A DNA stretch of 64,000 nucleotides, from positions 1 to 64,000 of IMG/VR virus record IMGVR_UViG_3300025887_000010. One strand, written 5' to 3'. Below are positions 1-64,000 of this stretch, piece by piece. The notes below the pieces were generated by a model. The model ran no database searches. It worked only from the letters and a program-made list of their open reading frames with translations, and was not told the origin of the DNA. Position numbers and translations under genes: made by a program. Within the stretch, counting starts at the first letter, position 1. Every line of letters begins with the position of its first letter. The stretch is from a virus.

Positions 1-1
1 T

Positions 2-1363
2 CGACTTGGGTATGTGAAGCCTGGTACAACGAACCTATCACTCAAGGTACCATCGATGTGGACAGGCAAAGATGGCATCAGTTCGAGAGACTCATTCCTT
101 TCAGCTGATCAGAGACCCATCTTTCTGTCTGAATGCAAGTACCTCTACTCACGACTCATATCGATGGGTGTGCTTGAGTCTACAGACATGAAGGCAAAGG
201 TCAAAGGATTCGTTGCGATCGCCTCTATACAGACATTGAGTGCAGCGAACCAACAGAACCAAGGCATTTCGTTCCAATCAGCTGGAGGTCGAACGAATGC
301 TTCAATCTTCAGTCAGTTTGCTGATGGACCTGTGGAGACATCGAATCGTGTAGAGTCTGAAGCAAATCAGAGTGCCGCATCTTCGAACTACATGGCTGAT
401 TCGATGCCATTCAGTATGCCCTCATCAACAGCATCTCCAGTGTACCCACACAACCATGTGGAGCATTCGGAGTCTGGTCACTATCGTGAAGTTGACGACA
501 CACCTGGTTCTGAACGAATTGCTGAGAGACACCGTACGGGGACTGGATATGAGATCGATGAGAATGGGACTCAACGCAATGTGATTCGAAAGGATCGATA
601 CACGTTGGTATGTGGTGACGACTTCATCATTGTGAACGGAAACGTCAACATCTATGTCGAAGGTGATGCAGGTGTGGTGGCCAACAACGTCAACATCAAT
701 ACGAAAGAGGACCTCAACATCACATGTGGTTCGTCTCTCAACATTAAGGCTGCAGACATGAACATTGAGATCGAAGGTCAGAAGGTTGAAACGATTGGTG
801 CTGATTCTGCATTGAGTGTTGGTGGCTTCATGACTGCAGCAATCGAAGGCAATCTTCAATTCGATTCAAAGGCATTCGCCGCAGTCGCAAGATCAGGCAC
901 ACTCAATCTTGAAGCTTCTGAGTCCATTGGTCTGAGGTCAGATGATGCAATCAATGCAGTCGCAACCTCAGACATCTCAATCTTCAGTGCAGCATCCACA
1001 ACAGTGGGTTCGAGTGGTAACGTTTCGATTGCTGGTGGCGGTAATGTTGGAATCAGTGGATCAGGGTCAGCAACTCTCTTTGGTTCGAGTGGAACATTCG
1101 TCTCATCTGATGGGAATGTTTCGATTGCAGGTTCAGGACCCATTCGACTCTCACATCCTGTTGAAAAGGCTCTGTATGCTGATACAGCAGGTCTTGCTAC
1201 TCTTGGAACCCCAGTGCCAATCAGTCCATCAGGTTCATCGAGTGATGGTGGAATCAGTGCAACTCTTCAGACTACAGACGAATCGACTCAAAACCTTGGA
1301 GAGCTCGTCTCACTCTATACACTGTCATCATTCGATTCGAGTGAAGCGTCCTCAAAGGGATGA
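2..1363 (+). CDS. gp5 C-terminal (needle) domain-containing baseplate spike protein, 5' truncated by the window edge
   Basis: VYPHNHVEHSESGHYREVDDTPGSERIAERHRTGTGYEID is the typical linker/start of the gp5C region, followed by V-x-G-N/D beta-helix-like repeats; frame is open back to base 2. Confidence 0.8.
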   Translation, partial: RLGYVKPGTTNLSLKVPSMWTGKDGISSRDSFLSADQRPIFLSECKYLYSRLISMGVLESTDMKAKVKGFVAIASIQTLSAANQQNQGISFQSAGGRTNASIFSQFADGPVETSNRVESEANQSAASSNYMADSMPFSMPSSTASPVYPHNHVEHSESGHYREVDDTPGSERIAERHRTGTGYEIDENGTQRNVIRKDRYTLVCGDDFIIVNGNVNIYVEGDAGVVANNVNINTKEDLNITCGSSLNIKAADMNIEIEGQKVETIGADSALSVGGFMTAAIEGNLQFDSKAFAAVARSGTLNLEASESIGLRSDDAINAVATSDISIFSAASTTVGSSGNVSIAGGGNVGISGSGSATLFGSSGTFVSSDGNVSIAGSGPIRLSHPVEKALYADTAGLATLGTPVPISPSGSSSDGGISATLQTTDESTQNLGELVSLYTLSSFDSSEASSKG

Positions 1364-1421
1364 ACACACAACAATCCCTCACATTCGTGTTGAGTGTGAG
1401 GGAGAATCGAATTGGTTTGGC

Positions 1422-1715
1422 TTAAGACATGAACTCATCGAAGTACGATTGATTGAATGCAACCAATTCTTCGATCGAATCGTAACGATTGAATTTGCCT
1501 TCCTTGACGTAGGTCGTTGGGTAGAATTCAGAATCAACTTCATCTGTGTTGCAATCTTGAACATCGACGAATTGACCTTGGTCCTTGACGATTGCACATT
1601 GTAGGAAACCATCATATGTGAATGAGAAACCGTATTCGGTCTCCTTTACGTTTTCGGACATTCCTTTGAATGCTGAGTTCGATTCGAAGAGTGCTTCCAG
1701 TTGCTTGACAGTCAT
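1422..1715 (-). CDS. hypothetical early protein (97 aa, start MTVKQL)
   Basis: AAGGAG RBS and early promoter directly upstream of the ATG at 1715. Confidence 0.75.
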   Translation of the reverse strand: MTVKQLEALFESNSAFKGMSENVKETEYGFSFTYDGFLQCAIVKDQGQFVDVQDCNTDEVDSEFYPTTYVKEGKFNRYDSIEELVAFNQSYFDEFMS

Positions 1716-1742
1716 GATTGAGTCTCCTTTGTTTATAGTTCG

Positions 1743-1771
1743 ATTATAGACTATCGGAGACGCAATGTACA
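1743..1771 (-). promoter_or_regulatory. early sigma70-type promoter with AACTATAAACAAAGGAG leader
   Basis: TGTACA-N17-TATAAT; one of 24 copies. Confidence 0.85.
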
Positions 1772-1780
1772 CAGCTCGTT

Positions 1781-1822
1781 TTGCATCGCATACACAACCG
1801 ATTGCATCGCATACACAACCGA
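1781..1822. repeat. perfect 21-bp tandem duplication
   Basis: TTGCATCGCATACACAACCGA twice (1781-1801, 1802-1822). Confidence 0.95.
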
Positions 1823-1881
1823 CTGACGATCCGTCCATTCATTTCTTGTTCCGTAAATTACGAGACAATACTGACTTCCGA

Positions 1882-2169
1882 TCAATCTTCAGGAGTAACC
1901 AGTGACTCACTGAGTAACGTATGCCAGGTTGATGAATAATATATTGTCGAAGCAGGTGGTGTGACCCAGAGAGCTTCGTTGTCACCATCTATTATATCAC
2001 ACTTCGAATCAGATGTACACAATTCATTGCAACATTTGTGCAATTTAATGCACTTACCTCTGTGACCCTTGCATCTAGTGCATACAACATAATTGATTGA
2101 TCTTGAGACCCCACGACGAGCAAGAACTCCAGTCCCTCCACATCGTCTACAGTATTCAGTTACGAACAC
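1882..2169 (-). CDS. small Cys-rich protein with DnaJ-like zinc-finger motifs
   Basis: CRRCGGTG and CTRCKG motifs. Confidence 0.5.
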   Translation of the reverse strand: MFVTEYCRRCGGTGVLARRGVSRSINYVVCTRCKGHRGKCIKLHKCCNELCTSDSKCDIIDGDNEALWVTPPASTIYYSSTWHTLLSESLVTPED

Positions 2170-2283
2170 CTGAGCACTTCATCCCATTTGGGATCATCAT
2201 GATCGCGAACATTTTCGACAGCTTTTGCAGCTTGAGTTGGTGTCGCATACCATGCATGTGAAGAGTTGACTGGGTAGCAAAGC

Positions 2284-2490
2284 TTATGAATGGGTGTGGA
2301 TGCTGTACTTCAGATCAGAGTCATCATGTTCACACTTGACAGTCACATCCCATCTTGCAATGTCCAGTTGACGCTCTCCACCTGATGGAGACCATATGCC
2401 ATCATAGACCCTCTGAAGAGAGATCGATTTGAAGCCTTCAGACTCAAGAGCAGACTTGACCTTACGTGCGACCTTTTCTCTTGCATTCAT
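2284..2490 (-). CDS. hypothetical protein
   Basis: ORF with purine-rich RBS; operonic position. Confidence 0.5.
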   Translation of the reverse strand: MNAREKVARKVKSALESEGFKSISLQRVYDGIWSPSGGERQLDIARWDVTVKCEHDDSDLKYSIHTHS

Positions 2491-2532
2491 AACAGAGAAT
2501 CCTTTCTCATCACTTCTTTGTGGCTTTGCATC

Positions 2533-2823
2533 TCACCGGATTGAATTGACACCCGCTACGACGAATGCAAAAATGAGAGCTACGATTGCGGTCAAACCTA
2601 TGACAAATTCCAGTAATGAAGGCTCTTGAGTAGACTCAAATGGCTCAGGAATGTAGTTGCGATCAATCTTCTGACCTCCACATACAGAGCAGGTGTAGTC
2701 TGGTTCAAATGGAGAAGCATCCGCATTCAAAATCATCGGGACTCCACAGTTTTCGCACGATTTCGTTGTCATTTCAGTCTGTTGATCACCATTCAGCTGA
2801 CGTGGGTATGGGTTGGGTGTCAT
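2533..2823 (-). CDS. zinc-ribbon protein with C-terminal transmembrane helix
   Basis: CENC...CSVC motifs, hydrophobic C-terminus; ATGA overlap with the upstream ORF. Confidence 0.55.
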   Translation of the reverse strand: MTPNPYPRQLNGDQQTEMTTKSCENCGVPMILNADASPFEPDYTCSVCGGQKIDRNYIPEPFESTQEPSLLEFVIGLTAIVALIFAFVVAGVNSIR

Positions 2824-3065
2824 AGGTCCAACCTAGCGATGATCTGCTTGGCGTAGTGGGCTTGCGCTGCGGCCTTTGCGTCATCTTTTGGGCCGCGCCA
2901 AATTACGTCGCTACCAAACTCATGGCATACAATCCCAAACGACACCTCGGCTAGGTCGAAATCCGTCTGGTCAATTTGATAGAATGCAGAGAAGTCGCCG
3001 GATATGCAGATGCTGACGTAAAAACCACCGTCGCACTCCTCCGGTCCCCACTCCAAAGGCTTCAC
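2820..3065 (-). CDS. hypothetical phage protein
   Basis: LEW...AKAAAQAHY pattern common in small phage proteins; overlap with the next ORF. Confidence 0.6.
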   Translation of the reverse strand: MKPLEWGPEECDGGFYVSICISGDFSAFYQIDQTDFDLAEVSFGIVCHEFGSDVIWRGPKDDAKAAAQAHYAKQIIARLDL

Positions 3066-3241
3066 GCATTCATGCAGGCGGGCGATGATGGATGCTGCTA
3101 CAATTTTTGGGTTTAAGACCCCTGCCCGTAGCCTCGATCATCAAAGCATTCAGCCTTGCTAACGTCTATCGCAATCATCTCACTTAGGTTCATTGTCTGT
3201 CTCCTTCAACTGTGCCAGCTTGGCCTCGGCGGTGAAATTAC

Positions 3242-3412
3242 TCATGCGGAAATGTCCTCTGGATCGCGCAATGACGCCAAAAACTCCCATGCGGATACGG
3301 AAGCAAGATCGCGCTCATTATTGTCAGAAATGAGAGAAATAGCATCATCAACATCGCTATCAGACGCATTTGGGTTTGCGCTCAAGTACTCGAAAAATTC
3401 ATCAAGAGACAT
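3242..3412 (-). CDS. hypothetical acidic protein (start MSLDEFF)
   Basis: short ORF with GAGG RBS. Confidence 0.45.
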   Translation of the reverse strand: MSLDEFFEYLSANPNASDSDVDDAISLISDNNERDLASVSAWEFLASLRDPEDISA

Positions 3413-3573
3413 TTGACCTATCCTCATCCTTAAATATCTGCAAAAGAGCAGGGTGTATTCTGTAGTGCTGACTTACAGGCGCGTGCATATAAAGAGAAAA
3501 TGCCTCGGCCACATATTCTTTGTCGTTTGTGTTGGCATACTTCGAAAGAAGATAATTCCAGCCGACTATACAG

Positions 3574-4098
3574 TCATTTTGCGAGGGCGGCGTCCATCGC
3601 GATCATATACGTACACCGCAATTCCTCATTCGGGTAACGACGACGAACGTCTGCGATCAATGACGACGAAGCATCCACCAACGCCTGCACCTTCGTGTAG
3701 CAATCTTCCTGCATTTGACTGCCGTGTTGGGACATAGTACGTGCGCCCAGTTCTTCACATTCGACAGCAGAAGCCTCCATTCCTGCCCTATATGCGTGGG
3801 GTAGTATAGCTGCGCCATCTCTTACGCCTTGTGCTTTTCCGTCAAGATATAGACTGTTTCTCATTGACGTAATCTTTACACATATGTCATTGAGGGATTG
3901 ACCTGTGTATTGCATTGTTCCACATGTTGCGCGCCAGACGACGTTTCGCAACATGGATTCTGCCTTTTCAACACGTTCTTCAAGATCGGAAATCATGACT
4001 GAGGCGTCATCAGCGGTATCCTGAAAGCCGTCTGGGAAAGGTGTTGACCCGATGCGCTTCTGGATGGCCCGAATAGCTTCTTTGTCAATGTGAGTCAT
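3574..4098 (-). CDS. hypothetical early protein (start MTHIDK)
   Basis: CAGGAG RBS and early promoter at 4141-4169. Confidence 0.7.
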   Translation of the reverse strand: MTHIDKEAIRAIQKRIGSTPFPDGFQDTADDASVMISDLEERVEKAESMLRNVVWRATCGTMQYTGQSLNDICVKITSMRNSLYLDGKAQGVRDGAAILPHAYRAGMEASAVECEELGARTMSQHGSQMQEDCYTKVQALVDASSSLIADVRRRYPNEELRCTYMIAMDAALAK

Positions 4099-4140
4099 GT
4101 CGTCTCCTGTTTGTTTGTTATAGTATAGGTTTATAGTTCG

Positions 4141-4169
4141 ATTATAGAACAAAGGAGCTCAAAAGTACA
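4141..4169 (-). promoter_or_regulatory. early promoter
   Basis: TGTACT-N17-TATAAT. Confidence 0.85.
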
Positions 4170-4194
4170 CAGCTCATTGCATCAAGATCGAACC

Positions 4195-4485
4195 ACTGCT
4201 GTAGGATGGGTGAATTCGTTGAAAATATATCAAGCCGACCGTGTTGCAGTGAGGAATGGGGGTTGGTTACTCGCGAGTCGGATTTGGAAAAGGCTCAACG
4301 AGTAGGTGTGAGAACTGGTGTGCAGACACAACGCAAGGGTTCGTTTGCATCACCATGTCAATCAGGTTCAGAGACCAGTTCAGCACAGCAAAGGGCACCC
4401 GATCCTAGACCTGAGTGCCCTTCGAGATGCCAATTTTTGCACCTAAAAAAATGCCGCTCACCCGTTTTCAAAGGGGTGAAAAAGA
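4195..4485. other. structured intergenic region, candidate ncRNA
   Basis: several stems: CCGAC/GTCGG, GAACTGGT/ACCAGTTC enclosing GGTGTGCAGAC/GTTTGCATCACC, AAGGGCAC/GTGCCCTT, TCACCC/GGGTGA. Confidence 0.4.
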
Positions 4486-4489
4486 GAGA

Positions 4490-4639
4490 TCAAGCGGATT
4501 CGAGGGTCGTTACGCGTGCATCGAGAGCAATGATGAGGTTTTCAAGCTCTGTAATCTTGGTCTGCAATTCATTTAGATTGCTGTCATGCTCTTCAGCTGT
4601 GATAGGTGTGCCTTTGATAAGACGAAAGATGAGGTTCAT
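4490..4639 (-). CDS. 49-aa late protein with KGTPITAEEHDSNL motif and coiled coil (not in ORF track)
   Basis: AAGGAG RBS; translates MNLIFRLIKGTPITAEEHDSNLNELQTKITELENLIIALDARVTTLESA. Confidence 0.7.
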   Translation of the reverse strand: MNLIFRLIKGTPITAEEHDSNLNELQTKITELENLIIALDARVTTLESA

Positions 4640-4667
4640 TCGAAGTCTCCTTTAGGAAGAATGTAGA

Positions 4668-5459
4668 TCATGGTAGTGGTTCTCCTATGATGGTTGAGTC
4701 GATTGGTGTAGATTCAGTTCCTGCAGGAACATCAAGGTCATGCAGCTCAAGGATGACGGTTCGAATGGTTCCATTCACGATCTCATACAGAGGTGTGCCA
4801 GGTGGAGGACCTGATCCTTCGTCCACAATGCCATCGAATTTGGTGATCTCGATGTCAGAGTTGGTGACGACACCCTGTAGATTGGTTTGAACAGAGAAGC
4901 TAAGCACATACTGGACGACACGCATTTCGTTGTCTTCGATGTTGTCTTCTTGGCTGACAGATTCGAGAGTCACCATGATGTCGTGATCCAACTCCCTATA
5001 GGAAGAGTTGCGAATGGACACATTGAGATTTGGTCGGAAGAACGGCAGAATCTGTTCGAGGATTTCACAGGCTTTGATGTTGTCTCTGGCGAGGATGCGC
5101 ATGTCGAATGACAGATTGTATGGCGCACTCGAATAGCCAATCTGTGTTGCATCCTGAGGATTCCGGAATTTCTGATGCATCGACACCTGACGACTTGAGT
5201 CATACGACAAACCGGTGAAGGTGTAGGCGATTCGAGGATATGTTTCGATAAAGCGATTCAGGTCTTCAGGGTCTGATTCACGTTTCTGAAAGTGAGAGCG
5301 TGATTCAGGCACATATCGAATTGGTACCCGCGACAACTTTTCAACGGTAGCGCCATCAGCACTCAGATGAGAGTGATAGACCGACGAGAAGAGTTTGCCG
5401 AACATCGAGATCGTTGTGCGAATGTGTGCATGGGCGAACCAGCGTCTTTCAATGGGCAT
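4668..5459 (-). CDS. gp15: tail terminator / sheath stabiliser
   Basis: FGKLFS...VPIRY...PRIAYTFTGLSYDSSRQ...PYNLSF...EILEQILPFF pattern; follows gp14. Confidence 0.9.
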   Translation of the reverse strand: MPIERRWFAHAHIRTTISMFGKLFSSVYHSHLSADGATVEKLSRVPIRYVPESRSHFQKRESDPEDLNRFIETYPRIAYTFTGLSYDSSRQVSMHQKFRNPQDATQIGYSSAPYNLSFDMRILARDNIKACEILEQILPFFRPNLNVSIRNSSYRELDHDIMVTLESVSQEDNIEDNEMRVVQYVLSFSVQTNLQGVVTNSDIEITKFDGIVDEGSGPPPGTPLYEIVNGTIRTVILELHDLDVPAGTESTPIDSTIIGEPLP

Positions 5460-6148
5460 TATGAGAATCCAAACGGGTTACTTTTAGGGTCGACAGATGG
5501 TGTGCCAGGCTCTGCATCCTTGAGACGTTCGTTCTGGGTCTGAGGATCGTTATTGACTTGGGCGTCATTGATCTCTTGCTCAGTCGGATCGACAAGGTCC
5601 ATTGATGGGTCAAGAGCCTTCAGGATTTCGTTGAGGTTGTTGGAGTCAAGATCATCAATGAGCAGAGGATCGAAGTTGGTTGTGCCTTCACCAGCACCAT
5701 AGACGCGCATCGTAGCAGGAATTGAGAAGTGTCTGCCACCAGAAAGCATCGGATCAGGTGTGTCGACATCAATGATCTCAAAGATACGATCAAGTTCGCG
5801 AACATAGATGAGATCGCCCTCTGTAGGATACTTGTCGAGAATCTCGATGAACTTCCGTTTATCGAAATGGATCGTGACATTGTCTTTGCCATACGAGAAT
5901 CCTGCAAAATCGAACATTGCGTTGGGACCCATGTACTGACCAGTCGAAGCCTCAATGAAGATGTCGACACCGAATGCATCTCGGAAGGTGCTAACAGTCG
6001 GCTCTTGCATGACAGGATCGAAATGAGCGTCCACCCTTGGCATATACTGAACTCCGATTCCATGGTCGTAGATGAAATCGGAAGTAAGGTCCTCGATGAT
6101 CTGCGCATCGTTGTCCCAGAGGAAGTTGTTGAAGTGTGGATTTGCCAT
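5459..6148 (-). CDS. gp14: neck protein
   Basis: GIGVQYMPR...FGF...PTEGDLIY...IFEI, ends NPFGF; between gp13 and gp15. Confidence 0.9.
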   Translation of the reverse strand: MANPHFNNFLWDNDAQIIEDLTSDFIYDHGIGVQYMPRVDAHFDPVMQEPTVSTFRDAFGVDIFIEASTGQYMGPNAMFDFAGFSYGKDNVTIHFDKRKFIEILDKYPTEGDLIYVRELDRIFEIIDVDTPDPMLSGGRHFSIPATMRVYGAGEGTTNFDPLLIDDLDSNNLNEILKALDPSMDLVDPTEQEINDAQVNNDPQTQNERLKDAEPGTPSVDPKSNPFGFS

Positions 6149-6157
6149 GATAGTCCT

Positions 6158-6484
6158 TTACAGAACGAACTTCTTGAGTGAGGATTTGAGTTCGTCGGAA
6201 AGAGTGATCAATGCTTCGCTCTTACTGAATTGAGAGATGTGAGAAAGGACGTTCGTCTTCGGATAATAGTGCCAGGCACCATCCTTTGTCAGACAGCTCA
6301 TTCCATTCATCTCTTCGCCTTTTTCATCGACAGTGGGTTTGCCGACACGATTGCGATTTGCTTTCACTACAGCAACAGCCCAGTCTTGGCCTTTGTTGTA
6401 GAGAACGCTTTCATTCATCTTCGAGAAGCCTGGATCAGATTCGTTCGATTCCATGACTTCCTTGATGATGTCGTTGAGTTTCAT
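6158..6484 (-). CDS. putative internal head protein
   Basis: N-terminal LND-IIKEVME helix shared with other small late proteins. Confidence 0.55.
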   Translation of the reverse strand: MKLNDIIKEVMESNESDPGFSKMNESVLYNKGQDWAVAVVKANRNRVGKPTVDEKGEEMNGMSCLTKDGAWHYYPKTNVLSHISQFSKSEALITLSDELKSSLKKFVL

Positions 6485-6495
6485 ACTGAGTCCTT

Positions 6496-6795
6496 TCAGA
6501 GACGTGCAAGAGCTTTGAGTTGCTGAGTGCTCAACATGGTGTTTGATTGGCTTCCATCGATATCGTTGTGAACGATCTCGATATATCCACCAGAACGCTT
6601 CACAGCGAAGTCCGCTTCACCGAGATACATCGTATTCGCGATAGGTTTCCCTTCAGCATCGATCCATGGATCGCCAATCTTCAAATTGTTGTCGTATCCA
6701 CGAGAAAGCACGGTTTTGTACGTATCCTTCGGGGGTTTGCCGATACGCACTTGAACTTCGTTGAGGACAGATGTGATAGATTCATTCAGATTCAT
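6496..6795 (-). CDS. putative internal head protein
   Basis: N-terminal LNESITSVLNE helix. Confidence 0.55.
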   Translation of the reverse strand: MNLNESITSVLNEVQVRIGKPPKDTYKTVLSRGYDNNLKIGDPWIDAEGKPIANTMYLGEADFAVKRSGGYIEIVHNDIDGSQSNTMLSTQQLKALARL

Positions 6796-6806
6796 TTTTG
6801 CTTCTC

Positions 6807-7553
6807 CTATGCAATTGTCATGACTGTACGCATCACAGATGCGTTTTCATACAGTTCTTCTTCGAGCTCTTTGATCTCTTCCTTCGCAGAGGAAAGGAGT
6901 TGATCACCATTGAGTGTGTAGCCACCAGGCAGTTCGACATTGGTGTATTTGGTGATGTTATTTCCCCATTGACGCTTGATGAGAGCTGTCGTATATTTGA
7001 TCAACCATACATCCCGCCAGAATCGAGTTGAAATGTCCCCGAGACTGAACGTTGCACGGTACATGATGTTGTAGCCAACCACAAATTCTTCCGAGCGTTC
7101 CTCAATATGCAGAAACCGAGTGCTCTGGTTGAATCGATAGACGGGTGGTGGCCTCAATACGTTGCGAAGATACGAAAGATCACGTTGAGCAAGGAACATG
7201 CTTACTTTGTCGTGGACTCCACCAATCATAAAGTGTTGATTCGATATCGAGTATTCTTCTCCACCACCAGAAATGCTAGTTCCTCCACCGCTCATACCGA
7301 GAACCTCGAGAATAGCGATCGTTTCTTCAGGAACTTCGAAGCCTTGATCAGCTGCAATTTGCTCTGTGATCTCGACGATGAAAATGCCTTCATCAGAAGC
7401 CTCGTCATGATAGTCGGTAAAACGATCGACAGCTTCATAGACAGCAGCAATGCACTGATCTTCGGTGACATTGACACGAATGACAGGTTCACCAATTTTC
7501 ATCTTTGCATGGGCGATGAGATCGTTGATGGATGCAGGTCGTTGAAGGCTCAT
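6807..7553 (-). CDS. gp13: neck protein
   Basis: KIGEPVIRVNVTEDQ...W..KY.TALIKRQWGNNITKY..V.LPGG.TLNG. Confidence 0.92.
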   Translation of the reverse strand: MSLQRPASINDLIAHAKMKIGEPVIRVNVTEDQCIAAVYEAVDRFTDYHDEASDEGIFIVEITEQIAADQGFEVPEETIAILEVLGMSGGGTSISGGGEEYSISNQHFMIGGVHDKVSMFLAQRDLSYLRNVLRPPPVYRFNQSTRFLHIEERSEEFVVGYNIMYRATFSLGDISTRFWRDVWLIKYTTALIKRQWGNNITKYTNVELPGGYTLNGDQLLSSAKEEIKELEEELYENASVMRTVMTIA

Positions 7554-7589
7554 TGATGAGGTCCCTTTTGGTTAAACTGTTCTTCTATT

Positions 7590-8417
7590 TTACACACCGA
7601 ATCCGTCCTTAGAGGCACCAAACGGCCAATACATTCCGACGAGACGATTTGTAGCATAGCCTTGGATGTTGACAGAATTCGATTGATTGCCACCTAACAC
7701 ACGAAGACGACCACCTTGAATGGAGTCGAGTAATGCAACATGACCAGAAGAAGGGTTGGGAGGTCGATCGAACACAACCACACATCCATGAAGAGGCTCA
7801 CTGATCTTCTCAAAGGCAGAACTTCGTGTGAATGAGCGAGCCATGCCTGTAATGCCGTCTGTTGATTGACCTGCTTGAGTCATACACCATTTGACAAAGG
7901 ATGCACACCACGGAGTCTCATCGTCTGAGAAACCATTCGATCTCGCGTACTTGACGATCTCAGGATTACTGCCATTCCGAAATTCTTTCGTGCCAATCTC
8001 TCCAACTGCAGTTTGGAACCAAGATGGACCTGTACCACTGAATGTTGCATTCGATGGACCTTCGTACTGCTCGTTTGTGTCGAGGATACCATGTTCATTG
8101 ATGATGCCATCACCATCACCATCACCAAGACCTTCGATAGGATTGATGGTTCCAAAGATGACAGCATGTTGTTGAGCTTCATCGATAAATGATCCGAAAA
8201 CGAATGTGCCTACCATTGCGCCAGTCGGTGTCGAACCAACTCCAGCAAGACCAGCAGATGTGATTGGAGAAACGACAAGGCTCCAAGGCAGTTGTTCGAC
8301 AGGAATCTCGTCACTGTAGTATCCGAACCAGCGAACACGAAGACGACCTCTTTGTTGCGGGTCCGCACGATCCACGACCATGCCTACCATGTATTTTGAA
8401 GAGCTCTTGAAGTTCAT
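7590..8417 (-). CDS. gp5: gp5 N-terminal OB-fold fused to a CHAP-like (TIGR02594-type) peptidoglycan peptidase
   Basis: DRADPQQRGRLRVRWFGYY...LPWSLVVSPITSAG (gp5 OB fold), then ETPWCASFV...GHVALL...LGGNQSNSV (Cys/His CHAP-like). Confidence 0.85.
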   Translation of the reverse strand: MNFKSSSKYMVGMVVDRADPQQRGRLRVRWFGYYSDEIPVEQLPWSLVVSPITSAGLAGVGSTPTGAMVGTFVFGSFIDEAQQHAVIFGTINPIEGLGDGDGDGIINEHGILDTNEQYEGPSNATFSGTGPSWFQTAVGEIGTKEFRNGSNPEIVKYARSNGFSDDETPWCASFVKWCMTQAGQSTDGITGMARSFTRSSAFEKISEPLHGCVVVFDRPPNPSSGHVALLDSIQGGRLRVLGGNQSNSVNIQGYATNRLVGMYWPFGASKDGFGV

Positions 8418-9697
8418 CCTACAGAATCCTTGAATGCTTGAATCGTTGCGACATACTGTGAGTTCGGAAAGAAATCATGCTTGATGGCATCGATCACATA
8501 GTTGCCTGACAGATACTCGTCAGATTGTTGAAAATCTAGTGAGTTTGAGAAGCCTGGAATTCGCACATCGTACTTTTGACCGACATTGAGATCGAAGTGA
8601 CCAGGAACTCGTCCATGGATCACGAAGTTCTTCATTTGTTGCTTCTTTGAGTTGTGTGCTGCAATCTTCGTCTCATAACGGGACTGCTCACTCTCTTGAG
8701 AGAAGAGACCGTTGTGTCGAAAGACAGTCGTCCACATCGAATCAGCACCAACCTCAGCATCAAAGATCGAAATGGGTTTTGAACCGAGGTGTTCGGTGTC
8801 ATCGAATGACTCGGCATAGTCGTAAAGGCTGTCTTCTTCCTTGCGTTCGAACAGGTCGATCATCTGCACTCGAGTCTTGAACATGCCTGACGAAAGGTTC
8901 TCAAGAGTGCTTGAAGTCTTCATGACCTTGAAGTCGAGAAACGAATAGAGATGTCGAGTCATGCGAGTGTCATTTGTCAACGAAAGATTTCCGTCAACAC
9001 TCGACTTGTTTGCCAACCACCGATAAGTCTGCCGAGCGGGAGTCTTGTACAGCAGATCGACAGGGACATGGAACATCTCACCATTGATGGTCATGAACGT
9101 CACGTAAGGAGAGTTCTCGAACACATCCGAGAATGAACGTTTCGTTAACCATGAGATCGATTTCAATGGTCGCCAGTTTGGTATGATGCCACAGATTTCT
9201 TGAGCTGTAGCTGACGATTTCAGTTCGTTCGGAAAGTCGAGCTCTTTCAGTATGGCATCGATTTCGTTCTCAGCCTGTTGATTGATGATGGCTCGAGAGA
9301 TCGAATTTGAATGAGATCGAATGACGTGTTCAGATGTTCCGTGAATGGTGTATGTGATCGACGACGGAGAAGTTGGTGCACGATCAGTGATCTTGGTGAC
9401 TCGAAACTTGAGTGTTCGGTCATTTCCAAGGCAGTCTCTTGTTAAGACTTCGACTTTCTCTCCACCCTCGATGGGAAAAGTGCTTGGTAGGTTCTGAGTG
9501 TCGACAATCAGAAATTCGGCAGTCAGGTACGGATTCGAAAGGTTCTCATATACTGTGAAGCCGAGCAGTTTCTCAGGAATCGAAATGGTGCCATTCTCAC
9601 CTTCAAGTGTGAAGTCCAAAACCTTGTAGTCCCCGGGATTCGTGAGAACCACCGGGGTGACAGGACCATCATTAAATGATGAGATGAAGTCAACCAT
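8414..9697 (-). CDS. baseplate hub protein (gp27-like)
   Basis: VYENL..PYLTA...D..N.....PI.GGEKV and VPG.F.L.VG...D.YLSGNYVI.AIKH patterns; adjacent to gp5. Confidence 0.75.
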   Translation of the reverse strand: MVDFISSFNDGPVTPVVLTNPGDYKVLDFTLEGENGTISIPEKLLGFTVYENLSNPYLTAEFLIVDTQNLPSTFPIEGGEKVEVLTRDCLGNDRTLKFRVTKITDRAPTSPSSITYTIHGTSEHVIRSHSNSISRAIINQQAENEIDAILKELDFPNELKSSATAQEICGIIPNWRPLKSISWLTKRSFSDVFENSPYVTFMTINGEMFHVPVDLLYKTPARQTYRWLANKSSVDGNLSLTNDTRMTRHLYSFLDFKVMKTSSTLENLSSGMFKTRVQMIDLFERKEEDSLYDYAESFDDTEHLGSKPISIFDAEVGADSMWTTVFRHNGLFSQESEQSRYETKIAAHNSKKQQMKNFVIHGRVPGHFDLNVGQKYDVRIPGFSNSLDFQQSDEYLSGNYVIDAIKHDFFPNSQYVATIQAFKDSVG

Positions 9698-10026
9698 TAG
9701 AATTCGGCTTCAAGCATTCCGCTCTTGTTGATGAAGACATATACTTTGCCGCCATCTGATTTGTCGTCTCTGGGACTCTCGAATGTGATACTAAACACGG
9801 CGTTCTTTCCGGTGATGCCTTGATACTTCATATTGTAGATGTCATACGCCTTTGTCTTGTAGCCAGTTGCAGTCAAGACTTCAGCAAGCTCTTTCTCTTT
9901 CCACTTTGAAATAGTTGGTTCAAGAAGCTTCATGACATCCATTCCAACTGCTTCATTGAACGATTTTTCGGTTTTGCCTTCAAGCACGTTCTTGATGGTA
10001 TTGTGTAGGCTATTGTGTAGGCTCAT
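9697..10026 (-). CDS. putative internal head protein
   Basis: N-terminal LHNTIKNVLE...FNE. Confidence 0.5.
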   Translation of the reverse strand: MSLHNSLHNTIKNVLEGKTEKSFNEAVGMDVMKLLEPTISKWKEKELAEVLTATGYKTKAYDIYNMKYQGITGKNAVFSITFESPRDDKSDGGKVYVFINKSGMLEAEF

Positions 10027-10606
10027 TTCGCTTTTTCCTTCTAGGTTTGCGCTTATTTTTCAGATTGTATGACTTGCAGTTCAACATGGCAAGAGAATCA
10101 ACAACGTCTGATGCAGGTGATGCACCCTTGTCGCAACCAACTCGATCATGGACATAGAAGCCTAACTTCTTGAACCATGCATCTGCCATTTGCTCTTTCT
10201 TCGCAGCACCAGTTCCGGCAAATTCCTTTTTTGCAGTCATCGGTGAAACAATTCGAATCTCCCAACCAAGCATCGCCAATGCGACCTTCATCACACCAGT
10301 GTTTTCAGCGATCAAAGTGAGATTGCCTTTTGAACCGAGGCTGTACCCCTCGATATACGCAATTCCTGGGGTGAGGTGCTTGATCTCTTGAATGAGAATG
10401 TGAGTTAGATGACCAAACATCTGCAATTGGTTGTGACCGGATTTCTTCGGTCCGTACCAAATACCTTTGATCGTGATGTCGCCCTCCTTGTAGATTCCTT
10501 CATACTTCGGTTCACGATTGATGAAGAAGAAGTCCTTGCCGTTGATGCAGACGGCAGGACTTGATGTGCTGTAGTCGATTCCGAGAATGTTCTGTGGTTC
10601 TTCCAT
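10010..10606 (-). CDS. RuvC-like Holliday junction resolvase
   Basis: ILGIDYSTSSPA, IEGYS, SPMTAKK..AGTGAAKKEQM, DVVDS acidic catalytic pattern. Confidence 0.85.
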   Translation of the reverse strand: MEEPQNILGIDYSTSSPAVCINGKDFFFINREPKYEGIYKEGDITIKGIWYGPKKSGHNQLQMFGHLTHILIQEIKHLTPGIAYIEGYSLGSKGNLTLIAENTGVMKVALAMLGWEIRIVSPMTAKKEFAGTGAAKKEQMADAWFKKLGFYVHDRVGCDKGASPASDVVDSLAMLNCKSYNLKNKRKPRRKKRNEPTQ

Positions 10607-10661
10607 GTGTATTTTAACATGGACAAGCGCAAGATTTTTGACTTAAGGCCACATACAGGAA

Positions 10662-10973
10662 CTAGATAAAGTCGACATGAAAGTCGTAGTGGTAGACAAG
10701 ATAAAGACAATCATCGTTCAGCTTTTTTCCAAGCTTTAAAGGCACATATTCGTAGCCTTCACACTTCATCCATGCAGCAAATTGTCTACCCCTTTCATAA
10801 TTTATGACTGAATCTATTCTAACGAACTCATCGATATTTCGCCAAGGCTTCAATTTCATACCTTCACGATACCCAATTCCAAATGCTCTTGTTAGAGCTA
10901 TCGATTTCACGGTAGTTTCTTCATGATCGTATTGGTGTCTTTCGAGTTCATCTTGTTCTTCGTGAACTACCAT
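10662..10973 (-). CDS. hypothetical early protein, paralog of 11140-11481
   Basis: YERGRQFAAWMK...LKLGKKLN; own early promoter (11001-11029) and AAGGAG RBS. Confidence 0.75.
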   Translation of the reverse strand: MVVHEEQDELERHQYDHEETTVKSIALTRAFGIGYREGMKLKPWRNIDEFVRIDSVINYERGRQFAAWMKCEGYEYVPLKLGKKLNDDCLYLVYHYDFHVDFI

Positions 10974-11000
10974 TCTGGAGTCTCCTTTGTTTATAGTTCA

Positions 11001-11029
11001 ATTATAGAATATCGTAGCTCAAAAGTACA
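11001..11029 (-). promoter_or_regulatory. early promoter with full leader
   Basis: TGTACT-N17-TATAAT then GAACTATAAACAAAGGAG. Confidence 0.85.
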
Positions 11030-11139
11030 CAACTTATTTTTTGTAATTTTTGACAATTGCGATAATGAAGGGGAGGGGTTCACACATCATTCGCCCACGA
11101 AATAACTCATGGGCGAAAGACTTTCACTTTCACTTTCAC

Positions 11140-11481
11140 TTATTCGGGAACAAAACCGAATGAGATCATGCAGAAATCTTTGAAGCGAGGTTCAACCCAC
11201 TTATTCAATTTCTGTCCTGTTTTCAGCCGGACATTCGCGTACCCGTAAGCTTTCATGTAGGCAGCAAATTGGCGACCATACACATAAAACCTATGAGCAT
11301 CTGCATCATCTGGCCATGGATTTCCAGCCATGAAATCCTTGAAACCACGATTGAAGACTTCTCGTCTAAGAGATTTCTTCACAGGTACTGGCTTCACCAT
11401 CATATGGTCATTGCTCAAAATGTCAATGACCACAAGTTCCTTTCCTTTTTCAGCAGTAGTCTTCTTCGCTTTGGTTTTCAT
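11140..11481 (-). CDS. hypothetical early protein (start MKTKAKK), paralog of 10662-10973
   Basis: YVYGRQFAAYMK...LKTGQKLN; early promoter at 11522-11550. Confidence 0.75.
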   Translation of the reverse strand: MKTKAKKTTAEKGKELVVIDILSNDHMMVKPVPVKKSLRREVFNRGFKDFMAGNPWPDDADAHRFYVYGRQFAAYMKAYGYANVRLKTGQKLNKWVEPRFKDFCMISFGFVPE

Positions 11482-11559
11482 TTGACTTACCCCAGTTTTG
11501 GTTAAAATTGGTAGTAATTTAAGTATATAATAGGTGGACTCAGAAGTACACAACTATTT

Positions 11560-11660
11560 TCATGTAACCTGAAGTTATCTGGGTTACATAATAAGTTTGA
11601 CTATATAATATACATCAATCTCTACGAAGGTACTCAGAGAGTCACAGGTTTAACCGGTGA
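11560..11660. repeat. quasi-palindromic intergenic element, copy C
   Basis: core TTGACTATATAATATACATCAA (11597-11618) with ACCTG...CTGRGT boxes on both arms. Confidence 0.75.
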
Positions 11661-11766
11661 AGCATCTGGAAGTCATTATTGTATCACAGAGTATGGAACA
11701 AACACTATACAACATTCTGACACCGAAGTACACAACTTTGTTGCAAATTGAGCAATAAAATTTGAT

Positions 11767-11958
11767 CTACGATGTACGCTCGATGTCCCAGAAGTCCCCC
11801 TTTGTGACTTGACCGATTTCAAGTGTCATGATGACCTTCTCCCAGTACCAACTCATATCGTCTGTCGCGCTCGTCTTGCGACTAAGTCCAGGTGGAGGAT
11901 TTTCGTCGTCAAATTCCGAGACTTTTCCATTCCACATAGTTTTCGTAAATGTTCTCAT
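11767..11958 (-). CDS. hypothetical protein
   Basis: ATGA overlap with the upstream gene. Confidence 0.55.
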   Translation of the reverse strand: MRTFTKTMWNGKVSEFDDENPPPGLSRKTSATDDMSWYWEKVIMTLEIGQVTKGDFWDIERTS

Positions 11959-12185
11959 TGTCCATAGCCTTTCTTCACCTTCTCGATCAATTCAATCGAC
12001 GTGATGATTTCGCATTTTGCTTCGATCTCTTTTATTCGACGCTTTGGAATGTCGTAATGCTTGTAGGAGTGATACCAGCAACGTTTGATTCCAAGTTCTT
12101 CCGCCATCCTGTGGAGATTCGCAATCGAATACGGCTCACAGATGAGATGACGTCTTCGATCTGTGAAATAGACGAGATCAATCAT
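11955..12185 (-). CDS. DUF4031-like protein
   Basis: LHRMAEELGIKRCWY...HYDI pattern. Confidence 0.6.
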   Translation of the reverse strand: MIDLVYFTDRRRHLICEPYSIANLHRMAEELGIKRCWYHSYKHYDIPKRRIKEIEAKCEIITSIELIEKVKKGYGQ

Positions 12186-12517
12186 TTTCCATACGGGCTT
12201 TCTGAAAAGAGAGACTCACCAACTTAAATTGTGATAGTTGGTTTGTAGTCATTTGTTATAGTTAGATTATAGACTACAGAAGAATGAAAGTACACTACAG
12301 AGTTTTCTTCCTGAAAGCTATCATTGCAGATTTAAGCTTGTTGAGGTTTTCGATCCTCTTTTCGTGGAATTGATTGACTCGTCAATCATGCAGATTTCGT
12401 TATCAACCATTTCTGTAGATATGGCCATATCGTTTTGGAAGATGTCTCCAAGAGAAGCATCAAGCTTTCTGGACACCTCGAACATTATGCATCTACGCGT
12501 CAACCTACGAGTCAAAA

Positions 12518-12850
12518 TTACTGTTCCTTCATTGAGAGATTGTCGATGATCTCGATCAACGCAATCATGAGCAACGATCTTCCATGACTGTGTTCAGATG
12601 TGTTTGTTCTTCCATTATGGAAAAGCTCAGCAGTCCATGCATCGTCGAATAGAGAAAGCTCGATGGTTGTGCACCCTGGAAGTTCTCTTTTGATGAAATC
12701 GAAGGCAGAATCAGATGATCCCGTGTATGCCTTGTAGGCAAGCATTGCTGATGTCGCACTTGAAAAATAGTGCGCGAAGTCTATAGTGAGAAGTTTGTCA
12801 CCAGCAATGACTCGATTCCTGAGCTCAATGATATCTTCTTTAGTCGTCAT
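12518..12850 (-). CDS. hypothetical protein
   Basis: 110-aa ORF, tightly packed operon. Confidence 0.6.
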   Translation of the reverse strand: MTTKEDIIELRNRVIAGDKLLTIDFAHYFSSATSAMLAYKAYTGSSDSAFDFIKRELPGCTTIELSLFDDAWTAELFHNGRTNTSEHSHGRSLLMIALIEIIDNLSMKEQ

Positions 12851-13064
12851 GTTCTTTATCCTTCATGTCAATAGGAGCTTCCAATTCTGGTCTCCAGTGT
12901 GTTGGTGTAGGCATATCAAATGTGAAGTTTGTGCCGATTATTGAAGTGACATTTTTGGATTTTCTCATCGGGAAGATGTGATTTCCGAATTTAGGAATTT
13001 TAAGCCAAACGAGAAAATTTCCTTCATCAGGAGCAGTCGAAAATGGAAGCCATTCATTGTTCAT
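12840..13064 (-). CDS. DUF551-like small phage protein
   Basis: WLPFSTAP...PTHWRP pattern. Confidence 0.6.
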   Translation of the reverse strand: MNNEWLPFSTAPDEGNFLVWLKIPKFGNHIFPMRKSKNVTSIIGTNFTFDMPTPTHWRPELEAPIDMKDKEHDD

Positions 13065-13960
13065 AGTGTTTTCTCCTTTTCGGAATTTGTGATTTCAATC
13101 AGAAAATCCCTAAATTCATCACCTAGATCGATTCGTTGCAATGCAAGCGAAACAGTTGCCTTCAGAAATCCGATTTTGGATCCGCAATCAAACCTTGTTC
13201 CATCAAATACGAATGGTCTAACTACAACTTTCGGATCGAGAGAGGAAATCTTGCATTGAAGATTGATGGCGTCCGTCAGTTGATACTCTCCACCTGATCC
13301 AGGTTTGATATGACCCAGATGGCTAAGAATCTGAGGATCGAGAATATATCGACCAACAGCTGCAAGATTTGAAGGTGCATTACCAGGCGCAGGCTTTTCA
13401 ACCATTCCTACAGTATTGCCATTGTGAGTGTCCATGACACCATACTTCGAGAGTTCTTCAGGATCGTTCATTCTCATGCATGCGATCATCGTTCCACCAT
13501 CGTAAGCATCAACCATCTGTTTCATACAACCATTATCACCAATCCCATCATTCTGAATGATGTCGTCAGGAAGTATTACTGCAAAAGGTTCGTTCTTGAT
13601 GAGATGTCGAGCACAATAGATTGCATTCCCAAGACCGATCGGATCAGATTGACGAACATAAGCGATAGATCCGCTTTCCATCTCAATACCTTTCAGCATT
13701 TTGAGTATGTCGTCTTTACCCTTGCTGCTCAAAGCCTCATTCAATTCTGGTGATCGATCGAAGTAGTCTTCAAGAGAGCTCTTTCCACGAGAAGTTACAA
13801 AGATGAACTCACTGATTCCTGCTTCTCTCGCTTCATCAATCGCATACTGAATGAGAGGTTGATCGATGAGATTGAGTATCTCTTTTGGAATGGATTTTGT
13901 TGCTGGCAAAAATCGAGTTCCTAGTCCCGCTACGGGGAATACGGCTTTAGTTACCTTCAT
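13061..13960 (-). CDS. galU: UTP--glucose-1-phosphate uridylyltransferase
   Basis: KAVFPVAGLGTRFLPATKSIPKE, RQ..P.GLG.AI, EPFAVILPDD, VEKP, GRYIL, QLTDAI, RFDCGSK.GFL. Confidence 0.97.
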   Translation of the reverse strand: MKVTKAVFPVAGLGTRFLPATKSIPKEILNLIDQPLIQYAIDEAREAGISEFIFVTSRGKSSLEDYFDRSPELNEALSSKGKDDILKMLKGIEMESGSIAYVRQSDPIGLGNAIYCARHLIKNEPFAVILPDDIIQNDGIGDNGCMKQMVDAYDGGTMIACMRMNDPEELSKYGVMDTHNGNTVGMVEKPAPGNAPSNLAAVGRYILDPQILSHLGHIKPGSGGEYQLTDAINLQCKISSLDPKVVVRPFVFDGTRFDCGSKIGFLKATVSLALQRIDLGDEFRDFLIEITNSEKEKTL

Positions 13961-13962
13961 GT

Positions 13963-14280
13963 TCAGAGTCCTTTGGTTTGTTCATATTGAATTGGTGGAG
14001 AAGTGTTTTCATCAATTGTCAGAAACGGGGCAATCTTCTGAAACCGATCATCAAGGAATTCCTTGCGATCACGAGCAATAGGGATAGGGATTGGAATTTG
14101 TTCCTTCGGTAAATGAGACGTAAAGTACGGCAGGATTCCATGCGCTTTCGAGCCTACAGAAACAAACAAACCTATAACCCTGTACATCTTTCCAGTCTTG
14201 AGATGCAGCCAGAGTGTGCCTTCACTCACGTCCAAATTCTCCGTGTGTTCTTCCTTCGATTGAATGATTCGATAATTCAT
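13963..14280 (-). CDS. DUF1653-like protein (true start probably downstream of 14280)
   Basis: WLHLKTGKMYRV...Y...AR...EFLD.RF; the listed ATG overlaps the -10 of the promoter at 14279-14307. Confidence 0.5.
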   Translation of the reverse strand: MNYRIIQSKEEHTENLDVSEGTLWLHLKTGKMYRVIGLFVSVGSKAHGILPYFTSHLPKEQIPIPIPIARDRKEFLDDRFQKIAPFLTIDENTSPPIQYEQTKGL

Positions 14281-14317
14281 TATAACACACGATCGAAGGA
14301 ATGTACACAGTTTTGTT

Positions 14318-15529
14318 CTAGAACCACTCAGTGAATCGAGCTGATTGGCCGTAGGTGGGATGATGCAGGAACACTTCTACACCTTGACGATTTACAAAAC
14401 CAAATTTGCTGTGCCAGCTGTCAGGTGCAGAAGGTGAACGAACGTGTTCCATCTGGAGGTGTGTACCAGACGCAGTGTTTGGAGAACCTGATGAGATCGC
14501 TGTGATTCCGACGTGGTCCTTTTCAGATATGAAAGTGTCGACACCTCTGCGTTGTCGTATCTTGTGGTGAACATGGTGAATGTACGAATAAAGGTGATCA
14601 CATTTGCCGATCAACTGTTTTGCTTCGGAGACGAACAGACCGTAGAGCTTCTCTTCTTTCGCATTGTCGCCATGAGTCAACTGAATCGCATTTTGCTCGA
14701 AGCCATAGTATTTGCGATCGAGCGAGCTCAAGTTGTATTCAGACGCATTGACGGTAGGCCAATTTTCAAATCGCGATGCAATGTCCTGACTGAGACACCA
14801 ACCTGATCGATAGTCGTGGTTTGACATGACGTGCACCAAATCGACATCAGCCACTTTCGCACACTCCTTAATGGCGTCGATAGTTGCAGCCTTTGCGTCA
14901 CTGTAGACCTGAAAAAAGGAACCGTCGGTATCTTGATCGGTTCCTCGTGTGGATCGTTTGCCGTCTTCTGTGTGGAGAATGTCGTTCCCCATTACAAATA
15001 GGATTCGTGAGATGCCAAATGGCTTTGCCTTCTTCAAGAGTGCTTTCGTTCCTTCGATCACTCGGTGACGAGCAACCTGTCGATTGTATACGTATCCAGT
15101 TTCACTCTTTACACAAAGCTTACCGAAGTGTACGTCAGCAAGATCAACAACTAGAAGGTGATCGCCAAGAGCGAGTTCGCTTCGTGGTTCGTAAGGGATT
15201 GCACCATCAGATTTCGAATCATCGATGGCTTGGAGGATCATAGTTTCGAATGATATTTTCTCGTGGGTTTCAGGGTTCTTGATGAACAGACTGTAACCGT
15301 TTCCGTCTTCGTCTTTCTGTATCTGCCAAAAGTGACCTAAATTTCGAGGATCGTCGAGGTTGCCTACTTTCGCAGCCCTTCTGATTTCATCGGGTGCATC
15401 ATTCCATGCTTTAGCCTTTGCAATGTCCCGCTCAACTGACCGAAGTGATATTCCTGTCTTTATACTAATCTCAGCATTTGAGTAACCTTCGGTTCTCAAT
15501 GCATAAGTTTTCTCATAGCGTTTTGTCAT
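14318..15529 (-). CDS. N-terminal HTH plus calcineurin-like metallophosphoesterase
   Basis: G.S.AEIS..TGIS..SVER HTH; DVHFG, GNDILH, SNHD, THGD, HHVHH metal motifs. Confidence 0.75.
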   Translation of the reverse strand: MTKRYEKTYALRTEGYSNAEISIKTGISLRSVERDIAKAKAWNDAPDEIRRAAKVGNLDDPRNLGHFWQIQKDEDGNGYSLFIKNPETHEKISFETMILQAIDDSKSDGAIPYEPRSELALGDHLLVVDLADVHFGKLCVKSETGYVYNRQVARHRVIEGTKALLKKAKPFGISRILFVMGNDILHTEDGKRSTRGTDQDTDGSFFQVYSDAKAATIDAIKECAKVADVDLVHVMSNHDYRSGWCLSQDIASRFENWPTVNASEYNLSSLDRKYYGFEQNAIQLTHGDNAKEEKLYGLFVSEAKQLIGKCDHLYSYIHHVHHKIRQRRGVDTFISEKDHVGITAISSGSPNTASGTHLQMEHVRSPSAPDSWHSKFGFVNRQGVEVFLHHPTYGQSARFTEWF

Positions 15530-15579
15530 GAATTGTTCCTTCTACTCACGTATTTTGACAGAGCAGTCAGATCAATTAA

Positions 15580-15994
15580 TCACAGATGAACATACATGTC
15601 AATGGTGCTGTTCTTTGTTCGATAGAGAACCCATTTGACGGTACCGTTGACGACCTTTTTCTTCACACGGATGAATAGTGGGTGCCATTTCCCTGATGCC
15701 GCTATCATTTCTTGACTGTGAAAGCCAGGGATTTGGTCTGCGTCTACATGGATGTGGAATTCGCTAGGAACCATTCGAATATTCCATTTTCCATGAAAAC
15801 CCAGCTGTGGAAAGGAAGAGTTGAGCGTCATGTCGGAAACTGTCCACGATGATCTTTTCTCCACTTTCTGTTCGACCAACCCATGGGGATATGGTTTTAT
15901 CAGGGTTAATGTTTGAAGCAATACTTTCACGCTTGAGGATTACCAGTTCACCTTCAAACTTAGGCAAACGAGTAGTGAGCAATCTTCTTCCCAT
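15580..15994 (-). CDS. hypothetical protein split over two frames (possible +1 frameshift at GGG TTT T)
   Basis: ORF 15764-15994 and ORF 15580-15930 join as ...LFLSTAGF/HGKWNIRM... Confidence 0.45.
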
Positions 15995-16003
15995 TTTCTT
16001 CTC

Positions 16004-16330
16004 CTATCCGATGAACACACAGCTACCAAGGCGAGTGACAGAGATTTTGCCAGTATCCTGTCCATTATCAGCCTTGATCTTGTTGAATCGAACGAAGTCA
16101 TTCAGAATTTCCTGAACTTGACGAGCGCTTGCAGACAATGTCGAGCTGTGATCGTATCCACGAATTTGTTCATTGGATTCATTCAACTCAGTGACAAGAC
16201 TGATATTGTAGTGAATGAAAAACTTGACCTTCCGAATACGGCGAATGAAGTTTTTTGCATCTACTGGGTCCAAGAAGACCTCCACTTGATCTTCAGTGAC
16301 CTTCATGAGTGGTTCATAGTCTTTTGACAT
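16004..16330 (-). CDS. hypothetical early protein
   Basis: early promoter 16360-16388 and AAGGA RBS. Confidence 0.75.
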   Translation of the reverse strand: MSKDYEPLMKVTEDQVEVFLDPVDAKNFIRRIRKVKFFIHYNISLVTELNESNEQIRGYDHSSTLSASARQVQEILNDFVRFNKIKADNGQDTGKISVTRLGSCVFIG

Positions 16331-16418
16331 GATGTGTTCCTTTGTTTCTTTATAGTTTTAGAATATCATACGGGAGACCCGATGTACACTACTTTGTCAA
16401 CATTTTTGCAAAAAATGT

Positions 16419-16748
16419 TCACTCGATTTCGAAGAAGTCTTCAAAGAGAGTATTTGCGAATATAATGTCTGTGCAGTCTGACAAAAGATCTTGCATTTCA
16501 CGATGTTCGCCATCAGCAATTACACCAAGCTGGCTATTTGTCTTCTTCGACAACACAAACTCTAATTCTGTCAACTCAAAGATCGACTTATTCGAAATGA
16601 TTCGAACAACCTCTCTCATGAAGTGTTCTTCAGTGCATTCTCGATTGATCATACCGTTACTGTATGCAATATTGAGAGCGACCTTGATGATCTTTGGGAA
16701 ACTCGACTTGCACATTTCCATCAGACTGCTTGTCAGATTTTTGTTCAT
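16419..16748 (-). CDS. hypothetical protein
   Basis: 109-aa ORF abutting the upstream stop. Confidence 0.55.
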   Translation of the reverse strand: MNKNLTSSLMEMCKSSFPKIIKVALNIAYSNGMINRECTEEHFMREVVRIISNKSIFELTELEFVLSKKTNSQLGVIADGEHREMQDLLSDCTDIIFANTLFEDFFEIE

Positions 16749-16919
16749 TTACCTATGCCCTTTGTTGCGAATCACGTGAGCTGCAAGGATTGACAATCCC
16801 AATGGCAACCCCAGTATCATTCCTATATCTCGTCGAAGTAGAGGCTTCTTGGAGTTTGATTCCAATTTTGCCTTCTCAATTTGAGCCTGCTTGCGCTTAT
16901 TCGGTTTACGCTTCTTCAT
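16749..16919 (-). CDS. 56-aa basic protein with hydrophobic segment (not in ORF track)
   Basis: GGAG RBS; MKKRKPNKRKQAQIEKAKLESNSKKPLLRRDIGMILGLPLGLSILAAHVIRNKGHR. Confidence 0.55.
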   Translation of the reverse strand: MKKRKPNKRKQAQIEKAKLESNSKKPLLRRDIGMILGLPLGLSILAAHVIRNKGHR

Positions 16920-17386
16920 GATAATTCTCCATTTTTTGTCAATTCTGTTAGCGCAATTTCGATAGAGTCAAGAAGAGCTTGCTTATCACTGAGATTTGTT
17001 AGTCCAGATTTCTCGAAAACATACTTTATCGTGAGTGGACCCACTTCGTATTCTCTGGTTTTGGCGATCTCTTTGTAGTATGGATGATCTGCTCGCATAC
17101 GATACCATACGATCTCTTCCCATACCGGTGAATGATTGCGACCCCAACCACTTCCATCAGATGTGAGATAAACGACAACATCAGAGATATCATGTCGTGT
17201 ACCACCGATGGAATTGAATTGAATGTGATCTGGTCGTTTCCGTTTGCACCCATGAAAAACCCAAGGACCCCATCTGCGGAAATCGGTATTCGCGATAGGC
17301 ATCCAATCTGATGGAGGAGGTCGATTGTTTTCGGTGAAGCTCTGGTGATCTATCATGACATCTTCCTTATCGCTATTACTTGACAT
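16916..17386 (-). CDS. hypothetical protein (start MSSNSDK)
   Basis: GGAG RBS; W.PI and YRMR patterns of small phage proteins. Confidence 0.55.
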   Translation of the reverse strand: MSSNSDKEDVMIDHQSFTENNRPPPSDWMPIANTDFRRWGPWVFHGCKRKRPDHIQFNSIGGTRHDISDVVVYLTSDGSGWGRNHSPVWEEIVWYRMRADHPYYKEIAKTREYEVGPLTIKYVFEKSGLTNLSDKQALLDSIEIALTELTKNGELS

Positions 17387-17726
17387 TTTGTTCTCCAAAT
17401 GAAATTCTTTCGTCGAGGATGAATTCTCGAATGACCTCAGCGTGACATGGTTTTGGGTGACAAAAGCAACCAAGCTTGATGACCTCGCCTCCTTTTGCTC
17501 TCATTCTCAAATCCTTGAGAGCATTCACAACGATATTGTTCTTGTTCTCAATTTGAAATGTGAGCCATTCACGATAAGCAAATATTGCCAGCTCTCTGGT
17601 TTTTCGATATTTGGCGCCATGGGATTTTTTACTCAAGTGACTGAATGGATTCCCCAGTGGATGGCCTCTGCCTACATAATCACTGTATGGTTCTCCAAGG
17701 CGTTTGTTTGCGATGAATATTTCCAC
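17376..17726 (-). CDS. DUF4326-like protein
   Basis: YVGRGHPLGNPF...AI.AY..WL...LGCFCHPKPCHAEVI. Confidence 0.8.
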   Translation of the reverse strand: MEIFIANKRLGEPYSDYVGRGHPLGNPFSHLSKKSHGAKYRKTRELAIFAYREWLTFQIENKNNIVVNALKDLRMRAKGGEVIKLGCFCHPKPCHAEVIREFILDERISFGEQNVK

Positions 17727-17765
17727 CTGGTTGATTCCTTAGTGTCCAGAGTTTCGACGTGAGGA

Positions 17766-18242
17766 CTATTCCACGCTGTAGGATAGTCCAAATACGAGAC
17801 CAATTTCGTCATCTTTCCAGTCATAGCTCGGTGTGATGCGAACTGTGAAATCTTCATCGACGTATGCAACACCGAACAATCCTACGAGACCGATATCCTG
17901 AAATGGTCCTGGTGCAAATTCGTAATACCCAGTTCCAAGACCTCCGTAAAATCCCCATCCAAGACCGTCGTGACCATTGTAGGTTGCGACAGCATAAACT
18001 GTCAAATCGTCAAAGCTGTTCAGAAAAAAGCCGTATTCCATGAAGCCTAGTGGATATTTCTCAACTCGACATCCCAAACCGAAGTTGATTTCCCGGACAT
18101 CTTTGATCAGGTTTCGATCAGTGTGGTACGACAATCCGTGAACAACCACATTGTCGCACAATGAGTCGTCATAATCAGTGGATGCAGCCACAGTTGAAGT
18201 TATCAGGGTGAATGTAGCAGTAGCAAAAAGAGTTTTGAGCAT
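17766..18242 (-). CDS. exported PagP-like outer-membrane beta-barrel
   Basis: signal peptide; GLSYH...EINFGLG...YGFFLNSF...GLGTGY beta-strand pattern; own early promoter 18270-18298. Confidence 0.6.
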   Translation of the reverse strand: MLKTLFATATFTLITSTVAASTDYDDSLCDNVVVHGLSYHTDRNLIKDVREINFGLGCRVEKYPLGFMEYGFFLNSFDDLTVYAVATYNGHDGLGWGFYGGLGTGYYEFAPGPFQDIGLVGLFGVAYVDEDFTVRITPSYDWKDDEIGLVFGLSYSVE

Positions 18243-18315
18243 TTGATATTTTCCTTTGTTTATAGTTCCAAAATATCACATTCTGTGCTACATGTACACT
18301 ACTTCTTGTACATCC

Positions 18316-18828
18316 TCAAAAGATTTTTCCGCGAAGAACATCGAAGACGACAAGTGGCAAAAGCCATGGGAATACTCGGGTGTGGATTGGCGTTGAACGC
18401 CAGTAGGTTTTGGTGCTGTCAATCCATCCATAATCTCGATGCCAAAGCACCATGTGACGAGGGATGAGTGTGTTTGACGACGAATAGCATAACCAAAGAC
18501 CTGCACGAAATGTGAGTAATGAGACAAACAGCTTCAGCCAACTTCCCTCGATCAGGTATAGTGTAGTGATCGCAAAATCCTCACAATCTCCTTCCTTTTC
18601 CTTGCTGATGAGATGCCACCCAGAGATTGTTCCCCACCTGCTTCGCTCATATCTGAAATCTTCCACGAATTTCTCAACGGGGGACATCCTCGAGTAATCC
18701 AACGCCTTCTTTATCGAGTCGCGAATTGTTTCCAGCTTGGCAATGCTGTCAGATGTCTCCCCAGATTCGAGTGCGGCCGTGATATCGTACTGGGCTTTCA
18801 ATAGGTGAAACTTGAGGGATTCTGTCAT
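18316..18828 (-). CDS. transglutaminase-like (BTLCP-type) cysteine peptidase (start MTESLK)
   Basis: GDCEDFA...HMVL...WID Cys-His-Asp pattern; early promoter 18884-18912. Confidence 0.65.
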   Translation of the reverse strand: MTESLKFHLLKAQYDITAALESGETSDSIAKLETIRDSIKKALDYSRMSPVEKFVEDFRYERSRWGTISGWHLISKEKEGDCEDFAITTLYLIEGSWLKLFVSLLTFRAGLWLCYSSSNTLIPRHMVLWHRDYGWIDSTKTYWRSTPIHTRVFPWLLPLVVFDVLRGKIF

Positions 18829-18936
18829 TCTCTTTTCCTTCACAGAAATGTACTTCACATAAATGTATTTTATGTTCAATTCTACCATATCACATTTCGT
18901 GCAAAATGTACACAACAGATTGAGAATTATGCACAG

Positions 18937-18972
18937 AAAAGCCCTCTAATCCTGAGATTAGAGGGCTTTTTC
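18937..18972 (-). terminator. intrinsic terminator after the Ig-domain gene
   Basis: AAAAGCCCTCTAATC-loop-GATTAGAGGGCTTTT inverted repeat. Confidence 0.85.
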
Positions 18973-18992
18973 GTTCCTAATCTCTCGTTAGA

Positions 18993-19592
18993 TTAGGTGA
19001 CTGTCAGCGTCAGCGTATCCGAGGCAAGATTACCCTGGACAGTAGCAGTGATGACAACCACACCAGGTGCAACACCAGTGATCAAACCACTCACACTGAT
19101 AGTAGCGATACCAGTATCAGCAGATGCATATTCAACAGTCGGTGCATTCGCAACACCGTTTCGGGTAACTGTGTTCGTGGTCTGGACGGTCCCAGCGACG
19201 GCAACAGCTGCAGGATCAGGACCAAATTCGATCACATAGGCACCGGTTCCATCGTATCCAACACTCGCGATTCCAGCACGGAAGATTCGATAGGCAGAGC
19301 CGAGAGTCAGACCGGGAAGTCCGCGATCACGAGTGATGATTGCGCCCGAAAAGTCGTCGCCATCAGAGACAAGGTTCGCAACATAGAATGATGCGCCTTC
19401 ACCGACTGATACTTCAGTGCCGTCGGAAGTGCCGGTACCAGGAATGACCAGTGAGTTGTTGATCATGGTCAAGTTGTATACAGTGTTGAGTTCGTCCGCG
19501 ATGACGAAGTGCAGATCATCGAGTTTTGCAATGACGACGTTCGCAAGATCGGTAGATGCTGCTGTTAGTGCTGCGGCAAATTTGGTTTCCAT
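18993..19592 (-). CDS. virion decoration protein with C-terminal Ig-like (Big_2) domain
   Basis: VEYASADTGIATISVSGLITGVAPGVVVITAT; late-type YAAAATA upstream. Confidence 0.75.
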   Translation of the reverse strand: METKFAAALTAASTDLANVVIAKLDDLHFVIADELNTVYNLTMINNSLVIPGTGTSDGTEVSVGEGASFYVANLVSDGDDFSGAIITRDRGLPGLTLGSAYRIFRAGIASVGYDGTGAYVIEFGPDPAAVAVAGTVQTTNTVTRNGVANAPTVEYASADTGIATISVSGLITGVAPGVVVITATVQGNLASDTLTLTVT

Positions 19593-19641
19593 GTGTATTC
19601 TCCTAATAGTTCACATAATGTATTCGGGTATTTTACATCCG

Positions 19642-20616
19642 TCAGTACTTGCGATTGTTTTGCCAAAGCATAGCATGCTCTACCATGTCCTTGATGTTGT
19701 ACTTTCGCTTGAAATCTAAGAGGGAAACAGCACGAGTGCAATCACATACGAGATGGGGTGGATCACCCCGACGAGCATGTTTCGAGTTGACAGATTCGAA
19801 ACGTTTACCCATGACAGATTCCACAATATTCATCAACTGTCTTACGGAAGTTCCATGTTGGCTTCCAAGATTAAAGATACCGGGCACTGGATCAGAGGTG
19901 TCGTTTTTGACCATCGCGGTGATATGCGCATCCACAAGATCGCATACATGAATGTAATCACGTACAGCTGTTCCATCAGCTGTCGGATGGTCGTTACCGA
20001 AAAGATTGAAACGTTCACCAGTTTGAAGTGATCTGATGAGATTTGGAATGAGGTGGGTCTCAGGAAAGTGCGATTCACCAATTTTGCCATCAGGATCAGA
20101 ACCTGCGACATTGAAGTACCGGAAAACAGTCGCGTTGAGGTCATCATGCTGGTATGTCATATTCGCCAGATACATCTCACACGCAAGCTTTGAAGCACCA
20201 TAAGGCGTCAAGGGCTTAGTCGCGTCCATCTCACGAAGACGTTTTTTCGAAGGTGAGTAAACAGCAGCAGTAGAAGAGAATACGATGTTTCGGACACCAT
20301 GAATAATCGAAGCATTGACCACATTCATGAATCCTACCAGATTGTTTGTCCAGTATTCATGCACCATCTCAAAACTTTCAGGTACGATACTCATAGCAGC
20401 AAAGAACATGACTGCATCAGGTTCTTGAGAGCCTATTGTATGGTCAAGCCTCTCAATGTCAAGAATATTGTATGGATATATTCGACAGTTGATAGCATCG
20501 ATGTGACCAGTTGCGAGGTTGTCATATACGATGACTTCATGACCTTGCTCTTCTAATGCTTTGCATGCATGTGAGCCAATGTATCCAGCTCCTCCAAAAA
20601 CCATGACTTTCATCAA
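19642..20616 (-). CDS. galE: UDP-glucose 4-epimerase
   Basis: GGAGYIGSH, FSSTAAVY, YGASK, RYFNVAG, ETHLIP, DGTAVRDYIHV.DL, RRGDP. Confidence 0.96.
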   Translation of the reverse strand: MMKVMVFGGAGYIGSHACKALEEQGHEVIVYDNLATGHIDAINCRIYPYNILDIERLDHTIGSQEPDAVMFFAAMSIVPESFEMVHEYWTNNLVGFMNVVNASIIHGVRNIVFSSTAAVYSPSKKRLREMDATKPLTPYGASKLACEMYLANMTYQHDDLNATVFRYFNVAGSDPDGKIGESHFPETHLIPNLIRSLQTGERFNLFGNDHPTADGTAVRDYIHVCDLVDAHITAMVKNDTSDPVPGIFNLGSQHGTSVRQLMNIVESVMGKRFESVNSKHARRGDPPHLVCDCTRAVSLLDFKRKYNIKDMVEHAMLWQNNRKY

Positions 20617-20939
20617 CCTGTCTCCTTCATTCCGTCAAAAATTTCTACCTTTGTTGGATTGCGAAGAATTCGACCTATGGCTTGCATATTCAACTGCTGA
20701 AGTTCGAAGGTCAGAGAAGCATTCTCAACAGTGACAGCACGTTCGTATTTTTTGCTGTCAAGCAATTGTCGTTCTCGAGCTTCAGATTGCTCAGCTCGAA
20801 TACAAAGAGCCTCAATTGTTTCAGCAGCTCTTTTCAGTGCGGAAGGGTAGTCCCATATGGCACCTGACGTTGCATACTTTGCGTCCTCACTAATTTCAAG
20901 AAGAGTTGCGGCCTCTGCTCGTGCATCTTCAAATTTCAT
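20613..20939 (-). CDS. hypothetical coiled-coil protein
   Basis: ATGA overlaps on both sides. Confidence 0.6.
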   Translation of the reverse strand: MKFEDARAEAATLLEISEDAKYATSGAIWDYPSALKRAAETIEALCIRAEQSEARERQLLDSKKYERAVTVENASLTFELQQLNMQAIGRILRNPTKVEIFDGMKETG

Positions 20940-21370
20940 CGTACATCTCCCATTTCAAATCGTCGATAGTCCAGGATGGATTTGATGAGGAAGTTTCGAG
21001 TGTTGATCTGTCGAACGACCTCTTCGAGAACTTCTTTCATTTCGACGAGAGTTTCCTTTCGACGACGAATCTTCTTCAGATCGTCGTCAGCTTTCAGCCA
21101 CAAAGGCATTTCAGACTTCATGACCTTCAGATTGAACGGCTTCGCCTTGTATTCCTCAGCAGAAGCTTGACCACCGTAATAGAGACGCTTCTTGAACTCA
21201 GCAGTTTCGAATTCGTCATCAAGAGAACGAATTGCCCTCTTGACACGAATGAGGCGCGTAAAGTATTTGTGGTGGAGGTGCGGAATCTTGCGAGATTGAT
21301 CTGCGAGATCAGGGGTGATGTCGCAATCCTTTTCCCATTCGTTGACGATATCTTCGGTTGTCATCTTCAT
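20936..21370 (-). CDS. uvsY: recombination mediator
   Basis: W.KD..I......S..IP.LH.KY...YY.G.A..E.Y...PF.LKV.K.E....L.AD...I..R.F.IK. Confidence 0.9.
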   Translation of the reverse strand: MKMTTEDIVNEWEKDCDITPDLADQSRKIPHLHHKYFTRLIRVKRAIRSLDDEFETAEFKKRLYYGGQASAEEYKAKPFNLKVMKSEMPLWLKADDDLKKIRRRKETLVEMKEVLEEVVRQINTRNFLIKSILDYRRFEMGDVR

Positions 21371-21825
21371 GATTTTTCGATCTTCACTTCTTGATACAAC
21401 ATGGTGAGACCACACGTGATCGATTCAGGGGACGACACGTTCGACGTCAAGTCGATTGCATCGAGGGTGACTGGAAACGCATTGATGTATCGGAAACTGA
21501 TGCCATCAAAGCCATGATTGTTCGGAACGACAACTGAAAAGTCAGACACTTCAAGAGCTACATTTTCAGCTGTCCGCATTGCCTCAATCCACTCAAAGAC
21601 ACTCAGCCAGTTCGTGAAGTCTTCGTCAACGATGAACTGTGCCGTAAATGGCACCCATTCCCATGAGCCCGTGGGAAATGGAATCTCGTAAATCCCTCGA
21701 TTGACACTCACATTTCCGATTGAAATTCCAGGGGTGGTGGTTCTTGTGCAACTGAACGAGACTCCAGGAAGTCGGTTGATCTTCAGAATGAAGTTGTTGC
21801 TTTGTGCGTTATTCTGCTGGCTCAT
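21367..21825 (-). CDS. gp3: tail completion / tube terminator protein
   Basis: F.L.I.RLPGVSF......PGISI...F...FIVDED..NW..VFEWI. Confidence 0.8.
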   Translation of the reverse strand: MSQQNNAQSNNFILKINRLPGVSFSCTRTTTPGISIGNVSVNRGIYEIPFPTGSWEWVPFTAQFIVDEDFTNWLSVFEWIEAMRTAENVALEVSDFSVVVPNNHGFDGISFRYINAFPVTLDAIDLTSNVSSPESITCGLTMLYQEVKIEKS

Positions 21826-21871
21826 CGTTTGGTTCCAATCTCTATTCTATGAGTATTTTGACAAAATGTAT

Positions 21872-22261
21872 TCAGTCTTCTCGGTAGAATAGGTGGTTGC
21901 CGACTTGAGCGACAAACTGAATTTTGTCAGCCCAATATGGCCGAACAGATGTCGTATGGAAGTGGGTTGCATCAATCCCATAATTCGGATGCTCGATAAT
22001 GTCGATTGCAATATCAACAGCTTCGTCAAATCGTTCAGGCTCATTGATGACGAAGTTTTCCTGTCCTTCGTAAAAGGAGAACTGACTGACGCCACTTAGA
22101 CTTCTCTGAGTCATGACTTCGCAAAGTGTGTCAGGATAGGCTTCAGACAATTTCCGAGCCATTACGACTTCGCCTACATACGTCATTCCTTGAATGCCTT
22201 CACCTCGAGCTTCGAAGTACATCGTCAGTGCGAGGCATGTGATGGGTGCTGACAGAATCAT
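21872..22261 (-). CDS. SleB-family cell wall hydrolase (Hydrolase_2)
   Basis: CLALTMYFEARGEG...YPDTLCEV..Q...QFSF...ATHFHT..V.PYWA...GNHLFY. Confidence 0.9.
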   Translation of the reverse strand: MILSAPITCLALTMYFEARGEGIQGMTYVGEVVMARKLSEAYPDTLCEVMTQRSLSGVSQFSFYEGQENFVINEPERFDEAVDIAIDIIEHPNYGIDATHFHTTSVRPYWADKIQFVAQVGNHLFYRED

Positions 22262-22497
22262 GAGGTGAAAACCTCGGGATTGGCTTCAACACCACGAGTT
22301 TGGCTAAGCATCGCATCAGCATACTGATATTGCATTGTGACAAGAGTCTCGATGATCCGTTGCATCACATGAGGTTGCGTTTCACTCTTAAGTGGACGGC
22401 CGTGAATTGCGATGGAGGCATGATCAATTGTGATTGGAGCATTCATCGCAAGATGATCACGAACACTGATGTGTGTTTTTGCAGGCTTGTTGAACAT
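22258..22497 (-). CDS. hypothetical protein
   Basis: RDHLAMNAP...YADAML pattern of small phage proteins. Confidence 0.6.
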   Translation of the reverse strand: MFNKPAKTHISVRDHLAMNAPITIDHASIAIHGRPLKSETQPHVMQRIIETLVTMQYQYADAMLSQTRGVEANPEVFTS

Positions 22498-22583
22498 GGT
22501 GTTCCCCTAAAGTGAAAGGACAAAGTGGACAGTCACATACGCAATGATCACGAATGCTGCGAAGTCGAAAAGGAACTTGCCAA

Positions 22584-22775
22584 TCATGCCTGTACCACCG
22601 TCGTTTCATCGACTGAAACAATCGACTCTTCAGAGACGATATGTTGAACATCTGGAATACTCACATTTGCACTAACATTCTCGATGAAGAGTGCATTTGC
22701 GGCTTCAGCGCTTTCAGCAGTTATGTCCATAACTACCTCCACGGTAATTGTCGAAGTGATTATGTATGTTGGCAT
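22584..22775 (-). CDS. hypothetical early protein
   Basis: promoter TTTACA-N17-TATAAC (22804-22832) with full AACTATAAACAAAGGAG leader. Confidence 0.7.
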   Translation of the reverse strand: MPTYIITSTITVEVVMDITAESAEAANALFIENVSANVSIPDVQHIVSEESIVSVDETTVVQA

Positions 22776-22853
22776 TTTGGTATTCTCCTTTGTTTATAGT
22801 TCAGTTATATCATACGGGGATCAATATGTAAACAAGAGAGTTGCAAAATACGT

Positions 22854-23165
22854 ATGGAAAACAAGAATCATCTCATCATCGCATTCGTTTCTGAAGAGCA
22901 CCTCCATCGGGAGATGTTCCAGTTCGCTATCTTACAGCGAAAGATCAGAAAGTGGGTCAAGAACCAGCGAAGGTCTGCAATGGAGATCGTGAATCAGATT
23001 CGCAGAATCCAGAACACATTCGACAGTGCATTCATCGAAAAGGTCGTTGATGGAAAATTCACACTTGAAGAGCGGAAGATCATCAACACGGTTCTTGGTC
23101 GAATGCCACCACATCACGAATTCACAGTGAAGTGGGATTTGGAAATGAGGAAGCTCAGATGCTAG
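22854..23165 (+). CDS. hypothetical late protein
   Basis: CAAAATA 3 nt before the ATG; first gene of the plus-strand spanin operon. Confidence 0.6.
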   Translation: MENKNHLIIAFVSEEHLHREMFQFAILQRKIRKWVKNQRRSAMEIVNQIRRIQNTFDSAFIEKVVDGKFTLEERKIINTVLGRMPPHHEFTVKWDLEMRKLRC

Positions 23166-23473
23166 CAGTAGTCAATTTCGTTCGTTCGTATTGGAAGATC
23201 CTCGCAGTGATCGCTTTCATCGGTGGCTACACGACAGCCGTTTATGTCTACGCGCAAAACGTGATCGAGGACAGGATCGCAGCTGAAAAACTGAAAGCCG
23301 CAGAACTCTACAACCAAAAGCTCGAGGTCGTTTTGTCTGACAACGCCGCAGAGGTTCAGCGAATATTGGAACAAAACGCGACCGACATTCAGCAGCTTAC
23401 GGATGTTGAAGACAGTCAGTCTACGAGCATCGAGCTTAACAACGCAATCGACATTCTGAGAAGGAGACAATGA
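23159..23473 (+). CDS. inner-membrane spanin (Rz-like)
   Basis: N-terminal TM helix plus coiled coil; overlaps the lipoprotein gene. Confidence 0.7.
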   Translation: MLAVVNFVRSYWKILAVIAFIGGYTTAVYVYAQNVIEDRIAAEKLKAAELYNQKLEVVLSDNAAEVQRILEQNATDIQQLTDVEDSQSTSIELNNAIDILRRRQ

Positions 23474-23736
23474 TGAGAGTATTCCTGATCGCAACATTCA
23501 TATTTCTATCAGCCTGTGGAGAAACGTACCTTCAGCGCAAGATTCCTGCAAAACTGCTCACATGTGAAGGAGTCGAGATTCCTGAAGGCCGATTGACAGA
23601 TCGTCAGATTTCTCTGCTCCTTTTCGAGTACGACACGAATCTTCGCATCTGTGTGGCAAACTCAGACTCCATCGAGCAGCTCGTCAACAATGATTCAACA
23701 ACAATCGGAGATATCGTGCGCACTCTCCAACCATAG
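23470..23736 (+). CDS. outer-membrane spanin lipoprotein (Rz1-like)
   Basis: lipobox LSAC, P..LL.C...P periplasmic pattern with a second Cys. Confidence 0.8.
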   Translation: MMRVFLIATFIFLSACGETYLQRKIPAKLLTCEGVEIPEGRLTDRQISLLLFEYDTNLRICVANSDSIEQLVNNDSTTIGDIVRTLQP

Positions 23737-23780
23737 TATCACACTTTAGGTTGTTTGTACACAAATTTTCACTAAATAGT

Positions 23781-23895
23781 GAGCTCCAGGATCATTCTGG
23801 TTAATCCTGGAGCTCGCTGGTAACACTCGACGGCATTGACAATATATTATTCATCAATGCTGGTTCGAGTATTCACCGAGTCCCATTGACAGGTC
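23781..23895. repeat. quasi-palindromic intergenic element, copy A
   Basis: core TTGACAATATATTATTCATCAA (23836-23857); GTTAATCCTGGAGCTCGCTG nearly identical to copy B; 11-bp hairpin GAGCTCCAGGA/TCCTGGAGCTC. Confidence 0.75.
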
Positions 23896-24403
23896 TTTGT
23901 TTTGGGACCTCGGTTTCAGGAAATCGAGTCTCCCACAGTCGATCAAAACTCAGACGGTATTCGAAAACCCGAGCATTGTCACCCAAATTCATTGAAGACC
24001 CAACCTTCCATTCGCTCTCATCGAATTCGAAGTGTGCGTCAGCATCAACGACTTCTGTGTCTACCACTGTTCGAAGTAGACGATTGCATAGAGGAAGGAA
24101 TCTCTTGTAGATTTCTGCTCCTCCGGCAACAACTACGTTGTCATAGTCAGCAAACCAGGCGATAGCTTGTTCAGGAGTGCAGTAGATGACACCATTCTCT
24201 TGTGTACGTTTCTGACTCGTTATGACGACCATGAATCGATCAGCGAGTCGGAAAGGAAGACTTTCGTACGTCTTCCTCCCCATGATGACGATCTTGCCTG
24301 TTGTACTTCGCTTGAAGAACCTCAAGTCTTCAGGAATGTGCCAAGGCAGTTTGCCGTCCTTGCCGATTGCACCATTTCGATCTGTTGCTACGATTGCGAA
24401 CAT
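23873..24403 (-). CDS. frd: dihydrofolate reductase
   Basis: IVATDRNGAIGKDGKLPWHIPEDLRFFK..T.GK.VIMGRKTYESLP, GGAEIY. Confidence 0.96.
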   Translation of the reverse strand: MFAIVATDRNGAIGKDGKLPWHIPEDLRFFKRSTTGKIVIMGRKTYESLPFRLADRFMVVITSQKRTQENGVIYCTPEQAIAWFADYDNVVVAGGAEIYKRFLPLCNRLLRTVVDTEVVDADAHFEFDESEWKVGSSMNLGDNARVFEYRLSFDRLWETRFPETEVPKQRPVNGTR

Positions 24404-25188
24404 CAGACCGCCACCGGAGCTTTGATTGTTGGATGTGGTTCGTATCCAAACAGCACGAAGTTTTCGTACTTGAAGTCGAAGATGGAATCAGGTTTCGAAT
24501 TGATAACCATCATGGGCAATTTTCTCGGTATGCGTGACAGTTGTTCAGCGACTTGATCGAAATGGTTCAAGTAGATGTGAGCATCGCCAATGGAATGGGT
24601 GAATGTGCCAACGCCAAGGCCACAGATTTGAGCAAGCATCTGCTGCAGAAGAGCATATGAAGCGATGTTGAATGGAACGCCGAGGAACATGTCAGCACTG
24701 CGCTGGTACATCAACAGGTCGAGCTTTCCGTTGTTGACTCGGCACTGGAAGAACATGTGGCAAGGAGGCAGACCCATCTTAGACGTTTCAGGTGGGTTCC
24801 AAGCGGAAACGACCATTCGGCGGCTGGCAGGATTCGTCTTCAATTGTTCAACCAGTTCACTGATCTGATCGACGCCACCGAAGTCGCGCCATTGCTTTCC
24901 ATATACGGGACCGAGATCGCCATTCTCATCTGCCCATTCATTCCAGATGCGCACGTGGTTTTCCTGCAGATATCGGATGTTGGTGTCACCCTGAAGGAAC
25001 CAGAGCAACTCGTGAATGATCGCCGGCAAATGAACCCTCTTTGTTGTCAAAAGAGGAAAACCTTTCGACAGATCGAACTTCATCTGTGCACCGAAGACTG
25101 ATTTCGTTCCGACCCCTGTGCGGTCCATGTTTGTGTCTCCTTCCTCCATGATTTGGCGAAGAAGTCGTAGGTATGATGTTTCTGACAT
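24403..25188 (-). CDS. td: thymidylate synthase (ThyA type, no intron)
   Basis: [61 protein letters not shown]. Confidence 0.98.
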
Positions 25189-25189
25189 T

Positions 25190-26215
25190 TCAGGTTCCCT
25201 TCAGGTTTTCAATGTGCAGCAAGCGAGCTTTGACACCCTTTTCGAAGCGCATCTTGCTGAGGATTTTTGTTCTGGTCTTAGGATCGGTATTGATCACAAA
25301 GTCGTTGAGGTCTTTGCCATGCTCAGCAAATTCCGATGGGTAAAATGCGACTCTAAAGCCAGCATCAATTGCTTCACGCTTCATCTTCATGATTTGTCGA
25401 TTGAATGGTTCATTGTCGTACCACAGAATCGTCTGATCATTATCGATCTCATCGATGTTCTGCACTCGCTGATAGATCGCAGAGTCGAGAACCGCAACAG
25501 AGTTTGGTGTGAAGCATGAGTCAAAGAAGCCTTCGAAGACGTGAACTCTCTTATCGAGATTCAGTCGATCAAGACCAATCACCTTTGGAATTGTTCGATC
25601 GATGATGGCTGTCTGATAGCGAAATTTGCCCTCCATGTAGCGAGCCTGAAAACCAAAGATCGAACTATCTCTCTTTCGAAAGGGAAAGACGATCGCAGGT
25701 CGAGACGCATTCGATTTCGAATCGCTATACGTAGCAGCAATCTCGAAGAAGTTCTCGCTGAAGTAGATTTGCTCCCAACGACTCTTGAGGATTTTGCGAC
25801 TGTTCAGATAGACGACGGCTGGGTGAGTGCTGCTGAGATTGAGGACACTTCCCAGATCGAACTGATCAACGTCAGGATATTCGACTGGCTTCACTTCCTC
25901 ATCTTCGTCATCAGTTTTCTGATTCAAACTGATTTTCTCTACATCACCACGAAGATTGCCAAGCCGATATTGGCGATAGAGACTATAGTCGAACTGCTTC
26001 AGGAAATCAGCGAACGAGATACCGGGCAGACAGTTGAAGCAATTGTATGCAACAGCATCGCCATTGAGAAGAATGCCGCCACGAGTTTTGTTTGGGTCCT
26101 TCTTCGAGTCACCACAGAGAGGACATCGAAAATGCAATTTGTCTGGAGAAGCCCAATGAGCTTTCTCCAGACGTTGCATTAGGACATTTTCAACGAATTC
26201 GCGAGCGTTTGACAT
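25190..26215 (-). CDS. gp61: DNA primase
   Basis: [18 protein letters not shown]...CFNC zinc finger; QAR; FEG.FDS TOPRIM; DNE; KDLND. Confidence 0.93.
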
Positions 26216-26234
26216 TTCGATACTTTTCGTTTCT

Positions 26235-26846
26235 TCAGAAGGATGAGTAGATTGCTGTGTCGAGAGCTTTGGCCCATGCTTCCATCATGCACTCTTCCAT
26301 GAGGTTAGAAGTCACAAGGGTCGAGCGAGCAGGCCATTTGGCGTAGTTGAGAACCTTCGTTTCACAATTTTCCTTCCATCCTTGAGGAGTAGCACCGCGA
26401 TCGAAGAAATTCATCATCTCCTTAGCAACTTTAAACTGTGCCGTGGCCTGCATGAAACCCATAGACCAGCTCATGGCATGCTCGGGGTTTTCAGCTATAG
26501 AAGTGGTGAACTCTTCCATTTTCTTCGGGAAACAATCAATGGTGTGCTTTGCAATCCAAAGAAGATTGGCGAAGCGCTGTTCACTTTTGTCGATGTATTC
26601 GTTCTTGTCGAGCTTGATAAACTCTTCGAGTGGTCCGCGACGTTCGATGCGTGCCAATCGTTCTGCTTTCTTTTGAGCTTGCTCTGCTTCTTTAGCAGCG
26701 ACACGTTCTTTGCGAGCAAGTTCCTCTGTCTGGACATCAGCGAGCATTTTCCGAAGATCATCAAGAGAAGTGCGACCATCTACATTCTGGTGAGTGATGG
26801 CTTTGATTTCACTACGAAGTTGTCTTTTTTCTTGATGCTTGTTCAT
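26235..26846 (-). CDS. hypothetical early coiled-coil protein (start MNKHQE)
   Basis: GGAG RBS, promoter 26884-26912. Confidence 0.7.
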   Translation of the reverse strand: MNKHQEKRQLRSEIKAITHQNVDGRTSLDDLRKMLADVQTEELARKERVAAKEAEQAQKKAERLARIERRGPLEEFIKLDKNEYIDKSEQRFANLLWIAKHTIDCFPKKMEEFTTSIAENPEHAMSWSMGFMQATAQFKVAKEMMNFFDRGATPQGWKENCETKVLNYAKWPARSTLVTSNLMEECMMEAWAKALDTAIYSSF

Positions 26847-26912
26847 GATCATCTCCAGTTTGTTTTGATTTAACTTATAATTCAAAGTATCATGCTGGAG
26901 ACACAATGTACA

Positions 26913-27509
26913 CTACTTTGTCAACATCTTTGCAAAGAATTTGGCGTATCTTTCAAGGATCAGATCGCACAGTGTCGGAACTTCCTCTCTGATTTGCCAA
27001 TTCGTGTTATCGACACCGAAGTCACACTTCATCGAAAGAGCCTCGATGTGCTTCTCAGATTCATGGACTTCGCCTTCAGGTGTTGTCTTCTCATTCGCAA
27101 CGTGAACGAGACAGCCACCAGCATCAAGGATTTTGTCGGCTTCGTTGTGGAAACGTATTCCATCGACCATAAAGACCTTTGCATCGCGAGTCTCCATTGA
27201 CGAAATGCTTCGGTCTATCCAAAGATCGTTATGGATCATGTCGCGACCCCACTCTGTGCCGAGAGTTGTCATCAGTTGACGAGAAGTCTTTCCACCAAAA
27301 TCGTGGAGAGTGTGATCACGCATACGATTGTCATAGACGTTTCCACGAGGAACTCCGAGTGCGATTAGCATGTCATAGATCGGCTGTGAGAAGGAAGCTT
27401 TGTCCACACAATTTGGAAAAGATCGGTGTATTTCGTCGGTGAGAAGTCGTGCGGTCGAGCTTTTGCCAGAGTCTTTGTGGCCAACAAAGCCGATAATCAG
27501 TTTCGCCAT
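26913..27509 (-). CDS. deoxynucleoside monophosphate kinase (T4 gp1-like)
   Basis: IIGFVGHKDSGKS P-loop, RQLM.TLGTEWGR....DLW, DGIRF.NE, H.SE. Confidence 0.9.
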   Translation of the reverse strand: MAKLIIGFVGHKDSGKSSTARLLTDEIHRSFPNCVDKASFSQPIYDMLIALGVPRGNVYDNRMRDHTLHDFGGKTSRQLMTTLGTEWGRDMIHNDLWIDRSISSMETRDAKVFMVDGIRFHNEADKILDAGGCLVHVANEKTTPEGEVHESEKHIEALSMKCDFGVDNTNWQIREEVPTLCDLILERYAKFFAKMLTK

Positions 27510-27521
27510 TTACTATGTCCT

Positions 27522-28085
27522 TTAGCTTACATATTCGGAGAGAGCGACATCTATTTCGAGTGCCCTCGCGTTCGTGAGAATACACAGTTCTTCGAGCTTC
27601 ACTAATTGTCGCTGAACGATCGACTGTAGACGATGGTAGATGAGCTCTAAGCGATCAGCACGATTACCCATCTTGCGTTGCTCTGAAAGCACCATCAGAT
27701 GGTCGACCTTGTCAATGAAGTGGAATATGTGATATTCACACTCAGTGAAACCAGGCTCATCAACCTCGTATGCCACGGTAGGAAGGAATTCCCACTTTCG
27801 GTCGAGATCATCTTCGATCTCTTGTGTGGCTACACCCAGCGCCGGGTATTTGCCCTTCGCCCAGCCATTCACGTCACCAGTGATCTGCTCGTACGTATCG
27901 TGAAACAAGAGATATTGCAAAAGAGGGACGGTGACGCTATCAGGAAAGAAAATGAATGCAAGTTGTGCACAACCACCCATGTGGCGACCATTTGTGTAGC
28001 CGCCATGGTTGATCATTGGTGTGGAATGATCGCGCAGAACAACGTTGCCGTCACGAACAAAACTGATTCGTTTTGAGAGTCTCAT
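27522..28085 (-). CDS. HD-domain phosphohydrolase (YfbR/5'-deoxynucleotidase-like)
   Basis: R.H......NGRH...LLFHDTYEQITGDV...DKVD. Confidence 0.8.
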   Translation of the reverse strand: MRLSKRISFVRDGNVVLRDHSTPMINHGGYTNGRHMGGCAQLAFIFFPDSVTVPLLQYLLFHDTYEQITGDVNGWAKGKYPALGVATQEIEDDLDRKWEFLPTVAYEVDEPGFTECEYHIFHFIDKVDHLMVLSEQRKMGNRADRLELIYHRLQSIVQRQLVKLEELCILTNARALEIDVALSEYVS

Positions 28086-28969
28086 GACCGATACCTTTCA
28101 TTGACTAACACTTCTTCGATGTAAATGCCGCATTTACAAACTGAACGAACCCACTCGGTCTCTTCATCAAGGTCATCTATACGAATACCCGATTTCTCCC
28201 AGGCTTTCTCATCTGGGTTCCAGCGATACTTGCGACTCTTCAGGATTTCCTTCACTTCGAATGGCGAATTGCGAATTCGAACGATGTGCGAAGGTGTGAA
28301 TGCCTTTGTGAGAAGTGTCTTGAGATTGTCACGGACCAATACAAAACACGCATACGAGTCTTCGAGGGAGTCGTGGTGGTTCATGTAGTAGCCGAATGCC
28401 TGTGCCATAACCGAAGCAAGAGATGAAGTTGCAGAGCCATAACGTTCCTGCATGTTGAGATCGTTGACAGTACAAATCCAAGGGATGTCGACCCGCTTGA
28501 TCTTCTCAATGAACTTACGATCGAATGCAGCGTGATGAGCAGCAACGAAGTCACAGTCTTCAAAAATCATCTGAATCATCGCAGGTGCAATCGACATTCC
28601 TTTGACCATAGCATTTGTGATGCCTGTGAGAATTGTGATCTCCTCAGTGATTGGCTTTGAAGGCTCATTGTAAAAGGTGTCAGATGATACGACACGAATG
28701 TCAGTCATGTCTTCGTCAAACTCTACGAGTAGATAGGAGAGTGCGATGATTTCGTCATCGTCATCAAACCCAGTGGTCTCGGTGTCTAGGACGATTGCTT
28801 TGTGTGAGTATTCGACACCGATCTTCGGAACAGTGTTCGTCAGATGGGCAACAGGTAACCGGATGAGATACCGCAAAGGTTGTCCTATCTCAATCACACA
28901 CAAAGGAAGATCGTTCAACTCGTCTATTGAAAGTCCAAATTCACTCACGATGTGTACGCCTTTTCGCAC
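28082..28969 (-). CDS. DEDDh 3'-5' exonuclease (DNA polymerase III epsilon-like)
   Basis: VLDTETTG, LTGITN, AHHAAFDRKF, HHDSLED; C-terminal LKSRKYRWNP domain. Confidence 0.9.
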   Translation of the reverse strand: MRKGVHIVSEFGLSIDELNDLPLCVIEIGQPLRYLIRLPVAHLTNTVPKIGVEYSHKAIVLDTETTGFDDDDEIIALSYLLVEFDEDMTDIRVVSSDTFYNEPSKPITEEITILTGITNAMVKGMSIAPAMIQMIFEDCDFVAAHHAAFDRKFIEKIKRVDIPWICTVNDLNMQERYGSATSSLASVMAQAFGYYMNHHDSLEDSYACFVLVRDNLKTLLTKAFTPSHIVRIRNSPFEVKEILKSRKYRWNPDEKAWEKSGIRIDDLDEETEWVRSVCKCGIYIEEVLVNERYRS

Positions 28970-29166
28970 TGTGCAACATAGGCGAGAGCTGTGGCTTCGA
29001 ACCTTTTGCTGAGCTTCGATTTGTCAATTCGAATTTCACAAGGGCCTTCACCGATTACTTCGAATTCTACTGACTCCTCAGCATAAGCGACTTTGACGAT
29101 GATTGAGATACACAAAGAAAGTATGATCCCAAATAGAACAGCAATAACTAGATTCTCATTCTTCAT
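28945..29166 (-). CDS. small membrane-anchored protein
   Basis: N-terminal TM helix, two Cys. Confidence 0.5.
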   Translation of the reverse strand: MKNENLVIAVLFGIILSLCISIIVKVAYAEESVEFEVIGEGPCEIRIDKSKLSKRFEATALAYVAQCEKAYTS

Positions 29167-29187
29167 TTTGATTTTCCTTCTGTTGTG

Positions 29188-29218
29188 CTAGTTCGGCAAA
29201 TTGTTCACCGAACTAGCG
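29188..29218. terminator. hairpin / possible terminator
   Basis: GCTAGTTCGG-N11-CCGAACTAGC. Confidence 0.55.
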
Positions 29219-29225
29219 ATGCTAC

Positions 29226-29489
29226 TTACGCTTGAACAACGGTTTCGAGAATCTTGGCGAAGTGCCGTTGAGCTTCGCGAGATGCCTTGTCCAGGGTTTC
29301 TGCTTGGGCGAGAACGTCCTGTTTGACGACAGAGTTGACACCATCTTCACTCATAACGAGCTTGTCACGGACGATCTTGAAACAACCGATGTCGTCCTGT
29401 TCAAGAACGAAGTTTCCGAGTTCGGAGTTTGCGGTCCAGATGTTTGCACCGGTCTTCTTGAAATTGAGTCGTGAGATACGCATGATCAA
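29226..29489 (-). CDS. hypothetical protein
   Basis: overlap with the upstream stop. Confidence 0.55.
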   Translation of the reverse strand: MIMRISRLNFKKTGANIWTANSELGNFVLEQDDIGCFKIVRDKLVMSEDGVNSVVKQDVLAQAETLDKASREAQRHFAKILETVVQA

Positions 29490-30244
29490 TATTTCCCTTC
29501 CTTGATGAGTTTGACTGTTTCGTTGATTGTTTCGGGGTCGATGATCATTCGAGAGTCGAACAATGACACCTTGCCGTCGACTGTCTGCTGAAGCATGATG
29601 GAGAAATTCAGCAGTCCCTCTTTTCGTGTTTCGACGTAGTGAGGGTGGTGAGGAATGATCGATTTCTCTTTCAGACCGTTGATGAGTAGGACCAGGAAGT
29701 CTTCCATTTCCTGAGTCGTTTCCATCCCATTGTCGATTCGCTTATCGTTGACATATGTCATCCATGCGAACTGACCTTGAGTGTCGATCTGCTCGATGAA
29801 GAAGCGGGCAGATGAGAATGTTGACCAAAACTCGTCTTCCCACAGCTCTTCAGGAATAATCGGAATGTTGCGACCTGTAATGCCGCGAGAAAGACCAGCG
29901 AACTTGTCGCCATGCATTCGTTGCATGAAGAAGAAGCTCGAAGAGTCTGTACGAACGAGTCCTTTCTCCTTAACGAGGAAACTTTTCGCGTACTTTCCGA
30001 ATTCCTTCAGAGCAGGCTTATCCGAAAGATTGATCGGAATCGGCTGAGTGATGAGATTGTAATTGAGAAGAAGAATATCACAAACTTCGCTCCAGGCGAT
30101 AAATGACGTTACGTCGAAAAGAAAGTCAGACTTCTTCTCAGCGCGACGAGGATACCGATTGGTGCACTTGACCATCTCGTCAAAGTGCTTCTCGAGAGAA
30201 TAGCCGTTCTCAGCCAGGGCCATCTGAATAGATGGATGAAGCAT
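29486..30244 (-). CDS. hypothetical protein downstream of the sliding clamp
   Basis: 252-aa ORF, TAATG coupling to gp45; no AAA+ motifs. Confidence 0.65.
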   Translation of the reverse strand: MLHPSIQMALAENGYSLEKHFDEMVKCTNRYPRRAEKKSDFLFDVTSFIAWSEVCDILLLNYNLITQPIPINLSDKPALKEFGKYAKSFLVKEKGLVRTDSSSFFFMQRMHGDKFAGLSRGITGRNIPIIPEELWEDEFWSTFSSARFFIEQIDTQGQFAWMTYVNDKRIDNGMETTQEMEDFLVLLINGLKEKSIIPHHPHYVETRKEGLLNFSIMLQQTVDGKVSLFDSRMIIDPETINETVKLIKEGKY

Positions 30245-30966
30245 TACACTTCACTCCAGTTGGCGATCGAGAAGACATACGAGATGACCTTGCCTTTGAA
30301 TACCACGAACTTGTTGTGGATTCGTACAGTGTAGTCGCCTGGAAGAACATGGAATGCTTCACGAGAGAACCCGAGGGTGAAGTCGTTGTTCGTGTCGACG
30401 TTTGTGTTGAAACGGAAGACCGACGAGTTTTTCACTTCATTGCCTTGGTCATCAACATCCGCAGAGTACAGAACGATCTTGCCACCGATTGAGCGAATGC
30501 CGATCGTGTTGCATGAAGAAGTCTTGCGACCTTTTTCGAACGTCTTCAATGTGTCTTCTTCGAGGTCGAACGACATGAGTGGTTCCATACTGAGATACTT
30601 CTCGACCTTTTCAGGTTTCGGCGCAATGCCTTCCAGCAAGGATGGTTCGCTCAGGAAGTATTCCTGTGTGAATTTGCCGTCATCGGACTTGAAGACAACA
30701 CGATCTTCTTGGAACTCGGCGTTGTATCCGCCAGTGCCTTCGAACAGTTCGATGATAGAATGGAATGCCTTGATATCCCAGATGGGCAGACCGACTTCCT
30801 CATTGACGGTGTCAGGCAGTTCAACGTTAACATCCGAATGACCGGTCACTGACTTCGTTTCGGAGGAAGCACAGATGGCTTTTCCTGGATAGATCACGGT
30901 CGCATTCGAGAAACCTTTGAAGTGCGCCAACGTCTCAATAACGGCTTTTTGGAATTTGTAGCTCAT
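30244..30966 (-). CDS. gp45: sliding clamp
   Basis: L..F..F.N...I.PG...V.LP......LPIWD...F..II.LF, YFLSEPSLL; size and context. Confidence 0.8.
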   Translation of the reverse strand: MSYKFQKAVIETLAHFKGFSNATVIYPGKAICASSETKSVTGHSDVNVELPDTVNEEVGLPIWDIKAFHSIIELFEGTGGYNAEFQEDRVVFKSDDGKFTQEYFLSEPSLLEGIAPKPEKVEKYLSMEPLMSFDLEEDTLKTFEKGRKTSSCNTIGIRSIGGKIVLYSADVDDQGNEVKNSSVFRFNTNVDTNNDFTLGFSREAFHVLPGDYTVRIHNKFVVFKGKVISYVFSIANWSEV

Positions 30967-31010
30967 GTGCTTACTTTCTTTTCATTGGAGTTTAGGTTTG
31001 ATAGTTCATT

Positions 31011-31412
31011 TTAACACGAAAGGTCTGTCTTGTACACATCTTTGTGCACCCTTGACGGCTTATTTCCTGTGATGGAGGTGATAAGCTTTGCGGCATCACG
31101 AAAATGTCCACAGCGAATGCCATCAAGCGACAAGGTGTGGTTCGGAAAGTCGAAGCCTCTCTCGAGGTCTGCCTTCTTGATTGGTAGACCATTGGCTTCG
31201 ATGAGATTGTTGAAGTTGTGAGCTTCCTTCTTGGTGAATTGTGCAGTAACGGTAGCGATGCGCTCGTCTTCAATCGAATCCAAGACACACACAAGCGCAA
31301 ATGGATTAAGACATCTGATGAGAGCATCCTGATGAGTCTCAAGCTCCTTGATCAATTCAGCGAGCTCTCTATTCGTGGCATTCTGTATGGTCTGTGGGTG
31401 AGTTCTTTCCAT
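31011..31412 (-). CDS. hypothetical protein
   Basis: GGAAG RBS; between gp46 and gp45. Confidence 0.55.
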   Translation of the reverse strand: MERTHPQTIQNATNRELAELIKELETHQDALIRCLNPFALVCVLDSIEDERIATVTAQFTKKEAHNFNNLIEANGLPIKKADLERGFDFPNHTLSLDGIRCGHFRDAAKLITSITGNKPSRVHKDVYKTDLSC

Positions 31413-31422
31413 TTCGTCTTCC

Positions 31423-33030
31423 TTACTTGATGACAGAGAAGTTCTGCTCTTTCTCGATGGTGATGGTGTGATCGAAGTGATCAGAGAAGCCGAATTTCGG
31501 AGTCATACCAAAGAAGTTCATGCCTTCAAGCGATTTGACAACATCGTTCATGCGGATGACGTTCACATCTGAGAGGTTGTTGCCGTATTCATCGATGACC
31601 AACAGATTCGTGCTGACTGATGTCAACTTCTCTGCGAGATCACGCCATGTAAGAAGCATACAGAGATCGATCATCGCCTGTTCGCCAGTTGAGAAGTTCT
31701 CGTATGAGGCAGAATCGCGATAACGAGAACGAAAGCTCTCGTTGAACTCGGAATCGAACTCGATCAGCAGTGGAATACCGAATCGATCGAGATACCCATT
31801 GACCCGCTCATTGATAAACGGAATGTATTCGGATATGATGACAGATTTGGCTTCACCTTTCTGCAGCGACTTCTGAATCGTCGAGTACTCAGCAATGTCA
31901 GTTGTGAGGATTTCCCATTGAGTCGAAAGTTCTGCGATTTTCTCTTCGGACTCCTTGATCTTCACCTTCAGATCATCAGCTTGATCATTACTGTATGAAC
32001 TTTCGACTTTCAAAGCATCTCTCTTGTCGCGAATAGTCGATCTTGCGGCTTCAACCTTGCCTTCAAGAGCATTCTTCTTTTCGAGAAGAACATCGTATTC
32101 ACTCACACAGCTCTCGACCTCTTTCTGCGACTCGGTAATTGATGAACGTATCCGATTCAAATCTGATTCGTCAACAGTGTGATCAGCTCCACATGTGGGA
32201 CAAACACCTTTCTCAGATGCTGACTCAAGTTGTTCAAGCTCTTGTGTAAGCAACGTCAGTTTCATTCGAGCACTGTTCATCTTCATTCCAGCATCTTTAA
32301 CGGATGATGAAATCTGTTCAAGCTTCTCTTGACCTTTTTCGAGTCGAGGAGCATTGGCTTCGATGAACTCTTCGAGCTCCTTGATGAGGTCTTGATCGGG
32401 AACACGACATGAATCGAGGAGACTCGAATGGGTTTCAAGCATTGTTCGAGCTCGATTCGTTTCGAACTCGTTGTCAGAAAGAGTCGAATTTAGACGCTTG
32501 ATCTTGCCTTTCGCGATGTCGTTCATGCGACTGGAGATTTGTAGATCGAGAATGAACTCGACGAAACCTCTGCGACTTGCAGTCGTTCGCTGCATGAAAG
32601 GAGTATTCTTCGTGCCGATGAAGATGATCTGCTCAACAACAGATTTCGAAACCGCGATCAGGTCATTGAGAGCTTTCTGTTTGTCAATGATCTTCATATC
32701 GGTCCAAACTTCATCCCCGTTGACAGTAACCTGGAACTTGTCAGGACGTGTTCCACGGACAATAGTGACATCTGACGTGCCGACTCCAATCTCGAGCTCG
32801 ACAACACAGTCCTTTCCATTGATGAAGTTCGCGATTCCACCTTTCTTGATGTCACGCAAAGGAGAGCCGTACAATGCAAAGAAGATCGAGTCGAAGATCA
32901 ATGCGGTCTTTCCTCGACCATTGTCGGCCTGGATAATCGTCACTGGGTATTTCGAGAGATCAACGACTGTCGGTGTATTGCCATACGACAGGAAGTTCCT
33001 GATGTTGATTTGACGGAATTCGAGTCTCAT
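31423..33030 (-). CDS. gp46: SbcC/Rad50-like recombination ATPase
   Basis: NFLSYGN, ADNGRGKT, CPTCG zinc hook, FSTGEQ..IDL...WR, LLVIDE. Confidence 0.95.
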   Translation of the reverse strand: MRLEFRQINIRNFLSYGNTPTVVDLSKYPVTIIQADNGRGKTALIFDSIFFALYGSPLRDIKKGGIANFINGKDCVVELEIGVGTSDVTIVRGTRPDKFQVTVNGDEVWTDMKIIDKQKALNDLIAVSKSVVEQIIFIGTKNTPFMQRTTASRRGFVEFILDLQISSRMNDIAKGKIKRLNSTLSDNEFETNRARTMLETHSSLLDSCRVPDQDLIKELEEFIEANAPRLEKGQEKLEQISSSVKDAGMKMNSARMKLTLLTQELEQLESASEKGVCPTCGADHTVDESDLNRIRSSITESQKEVESCVSEYDVLLEKKNALEGKVEAARSTIRDKRDALKVESSYSNDQADDLKVKIKESEEKIAELSTQWEILTTDIAEYSTIQKSLQKGEAKSVIISEYIPFINERVNGYLDRFGIPLLIEFDSEFNESFRSRYRDSASYENFSTGEQAMIDLCMLLTWRDLAEKLTSVSTNLLVIDEYGNNLSDVNVIRMNDVVKSLEGMNFFGMTPKFGFSDHFDHTITIEKEQNFSVIK

Positions 33031-34016
33031 TGGGTAGCCTCCGTGTGGATTTCTTGAAGCTTCTCGTGAGTGTCGACGGAAAGGATTTCCTTCTGAACAA
33101 CAATGAAGTTTCGGGTTTCAGTTGATTCGTCGATGTCGATCACAAACTTGACCTCGTCGATGATTTCGAAGTTCGAGTTGATCGTCGAAAGCACACCCTT
33201 GAACTTCTCAAGATTGGCTTTCGACGTGTCATGGTCGACTTTTACGACGATCGAATGAGCTTTCTTCAATGCATCCCGATTTGCCGAAATCCATTTGACG
33301 GCATGTTCATTGTCGATGCGGTTGTTGTTGATGGCAACTCGAATGAACATCGGTGATTGAGGATAGTGAATGTGCTCCAACCTTCCGTCTTCCCACGCAA
33401 TGTGAAAACCAAGATGTTCGACACTCTGTTCAGAACCAAGCTGATAGCCAACACCAAGGTTGTAGACGTTTCCGAGTTTTCCTCGCTGGTGGACGTGACC
33501 ATTCAGAATAGTGATGCCATCAGCTTGCAGCTTCGAGCTATTGTCCTGGTGTGTGAATGCGTACACTGGTTCCAGCATCGATACATCAAGCGTTTTTTGT
33601 GTGAAGGTGTTGTAGGGATAGACGATGAACTCGAACGGCTTGATGAACTCAGTTACCGTCGTGGTAATCGAAATCTTTGTGTCATTGCCGAGAATTCGAG
33701 TTTCACCGAATGAGGTAAGCGAATCGATCGAGCTTTCAGTAGTGACTGATCGGCCCTTGATGTCATGGTTGCCGACATTGAAGATCACATGGTCGAAACG
33801 GTCACGAATGAGACCTGCGAATTTACGAAATGTTGCTGACGTTCGCGGAGTCACAGCGTAATTTTGTGTGGTGTCTCCATTGATGACGAGAGTTCGAACA
33901 TCTTTAGGAACGTTTTTGACGAAGAATGTGACGAATTCGAGAAAGGCATCTGCGAAAAGTGCAGAATCGTTGTCTTTCCCGATATGAAGATCGGTCAGGA
34001 CTGCAATTCCATTCAT
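33027..34016 (-). CDS. gp47: SbcD/Mre11-like nuclease
   Basis: TDLHIG, NGD, GNHD, FTHQ, GHVH. Confidence 0.88.
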   Translation of the reverse strand: MNGIAVLTDLHIGKDNDSALFADAFLEFVTFFVKNVPKDVRTLVINGDTTQNYAVTPRTSATFRKFAGLIRDRFDHVIFNVGNHDIKGRSVTTESSIDSLTSFGETRILGNDTKISITTTVTEFIKPFEFIVYPYNTFTQKTLDVSMLEPVYAFTHQDNSSKLQADGITILNGHVHQRGKLGNVYNLGVGYQLGSEQSVEHLGFHIAWEDGRLEHIHYPQSPMFIRVAINNNRIDNEHAVKWISANRDALKKAHSIVVKVDHDTSKANLEKFKGVLSTINSNFEIIDEVKFVIDIDESTETRNFIVVQKEILSVDTHEKLQEIHTEATQ

Positions 34017-34648
34017 GATGGATTTCCTTCATCCTTGATGGCTTCTGCTGCACGCTTCTCTTCAGCTTCACGTTTTTTCATGATTTCACTCTCCTTTTTC
34101 TCTTTCCTGAGGCGATCGCTGTATTGCTTCGCGTAATTGAGGTCTTTGTCCGATTCCTCGTCCGATTTGTAGTTGTCAGCGAGCTTGCGAATGTCCACAA
34201 GCGAAGCATTGTAGAATTGTTGATGCGACGGATCGACTCCAATGTCTGTTTGACCATCCATGAAGGCTCCAGTGTAGCGAGTCTGCAAGTTCATCTGTTT
34301 CTGTGCTTTGTTCACAACTCCGAGAAACCCGTAGTAGACCGTCGTTGTGAGGAATGAGAAAGCTGATCCTGAAGCCATCTTCGAAGGATCGTACTTGTTC
34401 TGAATCGCATTGATGGCAACCAGACAGGCACTCGAAATCAGGTCATCACGTTCGCGAAGTGGAATTCGTTGCCACTTGTACGACCGAGCATAGTTACGTG
34501 CAATCCTGATAATGCAATCCCCGACATACTCGGGAATTTTCGGTTCCTCTGTCCCATTTTCTCTTGCTGCATCACGTCTTTCAACGTAATCGTTCAGCAC
34601 GGATGTGAGCTTTTTTCCGTCAACGTAATGGGCTGATCGTTTTCTCAT
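34013..34648 (-). CDS. gp55: late sigma factor (start MRKRSAHYVD)
   Basis: HYVD.K.L...KIPEYVGDCIIRIA......W....RDDLIS......YDP.K..SAFSFLT...Y.GFL. Confidence 0.92.
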   Translation of the reverse strand: MRKRSAHYVDGKKLTSVLNDYVERRDAARENGTEEPKIPEYVGDCIIRIARNYARSYKWQRIPLRERDDLISSACLVAINAIQNKYDPSKMASGSAFSFLTTTVYYGFLGVVNKAQKQMNLQTRYTGAFMDGQTDIGVDPSHQQFYNASLVDIRKLADNYKSDEESDKDLNYAKQYSDRLRKEKKESEIMKKREAEEKRAAEAIKDEGNPS

Positions 34649-35082
34649 AGAATCCCCTCTTGAATTTCGAATCTCACTCTCATGAGTATGTTTCCGAGAT
34701 GATTCTGTCCATCTCCGATTGGGCATTGGCCCCAAAACTTGTCATTCCAAACGTTACCTTCAACCAACTCTTCCTCTCCCGTTTCCGTCAGCATTTTTGC
34801 GAGGTCTGGGTTCTGACTGAACTTCTTTTCTATGATGGAAGTCATGATAGCGATCTTGATTTGGCACCAGTCACTCCGAATCAAATTTTGAGTCTTGCGG
34901 TAGAAACGCTTTGCCTTTCCAGCAGTGGGAAGAAGTGAGATCGCGATCTGCACCTCTCTGTCATGGGTCTTTGACGCAGCGTAAGCATGTTCAGAAGACA
35001 CAAAATCCAGCGATAAGTGCCGGACTTTGCAAGGGTGAAAGTTTGAGAGGAACTGGAATTCCCCTCGAAAGCTTGAAATCAT
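34645..35082 (-). CDS. NADAR (YbiA-like) protein
   Basis: FLSNFHP...SSEHAYAASKT...AK...KFSQNPDL...L..TG...LVE..WNDKFWG...GQNHLG.ILM.VR. Confidence 0.92.
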   Translation of the reverse strand: MISSFRGEFQFLSNFHPCKVRHLSLDFVSSEHAYAASKTHDREVQIAISLLPTAGKAKRFYRKTQNLIRSDWCQIKIAIMTSIIEKKFSQNPDLAKMLTETGEEELVEGNVWNDKFWGQCPIGDGQNHLGNILMRVRFEIQEGIL

Positions 35083-35450
35083 GTTGTGACTTCCTCGAGT
35101 GCGATGTTTTGGTTAGGTGCTTGAACGATCTTGAAGGTCTTTCCGTCGAGAACGATCTCATCATTGAGTTCGAAACCAAATGCGACAGTCCGTTCTTGAT
35201 GAGAGTCACTGATCATTGATGCATTGGAGTAGGTCCAATATCCACTTTCGACATCGTGGCCGATGGTGAACTGACGAATCCATTCGTGATTGTCACGAGG
35301 GAACGACTTGATGCAAATTGAAGTTGCGGTCGTACGAAGCTTAATATCTTCATATCCAGCTTTCGGACGAAGTTCAAGCAATTCATTTCCTTTGAAGTTG
35401 CTCATAACGAGCAATCCAGGAAAATCTGCGAGGACACGAGTTTGTTGCAT
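35079..35450 (-). CDS. hypothetical early protein
   Basis: promoter 35478-35506 with full leader and AAGGAG. Confidence 0.75.
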   Translation of the reverse strand: MQQTRVLADFPGLLVMSNFKGNELLELRPKAGYEDIKLRTTATSICIKSFPRDNHEWIRQFTIGHDVESGYWTYSNASMISDSHQERTVAFGFELNDEIVLDGKTFKIVQAPNQNIALEEVTT

Positions 35451-35518
35451 TTGATATTCTCCTTTGTTTATAGTTTAAGAATATCATATGGGGCACACTT
35501 TGTACACTAGAAAGTGCA

Positions 35519-35545
35519 AAGGGTTGCAAACAAATTGCAACCCTT
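35519..35545 (-). terminator. terminator after gp32, abutting the next early promoter
   Basis: AAGGGTTGCAA-ACAAA-TTGCAACCCTT. Confidence 0.8.
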
Positions 35546-35568
35546 CGTTTCGTCAACAGATGGTGTGA

Positions 35569-36591
35569 TTAGTCGAAATCGAACCCGTCGAAATCGTCGT
35601 CATCGTCATCATCTCCACTGTCATCATCAGTTGGAGGAGTTGGGCTCTTCTCTTCCTTCTTCGATTCAGCTTCATCATTAAATGATTTCGGAGAAGACTT
35701 CTTCCCCTCTTTCGGATTTTCAGCTTCATCTTCCTTGGGCTGTGGTTTCGGCTTTTCGTCCCTCTTGATGTCTTCCTTCGGCTTCGCGCGGGATTTCGAA
35801 GTGATATTGAACTCTTCGATCTTGTCGGCGAATGTGTCCTGGATGACAGGATCGTCGATACCAACGACTTCGATCAATTCGGCAATCAAGTCTTCGTACT
35901 TCTTGAAGCGATCTTCCTTCAGAAGGTCACCAAGTGGCTTGACGTTGTCGGCGTACATCTTCTCGAATTTTGCTTCGTCGGCTTCGTCAAACCAGGGAGA
36001 GGATTCCTTCGCGAAGTAGGACTGTTCGTAGTTCGGATACCCTTCTTTGTCGACCATACGGATGATCAGATCGCGGCCGGTCGTTCCGAAGATGTCGAAT
36101 GGGTTGAAAGGCTTCGGTTGTTCTTCTGCGAATTTGTCCTCGGGAGGGTTGATCGCATTTTCGACCATCTTGCGAATGGCTTGTGGAGAGTAGAAAGGCA
36201 GGATTTTGCCGTTGTTCTTCGGGTCGATCTTGTCTTCGTAGACGTAGACGAACATTTTGGTGATGTTCTTCTTGCCAATTGCGCGAGAACCTTTGACATC
36301 GCCAGCTCCCCAGAGCGCAGACTTGTATTGCTGACATGGATCAGAAAGACCGATCGAACGCCGAGAAAGGTTGTTGTAGGCCTTTGAACCTTTTTTGAAC
36401 GCGAACTTGATGTACGTGATCATGTGGTTGACGCCGTCTTCAGCAGGAAGCAAACGGACTCGTGAGTAACCCTGATTCGATGGATCGCGACCCATCACAA
36501 AGTTCTCTTCTTGCTCGCGATTCGCGGACTGAAGTTTCGCCTTCATTGCGTCGAGGTCGCCTGAGGTCTTACGTAGGTTGGAAAATGACAT
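35569..36591 (-). CDS. gp32: single-stranded DNA-binding protein
   Basis: MSFSNLRK, GYSRVRLLPA, DP..NNGK, PFNPFD, GYPNYEQS.F, FKKYEDL, acidic tail DFDGFDFD. Confidence 0.92.
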   Translation of the reverse strand: MSFSNLRKTSGDLDAMKAKLQSANREQEENFVMGRDPSNQGYSRVRLLPAEDGVNHMITYIKFAFKKGSKAYNNLSRRSIGLSDPCQQYKSALWGAGDVKGSRAIGKKNITKMFVYVYEDKIDPKNNGKILPFYSPQAIRKMVENAINPPEDKFAEEQPKPFNPFDIFGTTGRDLIIRMVDKEGYPNYEQSYFAKESSPWFDEADEAKFEKMYADNVKPLGDLLKEDRFKKYEDLIAELIEVVGIDDPVIQDTFADKIEEFNITSKSRAKPKEDIKRDEKPKPQPKEDEAENPKEGKKSSPKSFNDEAESKKEEKSPTPPTDDDSGDDDDDDDFDGFDFD

Positions 36592-36713
36592 GGTAGTCTC
36601 CGGTAAATGAAAGGACTGATTTTGCCACGGTAGGCTATGCCTTTTTGATTGTGTCTATTTTAGACTAATTGATCTTATCACAATCTGGAATGATTGTAAA
36701 CAGCTCATTTCGA

Positions 36714-36965
36714 CTAATTACCCGCTGTTGAGCGAATGAGATGAGGGAACTTCAGCTTTCCCATTCGCGCATGCGCCCGATCGACACATGTTCCGAATTC
36801 GTGGCCTGTGCAATCGAGCCATTTCTCTATCTCATTTATTTTGTACACATTGAAGATCACAAGATCACGATCTCCGATCGTGTAGAACGTCATTCGGTCA
36901 GTTGGACACTCGTCCAGGACCTTCTGCACCTTCTTGATCCATTCCTCTTCGGCTTTCGTCAACAT
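36714..36965 (-). CDS. hypothetical protein (start MLTKAEE)
   Basis: AAGGAG RBS. Confidence 0.6.
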   Translation of the reverse strand: MLTKAEEEWIKKVQKVLDECPTDRMTFYTIGDRDLVIFNVYKINEIEKWLDCTGHEFGTCVDRAHARMGKLKFPHLIRSTAGN

Positions 36966-37151
36966 GGAGTTCTCCTTATCCAAGCAGCCAGACGACGGTC
37001 GCGAACCAAATGGTTGCGCCACTGATTACACAAACAGTGAGAAGCCACCACGGAATCGTGATTCCTGGAGTGGTGTTTTTGAGATTATCGATGAGTTCGA
37101 TGCGTTCGATGTCATCAAGGTACATTTGGATCTTCCGGTAATCGTCTCTCG

Positions 37152-37388
37152 TCATAGTCCCGCTGCCTCCATATAGAGAGATGTCATGGTTTCGTCCTCA
37201 TCACGCTTTGCGCGTGCGATCCGTGAAAGGCGAATGACCTTCCGCAGATACTTCGGCTCGAGACCTTGTTCTTTGGCCTCTTTCATCAATTCGGACTTGT
37301 CCTTCTTGATGACTGATGTACGTTCATCGAGAACCTTGTGGCGGTCAATGAATGATTGGACGAGCTCTTCGCTTGGTACCTTACTCAT
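37152..37388 (-). CDS. GapR/DUF2312-like dsDNA-binding protein (DsbA-like)
   Basis: L.SFI.R...L.E.......D..E...EAK..G...K.LRKVI.L......RDE.E....LY..A.G. Confidence 0.85.
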   Translation of the reverse strand: MSKVPSEELVQSFIDRHKVLDERTSVIKKDKSELMKEAKEQGLEPKYLRKVIRLSRIARAKRDEDETMTSLYMEAAGL

Positions 37389-37756
37389 GCGGTTTCCTTC
37401 CGTGTTTGAGTCTTGTGGATTTCGTTGAAGTTCCATGGTTCTTCGTTCAACAGATTCTCAACTGCGACTTCAATTTCTACGAGAGAAGGACTTATGAGAG
37501 GCTTGGAACCATCGGGATTGCGAAGCTTGAAGATCGGATTGTCAATCTCGACTCCAAAGAATTTTGCTGCATTCTCGACTGCTTCCTCAGGTGGAGTTGT
37601 TGATCCACAGAAGTTGTTGTCGAGGCGCCAAAAGTTGGAAGCCACACCGATGAAGTTCGGGAATGGTCCAGTGTGCTTGTTGATCATTGACGACATGCGA
37701 TTGCGAAGATCACGAATGACCTTCATATACATGTCGGTGCGAAGCTTGCGATTCAT
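37385..37756 (-). CDS. hypothetical protein
   Basis: ATGA overlaps. Confidence 0.55.
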   Translation of the reverse strand: MNRKLRTDMYMKVIRDLRNRMSSMINKHTGPFPNFIGVASNFWRLDNNFCGSTTPPEEAVENAAKFFGVEIDNPIFKLRNPDGSKPLISPSLVEIEVAVENLLNEEPWNFNEIHKTQTRKETA

Positions 37757-38088
37757 AGTCTGTGCCCTTCCATGAGCTTTCGGATTTTGCGAGAACCGAG
37801 ACGATCCTCAGAGTGAATGGCGAATGCTTTCGGAAAACCGAGATTTTCACGATCGCGCTGAATGAGATACTCTGCAAATTCAGCGCCATTCTTCGAATCG
37901 GGACCAAGGTTGTATGCGAACTGAACGAACTCAGGTGCACCAAACTCCTCGACGATATCAACACCTTCATCGTATGAGCGAACAACCACCCAATCTTCTT
38001 CGATCACCCCACTTGCGAAGGTTTCGAAGAAGGTCTGAAAGGCCCCGGTTGGGGACCTTTTATTGTCAATAAAAAGTCTGTAGTTCAT
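37753..38088 (-). CDS. cyclic-phosphate-processing receiver-like domain protein (degenerate)
   Basis: LFIDNKRSP...WVVVRSYDE...G.P.FVQFAYNLG...NG.EFA.YL...IHSED..G. Confidence 0.65.
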   Translation of the reverse strand: MNYRLFIDNKRSPTGAFQTFFETFASGVIEEDWVVVRSYDEGVDIVEEFGAPEFVQFAYNLGPDSKNGAEFAEYLIQRDRENLGFPKAFAIHSEDRLGSRKIRKLMEGHRL

Positions 38089-38420
38089 GATCCGAAGAGC
38101 TCCTTGATGCGTTCTTGGGTTGCTTTGAAACGATTGCCGGTTGACTTTTCCATGTACAGCCAGCTAAACTTATTGCGACGAAGTGTTTTCCCGATGATCT
38201 TGAAGTCTTCGGTTTCCAACTTGATGCCGATTGTTGGTGCATAACTGCGGGCATTTTCCATTTCAGGAGAGTCTTTGCCAGCTTCGATAATGCTGAATTT
38301 CGCAATCAAAGAATTCGAATGAACTTTTCCACCTTTGAATTTGAACTCTAGTTCGGGAAATTCTTTCGAAAGAACTTTGATCATCCGAGCTGTGAGGTCA
38401 TTTGCAGTTTTGACATCCAT
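38085..38420 (-). CDS. hypothetical early protein (start MDVKTA)
   Basis: AGGA RBS; promoter 38460-38488. Confidence 0.7.
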   Translation of the reverse strand: MDVKTANDLTARMIKVLSKEFPELEFKFKGGKVHSNSLIAKFSIIEAGKDSPEMENARSYAPTIGIKLETEDFKIIGKTLRRNKFSWLYMEKSTGNRFKATQERIKELFGS

Positions 38421-38517
38421 TGTTCGTTTTCCTTGTTTTATCAAATTGCTTGTATTTATAGAATATCATACGGTAGTCCTGATGTACACAACTAAATACA
38501 AAAATTTTGACAAAAAT

Positions 38518-39675
38518 TCAGAAAAGATCGAGAGGGGCGGCAGGAACCTTTGATTTCGAGAGGACTTTCCAGAACTCATCGTACCATGAGTCTTCAGAGA
38601 AGTGCTTGCGTGCAGACTCAGCGATAGACTTTCTGTCATCAAACGATAGTGAGTTGACATATACGAGCTTGATCTTCAGGTCAAGTACCCACTCAGGATC
38701 ATCATATGCGACAGGTTTGACACCAAGGTCCGTCACCTGGTTGATGTAGTGATCGGCAGCATGAGTTTGACCTGCCTTGTCAACGAACGTGATCGGTATT
38801 CCACCAAATAGCAGTGTCTCGATTGCAATCAAACCAAGCGACTCATCGGGTCGAGCGACCAAACATGTCGAGCATTTCTGATACTCGAGCAGAAGCTGAT
38901 CTCTCGTTTCATTGTGATGAAGAACGGTGTTCTCAGATTTGTCGAGAGTCTTGATGATGTTCGGGAAGTCTGCACCGGAGACGTATGCGTCAAATTCGAT
39001 TCCAGCCTTTGCAATCTTTCCGAAATTCTTCTGTGGGTGGCATCGACCGACCATCAACGTTTTGCCTTCATTCGGCACGACATCCATTTCCCAAATCTTC
39101 GGATCCATTGTCGTGTAGACGTCAGCATCGTCAGAAATATAAGTGTGTGGCGGAGGATTGTCCATCGTATCAGAGAACTCGAAATGCTTTGCGCGAATCC
39201 ATGGTGAAGCATAGACTCGGCCACCATTCTCTGTGATGGTCATGCAATTCCTGACGATGCCCTGCAGGAACATCGGACTTGGTATCCAATCTGGGATCAT
39301 ATGGGTCGTTGGAATGAACTTCGAAATGGCAGCTGGAACTGTAGTCGTTGAAGCATTCGACCAACAGAAATCAGGATTGATGATCTTCGCCTGATCAATG
39401 TAGGCCTTTCCGACCCTTCGAGACATGGCGACTGCTTCCTTTGGTCCATGAAGTTCCAACACTTCGTCTCGACTCAACTCACTAACAGAGTGGAATGTCG
39501 CATATTCCAGGAAGACTGGATCAATCTTGCCAGTGCACAGAACGTGAACGTCAATTCCCTTCTTCTTAAGGATTTTGATCCACGAATGCTGACGAGCTTC
39601 GATGCCGTTGCGAGGCTTTCGGTGATCCTTGAACGCACCACCAGTGATGTGAGTCGAGACGATAAGGATTTTCAT
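38518..39675 (-). CDS. GT-B glycosyltransferase (GT4 / T4 alpha-glucosyltransferase-like)
   Basis: MKILIV start; VGRCHPQKNF and ESLGLIAIETLLFGGIP donor-binding motifs. Confidence 0.75.
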   Translation of the reverse strand: MKILIVSTHITGGAFKDHRKPRNGIEARQHSWIKILKKKGIDVHVLCTGKIDPVFLEYATFHSVSELSRDEVLELHGPKEAVAMSRRVGKAYIDQAKIINPDFCWSNASTTTVPAAISKFIPTTHMIPDWIPSPMFLQGIVRNCMTITENGGRVYASPWIRAKHFEFSDTMDNPPPHTYISDDADVYTTMDPKIWEMDVVPNEGKTLMVGRCHPQKNFGKIAKAGIEFDAYVSGADFPNIIKTLDKSENTVLHHNETRDQLLLEYQKCSTCLVARPDESLGLIAIETLLFGGIPITFVDKAGQTHAADHYINQVTDLGVKPVAYDDPEWVLDLKIKLVYVNSLSFDDRKSIAESARKHFSEDSWYDEFWKVLSKSKVPAAPLDLF

Positions 39676-40100
39676 GCACAAATGCCTTTCAGCATTTTGG
39701 AGTCAATAACGTACGACGAAAGATCGGGTGCTTTCCAACCTTCAGGCTTGATGGCATCAGGAAGGCCGAGAGGATTTGGACGACCAGGTTTGACACCAAT
39801 CTCCTTTTCCATATTGGCATCGTGAACCTCGATGAAAGCCCCAAGTGACATATCAGTGCCGATCAGAATGTTGAGAGTTCCGACGTTGAAATATAGACCA
39901 TCGATGAGTGCATCAACAATCTCGGCTGCATCTTTATCTGCGATTGCATTCTTCAGTTCAGTAAGCTCTTCTTCCATCATACGAACACGAAGTTCAATGA
40001 AAGCTTTAAGCTTCTCAGGGTCACTTGCGATCTCGTCGTAGCGGTTAACGTGACCCATCTTTTCATGGAATTCTTCCACTATGTCGAAAATGTTCATCAT
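39672..40100 (-). CDS. MazG-like/PRA-PH NTP pyrophosphohydrolase (candidate dCTPase)
   Basis: EFH..MG...R..MMEEELTE...EIVDALID..Y...G...VHDANM.K...KPEGWKAPDL. Confidence 0.88.
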   Translation of the reverse strand: MMNIFDIVEEFHEKMGHVNRYDEIASDPEKLKAFIELRVRMMEEELTELKNAIADKDAAEIVDALIDGLYFNVGTLNILIGTDMSLGAFIEVHDANMEKEIGVKPGRPNPLGLPDAIKPEGWKAPDLSSYVIDSKMLKGICA

Positions 40101-40357
40101 TCTTTGATCTCCTCTGGTTCATAGACCTTGTCGCCGATATTTGAAATTTGTGTTGTCAGCAAAAATGAATTCGCTGTGAGTTTGTTCTGAAACTGAACGA
40201 ACGATTTCACAAGCTCTGTGATGACAGGTGGCTCATTACCATCCAGAGCTTGAACTATCGTTCCGAGAGTGCTCGAAAGATTTTCGTTCAGTTCATCGAT
40301 TCCAAGGCTAGTATCGCGCAGCCTTGCGACGATCGTTTGCATTTCTTCAGGGCTCAT
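40097..40357 (-). CDS. hypothetical helical protein
   Basis: AGGA RBS, overlap. Confidence 0.55.
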   Translation of the reverse strand: MSPEEMQTIVARLRDTSLGIDELNENLSSTLGTIVQALDGNEPPVITELVKSFVQFQNKLTANSFLLTTQISNIGDKVYEPEEIKE

Positions 40358-40368
40358 CCTATTTCCTT

Positions 40369-41253
40369 TCAGAGAAATTTGTCATAGGCTTTTTCGATCG
40401 AGAACGACTCGTTACCGAAGTGTTCATGGACCTTTGCGATCTCGTCGATTGTGGTCTTCTTATAGTCGCCGAGGAAGACTTCGAATGGCTTCGCTCCAGG
40501 CTGCTTCGTTTCGGTCATCGTATCAATTCCCATCAAGATCATTCCGAAATCGATGCGAATGTCTGTCATCTCCTCAAACGCCATCGCGTAAAGCGATATT
40601 TGACGTTTGTATCCACCAATGTCTTTCGCAGACTTCTCTTTGCGAGACGATTTGAAGTCGATCAGTGTGATGAGACCATTGAACTCGACATCGTATGCTC
40701 CTCCATCCTTGTTCAAAACGCCTTCGAGTGTGTAGTCCTCGTCGTATTCCCCAATACAGTCAACTCTACCAGCAATCTGAAGAACATCCGAATAGAGAGC
40801 ATGCTCCAAACAGTGAACGTTGTCGATTTTGTCGAGGTATGGACGAAGCTTCCTGAATAGACTCCATCCTCGCATGTGAGTGTCTTTGACGACCTCATTT
40901 CGAATGTAGAGTTCGGCCATATCGTGCATCGACGTACCACGAGTTCGGGCCTCATGACTGACGCGATCGGCTTCTTCTTCACCAACAGCATCTCTCCAAG
41001 CCTGAAGCCAACCATTCTCACCCTGAAGATCAGCAATCTGACCGAGTATCGTCGTTGCAGATGGATATGCGCGTTTCTCAGGATTGTCGTCAGTTGGTGG
41101 AATGATGTAGTAGCGCCCAGGGAATTTGCCTTCCTTGTACGCGTCGATGTTATGCACGTCTTTGCGAAATTTGAACTGATCCCAGTCGTGAGTGAATGGG
41201 ACCAGTCTTGGTTGTTGCTCAGCCGACTCTCTGAATTTCTTGAAAATACTCAT
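40369..41253 (-). CDS. PD-(D/E)xK (Cas4-like) exonuclease
   Basis: YPSATTIL, WR..VGEEEA, RGT.MH, AGRVDCI, IDFKSS, Q...YA. Confidence 0.88.
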   Translation of the reverse strand: MSIFKKFRESAEQQPRLVPFTHDWDQFKFRKDVHNIDAYKEGKFPGRYYIIPPTDDNPEKRAYPSATTILGQIADLQGENGWLQAWRDAVGEEEADRVSHEARTRGTSMHDMAELYIRNEVVKDTHMRGWSLFRKLRPYLDKIDNVHCLEHALYSDVLQIAGRVDCIGEYDEDYTLEGVLNKDGGAYDVEFNGLITLIDFKSSRKEKSAKDIGGYKRQISLYAMAFEEMTDIRIDFGMILMGIDTMTETKQPGAKPFEVFLGDYKKTTIDEIAKVHEHFGNESFSIEKAYDKFL

Positions 41254-41260
41254 GGTCTAG

Positions 41261-41752
41261 CTATATCACATCCTGCTCATCTTGTACAACAGTTTTTGGA
41301 TGAGGAATACGATGAGGATACGGTTTTGGTGGACACATGAAGTACGAGACATTCTCTTCGAAGTTCCGATTGTGTTGAATCATCCAATCTTCTTGACCTT
41401 TCTCCTTGAGGTGCTTGTTGATATCAGAGATCATCATACTGACGGTGCTCAGATCAGAACCGGACTCGAAAAGGGTGTCGTAGAACATGTTCGACCACAT
41501 CACATCTTTGCAACGACCATCAGGTGCGCACAACCAAAGATGTGAAAAGAGTCGGCGTTTGCGAATGACCTTCATTGAAATTCTACTATTTTTCGGAATG
41601 CCCATACCAAAGTTCGGATCGATTCCGATATTTATCAGCGCCATTTTGGTATGTTCGCTCATTTCGAGATGATACTCTAGAAGATTGAGAGCGTAATCCA
41701 CCTTCATCAGATCGTTTGGTAACTTGTTGATTTCGTCTTCGTACGGTCTCAT
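41261..41752 (-). CDS. hypothetical protein in the glf operon
   Basis: ATGA coupling to glf. Confidence 0.55.
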   Translation of the reverse strand: MRPYEDEINKLPNDLMKVDYALNLLEYHLEMSEHTKMALINIGIDPNFGMGIPKNSRISMKVIRKRRLFSHLWLCAPDGRCKDVMWSNMFYDTLFESGSDLSTVSMMISDINKHLKEKGQEDWMIQHNRNFEENVSYFMCPPKPYPHRIPHPKTVVQDEQDVI

Positions 41753-42786
41753 TTGAAGTCCTCTGCTGCTCGCATTGCTGAATTGACAGCTTGATCCATA
41801 TCTAAATAGGCATAAAGACCAAGGCGACCAATGAAGGTTATCGAGTATGGCCGCGCCATCTTCTTGTATTTTTCGTAGAGCTTACGATTCTCTCCGTCCA
41901 CATCTTTGACAGGATAGAATTTGCGATCACCATTTTCTTCAGCAGCACATGGCTCTTCCCACATTACGGCAGATGTTTCGGACGATCCATAGCTATTCGG
42001 AAGCTTCGACCACTCTGTGATCCGTGTGTATGGGCCAGTGTTAGTGAAGTTCACTGTTGCAGCCTGGAGAACATTCTCGAGTGGGAGTGTTGCATGATGG
42101 AACTTGAGAGAACGATACGGAAGGTGTCCATGGATGTAGTTGAAATACTCATCGATAGGCATCGAATTGAAAATCCAGTCCGCACTTGCGATGAAATCAC
42201 CACCGTATCCAGTTTTACCAAACTCCATAAAGTCGCAACCTGTCATAACATTGATGTTCTCATGATCGAGCATGTTTTCAACCATTTTGGTGTATCCATC
42301 CTTAGGAAGCACCTGAATGTCGTCGTTTGGGAAGTACAGCTCATTCATATCGTCACGAATGGGAACACGATTCATGATGCTCGGACTCACCCTTTCAAGT
42401 GACATTCCCCACATCTTCTCGGTGTAAGGACGGAAGAAGATGTCGATAACGTTTTCTTCGCCGACGATTTCTTTCGTTTCCTTGTTCACAGGAAGCGTGA
42501 CAAGACGTCCATCTTCAAGAAGAGCTTTGACCTTGTGCTCATATTTCACCCATTCCGTGAATCGGCTCAGAAACTCGAAGACTTTGACGTTGTTCGTGTG
42601 GAACAGGTGAGGACCATATTTGTGGATTCGATGTCCGTCATCGATCACATAATCAAAAGCGTTGCCGGCAACATGGTCACTCTTCTCCATGACGACGATT
42701 TTGTGTCCCTTTTCAGCGAGAAGACGAGCAACTGTTGATCCTGAAAGTCCTGCTCCGACGACAATGAATTTGCATTTTTTGCTCAT
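41749..42786 (-). CDS. glf: UDP-galactopyranose mutase
   Basis: VGAGLSG FAD motif, GN..D...HKYGPHLFHT, YTEKMWG, R.P.R...YF, P.DGYT, LPYRSL, TRITE, FYP, GRLG.Y.Y.DMDQ.V. Confidence 0.95.
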   Translation of the reverse strand: MSKKCKFIVVGAGLSGSTVARLLAEKGHKIVVMEKSDHVAGNAFDYVIDDGHRIHKYGPHLFHTNNVKVFEFLSRFTEWVKYEHKVKALLEDGRLVTLPVNKETKEIVGEENVIDIFFRPYTEKMWGMSLERVSPSIMNRVPIRDDMNELYFPNDDIQVLPKDGYTKMVENMLDHENINVMTGCDFMEFGKTGYGGDFIASADWIFNSMPIDEYFNYIHGHLPYRSLKFHHATLPLENVLQAATVNFTNTGPYTRITEWSKLPNSYGSSETSAVMWEEPCAAEENGDRKFYPVKDVDGENRKLYEKYKKMARPYSITFIGRLGLYAYLDMDQAVNSAMRAAEDFK

Positions 42787-43898
42787 TTGCGTGCATCCAA
42801 AATTTTCTGGAGTTCTTCACGTTGAACTCGTTTCGTAAGTGGGTGTTTCTCATAGAGGCAGTCTTTCTGTGCTTTCGCAAGAGCAACTAGACCAGCTGTA
42901 TCGAGACCCTCGATTTTGTCGGCAGTGAGGTTTTCGTACGCTTCACCGTAGACTTCAGCTTCTTTCTGATCACAAAGCAGAATCGATCCTGCATCAGCAA
43001 CTTGAAGCGGACGGGCACGCCACCAACCAGAGCCAGCATGGCTGTACGCAGGCATCAGGCAACCCCATTGTTTGTTAAAGATGCGACACATTTCGGTCTC
43101 AGTGACTCGTTCGCATTTGTATTCGCCACGTGATGCACCGAAGAAGTTCACCTTCCATTCGACCTTCTTGCTCTTCATCCACTTACGTGTCTTGTTATGA
43201 ACGAGAGATGCGAAGTTCCATTCACGAAGCTTTTTCTCAGGACGAATGCCAATGGTGTCAGGCTCATCGAACATGTCAAGATCAGTGTCGTTTTCGAGAC
43301 CGAAATTGTTGTCAGGTCGACGATTTAGGTGGTACGGATTTGGGTTGTATGTGAAGACACGCTCACTTGGCCATTCGAGACTCAAGAGACTCAGATCGCC
43401 ACCAGCAAATGCGCTCATCAGAAGGCGATTCTTGCCATTGACAATGCTGTCGCAAGCATCCTTGTAGAACGATTCGTACTTCTGCACTTCCTCGAGTGAC
43501 TCCTTGCCACCCCAGTTCGACCACAGATAGTCGCGATAGCCATTTCCTTCTTCGAGCTGCTTCTTGTAGCCGATGATGTCTTTGAAGATACCAGGGAATT
43601 GCCAATCATCGAAAGCAACAATGCAATCTGGGCGAGCGCCGATAGCATACAGACCTGACCACAGATACTGTGTGAAGGCTGCTGTTGGGTGGACGATCGC
43701 AATCACGTCCTCATACTCGGAAAGGTCTTCGCCCAGTTTGACGACTCGTTGTTCGACTTCGTATCCCATTGCTTCGAGACCATTCACGAGTGAGTAGTGC
43801 GAAGGAACGATCTGCAAGCGAAGAAAAGCCGAGTGTGCATTTCGGTTGCATTGAGCTTTGTTCATTCCGGTGACGAGGATTTTCGGTTTTGCAGTCAT
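42783..43898 (-). CDS. putative DNA (5hmC) glycosyltransferase, T4 beta-glucosyltransferase-like fold
   Basis: KILVTGMN, VPSHYSL, FDDW, VNFFGA, WWRARPLQVADAGSILLCD resemble T4 BGT motifs (VPSSE, TD, IEFFG, LRVWETMASDAVMLID); coupled to glf; own early promoter 43932-43960. Confidence 0.7.
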   Translation of the reverse strand: MTAKPKILVTGMNKAQCNRNAHSAFLRLQIVPSHYSLVNGLEAMGYEVEQRVVKLGEDLSEYEDVIAIVHPTAAFTQYLWSGLYAIGARPDCIVAFDDWQFPGIFKDIIGYKKQLEEGNGYRDYLWSNWGGKESLEEVQKYESFYKDACDSIVNGKNRLLMSAFAGGDLSLLSLEWPSERVFTYNPNPYHLNRRPDNNFGLENDTDLDMFDEPDTIGIRPEKKLREWNFASLVHNKTRKWMKSKKVEWKVNFFGASRGEYKCERVTETEMCRIFNKQWGCLMPAYSHAGSGWWRARPLQVADAGSILLCDQKEAEVYGEAYENLTADKIEGLDTAGLVALAKAQKDCLYEKHPLTKRVQREELQKILDARK

Positions 43899-43944
43899 AG
43901 GTATCTCCATAGAGGTTTTGTTCTTAAGTTCAGTGTATCACAAT

Positions 43945-44184
43945 TTAGCCAGCTTGTACACAGTCAATGCCATGTTTTTGCCATCTAATTGTCTCGATGG
44001 CATTCGCAAACACTTCGTGTTCGTTCATCTCGAAAAGGAGTTTCTCACGAAGTGGATGCTCGAAGTCTTCGACATCGGTACAGTGATTGCGGAAAATGTA
44101 TTGTCCGAATCTCACATTATTGTCGGCAGATTTCCACGCACGGAAAACTTCAACGAGTTCGGAATAGGTCTCAATCTTTAGCAT
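43945..44184 (-). CDS. hypothetical protein
   Basis: RFGQY pattern; overlaps the upstream stop. Confidence 0.55.
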   Translation of the reverse strand: MLKIETYSELVEVFRAWKSADNNVRFGQYIFRNHCTDVEDFEHPLREKLLFEMNEHEVFANAIETIRWQKHGIDCVQAG

Positions 44185-44797
44185 CAGGTAGATCCAGGTC
44201 AAAGTATTCAAGTTCTTTCAGGGTGATGAACTGTGTATTTTGCCTCTTCTCACGGCGAGAAATATGATGATGACCACCAATCCAATAGTCGGGTTGATGA
44301 ATTTCGAAAAGCTCCTGAAGTATCTCGCGAGTGTTTGTGATTTCATGACCGAATTGATCTTCGACATACGATTGTGGAAAGTCGTGTGAGATGACCACTC
44401 GAGGCTTCGCAATTTCGTAACGGGTAAGTATGCTGAGAAACTTGTCTTCAGTGACTTCCTCATCAGGCCACCAATTTATGCCTGGTATAAGAACCTTTCC
44501 AGGATTGTCAGGCGTTTTCGCACCGCCGAAGTAGAAGATTGAGCGTTTCCTGTCGTAGTAGCCGTCTGAGATGTAGTTTCCCATTCCTTCAGCAATTTGT
44601 GGGTGGTCATGATTGCCTCTAATAAACAAATGACTGGGATTCTTGTTTACCCATTGAACGATTTCCACCATTTCATGCGGTCTGAAAAAACCGAATCCAA
44701 AGTCGCCAACCTGAATAGAGTTCTCAACGACTTCTGCAATTTCAAAGTATTCCTGAAACTTAGCGTGGACATCGCCAATAATTCGGACTTTGGTCAT
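44171..44797 (-). CDS. calcineurin-like metallophosphoesterase
   Basis: IGDVH, QVGDFG, RGNHD, SHDFP, GHHH. Confidence 0.92.
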   Translation of the reverse strand: MTKVRIIGDVHAKFQEYFEIAEVVENSIQVGDFGFGFFRPHEMVEIVQWVNKNPSHLFIRGNHDHPQIAEGMGNYISDGYYDRKRSIFYFGGAKTPDNPGKVLIPGINWWPDEEVTEDKFLSILTRYEIAKPRVVISHDFPQSYVEDQFGHEITNTREILQELFEIHQPDYWIGGHHHISRREKRQNTQFITLKELEYFDLDLPDAKD

Positions 44798-44870
44798 ATT
44801 GATCTCCTATTTCTTAATTCATGATATCACATTTCGTGCATGATGTACATAGTAAAGTGACTGTTGCCTC

Positions 44871-44975
44871 GTTAAACCTGGAGCTCGCTGAGTCTTACGA
44901 TCGTATTGACAATATAATATACATCAAACGACAAAGAGGAACTCAGCGATTCACTGAGTTCCCCTGGTTAGATCA
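44871..44975. repeat. quasi-palindromic intergenic element, copy B
   Basis: core TTGACAATATAATATACATCAA (44906-44927); CGCTGAGT/ACTCAGCG arms; GGAACTCAG/CTGAGTTCC hairpin. Confidence 0.75.
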
Positions 44976-45021
44976 AGGTTGTCAATCTTGTCTTACATAT
45001 TTCAGAACAAACTTTCGAAGA

Positions 45022-45050
45022 ATTATATCATAGTGGAGGCTATAAGTACA
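45022..45050 (-). promoter_or_regulatory. early promoter pointing into element B with no ORF downstream
   Basis: TGTACT-N17-TATAAT. Confidence 0.8.
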
Positions 45051-45116
45051 TAACCTTTATCAAACTTTTTGACATTTCAAAGAAAGATTTGGTCTTCTTC
45101 ATTCCACGTTTTCCAA

Positions 45117-45491
45117 CTACTTCTTTGTGCCTGGAGCAGAGGAGGTCAAGTGTTCCTCCGTCTCTTCGAGATACTCAAAGCTTCCATCAGTTGCTTCAAA
45201 GTTTCCCTTCAAAATCATCGACTTGATCCATTCTTCGTTAAGAAAACGATCGAAACAATCGATGATTTGACCATGAAGATGTGCAAAGGGTGAACAGAAG
45301 ATGATTCGATTCTGGTGGTATCTCGCAAAGAACCGAACATCTGCAATCTCGAATGAGACAAAGTCGACATTGCGGTTCAAATAGCCTTCAAGCTGAGAAT
45401 TCGTGCGATAATAGGAATGGAGAGGTACTCCAGAGATGTCGAGTGCAGTTCCGTCATCAGCAATGGTGACGTTTTTGTTGTAATGTCTCAT
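45117..45491 (-). CDS. hypothetical protein
   Basis: ATGA overlap. Confidence 0.55.
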   Translation of the reverse strand: MRHYNKNVTIADDGTALDISGVPLHSYYRTNSQLEGYLNRNVDFVSFEIADVRFFARYHQNRIIFCSPFAHLHGQIIDCFDRFLNEEWIKSMILKGNFEATDGSFEYLEETEEHLTSSAPGTKK

Positions 45492-46093
45492 TTTTGGACC
45501 TTTTTAATTACGTTGAGCACCTTCTTAGAGAATGCGTATTGATCTTCGAGTCGTAGGGATTGGCGAAGAATTCGGTAAGCTCTCTTCGAAAGCAGCCCTT
45601 TCTCCTTCCGCAGTTCGCTGAGATCGACTTCTTCGACCTCACTGTGATACTTCATGGCAGACAGAATCGAAAGTTCACCAGAGATAACGCCATTCACAAT
45701 TCCGGTTTTGCCGTTCTTTTCGACGAGATTTGGCATCGCTCGAAAAGAATCACGAAGGAACATAAAGTTTTCCTCATGATCTGATTGTACGAACGATTGG
45801 TAGATGTCATGCAATTTGTCGACGACACTCGTTGAAACCTCGCTGTCGTAAATGTGAGGCATGTTCGAAGTCTTCGCGATGTTGTTGATGAAGAAGAACG
45901 CAAAGTAATACTCGTCGTTCATCTTCCTTACGATCTGCTTCAGGTTACGCTGTGCAAATCCTCTCTGTGCAGTCGACATCTTCGGATACTTGAACCTAGG
46001 AACGAGTTCCTGGTCGAGAGGAAGATCATGGTCTGCCACGAAGATCATTCGATATCCGTGAGCAGACCGAAAGAGATCATTCTTATCAGCCAT
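45488..46093 (-). CDS. divergent helicase loader (gp59-like)
   Basis: about 200 aa helical protein; FFINNIA and VISGELS resemble gp59 FISNLV and LQSNIIS; near gp33. Confidence 0.45.
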   Translation of the reverse strand: MADKNDLFRSAHGYRMIFVADHDLPLDQELVPRFKYPKMSTAQRGFAQRNLKQIVRKMNDEYYFAFFFINNIAKTSNMPHIYDSEVSTSVVDKLHDIYQSFVQSDHEENFMFLRDSFRAMPNLVEKNGKTGIVNGVISGELSILSAMKYHSEVEEVDLSELRKEKGLLSKRAYRILRQSLRLEDQYAFSKKVLNVIKKVQK

Positions 46094-46799
46094 CGTCGTT
46101 CACGCGGATCGCCAAACCATTGTTGGTGGTCCATAGTGTGTGATAGCCGTATTTCGCGAGATGCTCCTTGACAGCACGTGCACTCTTCGTCACTCGATTG
46201 CCTTCGAAGTAGATGATAGAAGGACGAATCTTGTTCCAGTCGGTTGCAATGATTGCGTCGGCGTCTTCACCTTCGATATCAATCTGGATGATATCGGGTT
46301 GAGTCCCAGACGCGTTCACGAGAGACTCAATGGTCTGAGTCTTGAAGTTGAACTTCTCGATTGCGTCTTCGGCCTGGTCTTCTGGGTTCTGACGTGCTTG
46401 ATGGAACCAGTTTCGCAACTTCCCATAATGGATTGTTGAGACGCCGAGTGGTGCACGATATTCAGGCCAATCAGGTTTCGAGTATGTCCGTGCAACCTTC
46501 GACCAATATTCCTCCTTGATGCAAAAGATTTCGACATCTTCACCATCTGTCGACGAAACGATTGAAGGGATGATCTCGAAATCTTCATAGTCGATTTCAG
46601 CCATGTGATTGCGGATGATAGGATGAAGTGACGAGATTGGCTCGACGAGAATCAAGCTTGAGCGGTCTCGAAGTTGAGGAAGAATGCCGTAAAGCGGATC
46701 GTTGTATTTCGCATCATTTGCGCCGATGACCATCAAATCCAAATACGATTTCGAAGTCAAAAGAGTCATTATGGCTGCGTAGTATGGTGTCGTTCTCAT
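46086..46799 (-). CDS. FkbM-family SAM-dependent methyltransferase
   Basis: VIGANDA, LVEP, IQIDIEGED..I, RP.II.FE. Confidence 0.82.
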   Translation of the reverse strand: MRTTPYYAAIMTLLTSKSYLDLMVIGANDAKYNDPLYGILPQLRDRSSLILVEPISSLHPIIRNHMAEIDYEDFEIIPSIVSSTDGEDVEIFCIKEEYWSKVARTYSKPDWPEYRAPLGVSTIHYGKLRNWFHQARQNPEDQAEDAIEKFNFKTQTIESLVNASGTQPDIIQIDIEGEDADAIIATDWNKIRPSIIYFEGNRVTKSARAVKEHLAKYGYHTLWTTNNGLAIRVNDDG

Positions 46800-47044
46800 G
46801 ATATGTCCAGTTCTATGTGAGTGGATTTCGATTGCTTGAGCAAGTTGTTCTTTCTGGCTTCAGCAGAAACCCGTTCGATGAATGTTTGGGAGAACTTCAC
46901 CGTTTTGTGAATTTCCTCGTAATCTACATCGTGTTGCTCGCAGTAGTCCACAGCAGCATCAAAGAGTGAGTCGAACTCATTATCCGAGAAGTGCTGTAAG
47001 ATTTTCTGCTCGAAGTCAGATACGGTTTTTGGTGATGCACCCAT
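46796..47044 (-). CDS. gp33: late transcription coactivator
   Basis: FDAAVDYCEQHDVDYE..K...S..F.E.V.AEA...NLLK. Confidence 0.85.
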   Translation of the reverse strand: MGASPKTVSDFEQKILQHFSDNEFDSLFDAAVDYCEQHDVDYEEIHKTVKFSQTFIERVSAEARKNNLLKQSKSTHIELDIS

Positions 47045-47727
47045 TACGAGGGATCAGGAATGAGATTGAAGTTGCGCTCATAGAAGTGCATGTTCTGCAC
47101 TTGCCAGTGAAGTGTACCGATCTCTAGATCGAAGTCAAAAAGTGTGTGTGCATTCAAATCACAGACAAGCATGCTCATGACATGTATCTGCCATGCACGA
47201 TCATTTCGATATCCAGCCCAGGCATCGTTCGAACGCATTTGAACTACAGCATGAAGCTTACCATCACGAATCTGGTAGGAAACAGCATTGGTGCAGATAA
47301 AGTCAGACATACCGTTGTGAGCATACTCGACCCAAATAGATGGACGGTTGTAGATCATGACGGCTCGACGTGAACTCGGATTTTTCGCAAGTTCCTCTAA
47401 AACTTTGGCGTATTGATGATGGTATAACGGCGAAAAGATCAGCAATCCGTAATTGGAGTTGATGAGACCGTCACTGGATGAGATGTCTTGCCAGATTTTT
47501 GGAACGATGTCGTAATATCTACCGATATCGTTAACAGAACGACTCATCGATTCGTACCAATCGATTTCGGCATCGATGTATTTCGTGTTAAGATCACCGA
47601 ATATGGTTGCTTCATCAGCTTCAAACGATGCTCCGAGGATTTCGATTACGTTCGTTCCACCGAGATTGACGATGTCACCAGCAGCTTTCTTCTCGATGAA
47701 TAGGTTACGGATATCTTGTACGTTCAT
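47044..47727 (-). CDS. gp42: dCMP hydroxymethylase
   Basis: colinear with T4 gp42: IEILGASF.ADE..IFG, PKIWQ, INSNYG, NPSSRR..MIY.RPS, GMSDFICTN (catalytic Cys), MRSND, GYRND (dCMP-specifying Asp). Confidence 0.95.
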   Translation of the reverse strand: MNVQDIRNLFIEKKAAGDIVNLGGTNVIEILGASFEADEATIFGDLNTKYIDAEIDWYESMSRSVNDIGRYYDIVPKIWQDISSSDGLINSNYGLLIFSPLYHHQYAKVLEELAKNPSSRRAVMIYNRPSIWVEYAHNGMSDFICTNAVSYQIRDGKLHAVVQMRSNDAWAGYRNDRAWQIHVMSMLVCDLNAHTLFDFDLEIGTLHWQVQNMHFYERNFNLIPDPS

Positions 47728-48116
47728 TGGACGCTCTCCTCTTCTTCTGACAATTTGCGATTGAAGACATCAGCCTGTAGGTCTTGGCCGTCGATCTCTC
47801 TGTTGATGAACGCAGCCATGAAGCTTGCGTAGTTGACCATATCCATCAGGGTGTCTTCGACGGATTCGAAAACTGGAGCGTTATTGTTCGATTCCCATGT
47901 TTCGATCAGTGACTGAAGCCGAAGCTTCTTCGCATGGATGATCTCTTCGATCGTCTTGATGCCTGACGGATAATAGTCAGCTTGCTTGACGCGAGAGTTT
48001 GGATTTTGGTAATCCTGACCCTTGAGTCGTTGAAGTTCGATGCATTTCTGCAGGAACATAACCGAGTAGCGCTCTTTCGATACGCCGATGGCTTCGAGTC
48101 GGTTGGTTGTAGACAT
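47724..48116 (-). CDS. nucleotide-modification-associated domain 1 (DUF1599-like) protein
   Basis: ELQ..KGQDY...YYP.G...I..K..R...FESVEDTL.D..NYASF; coupled to gp42. Confidence 0.82.
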   Translation of the reverse strand: MSTTNRLEAIGVSKERYSVMFLQKCIELQRLKGQDYQNPNSRVKQADYYPSGIKTIEEIIHAKKLRLQSLIETWESNNNAPVFESVEDTLMDMVNYASFMAAFINREIDGQDLQADVFNRKLSEEEESVQ

Positions 48117-49313
48117 TCACATTTCTCCTTTGTCAAACCGCATTTTCAAGAATTCTGGGTGGCGAAGACGACCGGCTGGAGTGTACTCCATGAATTCCGC
48201 TTCGCATTCTTCACCGATCAACTGATCACGAATTTCCCAGAGATATTCGCGTTGCCTATCGGAAAAGCCTCCGCCAATTTTCGTTGTGGTGCCTTTCTGG
48301 GTCTTAACTATCAACGCACCAAGCTTGCCTTTGAGGCGACCTCGTCCTTCATGAAATCCGGTGACTTCGAAAGAGTCTTCAACAAGAGGCTTGACCTTCA
48401 TCCAGTCGAGTGTGCGCTTGAATGAGTACTTGCCCTTCTTCTTCTTGAGGATTGCACCTTCATGACCGGCTTTGCGATACCGATTGTAGGCAGCTTCAGC
48501 TTCTTCGAGAGAGTTCACAATCTCATGTTCGGCGAGTGGAGTCACTAAGATCATTGATTTCAGAGCTGCATATCGTTCTTCGTATTCGCGAGTGCTTTTG
48601 CGAGACTTGAATTCTTCCATTGTGATTGCATCGAAGAGTTTCAGGCTAGAAAGGACTGCGTCTGAAGTGCTGCGATGGATAACACCAACTGAAAGGTTGA
48701 AGTCACCACCATCAGTGATTGCTTCACCATCGAAGACCATGTTGGGATACGCAGAAAGTTCATTGAGAATTTCCGGATCGATATTGTAGAGAGGCTTGCC
48801 GTTTCTCGAAAGAGTTTCAGTGGCTCCATGTGCATCTACAAGAACGACACAGCGAACTCCATCGAATTTCGGCTGAGCGTAACAAGGGAATTCAGTTTTG
48901 GATTTCGTGTAGGACCCAGCCAATTGAAGGCTAAAGGTCTTGTACGCGTCTTTGTAGACGGTACGGAACGATTTACCACCAATTCCGAGTTGGTATGACT
49001 GAAATCGCCCAAGAATCGAGTTGGTCACATTCAGCTGCAAGTCGGAGAAATCTTCGCAGTTATTGCGAAGCCATTTGAAGTCGGACTCTCCCAAGGCCGT
49101 GAGGATTTGTTCATCGGTGATGGCAGATTCGACATTTGGAAGGGTTGGGCGAAGTTTTGAGACTCCGAAGTTGTGGAATGGATCAAATGACCAGGTGATG
49201 ACTTGCACGGTGTGTGCATCAATCTCACGAAGAGCTTCAATTTTTGCATTGGTTCCTTTTGTGGAACCAAGCATTGATAGATCGCGATGGATAAGTTCGA
49301 ATGGATTCATCAT
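48117..49313 (-). CDS. gp30: ATP-dependent DNA ligase
   Basis: KFDGVR adenylation motif, LSRNGK, FDGE, EG.ILK, KR..DWMKVK, GGGFSD..R, LRHP.F...R.DK. Confidence 0.96.
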   Translation of the reverse strand: MMNPFELIHRDLSMLGSTKGTNAKIEALREIDAHTVQVITWSFDPFHNFGVSKLRPTLPNVESAITDEQILTALGESDFKWLRNNCEDFSDLQLNVTNSILGRFQSYQLGIGGKSFRTVYKDAYKTFSLQLAGSYTKSKTEFPCYAQPKFDGVRCVVLVDAHGATETLSRNGKPLYNIDPEILNELSAYPNMVFDGEAITDGGDFNLSVGVIHRSTSDAVLSSLKLFDAITMEEFKSRKSTREYEERYAALKSMILVTPLAEHEIVNSLEEAEAAYNRYRKAGHEGAILKKKKGKYSFKRTLDWMKVKPLVEDSFEVTGFHEGRGRLKGKLGALIVKTQKGTTTKIGGGFSDRQREYLWEIRDQLIGEECEAEFMEYTPAGRLRHPEFLKMRFDKGEM

Positions 49314-49636
49314 ATTGTCCTTTGTTTATAGTTCCACTATATCATACATAGCACGCATTGTAAACAAGAAAATTGTCAACGCTATTCGTGAAGGATGACA
49401 CCTGACTTGAGTGTGACGCGAATTCGATACTTGACGTACGGACCAACTGGTGGATTTTTTGGAAATCACAGGACCAGTGTAGCGCATAATACGACCTTGA
49501 ATTCGAATTCCGTCATTTCTCGAATATGCTGAAACTGTGGTTGTTCCTAACATATTCAGTCTCTTTCTAGTTCTCGCTTTACCGAGAAGGTAATCAGCTT
49601 TGGCCATAATTTCTGTTCCTAAAGTGTAGTCCAAGT

Positions 49637-50341
49637 CTACTCAGAAGATTGCTTCTTGAGGATAAGTTTCAAAATTTGATCGACAGTCTGGACACTTTCG
49701 ACCTCGTGATCGTCGATTTCAAGTTCGAAATCTTCCTCGATGAGTATATGGATTTCGACACAATCCAAACTGTCAGCTCCCAAATCAGTGTGGATGTCTG
49801 AATTGGGGTGAACGAGATCGATATCAACCATGAGATGGCTTGCGAGAATACTTTTGATACGGGTAAGAAGACTGTCGTTTTCGACTTCCTTCACTGGTTT
49901 ATCATCAGTGATTGTCATCGGGATGATCGACGATTCACGATCTCCGAAAATATATAGGTTTGGGTTCTTCCAGCGAGCTTCGAATTCCTCGTTCGGAATG
50001 TAGAAGATGCGATCAATCCCAGCTTTGAATAGCTTGGAGATGCATCCTCCACATGGGAAACCAGTTACGTAGGCATCACATCCTTCGACACGAGTACCGA
50101 ATTGAGCAGCATTCAGGAGTGCATTCTCTTCAGCGTGGATTGAAAAGACAAGACGATCGTCGCGTTGTAGATTTTCAACTGCGTCATCATCGATACCTGG
50201 ACAATTTCCATTCCATCCAGTAGAGATGATGTGGTGTGACTTGGAGGCAATAACACATCCAACATGAGCACCGTTATGTTTCGAATTTTGCGATGCAAGA
50301 GATGCAACACACATTGGGTAGGTTGTGATGCTCTTCATCAA
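49637..50341 (-). CDS. cd: dCMP deaminase fused to a C-terminal acyl carrier protein
   Basis: HVGCVI..ISTGWNG, HAEENA, PCGGC; C-terminal RIKSILA.HL...DLGADSLDCVEI...EEDFELEI.D.E.E...TV.QI. Confidence 0.9.
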   Translation of the reverse strand: MMKSITTYPMCVASLASQNSKHNGAHVGCVIASKSHHIISTGWNGNCPGIDDDAVENLQRDDRLVFSIHAEENALLNAAQFGTRVEGCDAYVTGFPCGGCISKLFKAGIDRIFYIPNEEFEARWKNPNLYIFGDRESSIIPMTITDDKPVKEVENDSLLTRIKSILASHLMVDIDLVHPNSDIHTDLGADSLDCVEIHILIEEDFELEIDDHEVESVQTVDQILKLILKKQSSE

Positions 50342-50538
50342 ACTTCCTCCATCCTTTCGGCCGCATTGATCGAATTCGTCACATCCTCGATGTGTTTATT
50401 CGCATCGTTGATCGCATTCTGAGCTTCCAAACCTGCAATTCCACAGCGAACGTCAGAGTGAATGAACGCCTGTGTGAGTGCATTGCGCAATTTCACAATG
50501 AGATCAAACTGTTCTTTCGATTGGACTTTTTTATTCAT
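50338..50538 (-). CDS. hypothetical early protein (start MNKKVQ)
   Basis: AAGGA RBS; promoter 50574-50602. Confidence 0.6.
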   Translation of the reverse strand: MNKKVQSKEQFDLIVKLRNALTQAFIHSDVRCGIAGLEAQNAINDANKHIEDVTNSINAAERMEEV

Positions 50539-50605
50539 GTCTACGTTTCCTTTGTTTAAGGTTTCATAATTCAATCATAACACAAAGCAAATGCGATGTA
50601 CACAC

Positions 50606-50637
50606 AAAAATGGCGAGCACGAGGCTCGCCATTTCTT
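50606..50637 (-). terminator. intrinsic terminator, copy 1 of a duplicated terminator-promoter cassette
   Basis: AAAAATGGCGAGCACGAGGCTCGCCATTT. Confidence 0.85.
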
Positions 50638-50760
50638 TTATAAATGTTGCTTTAGACGATTACAGCATGACAATCTCCCCTTATTCTAAAAGCGTTTGAA
50701 AGACGATTTCAAAAGTTTCGATAGTTAAGATATATCACACTCTGTACGTCTTGTACACAC

Positions 50761-50788
50761 AAAAATGGCGAGCACGAGGCTCGCCATC
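50761..50788 (-). terminator. intrinsic terminator after gp23, copy 2
   Basis: AAAAATGGCGAGCACGAGGCTCGCCAT identical to copy 1. Confidence 0.88.
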
Positions 50789-50813
50789 ATTTTGATCAGT
50801 GTTTCTGTTCGAC

Positions 50814-52133
50814 TTAGAACAGGATACCAGTCACGCGGAACAAGCGGTAGAACTTGTTGGTCCGTGCTACGACTGCGCCGTTCGTGTCTGCCAGAGGGTT
50901 GACAACGAAACCGGCCCGTGTCTTGAAGAACATGACTGGCTGACCCGATGTTGGGGACACAGTTTCAACGCTCCAGACTGGGACGTATGGGCAGTAGAAT
51001 GCACCAGCTGCATATTCGGCATCGCCTTTCCAACCAACCATGCAGAAACCTGCGTTGGGGGAAGAGACTTGCGCACGGTCGTCACGGTAGATGCGCACTT
51101 TGCCCATCAGCATGCCGACTGCAGTCGTGGTGTCAGTGATGACCTCAGATGCGCCGGAGAACTGGTTGTTCGCAGGGCTGAGTTCACTGATGAAGCCGGA
51201 GTTGGCGAGCAGGTTGTAGGTCTTCGTGTCAACCACGGCAAAGTTACCATGACCGGTACGAGTGTCAAACATGATCTGCGAACATTCATGCAGAATGCGC
51301 ATTGCCAAGATACGACCTTTCTCACCAATCCACTGACCGTCGGTGTCAGCGTTCAAATCGTATACGCCAGGAGTGGTTGTGTCGGAGCAACCCAGAACTG
51401 CCGAGATGTACAACTTGCGAAGCGTTTCGTAGTTGATTTCGGAAGTCAGCTGTTCGGACATCATCGAGCCGAACATGGATTTGCCGTCGACACCGTGTTG
51501 TGCTGCAAGGTCCTGAATCATTTCCATCGAGAAGTTCGACATCAATGCGCGGGTCTTGGCTTGCACAGGGACGGAGTCCACAGTCATGGCGACCTGAGCG
51601 GTCACGTCGTCTTCGCCTTCGCCACTGGACATGAACCCACCAGTCGTAAAGCCGGAACCGATACCAGTACCAGCGTCGGCAGTTGGATCAGAGGCGCGGT
51701 CAGTGGCAACAACAGCAGCTTCGCGAGCGCCGGCAGAATCGAGACCAGTGAAGTCAGCTTGTGTGTTGTTGAGCGCAATTTCAGCGCCAGATTGGTTATT
51801 GAACCGTGGACGCCATGCGAAAGCAAGACCGGTTGGACCAGTAAGTGGTTGAGTACCAACAAGCTGGTTACCCAGAATCTGTGGACCCATCCGGCGAACC
51901 AGAGAGATTACCACCTGGTCATAGCCAGAAACGCCGCCAGCAGTGTTTGTCGGTGCAGCTTCTTGGAAGACGCTCTTCTGAGAGGCCAGGAAGTTGCGTG
52001 TGTTTTCCAGCATACGGGCGATGCCCATCTGCTTGGTTTTGTCCTTGACAGGCTCCATCGTGTCGTCCTGTGCTTCAAGCACTTTCTTCCACTTTTGGGC
52101 AAGGAAATGGTCGTTTTCACCATAAAATTCCAT
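50814..52133 (-). CDS. gp23: major capsid protein (start MEFYGE)
   Basis: KWK.VLE, LENT..FL, V.ISLVRR, GTQPLTGPTGLAFA.R, V.AKTRAL...S.E..QDL.A.HG.D, EIN.E, AGAFYCPYVP, GQP...FKTR, NP. Confidence 0.98.
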   Translation of the reverse strand: MEFYGENDHFLAQKWKKVLEAQDDTMEPVKDKTKQMGIARMLENTRNFLASQKSVFQEAAPTNTAGGVSGYDQVVISLVRRMGPQILGNQLVGTQPLTGPTGLAFAWRPRFNNQSGAEIALNNTQADFTGLDSAGAREAAVVATDRASDPTADAGTGIGSGFTTGGFMSSGEGEDDVTAQVAMTVDSVPVQAKTRALMSNFSMEMIQDLAAQHGVDGKSMFGSMMSEQLTSEINYETLRKLYISAVLGCSDTTTPGVYDLNADTDGQWIGEKGRILAMRILHECSQIMFDTRTGHGNFAVVDTKTYNLLANSGFISELSPANNQFSGASEVITDTTTAVGMLMGKVRIYRDDRAQVSSPNAGFCMVGWKGDAEYAAGAFYCPYVPVWSVETVSPTSGQPVMFFKTRAGFVVNPLADTNGAVVARTNKFYRLFRVTGILF

Positions 52134-52213
52134 CGTGTTTTCTCCTAAGGGTGTTGGATCATTTGTTGCATGATCATTCGTATATTTTACTCGTGCTGGC
52201 ATTCGATTTTAGA

Positions 52214-52597
52214 TCAGGACTTCAACATCCTTGTGACGATCTTGTTGCCCTTTTCACGAAAGGCTTTCACGAACTCGGGTGACGAAATCCCAGAGCAGGA
52301 CTCTGCAATATGTACTTCAGTTCGATATCCTTGCGTGATCGTGTGACGGACAGAACCCATTGCGATTCCATTTTTGGTCGTAAGAATGTTCTCGATCACT
52401 ATGGATTCGCCATCATTATCCACCGAGGTGCTCACTGCAAACCCGGAAGACTCGAGGAAGGTCTTCGAAAATGATTCGATGACCTTCGAAATTGATTCGA
52501 CTTCAGAGTCAGTGAGCGTCAAGGATGTGACAGACTCCGTGAAGAGATTGTCACACCCTCTTTCGCTCAAATCCTCGAGGATTTGGCTGATCCGCAT
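52214..52597 (-). CDS. hypothetical head-associated protein between gp22 and gp23
   Basis: ATG 1 nt after the gp22 stop; N-terminal ILE/LSE/FTE motifs. Confidence 0.55.
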   Translation of the reverse strand: MRISQILEDLSERGCDNLFTESVTSLTLTDSEVESISKVIESFSKTFLESSGFAVSTSVDNDGESIVIENILTTKNGIAMGSVRHTITQGYRTEVHIAESCSGISSPEFVKAFREKGNKIVTRMLKS

Positions 52598-52598
52598 A

Positions 52599-53786
52599 TC
52601 AGCTTTCCATTGCTTCATCGATTGCACTGAAGAGGTCACCCTTGACTTCGCTCTTGAGACTGAAATTAGTGTCAGCGTTCTCGACAATGCGCTTCATGTA
52701 GTTGTCGTTTTCGGAGTCTTTCTCGGTGAAGAACTTGGTCTTCAACATGGTGGCCTTGCCTTTGAAGTCTTCAAACGAGCTGAAGTCGACCTCGTTGACA
52801 GATTCGACGAAGCGTTCCTTTACAGAGTCCGTCATGTCGTCAGAAGCATTCTCAACGAAGCGTTCAATCTTCAGCAGAAGAGCTTCTTTGCGAACGGTAT
52901 CCAACTTGGTAGAAAGCTCTTCGACGAAATCGGTCTTGTCCTTCAGATCAGACTGCAGTTCCTGAATTTTGGAGCTGTTTTCGGCCTTCATCTCGAAGTC
53001 GGTGTCTGAGAACAGAGTCTGAGTTTCCTCAAAGAGAGTCTCCAGTTTGGCAAGACGTGCCTTATCGACGATGACATCACCATGAGATTCGAAGAAGTCG
53101 TTTGTTGCACGTTCGACGTATGCAGAAACACGACGGTCAATTTCTTTCTCCTGGGCTTTCGCATTGGCTTCGTACTTTCGCTCCATTTTCGATAGAGCCT
53201 TTTCAGAAACGGCAACAGCGACTCGTGCGATCTCGGTCTTCAGAACAGCGACAAAGGCGGCAGAGCGTTCTTCATCAAGGTCGAGAGATTCGATGACCTT
53301 CTTGACGACAGCGTTGTCGACCACGGAGATTGGAGCAGACTCACCAAGAATTGGAGCTTCATCGTCTTCATCGCCTAACTCGTCATCTTCATCGCCCATT
53401 TCGTCGTCCTCATCACCCATTTCATCGATGAGTGGATCATCAAGACCGTCGATGGACTCTTTCTTCTTCTTCTCTTCGTAGTCCTTGTCGTCCTTGTCGT
53501 CCTTGTCGTCGTCCTTGTCGTCGTCCTTGTCGTCGTCCTTGTCGTCGTCCTTGTCGTCGTCCTTGTCGTCGTCCTTGTCGGACTCTTTCTTCTTCGCTTC
53601 CATCTTGGCGAAGATCGAACGAATCTTGTACGATTCGCCTTTTGTCAGCGTGGGAGCGTCATCAACGGATTCGTTAAGCAGTGCGAATCCCTTGTCGGCG
53701 TTCTCAGCAAAAGCGGTCGTGATCTCATTCAGTTTGCTTGGGTTTTTGCTTGCAAGGTCCTGCAAAGCTTTCAGAATTCTATCCAT
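52599..53786 (-). CDS. gp22: prohead core scaffolding protein with acidic repeat insert
   Basis: F.A..K.E......SAY.E...F...F......F..FK.K...LK..FF; between gp21 and gp23. Confidence 0.88.
   Translation of the reverse strand: MDRILKALQDLASKNPSKLNEITTAFAENADKGFALLNESVDDAPTLTKGESYKIRSIFAKMEAKKKESDKDDDKDDDKDDDKDDDKDDDKDDDKDDKDDKDYEEKKKKESIDGLDDPLIDEMGDEDDEMGDEDDELGDEDDEAPILGESAPISVVDNAVVKKVIESLDLDEERSAAFVAVLKTEIARVAVAVSEKALSKMERKYEANAKAQEKEIDRRVSAYVERATNDFFESHGDVIVDKARLAKLETLFEETQTLFSDTDFEMKAENSSKIQELQSDLKDKTDFVEELSTKLDTVRKEALLLKIERFVENASDDMTDSVKERFVESVNEVDFSSFEDFKGKATMLKTKFFTEKDSENDNYMKRIVENADTNFSLKSEVKGDLFSAIDEAMES
53482..53582. repeat. 12-nt tandem repeat (GTCCTTGTCGTC) encoding (DKDD)n in gp22
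   Basis: six 12-nt units plus 9-nt variants. Confidence 0.95.
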
Positions 53787-53802
53787 GGAATGGCCTCTCT
53801 TT

Positions 53803-54450
53803 CTAGAATTTTGTGATGTTGCGGATCAGTTTCCTGAACTCGCTTGTTGAAAGTTGGTCCACTTTGCGCAGTTTGCTTGCAGTAGACTTTGTGATGATTC
53901 CTTCCTCAACGAAGAACTCAGTGTTCTCAGCGAATGCACGAACCATCGCATCAGGAGCAGATGGATTCGAGACGATGTCCACGGCGGTCATGATGTACAT
54001 TTCCATATACTCGATTCCGTCTTTATGGACTTTCGACTTTCCTCCGCCTCTTGTTGAGACTCCCAAATTCACACCGGATGTGGCAAGACCTTTTGCAGTA
54101 TTGCCCATAGGGGTATCAGTAATCTTCGCTTTACCGTAGATGTTCTTTCCGTCGAACCGCATCTCGGTGATAAGGTGCGACACGTTTTGAAGAGCGACGG
54201 TCAATCCTTCTGGGTGGTCCAGTTCGCCGAGGGCAATGCCTCGTTTGATGCGTGTTTCGATATAAGCTTCGGCGGCAGGGAACAGAACATCCTCAGGATA
54301 GTTCCGTCCGTTTCCATTCACCAGATCGGCTTGGGCGAAGATACCTTCGATGTAGAAGGCGCTCACACCTGAATCATTCTTATTCTCAAAGAACTCCAGG
54401 TTCGAGTGTCCCACGTCTTCTGAGAAGAGATTCAGAGCGACTTTAGTCAT
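53803..54450 (-). CDS. gp21: prohead protease
   Basis: YIEGIF.QAD..NGNGR.YP, ALGELDHP, NVSHLITE, GKAKI.DTPMG, LGVSTRG.G, DIV.NPSAPDA. Confidence 0.96.
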   Translation of the reverse strand: MTKVALNLFSEDVGHSNLEFFENKNDSGVSAFYIEGIFAQADLVNGNGRNYPEDVLFPAAEAYIETRIKRGIALGELDHPEGLTVALQNVSHLITEMRFDGKNIYGKAKITDTPMGNTAKGLATSGVNLGVSTRGGGKSKVHKDGIEYMEMYIMTAVDIVSNPSAPDAMVRAFAENTEFFVEEGIITKSTASKLRKVDQLSTSEFRKLIRNITKF

Positions 54451-54454
54451 GTGA

Positions 54455-54604
54455 TTATCCTTTTGGGTTTTTCTTTGTTATTTTACCCATTTCGTGCATT
54501 TGGTTGTCCCGCTTCGTTTCGATACCTTTGCTCAACTTTTCGTCGAACATCTGCTTGAATTTCTGGTAGTCACCAGCCTTGATGGTCTTGAAGGTTTCGG
54601 TCAT
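54455..54604 (-). CDS. gp67-like prohead core protein (49 aa, not in ORF track)
   Basis: MTETFKTIKAGDYQKFKQMFDEKLSKGIETKR...; directly upstream of gp21. Confidence 0.6.
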   Translation of the reverse strand: MTETFKTIKAGDYQKFKQMFDEKLSKGIETKRDNQMHEMGKITKKNPKG

Positions 54605-55056
54605 TCGTCAAATCTCCTTGAGATGTAAAATGATACAGGGGGGTACGGAATAGGATTCGGAAACATCCTTTGCAACCATGTACATCGAGGAATTTCATAG
54701 ACCTGGTAGGTCGTATTACCCGAATCGATTGATCGACCGATGTCGACCGAAACTTCATAACTGTGAGCTCCAAGGTCTTCTGACGGCAGCTTTGCAAGAA
54801 TAGGAGTCGACACCAGTTGGTGGACAATGTCTGCAGAATCGATGATCTCTCGCTTAAAGCTGACGCTACAAGATTTGACAACATCCCCAGACCATCGGTA
54901 GACGAGCTTGTCCGCCTCGATATATGGTGTGTAAAGCACGTCGTTCCGGACGTTTTCTGCGGTACCTTCATTGTAGGTCATGAACGGATAAATGACGAAA
55001 ACACTAACCCAGATGGCAGCGGCCAACGCTGTAATATATGATGTGATCTTCATCAA
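54601..55056 (-). CDS. membrane-anchored periplasmic protein with two Cys
   Basis: N-terminal TM; C.....REIID...Y...PRC.W....P.P.P pattern. Confidence 0.6.
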   Translation of the reverse strand: MMKITSYITALAAAIWVSVFVIYPFMTYNEGTAENVRNDVLYTPYIEADKLVYRWSGDVVKSCSVSFKREIIDSADIVHQLVSTPILAKLPSEDLGAHSYEVSVDIGRSIDSGNTTYQVYEIPRCTWLQRMFPNPIPYPPVSFYISRRFDE

Positions 55057-55295
55057 ACTTTTCCTGATCCGGCTGCGTTGAATATACCCTGTATGAGATT
55101 CGCGGCAGCATCTTTGAAAACGGCATAGAGTGCGATGATGGCGAGGAGAACTTGAGCAACCTTACCGAATGTCCCCACCTTCTTCGCAGCTCTTTTCCAA
55201 AAGATGTTACCTTCTGCCATCTCGAGAAGCGCTTTGCGTTTCTCTGCAGGGATATCACCCCAAGATTCTGGCAGTCCTGAATTGTTTTCTGCCAT
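55053..55295 (-). CDS. small single-TM protein, possible holin
   Basis: basic stretch KRAAKK before a TM helix; coupled to the downstream gene. Confidence 0.45.
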   Translation of the reverse strand: MAENNSGLPESWGDIPAEKRKALLEMAEGNIFWKRAAKKVGTFGKVAQVLLAIIALYAVFKDAAANLIQGIFNAAGSGKV

Positions 55296-55604
55296 TTAGA
55301 AGCTCCAATCGCCTTGTGTGTTTTCGAGTGTTTCCACTGCTTTTGCAAGCTTGTCGATTCGGGTTTTGACTTCCCGGAATGATAATGAGAATGATTTTGG
55401 ACCACTCTGTCCGTACGTCATGTCGAGCTTGTTGAACATTTCGTTCATGTCCGGATTCGAGAAGACCTTACGGCCCAATTCTTCGAGACTCTTCACCGCA
55501 GCTTTCGGCGTCTTGAAATTCAGAGAAAGGCTCACACCGGTCTCAACTTTGAATTCGTTGAAGACTTTTGGTGCTTCGGTTGGTTTAAGATCGGCAATCT
55601 TCAT
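55296..55604 (-). CDS. hypothetical protein (gp68-position)
   Basis: TGATG coupling to the portal gene. Confidence 0.55.
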   Translation of the reverse strand: MKIADLKPTEAPKVFNEFKVETGVSLSLNFKTPKAAVKSLEELGRKVFSNPDMNEMFNKLDMTYGQSGPKSFSLSFREVKTRIDKLAKAVETLENTQGDWSF

Positions 55605-57145
55605 CAGTAGTTTTCCTCTTCCAGGTTTTTATAGCGCGGATCTTTTTTCTCTTCCGCGATCTGTTTGTCGATGCGCTCAATATCTTCTTCCGATTGGTAG
55701 AGGACCTCTTTGCGCACCGTGTTATGGCTGATATATTTGCCGACATATGGTTCAGCCTCACTTGCTGCGTTCAGACGCATACTCATCAACTCAAGGTCCT
55801 TCAGTTCGGTATAGAAGTTGTCTCGATTATAGGTGTAGCGAATCTTGCGGCGAATTTCTCGAAACTCAGAAATCGTCATCACCTTCTTGGCGACAACGTG
55901 TGTTTCGAGAAGATCGACAAAGAGCTTTGAGAATTTCGAACGTACTCTTGAGATAAAGCGATGGAACTTCAATTCGTCCCGTGTGATCTGAGACTCTTGC
56001 GAGAAAAGGCTGGTCGAATCAGTGAATCTGCTCACTGGTACGTCGAGCGCCATATAGAGCTTATTGCGGAACATTTCGACATCATCGAGATTTCCAAGAT
56101 CAGGTCCTTGGCTGAGGTTCTCTACTTCAGTCGACTTCTGATCACCTGTTCTGCCGAAGAAAAGGTCTTCGCCCATCGCCATCACTCGGTTTCGTGAAGT
56201 GAGCTGACCACGAACGGTGTCGAATCCGACTTCACGCTTCATTTTGCGAGCTACCTGGTCGATTTTCTGTTGAGATTTGGCAGGCGAAAGGTTGCCCGTC
56301 GAAACGTAGATGGCTCGGACGTCGTGTGAACGAGAAAGCCTGTGCACAATGAGTGAGCTCTCAACCAGATCGAGCTGGTTGGCTACGCGAATGGATTTGT
56401 GGAGAAAGCCGTATGTGATATTGCTGTTCTTGTCGATCAATCCTGAGGTGATCGAACTGACCTTTTCCAAAGGCATCTTGAATGCCACATTTGAACTGAT
56501 CGTTCCATCGTAGACGGATTTGGTGACGTTCAGCATGTTCGAAGAAGAACGAACTTCGCTCGATCTTAGATAGACCCAAAACTCTTCAACAACATTATAC
56601 TCCGAGTCCTGCTCTTCAACGATCCGAACTTTGCGCAATTTGCGAGGATCAAGCTGAGTGAGAGACGAGATACCGTTTTTCGGGTTTTTCGAGAAGTTCT
56701 TCACGTAGCATATGCGAGAATCGACATACCAATCGCGGAATATGTCGTATCCTTTAGACTCAAAGTCCAGCAGATCGATGATCTCTTCGTGGCATTCAAC
56801 TAACTTATCCGCGATACCCTTCGTGATGAGTTTGTCCTCAACAAGGTGGTCCGTCAGAAGATCAACCGTATTCTTGTCCTCTTCAAAAACAAGGACTGCG
56901 TTGATGATGTCTGCGATTGCCCAGTCCACTTCAGGGAAGAGGGAAATTCGACGGTAGCTGTCGATGAGCTCTGCTTCGGTCGTGTCGACAAAGTTTGTTG
57001 GATCAACGTAGTATTGCCCAGCACCTCTGGAAACAGAATCATAAGAGCCATCCTTTTCGAGCTCGATCGTGCCGGGCTGACGTTCTTTTTCGTCAGCTTT
57101 CGCAAAGACCTTCGTGAAAGGCATGTCGTAGCCCATAATTTTCAT
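55604..57145 (-). CDS. gp20: portal protein
   Basis: LI..YR..S..PEVD.AI.DI.N, WYVD.R..Y, LDPRK..KVR, GFLHK.I..ANQL...E.S..V.RLSR, G.L...K.QQ, EDL, L.VP.SR, I.RDELKF.RFI.R.R.KF. Confidence 0.97.
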   Translation of the reverse strand: MKIMGYDMPFTKVFAKADEKERQPGTIELEKDGSYDSVSRGAGQYYVDPTNFVDTTEAELIDSYRRISLFPEVDWAIADIINAVLVFEEDKNTVDLLTDHLVEDKLITKGIADKLVECHEEIIDLLDFESKGYDIFRDWYVDSRICYVKNFSKNPKNGISSLTQLDPRKLRKVRIVEEQDSEYNVVEEFWVYLRSSEVRSSSNMLNVTKSVYDGTISSNVAFKMPLEKVSSITSGLIDKNSNITYGFLHKSIRVANQLDLVESSLIVHRLSRSHDVRAIYVSTGNLSPAKSQQKIDQVARKMKREVGFDTVRGQLTSRNRVMAMGEDLFFGRTGDQKSTEVENLSQGPDLGNLDDVEMFRNKLYMALDVPVSRFTDSTSLFSQESQITRDELKFHRFISRVRSKFSKLFVDLLETHVVAKKVMTISEFREIRRKIRYTYNRDNFYTELKDLELMSMRLNAASEAEPYVGKYISHNTVRKEVLYQSEEDIERIDKQIAEEKKDPRYKNLEEENY

Positions 57146-57200
57146 GTGTGTTCACCAATTCGTTTGTTTCTATCTATTTTAGACGGATTCGGTATTCTTT

Positions 57201-57833
57201 TTAGACGTATGGATTTTCCTTCCACACTCTCCGAGGAGAGGAGCCAACAAACTTGGCAACTGGAAGAAAAATCGAGTGATGCCACTCTTCCGGTTGCACT
57301 CTCACGACCTTACCCATTGCTCGGTTGGGGATGTAGGACTTGATGGCAAATCGCAGTGGCTTGAGCTTTGAGATTGCCTGCACCTTCTGGTAGTTGATGG
57401 GCAGGCGATTGTCGTGCCTTACCACTTTCGATCTGACATTTCCGATGAGGAACGACATCACTTTCGCTCTCACAACAGGTGGCAAATAGTGAACGTTCAG
57501 TCCAAGAAGGTTCTCATGACTGTCGATGTCAAGAAAAATGATCAGTGGTGCAGCGTCGAAATATGGCAGACTACCTTCATCGAAAAGCTTCGACTGATAC
57601 CGAAACGTCATCATCGATCCTGGAATCATCTTCGAAACTGCCTGACGACCTTTGAACATGACAGCATGCTGAGCGATTGTCGGAGCGGTCGCCTTCACCT
57701 TGTTGTAGTACCACTCTGTTGCCTCTCGAGTCTTCTTCTTGACGTTACCAGCATTCCGAACTTTCGCAAGCTCCTTCGAAACTTTCTCGAAGAACTGTTT
57801 GTCATCAGTACTGAACTGTTCTGTTTCGGTCAT
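57201..57833 (-). CDS. gp2: DNA end protector
   Basis: S..WY, G.M..F.Y..K...LPYFD.APL, GLN.HYLPP..R, AIK.Y, W...IFLP...F. Confidence 0.9.
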   Translation of the reverse strand: MTETEQFSTDDKQFFEKVSKELAKVRNAGNVKKKTREATEWYYNKVKATAPTIAQHAVMFKGRQAVSKMIPGSMMTFRYQSKLFDEGSLPYFDAAPLIIFLDIDSHENLLGLNVHYLPPVVRAKVMSFLIGNVRSKVVRHDNRLPINYQKVQAISKLKPLRFAIKSYIPNRAMGKVVRVQPEEWHHSIFLPVAKFVGSSPRRVWKENPYV

Positions 57834-59596
57834 CGGCTGACTCCGTCAAGGTAGAGGAACAATTCGTCTCTGTCTCGAGAGACAGGCTCCATAGGTCGTG
57901 TGACAACGTTCGTACTATTGTTGGTGATCGTTGCAGAGTTGATATTAGGCGTCGAAGAAGGAATTGCAGACAGACGTTTGATCGACTCGTTTTTCAAAGT
58001 CGTCTCCATCAGATTCATCGTTGGGACCAAACCTGCGCTTCCGCCAGTTGCTTGGTCCAAGAATGCTTGTGTCGGATCCGTTTCCGTTCCAAACATAGCA
58101 GCTGCCAATCGAGGAGATTTCGACGCAACCGCATCTTGGAAGTCCTGAACGATGTTTTCTACCATTCCGACGAGTGCGTCATAGATGAGATCGGGAATCG
58201 CCTTGATCTTGTCCATGATAACCGAGAAGTCAATTTCTGGAAATTCGATATCCTTCACCCAATCAACAAATCGATCAATGTATCCGATGAATTTGTCCTT
58301 CAAACTGGAGACGAATTCAAAGGCCCTAGTGTTGTAATCTTCTACGGTCAGACCAAGAACAGGGTCACCAGAACCAGTGATCAATTGCCAAGCACGATCG
58401 ATGAGGCGAACTGGAAGTTGAACAATGTACAATGAGACGTCGTCAATTGCCTCCATGATGGTTCGCTGTTCTTGGTCGTATTCAGCCTGAAGAAGGCGAT
58501 TCTGTCTCAGCAACTCTTCACGATTTTCGTTCGTCCGTTCGATTTGACGTGTGACATCTTCAAGGCGACTGCGAATTAGATCGATTTCACGCTGATCACC
58601 ATTCACCTGTGCAGTCTCTAGCTCCACAAGAAGCTCGATTCGCTTTGCGTTCAGTTCATCAAGTCTTTCAACCATGTTGTCAGCACCACGCTGGGTTTCT
58701 TCAATTCGACCAAGGATTCGCGCTTCGTCTTTGTCGAAAAAGAGTTCGATCGTGCTATTGAAGTGATCGATGATTCTGTCGAAACCCATACTGAGTCGAT
58801 CGAAACCTACAAGGTTCGTGATGACGGTCATAATACCACCTACCACAGCACCGACGATGAGACCAGCGAACGTACCGAAGACTGGAACGACCGAACCAAT
58901 AACAGCACCAGCTGCAGCGTATGTGCCGACCGTGCCTGCAGATGAAAGGATGGATCCGTCGACACCTGTGAAAACTGCGAGGATTGCAGACGAAAGACCG
59001 TCTTCGCTACCGAGCAATTTGCCGATTTCAGCACCAATGTCAAAGTTAATCTTGCCACCAAGAATGCCTGCACCAACTGCTGCTATTGTGCCAGTTGAGA
59101 CAAGAGCTGCAAGAGCCACAGGAATGTAGCTTGCAACCGAACTTGCGATCGCAGCTCCAAGACCAAGAGGAAGCAGATCGTGAAAACCCAGACGTGGAAT
59201 TTCTTCTTCAAGTGGATTCGGAAGATCAGGTCCTTCACTCTCAGTGCGATTCACGTCTTGATCGTGGAATCGGCGACGCTTGACTTCACCGCCTAAAAGT
59301 TCGACAAGGTTTCCGATGTTTTCATCGATTGATTCGAGAAAGCCATCCCTGTCACGATAGAATCTGTCGAGAACATCCTTTGCCTCACCTGCTTGATCAG
59401 GGTTACGATTCCTTTCGGATTCGATTCGTGATTCCTTTTCAGACTCTGTAATCCTGCGAGTGATTCGATCAGTTGTAGATTCGAGAGTTCGAGTGATTCC
59501 ACGAGTGACCTCACCAAATGTAGAGTCGACCTTTCTTGAAGCGATCGAGGATAATGCTCTAATCATTGCTTCTGGGTCCATGATTGGAAGTGCCAT
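57830..59596 (-). CDS. baseplate hub / tape-measure protein (gp29-like)
   Basis: 588 aa helical, Gly/Ala-rich hydrophobic repeats plus coiled coil; follows gp6. Confidence 0.6.
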   Translation of the reverse strand: MALPIMDPEAMIRALSSIASRKVDSTFGEVTRGITRTLESTTDRITRRITESEKESRIESERNRNPDQAGEAKDVLDRFYRDRDGFLESIDENIGNLVELLGGEVKRRRFHDQDVNRTESEGPDLPNPLEEEIPRLGFHDLLPLGLGAAIASSVASYIPVALAALVSTGTIAAVGAGILGGKINFDIGAEIGKLLGSEDGLSSAILAVFTGVDGSILSSAGTVGTYAAAGAVIGSVVPVFGTFAGLIVGAVVGGIMTVITNLVGFDRLSMGFDRIIDHFNSTIELFFDKDEARILGRIEETQRGADNMVERLDELNAKRIELLVELETAQVNGDQREIDLIRSRLEDVTRQIERTNENREELLRQNRLLQAEYDQEQRTIMEAIDDVSLYIVQLPVRLIDRAWQLITGSGDPVLGLTVEDYNTRAFEFVSSLKDKFIGYIDRFVDWVKDIEFPEIDFSVIMDKIKAIPDLIYDALVGMVENIVQDFQDAVASKSPRLAAAMFGTETDPTQAFLDQATGGSAGLVPTMNLMETTLKNESIKRLSAIPSSTPNINSATITNNSTNVVTRPMEPVSRDRDELFLYLDGVSR

Positions 59597-59598
59597 GT

Positions 59599-61362
59599 TC
59601 AGCTCCTACCGATTCGGATTTTTGAATTGCCTATTTGAAGTATATTGTTCCGACGAGGCTTGATATTTTTGGACTTCGGACGAGCGAAGAATCGGATCGT
59701 CTTTGTGACGTCATTGAATCGCTGGACTCGAAGATTGCTGATAGAAACCAGACCGGTGTCTAAATCGATTGTGCCAACCTTCTCGTCGATCTTCGCAACA
59801 TTCCCATCGTCATCAACAGTTGTCAGAATAATGTCCGAACCATCTACCTGAACTTTCACTCTCCTGAGTGATGGGAAGATCGTGAACTCGTTCGACTCGA
59901 AGGTTTCGATCGAATTGTGAAAGTCGATTTCAAAGTTGTTGTTCTGCTGAAGAGTAGGCGAGAAGTCCTTGCTCAACATCACACTCACGAGGTTGCTCGA
60001 AACGGTTTCCGAAATACTGTCGACTCCCGCGCTGAACTGACTCAGGCGAAACTCATTGTTGAAGTCAGACAGGTTAGTCATGCCGAAGGTTTGGATATAC
60101 CGACGAATCTCATCAACGAGTGTTGAGTTGCGGAAGTCATTCTGGTTGGTGACGAACACTTCAACATCAACGTCAACACGAGTCACCTCTGCATCAACGA
60201 GTACGGGAGTGATCGCGAAGATGCCGAAATCATTCCGGACCGAATCTGAAATCTCTTCCTTCTGAGACTCTGTCAAGATCGAGGACTCTGTCGAGTTCAG
60301 AGAGATGTAGATGCGACCGGGTTGTTCAAAGCGATCAGAACCAGATTCAGAACCAGACCAAACCGACGTCGATCGAATGTACGGGAATCGATTGCGGATC
60401 ATCACGTCATAGTCGCGAAGTGTCACTGCTCTGTTCTGCACAGTCAAGAAACGAGATATGTTGCGCCGCAGAGAATCGTCAGATTCGTTGTCTGTTCCAC
60501 CTGCAGCCTTGCTTTTAGTGAGCACACTCACATCAGCTGCGTTTGAACGAAGCAGTGAGCTGTTGTCAGGCGTCAGAACGAACTCGAACGAGGTAAAGCC
60601 ATTGCCTGTACTTCCTTTTGTGAGGAACACAACGACCTTAATGATCGCTCCATTCTTGGGTTTGCGACCGATGACGCCATCGCCGAATTCGATCTGGTAT
60701 TTGCCATCGCCGAACTCACTCAAGAAGAAGACAGGGTCATCAGCACCAGTGCGAATTCGGTCGAATGACCCACTCCATTGTGAATACGTGTTGGTGTCAA
60801 GCTCTTCCTGTACATACACTTCGAGAAGAGATACGTCAACACCATCAAAATCAATCTTGATTGTCTCTTTCGAGTAGATTTGTTCGAACGACGTGTATAT
60901 ACCTTGACGAAGATCGACGTCTTCGAAACGGAAATCGTTGGTGACGGAACGATCAGCTGAAACTGTCTCGACAATCGAGAATGGATGGTCAATGTCACCT
61001 GCGTCGAATACAGCACCTTTCGAAATGGTGAACTGATTGAGGTCTTCGAAATCGGTGAGAGTCAACACCAAGTCGACGTTTGCTCTCGACGCATACGAGG
61101 AAAACGGAACATAGCCATAATTTCGAGCATGATTCGAAAGGTTGCGACGCAGTGTTGCAGTATTCGGTTGAGACTCTGCGAAAAGTGTGTTTGCAGAAAT
61201 CGAGTTCTTCTCGGTAACATCTGCAAGAACGGAGATGATCGTGTCAAAGACTGAACCTTCGACATCAAAATCCGAAAGGCTCTCTTGCTCCTTAAGGAGC
61301 TGACGCAATCTTTGACGGTTCGATTCAAAGTCGTGTCCTCTAAATCTCTGTGTGCTGCTCAT
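59599..61362 (-). CDS. gp6: baseplate wedge protein
   Basis: DF.......L...DFDVEGS, ATLR.N....A...GY.P, YQIEFGDG..G.KP, GG...ES...R, QNRAVT..DY, GR.YIS. Confidence 0.93.
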   Translation of the reverse strand: MSSTQRFRGHDFESNRQRLRQLLKEQESLSDFDVEGSVFDTIISVLADVTEKNSISANTLFAESQPNTATLRRNLSNHARNYGYVPFSSYASRANVDLVLTLTDFEDLNQFTISKGAVFDAGDIDHPFSIVETVSADRSVTNDFRFEDVDLRQGIYTSFEQIYSKETIKIDFDGVDVSLLEVYVQEELDTNTYSQWSGSFDRIRTGADDPVFFLSEFGDGKYQIEFGDGVIGRKPKNGAIIKVVVFLTKGSTGNGFTSFEFVLTPDNSSLLRSNAADVSVLTKSKAAGGTDNESDDSLRRNISRFLTVQNRAVTLRDYDVMIRNRFPYIRSTSVWSGSESGSDRFEQPGRIYISLNSTESSILTESQKEEISDSVRNDFGIFAITPVLVDAEVTRVDVDVEVFVTNQNDFRNSTLVDEIRRYIQTFGMTNLSDFNNEFRLSQFSAGVDSISETVSSNLVSVMLSKDFSPTLQQNNNFEIDFHNSIETFESNEFTIFPSLRRVKVQVDGSDIILTTVDDDGNVAKIDEKVGTIDLDTGLVSISNLRVQRFNDVTKTIRFFARPKSKNIKPRRNNILQIGNSKIRIGRS

Positions 61363-61745
61363 AGGACTCTCCTCAAAGTGCTTTCGTACGTGTAAATCTT
61401 TCGAGTTTCGATGAACTCGAACTCAACTCTGATGCTCAGATCAGCACTGGATTGCGTAACCACAATATCCTGAACTCGGATTCGTGGTTCAAATCGTAGC
61501 GTATTGCGAATTTTTGATCGAACGACATTCCGCTCGTGGGTGCCAAAGTTTTCGAACAGAAGTGACCGTAGACCAGCACAAACTCCAGGTCTTCCAATAA
61601 GAGCATCTTCGTCCTGCATCAACAGCAGATCGATATGTTGGAAAATCGATTCGCGATTCTTCTTCGTTTTCAAATCTCCACTGATGGGATTCGATTCGAA
61701 ATTGCCGTCTATGTCGATGACAGACTCTTTGAACTTATTCGACAT
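61359..61745 (-). CDS. gp25: baseplate wedge subunit
   Basis: F..NP.SGDL....N..SI...I..LL...P...GL..LLFE...FEPRI. Confidence 0.9.
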   Translation of the reverse strand: MSNKFKESVIDIDGNFESNPISGDLKTKKNRESIFQHIDLLLMQDEDALIGRPGVCAGLRSLLFENFGTHERNVVRSKIRNTLRFEPRIRVQDIVVTQSSADLSIRVEFEFIETRKIYTYESTLRRVL

Positions 61746-62208
61746 TGTCGATCACCTCTGCATCTTCTCGATCTTCTCGCTCTTTCATCGTTGATCGATC
61801 TTTCAGTGCTTCACGACCACTCATGATGAGAACGTTGGTAGTCGAACCTTTCGTACCTGATCCATTAGGTTCGGTAGTGCCTTGTGGCTTCTTCTGAGCT
61901 TTCGCTTCATTGATTCGCAGAAGTTGACCATTTGCACCTGACAGTGTGTTCAAAAGAGTCGCAATCGTTTCGAAATACCGAGGACTGCCAGTCTGTTCAC
62001 CAAGCAGTTGAAGAGATTGGATTGCGTCACGCACGGTGTTAGTCGTGAACTCGAGGTTCTTCTTGACGATTTTCGTTTCTTCGTCATCGTCCTGAGAAAT
62101 CACAATCGTCACTGCTGGCAGCTTCTCGACATCAACAGTCGCGGATGGAGTACCACTCTTCAGTAGTTCCATCAACTCGTTCCTTTGATCTGATTTCTCG
62201 TTCGACAT
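61735..62208 (-). CDS. gp16: terminase small subunit
   Basis: L.LG.QTGSPRYFE.IA.L....AN..LL...TTNV...S..E.L. Confidence 0.85.
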   Translation of the reverse strand: MSNEKSDQRNELMELLKSGTPSATVDVEKLPAVTIVISQDDDEETKIVKKNLEFTTNTVRDAIQSLQLLGEQTGSPRYFETIATLLNTLSGANGQLLRINEAKAQKKPQGTTEPNGSGTKGSTTNVLIMSGREALKDRSTMKEREDREDAEVIDNVE

Positions 62209-62209
62209 T

Positions 62210-62464
62210 CTACACGGCCTTGTGTTTCATTAGGACAGTCATAAAGTCCTCTCCAAAAAGGTGGCCCATGATCTCTTCGATCAACATCTCACGATCACGT
62301 TTTTGCGAATCGACGGCTTCGTTGTCGACGCCGATTTTGCGAGCATACCCAGCGAGAGCCTTAGTGTCCCAATCTTTGATCCTGTTGTACTCTGTGACCT
62401 CTTTAGACTCATAAGCTTCCATTACTTCGGCAATGGCTTCGTTCAAAAGTTTCAGTGTGTTCAT
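62210..62464 (-). CDS. putative internal head protein
   Basis: N-terminal LLNEAIAEVME helix. Confidence 0.55.
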   Translation of the reverse strand: MNTLKLLNEAIAEVMEAYESKEVTEYNRIKDWDTKALAGYARKIGVDNEAVDSQKRDREMLIEEIMGHLFGEDFMTVLMKHKAV

Positions 62465-62474
62465 GTTCTATTTC

Positions 62475-62780
62475 CTAATTTGGCTTTCCATTATATGTTA
62501 CTAAGTTCGTGGATGCCTTGTCCATCCAGTTCGAGAGTTCGACTTCAGTTGGGAAGTTGAAGCAGCCAGCACCTTCATTCATGATTGCGAATATGGCCTG
62601 TTTGTGCTTCTGTCCTGTCTGGATGTGGACAACATTCGAGAACTTGACGCTATTGTAGAGCTTCGCTTCAAATCGACCAAGGAACTCCTCAGGACTGTCA
62701 GGATCACCCATAACGATCTTAATGATCTCACCGAATTTGAAGTCGCCAATCGACAGGAATTTGTGTTCTTGTTCAGACAT
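62475..62780 (-). CDS. hypothetical protein after UvsW (start MSEQEH)
   Basis: GAGGAG RBS. Confidence 0.6.
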   Translation of the reverse strand: MSEQEHKFLSIGDFKFGEIIKIVMGDPDSPEEFLGRFEAKLYNSVKFSNVVHIQTGQKHKQAIFAIMNEGAGCFNFPTEVELSNWMDKASTNLVTYNGKPN

Positions 62781-63999
62781 CGTAATACTCCTCCTCAATG
62801 TCGAACTCCTGCTCGATGTAGCGGAGCATTCGTTCTTCTGCATGGTTAGCACAATATGACTGGTTATTCGGTCCAAGTTCAAGATCATCGAAAATGTCGT
62901 AGATGTCTACAGAGTCCTTATCTTCAGAGACTCTCAGATATCGACCGACTGTTTGGATGACAGTAATCTTCGATTTGACAGGTGATGCCAGAACTCCAAC
63001 GTTGAGATTGTCGATGCTCACACCTGTTGAGAGTGTCGCATATGTCGCAAAGAGCTTGACACCTTTGCCTTCGTTTGCTCGTTTCTTTGCAAACTCGCGA
63101 TCTGCACCCTTGATCCCGCCATGAATGACGTAGACCTCTTCGTCAGGGTACAGCTTACGATAGAGATCGACAAGTCGTTTACCATGCTTCTTGAAGCGGA
63201 AGAGAATGAGAACGTTCTCATCCTTGTCGCGATTCTGAATGATGTCAAAAATTGCTCTATCTCGTGCCTTGATGGCAAGAAGAAACTTGATCTCATCCAT
63301 ATACTCAAGACGATTCTCGAAAAGATCAGGACGATCAGCGCGAATACGATCATAACCAAATCGAGAAGAGATGACCTTAAGCTTCGCACTTCTTCCTCGA
63401 TCGATCAGCTCCTTTGTAGTAGTCGTCTTGATGATTGGACCGAAGAGTCCACGAAGAACGAGTTCAGCTGTCTTTGAATCACGGAGTGATCCTGAAAGAC
63501 CATTTCGATGATGAGCATTCTGACACTTCTCCATGATTCCACGAATGGACGCAGATTCGGCAAGGTGGACTTCGTCAACGACGACAGAATCGAAGCACTG
63601 AAACCATTCAGGCTCCAGCTTGAAGATCGATTGCCATGTCGTGATGGTAATCTTCGCAGAGTTGTCCTTAGAACCGCGCAGTTTGTGAATGTCTTCTTCA
63701 TCAATGCCGAATTCAATCAGGTCTTCGTACGTCTGATTGAGAAGCATAATTGAAGGAACGACCACAAGGATGTTGTTGTCGAATATGCGAGCATGAAGAC
63801 AATATGCGACGTAGAGATAGATGATGAACGTCTTGCCAGAATTGGTAGGCGATTCGATCAAGCGTCTCTTTCCGCAGATCATCTGGATGGCAGCTTCTAT
63901 CTGATATTCGTCAGGTTCGAAGGGGAAAGTTTGTTTCTCGAACCATTCCATGAAGTCAGAGCGAAGGTTTTCTGGTCCATTGAAATTGTGGATGTATAC
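62773..63999 (-). CDS. uvsW: SF2 DNA helicase, 5' truncated by the window edge
   Basis: YQ..A, SPTNSGKT, VVPS..L..Q, TWQS, DEVH, GLSGS, LFG, QTVGR.LR; frame open to the window end. Confidence 0.95.
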   Translation of the reverse strand, partial: VYIHNFNGPENLRSDFMEWFEKQTFPFEPDEYQIEAAIQMICGKRRLIESPTNSGKTFIIYLYVAYCLHARIFDNNILVVVPSIMLLNQTYEDLIEFGIDEEDIHKLRGSKDNSAKITITTWQSIFKLEPEWFQCFDSVVVDEVHLAESASIRGIMEKCQNAHHRNGLSGSLRDSKTAELVLRGLFGPIIKTTTTKELIDRGRSAKLKVISSRFGYDRIRADRPDLFENRLEYMDEIKFLLAIKARDRAIFDIIQNRDKDENVLILFRFKKHGKRLVDLYRKLYPDEEVYVIHGGIKGADREFAKKRANEGKGVKLFATYATLSTGVSIDNLNVGVLASPVKSKITVIQTVGRYLRVSEDKDSVDIYDIFDDLELGPNNQSYCANHAEERMLRYIEQEFDIEEEYYDV

Positions 64000-64000
64000 T

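Follow-up and report, generated by a model that had tools for sequence, protein, structure and literature searches.

Which sugar does an uncultured T4-like phage build, and does it place that sugar on its own DNA? The question is raised by the window, the whole 64,000-nucleotide stretch analyzed here (positions 1 to 64,000 of IMG/VR record IMGVR_UViG_3300025887_000010), in which a gp42-type hydroxymethylase gene lies 3 kb from a glycosyltransferase gene that is joined to a UDP-galactopyranose mutase gene, with a terminator-like hairpin in between. The record is only 83% complete and belongs to a distant relative of Rhizobium phages; the nearest cultured relatives by capsid protein are in the Pootjesviridae (52 to 53% identity). 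Every gene of the module is on the minus strand, at the coordinates that the initial annotation gave, and all coordinates below refer to that strand. On balance, we lean toward the reading that this phage makes DNA containing 5-hydroxymethylcytosine (hmC) in which galactofuranose (Galf) is the sugar attached to the base.

The enzyme expected to supply the base handle is a gp42-type dCMP hydroxymethylase of 227 amino acids (47044..47727; PF00303) with 49 to 51% identity to T4 gp42. When T4 gp42, RB69 gp48, RL38J1 gp216, and ThyA of the window are aligned with it, the Cys of its DFICTN motif corresponds to the catalytic Cys (ThyA C146) and the Asp of its GYRND motif aligns with N177 of Escherichia coli ThyA, the dCMP-selecting position. 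Its description as a gp42 homolog with both of these residues was thus borne out by the family profile and the alignment, as was its distinctness from a normal td, because the window also encodes a canonical thymidylate synthase, ThyA (24403..25188; PF00303, 391 bits), in which the three signature positions are still Leu, Asp, and Asn. The hydroxymethylase has Asp at all three of them (ThyA L143, D169, and N177), and at the D169 motif it reads RSND versus RSQN in RB69 gp48 and RL38J1 gp216. Selection of dCMP is associated with an Asp at N177 and a hydroxymethyl product with an acidic residue at L143, while D169 is kept in 5hmdCMP synthases and D169N marks 5-hydroxy-dCMP synthases (PMC13326640). 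The D143/D169/D177 signature supports the prediction that the window enzyme is a 5hm-dCMP synthase and not one of the 5-hydroxy-dCMP type. A gene for a DUF1599/Nmad1 helical protein (47724..48116; PF07659 at an E value of 8e-5, below the cut-off) overlaps the hydroxymethylase gene on its upstream side and is found directly upstream of it in 59/80 relatives; the protein model is a helical bundle for which a PDB search returned no significant match.

The mutase gene (41749..42786) encodes a short form of 345 amino acids that matches PF03275 with an E value of 5e-55 (187 bits versus a 26-bit cut-off) and TIGR00031 with 290 bits, slightly below the equivalog cut-off of 304. Mutases in the PDB match it with an E value of 8e-71, with approximately 34 to 38 residues missing in the middle of the protein. 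The FAD-binding GxGxxG and the conserved substrate-site motifs are present, and the alignment to 3hdq and 1wam shows that GaGlsG, GPHlfHt, YRs, GRlglYaYlDmd, and the loop Arg are all kept; catalytic residues are among them. By family profile and motifs the enzyme is Glf, and it is predicted to interconvert the pyranose and furanose forms of UDP-galactose. Its translational coupling to the transferase gene is real and consists of an ATGA stop/start overlap. The GalU and GalE genes expected elsewhere in the window are also there, as a GalU-like UTP-glucose-1-phosphate uridylyltransferase (13061..13960; PF00483), whose best match, TIGR01099 at 285 bits, is under the 327-bit cut-off, and as a UDP-glucose 4-epimerase (19642..20616; PF01370), which exceeds the 262-bit cut-off of TIGR01179 with 310 bits.

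The transferase itself (371 amino acids; 42783..43898) had been called a BGT-like GT-B enzyme, and this held for its structure but not for its sequence. The AlphaFold model (pLDDT of 90) has T4 BGT as its top Foldseek match (1j39; E value of 3e-6), with a Z score of 18.6 and an rmsd of 3.6 over 299 residues, and other GT-B folds score about 16, approximately 2 units lower. In contrast, a Pfam search gave no match at an E value of <0.01, PF09198 included, and hhalign against the T4 BGT sequence reached a probability of only 7%, so that sequence kinship is not detectable and the enzyme was not assigned to the T4 BGT sequence family (PF09198/CAZy GT63). An invariant FDDWQ motif (D97 and D98) follows strand 4, about where the equivalent of BGT D100 would be expected, and may include that residue. 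The fold and the gene linkage make the enzyme a candidate hmC-DNA galactofuranosyltransferase. Against this, to our knowledge, no galactofuranosyltransferase with a GT-B fold has been characterized, the known ones being GT-A enzymes; in its favor, a search of the record found no member of the GT2 family. The early promoter proposed for the transferase-glf pair was not recovered, as a consensus scan of the region ahead of the transferase gene detected nothing resembling a sigma-70 promoter. By eye, only TGTACA-N17-TACACT was seen there.

The transferase has 667 detectable homologs, and we surveyed 80 related IMG/VR contigs or loci carrying it. A gp42-type gene lies 0 to 3 kb upstream on the same strand in 74/75 assessable loci, the D/D/D signature is present in 73/73 scorable gp42-type copies, and Glf directly follows the transferase in 44/78 assessable loci, so gp42, glf, and this transferase, whose co-occurrence had been proposed as a check, do occur together in other phages. 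Since the linkage recurs in 80 related contigs, the association is more than chance. Transferases without Glf form one clade (SH-aLRT of 100), which a single loss would explain; the donor may therefore not be fixed across the family, with one clade working without Glf. Sixteen relatives have a GalE-like gene in the stretch from hydroxymethylase to transferase, and in some relatives hydroxymethylase, GalE, transferase, and Glf make up one contiguous operon. In one relative that is 91% complete (L038), overlapping genes run in the order MazG, DUF1599, hydroxymethylase, dCMP deaminase, an ORF, GalE-like, transferase, and Glf. Glf adjoins the transferase in both gene orders in relatives down to 29% identity, and Aeromonas Tulaneviruses show the reverse order (Glf, then transferase), as does Erwinia FBB1; each of them has gp42-type genes as well. 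Two further phages place the family beside other base-modifying enzymes. Phage C48C1 has no thymidylate synthase homolog and carries a Tet_JBP dioxygenase gene directly upstream of the transferase-Glf pair, and Morganella phage Rgz1, which has a D169N synthase, encodes a member of the same family (gp40; hhalign probability of 99.5%) inside an arabinose-nucleotide cluster.

Other genes of the module are consistent with the supply and elaboration of a modified nucleotide. A MazG/PRA-PH-like NTP pyrophosphatase (39672..40100; PF01503 at an E value of 1.5e-9) matches the DR2231 MazG-like NTP pyrophosphohydrolase, is 38% identical to RL38J1 gp218, and is a candidate dCTPase analogous to gp56; such a gene is found upstream of the hydroxymethylase in 41/80 relatives. 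A dNMP kinase (26913..27509; PF21448), an analog of T4 gp1 with 35% identity to RL38J1 gp219, would meet the need for phosphorylation of hm-dCMP. A second, GT4-like glycosyltransferase (38518..39681; phrog_30124 at an E value of 2e-44) has tblastn matches confined to the Pootjesviridae, among them RL38J1 gp151 (26% identity), and just 9 representatives in a collection of 1.84 billion proteins. The initial annotation had handled it separately, though the same gene string holds both transferases. Its homology to gp151 makes a disaccharide of Galf plus a hexose plausible. The string also contains a 163-amino-acid ORF overlap-coupled to Glf (41261..41752), which had no match in Pfam and PHROG searches and for which a protein atlas gave just weak winged-helix-like hints, and a PD-(D/E)XK nuclease (40369..41253; PF12705 at an E value of 1e-4), in whose position a sister contig (L100) has a 287-amino-acid ORF. 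An FkbM-family methyltransferase whose gene is flanked by gp33 and the following ORF (46086..46799; PF05050 at an E value of 1.7e-6) might, speculatively, O-methylate a sugar; it was not found in the 80 relatives, and L100 has no gene at its position.

In the pathway that we propose, the MazG-like pyrophosphatase would lower dCTP before replication, and 5hm-dCMP, formed from dCMP by the gp42-type enzyme, would be raised to hm-dCTP by the dNMP kinase and host kinases for incorporation by the polymerase. The GalU-like enzyme would provide UDP-glucose, GalE would convert it to UDP-galactopyranose, and Glf would contract the ring to give UDP-Galf. After replication, the BGT-like transferase would attach Galf to hmC in the DNA through its hydroxymethyl group, and the gp151-like transferase would probably then add a further hexose. 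We infer DNA as the acceptor, UDP-Galf as the donor, this order of sugars, and a role against nucleases. The enzyme signature, the gene linkage, and the Tet_JBP and arabinose contexts all support the originally suggested glycosylation of gp42-made hmC from phage-made UDP-Galf, and this support is from comparative genomics, not chemistry. Weighing against it are the absence of sequence kinship between the transferase and T4 BGT, the shortened Glf that scores under its equivalog cut-off, the Glf-less clade, and the 3-kb gap with its hairpin between the hydroxymethylase and transferase genes, in a record that is 83% complete. In the most specific form of the proposal, which we regard as improbable, the BGT-like enzyme would be the first galactofuranosyltransferase with a GT-B fold and would act on DNA to yield beta-Galf-hmC, with extension by the gp151-like transferase and possible O-methylation by FkbM. 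If true, every cytosine would bear a methylated hexose-Galf disaccharide, and a sugar toolkit common to this phage and the Pootjesviridae would have had its base handle swapped from 5-hydroxy to 5-hydroxymethyl.

Two other readings concern the donor. The enzyme that matches best in structure, T4 BGT, takes UDP-glucose as its donor, a whole clade of the transferase occurs without Glf, and the window encodes another transferase along with a GalU-like enzyme of its own; it is conceivable, if unlikely, that the BGT-like enzyme adds a pyranose (glucose or galactopyranose) to hmC and that UDP-Galf serves a later step, such as a second sugar added by the gp151-like enzyme. However, five long Glf-bearing relatives have neither a gp151-like transferase nor a GalU homolog, which leaves the BGT-like enzyme as the sole transferase seen beside Glf in them, and Glf adjoins the BGT-like gene in both orders in very distant phages. 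That the mutase acts on another UDP-sugar (e.g., UDP-arabinopyranose or UDP-GalNAc), so that a different furanose is attached, seems very improbable: it is a divergent short form under the equivalog cut-off and one member of the transferase family is encoded within an arabinofuranose cluster, but GalE in the window and the GalE-like genes in 16 relatives point to UDP-galactose, and no arabinose-nucleotide genes were among the annotated ORFs.

Galf on hmC in DNA also has to be set against readings in which the acceptor differs. The sugar genes could act on virion proteins or host surface glycans, leaving hmC bare or otherwise modified, and Glf does occur in Streptococcus and Lactobacillus phage records; in the window, GalU and GalE lie at a distance from the cluster, amid uncharacterized early genes. 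We consider this improbable, because the transferase neighbors an enzyme that hydroxymethylates or hydroxylates the base in three settings that are unrelated to each other (the gp42 type, Tet_JBP, and the arabinose cluster with D169N), would be transcribed together with early genes of nucleotide metabolism, and has a DNA glucosyltransferase as its best fold match. Least credible of all is a synthase of the RB69 and RL38J1 kind that yields 5-hydroxy-dCMP, with the sugar ether linked directly to C5. The capsid is nearest to that of the Pootjesviridae, whose member RL38J1 uses 5-hydroxycytosine (PMC13326640), but D169N is absent, the signature is that of T4 gp42, to which the enzyme is 49% identical, and RL38J1 gp216 has no tblastn match in the genome.

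Among known systems, the T-even glucosyl-hmC pathway (gp56 dCTPase, gp42, gp1, and alpha- and beta-glucosyltransferases) is matched by the gp42-type enzyme with its 49% identity and same active-site signature, by the dNMP kinase, by an all-alpha pyrophosphatase candidate, and by a GT-B transferase with BGT as its best structure. In contrast to T-even phages, the window transferase has no sequence relation to BGT or AGT and is coupled to a mutase, which makes galactofuranose the predicted sugar in place of glucose, and there is a second, unrelated transferase. RB69 and DLP3 make arabinofuranosyl-5-hydroxycytosine with a UDP-furanose donor and GT-B enzymes (PMC13326640), likewise a furanose on a C5-modified cytosine, and Rgz1 has a transferase of the window family inside such a cluster. 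However, their pentose comes from a dedicated arabinose-5-phosphate route, their handle is 5-hydroxy and not hydroxymethyl, and their first transferases are different, the window enzyme having no similarity to RB69 gp47. The TET/5mYOX-glycosyltransferase clusters of phages (bioRxiv 10.1101/2023.12.21.572611) resemble the Tet_JBP, transferase homolog, and Glf of C48C1, which suggests that the family is also used with a postreplicative source of hmC, whereas the window takes the prereplicative thymidylate synthase-family route; that preprint mentions neither a mutase nor a furanose.

The closest precedent for the donor is Rhizobium phage RL38J1, in which galactose is the base-adjacent sugar and UDP-Galf was proposed as the donor for galactosylated 5-hydroxycytosine (Lee et al., NAR 2026, PMC13326640). 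The window shares with RL38J1 and the Pootjesviridae Glf (approximately 34%), the gp151-like transferase (26%), the gp218-like MazG protein (38%), and the gp219-like dNMP kinase (35%). RL38J1 gp216 is a D169N 5-hydroxy-dCMP synthase, whereas the gp42-type enzyme of the window keeps the Asp, and the base-proximal transferase gp215 has neither a tblastn match in the genome nor hhalign similarity to the BGT-like family. Of the Pootjesviridae glycosyl-5-hydroxycytosine system, the D169N synthase and the gp215-type transferase were not found here, and the other four parts are present. The statement that a Galf-hmC pathway has no precedent was overstated in light of the proposal by Lee et al. and of cultured Aeromonas and Erwinia phages that carry the same set of hmC, Glf, and transferase genes; with both already known, the novelty is moderate. 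If the prediction is correct, Galf-hmC, which is directly testable, would be an as yet unproven variant of the sugar camouflage that T4 uses against host nucleases.

The minus-strand gene at 47044-47727 had been read as a gp42 homolog, distinct from a normal td, that keeps the catalytic Cys and the dCMP-selecting Asp. Its product was a thymidylate synthase homolog (PF00303) with 49-51% identity to T4 gp42, and a canonical ThyA was indeed found as a separate gene at 24403-25188 (minus strand). The thymidylate synthase homologs of RB69, DLP3, and RL38J1 produce 5-hydroxy-dCMP, not 5hm-dCMP, an activity for which Asn in place of D169 (E. coli ThyA numbering) is diagnostic (Lee et al., NAR 2026, PMC13326640). 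We aligned the window hydroxymethylase with the ThyA of the window and with T4 gp42, RB69 gp48, and RL38J1 gp216. Both residue assignments were correct in the alignment with T4 gp42 and ThyA, and the sequence SDFICT...MRSNDAWAGYRND carried Asp at E. coli ThyA positions 143, 169, and 177 (D/D/D), identical to T4 gp42, while RB69 gp48 and RL38J1 gp216 were of the D169N type (EYPCT...MRSQN...). With D/D/D as in T4 gp42, and not D169N, the hydroxymethylase is therefore predicted to make 5hm-dCMP.

The transferase gene (42783-43898) encoded a protein of 371 amino acids that had 667 homologs in public metagenomes. It matched no Pfam or NCBIfam family, and sequence comparison with PDB chains gave nothing meaningful. 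When an AlphaFold model built with 32 homologs (pLDDT 90, pTM 0.88) was searched with Foldseek, T4 beta-glucosyltransferase (BGT) took the top rank (E = 3e-6). VIA-align likewise placed BGT first (Z 18.6, rmsd 3.6, 299 of 351 residues), compared with approximately 16 for T4 AGT, SenB, glycogen synthase, and other GT-B enzymes. The initial annotation of a BGT-like GT-B enzyme thus agreed with both structural rankings, whereas hhalign found no significant similarity of the transferase family to the T4 BGT sequence, RL38J1 gp215, or RB69 gp47, so that the proposed kinship with T4 BGT held for structure and failed for sequence profiles. As BGT was the best match in fold and the profile comparison was insignificant, the transferase is, as modeled, BGT-like in structure and outside the BGT sequence family. 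Gordonia phage matches, which covered the C-terminal domain alone at 25-29% identity, were left out. The transferase had also been credited with its own early promoter, but a consensus scan upstream found no sigma-70 promoter; by eye alone, TGTACA-N17-TACACT could be seen there. A terminator-like hairpin with a 14-bp stem (44935-44965, minus strand), followed by a promoter-like TGTACA-N17-TATCAT (44821-44849, minus strand), stood between the gene string of the hydroxymethylase on one side and, on the other, the Metallophos gene with the transferase string.

Comparative genomics is the main evidence for the proposed galactofuranosylation of hmC. A scan of IMG/VR for transferase relatives yielded 261 loci, and the best 80 of these were analyzed. 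By tblastn, a gp42-like gene was located 0 to 3 kb upstream on the same strand in 74 of 75 assessable loci; of the six loci without one, five end less than 700 bp upstream, which sets the denominator at 75. Glf, the UDP-galactopyranose mutase (UGM), followed the transferase immediately in 44 of 78 assessable loci, and the association of gp42, Glf, and transferase seen in the window is thus a recurrent one among the best 80 of 261. The same 80 loci included a DUF1599 gene immediately before the hydroxymethylase (59 loci), a MazG-like gene (41 loci), and a GalE-like gene between hydroxymethylase and transferase (16 loci). In one relative, L038 (a 150-kb record, 91% complete), overlapping genes encoded, in this order, MazG, DUF1599, hydroxymethylase, dCMP deaminase, an ORF, a GalE-like protein, transferase, Glf, and a C5-methyltransferase-like protein. 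The transferases without Glf fell into one clade (SH-aLRT 100) of a maximum-likelihood tree from a quick IQ-TREE search, and the pattern of Glf presence needed one loss, against a mean of 17.9 changes when shuffled.

Several neighboring genes deserve description. The DUF1599 protein was considered as a possible dCTPase; its model (pLDDT 83) gave no Foldseek match below E = 0.7, and MazG-like entries appeared solely among the insignificant rows. The window contained an apparent deaminase-ACP fusion (49637-50341, minus strand), with NCBIfam matches to dCMP deaminase-type models over residues 7-117 and to acyl carrier protein over residues 155-231; L038 had a deaminase-only gene between the hydroxymethylase and the GalE-like gene. 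In relatives without Glf, the transferase is followed by a gene of approximately 400 amino acids that was considered as UvsX, an identity that would give the transferase the genomic place of T4 beta-gt, but blastp rejected it and the gene was C5-cytosine-methyltransferase-like. Such a DNA methyltransferase-like gene (PF00145, E = 1e-18; 12100-13299 in L038) was situated directly after the transferase or the transferase-Glf pair in 77 of the best 80 of 261 loci, and no copy was found in the window's record. Its presence is odd if, as predicted, hmC takes the place of C in these phages.

More distant carriers of the transferase family were also found. The pair occurred in the opposite order, Glf and then transferase, in Aeromonas Tulaneviruses (25, Aes012, phiAS4, and others), Stenotrophomonas IME13, and Erwinia FBB1, with pair identities of 27-29% and 37-38%, and Aes012 and FBB1 also encoded D/D/D gp42-type enzymes. 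According to a 2010 review, Aeromonas phage 25 has gene 42 but no glucosyltransferase homolog, and its modification after hmC was unknown (PMC2993671). Phage C48C1 (OQ984149.1, 7580-11027) encoded a Tet_JBP dioxygenase (472 amino acids, E = 3e-17) directly before a transferase homolog and then Glf, the last two 36% and 48% identical to those of the window, and had no thymidylate synthase homolog. This arrangement looks like a postreplicative path toward the sugar modification predicted for the window phage. Additionally, gp40 of Morganella phage Rgz1 (OK499989.1, 3995-5062) was a full-length family member (hhalign, 99.5%) flanked by arabinose-5-phosphate isomerase on one side and NDP-sugar synthase on the other in an RB69-like arabinosylation cluster, and the base synthase of Rgz1 was of the D169N type. 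RB69 has no transferase at the matching position. The presence of one transferase family beside three different pyrimidine oxygen-handle enzymes (gp42-type, TET/JBP, and D169N) argues strongly for a modified base in DNA as its acceptor and suggests that "handle" and "sugar" modules are combined in varying ways from phage to phage.

The sugar donor genes were also recovered. Glf (41749-42786, minus strand) matched PF03275 (E = 5e-55), TIGR00031 (290 bits), and UGMs in PDB (E = 8e-71), and the transferase stop overlapped its start as ATGA, in line with the translational coupling noted initially. Alignments to the D. radiodurans and K. pneumoniae UGMs showed that it retained the FAD motif, GPHlfHt, YRs, GRlglYaYlDmd, and the loop arginine, with approximately 34-38 residues missing mid-protein relative to solved UGMs. 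Other phage Glf homologs were likewise short (approximately 336 amino acids in C48C1, 332 in L038, and 354 in Aeromonas phages), compared with 367-400 for solved bacterial enzymes. GalU and GalE, said to lie elsewhere in the window, were both found there: a GalU-like gene (13061-13960, minus strand), for which GalU was the best match with a score under the cutoff, and GalE (19642-20616, minus strand), which passed the equivalog cutoff. A 403-amino-acid ORF adjoining the GalU-like gene (14318-15529, minus strand) had a sigma-70 region-4-like N terminus (PF08281, E = 2e-5, just under the cutoff), and its remainder was without assignment.

The window, the opening 64 kb of an IMG/VR record of 126,862 bp (83% complete by CheckV estimate), encodes the T4-type core proteins gp23, gp20 portal, scaffold, gp32, gp46/47-like, gp33-like, and ligase. 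Its major capsid protein was nearest (52-53% identity) to homologs from Pootjesviridae, the myophages of Rhizobium and Sinorhizobium that include RL38J1. At the DNA level no relative appeared: a megablast search of 50,697 phage records with the region gave zero matches. All genes of the module were on the minus strand, at the coordinates originally assigned. Seven close or overlapping genes on this strand encoded, in order, the transferase, Glf, ORF163, a PD-(D/E)XK nuclease, ORF86, a MazG-like protein, and a second, GT4-like transferase (38518-39681); the ORF at 41261-41752 gave weak winged-helix hints in the protein atlas. The MazG-like protein was 38% identical to RL38J1 gp218, and a dNMP kinase (26913-27509) was 35% identical to gp219. 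Within the phage collection, tblastn matched this second enzyme to Pootjesviridae only, including gp151 of RL38J1, a candidate "glucosyltransferase 2" (Lee et al., PMC13326640). A word-based homolog search returned the protein itself and one sister protein, and an exhaustive search of 1.84 billion proteins found 9 representatives of the family. The sister contig L100 had the same layout at 58-65% identity, as well as an extra 326-amino-acid gene right after Glf (7285-8265, no Pfam match) without a counterpart in the window. An FkbM-family methyltransferase gene (46086-46799, minus strand) separated the gp33-like gene from the following ORF; L100 had no gene there, and FkbM was absent from the best 80 of 261 relatives.

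The gene identities, signatures, fold, and linkage are established, and a pathway can be proposed from them. The MazG-like enzyme would reduce dCTP, and the gp42-type enzyme and the kinase would supply hm-dCTP to replication. UDP-Galf would be made via GalU, GalE, and Glf, and the BGT-like enzyme would transfer Galf to hmC in DNA, after which the gp151-like enzyme probably attaches a hexose; methylation of a sugar by FkbM is a further possibility. We consider hmC a highly probable base, and 5-hydroxycytosine, the base of RL38J1, extremely unlikely. D/D/D was present in 73 of 73 scorable hydroxymethylase copies among the best 80 of 261 loci. It is likely that the BGT-like enzyme glycosylates hmC in DNA, and the company that its family keeps with handle enzymes makes a sugar target other than DNA quite improbable. 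If the base is hmC and this enzyme acts on DNA, UDP-Galf is a fairly likely donor. The mutase could instead act on another UDP-sugar, which seems very doubtful. That hmC bears a pyranose and Galf goes elsewhere is unlikely: five long Glf-bearing relatives had neither a GalU-like gene nor the second transferase, so the BGT-like enzyme is the sole transferase seen beside Glf there. No GT2 enzyme was found in the full record of the window phage. Overall, we give the complete reading, Galf placed on hmC in DNA by the BGT-like enzyme, an even chance or slightly better.

No report of Galf on hmC was found in the literature searched. The nearest precedent is phage-made UDP-Galf, proposed for galactosyl-5-hydroxycytosine, and a furanose (arabinofuranose) on cytosine has been shown in RB69 and DLP3 (Lee et al., PMC13326640). 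If the prediction is true, hmC would be a handle for furanose sugars alongside 5-hydroxycytosine, and the known range of DNA modifications built on hmC would gain a hexofuranose. A Galf-hmC coat could then evade type IV enzymes tuned to glucosyl-hmC, and tools that tell DNA modifications apart would have a new substrate in Galf-hmC. The module is widespread, modular, and present in cultured phages (Aeromonas 25, Aes012, and phiAS4; Erwinia FBB1), which opens the prediction to direct testing. RL38J1 DNA contains 5-hydroxycytosine bearing a base-proximal galactose and then one or two glucoses (Lee et al., PMC13326640). The window phage has Glf and homologs of gp151, gp218, and gp219 in common with RL38J1; however, a gp42-type handle takes the place of the 5-hydroxy handle of RL38J1, and a BGT-like transferase that of gp215.
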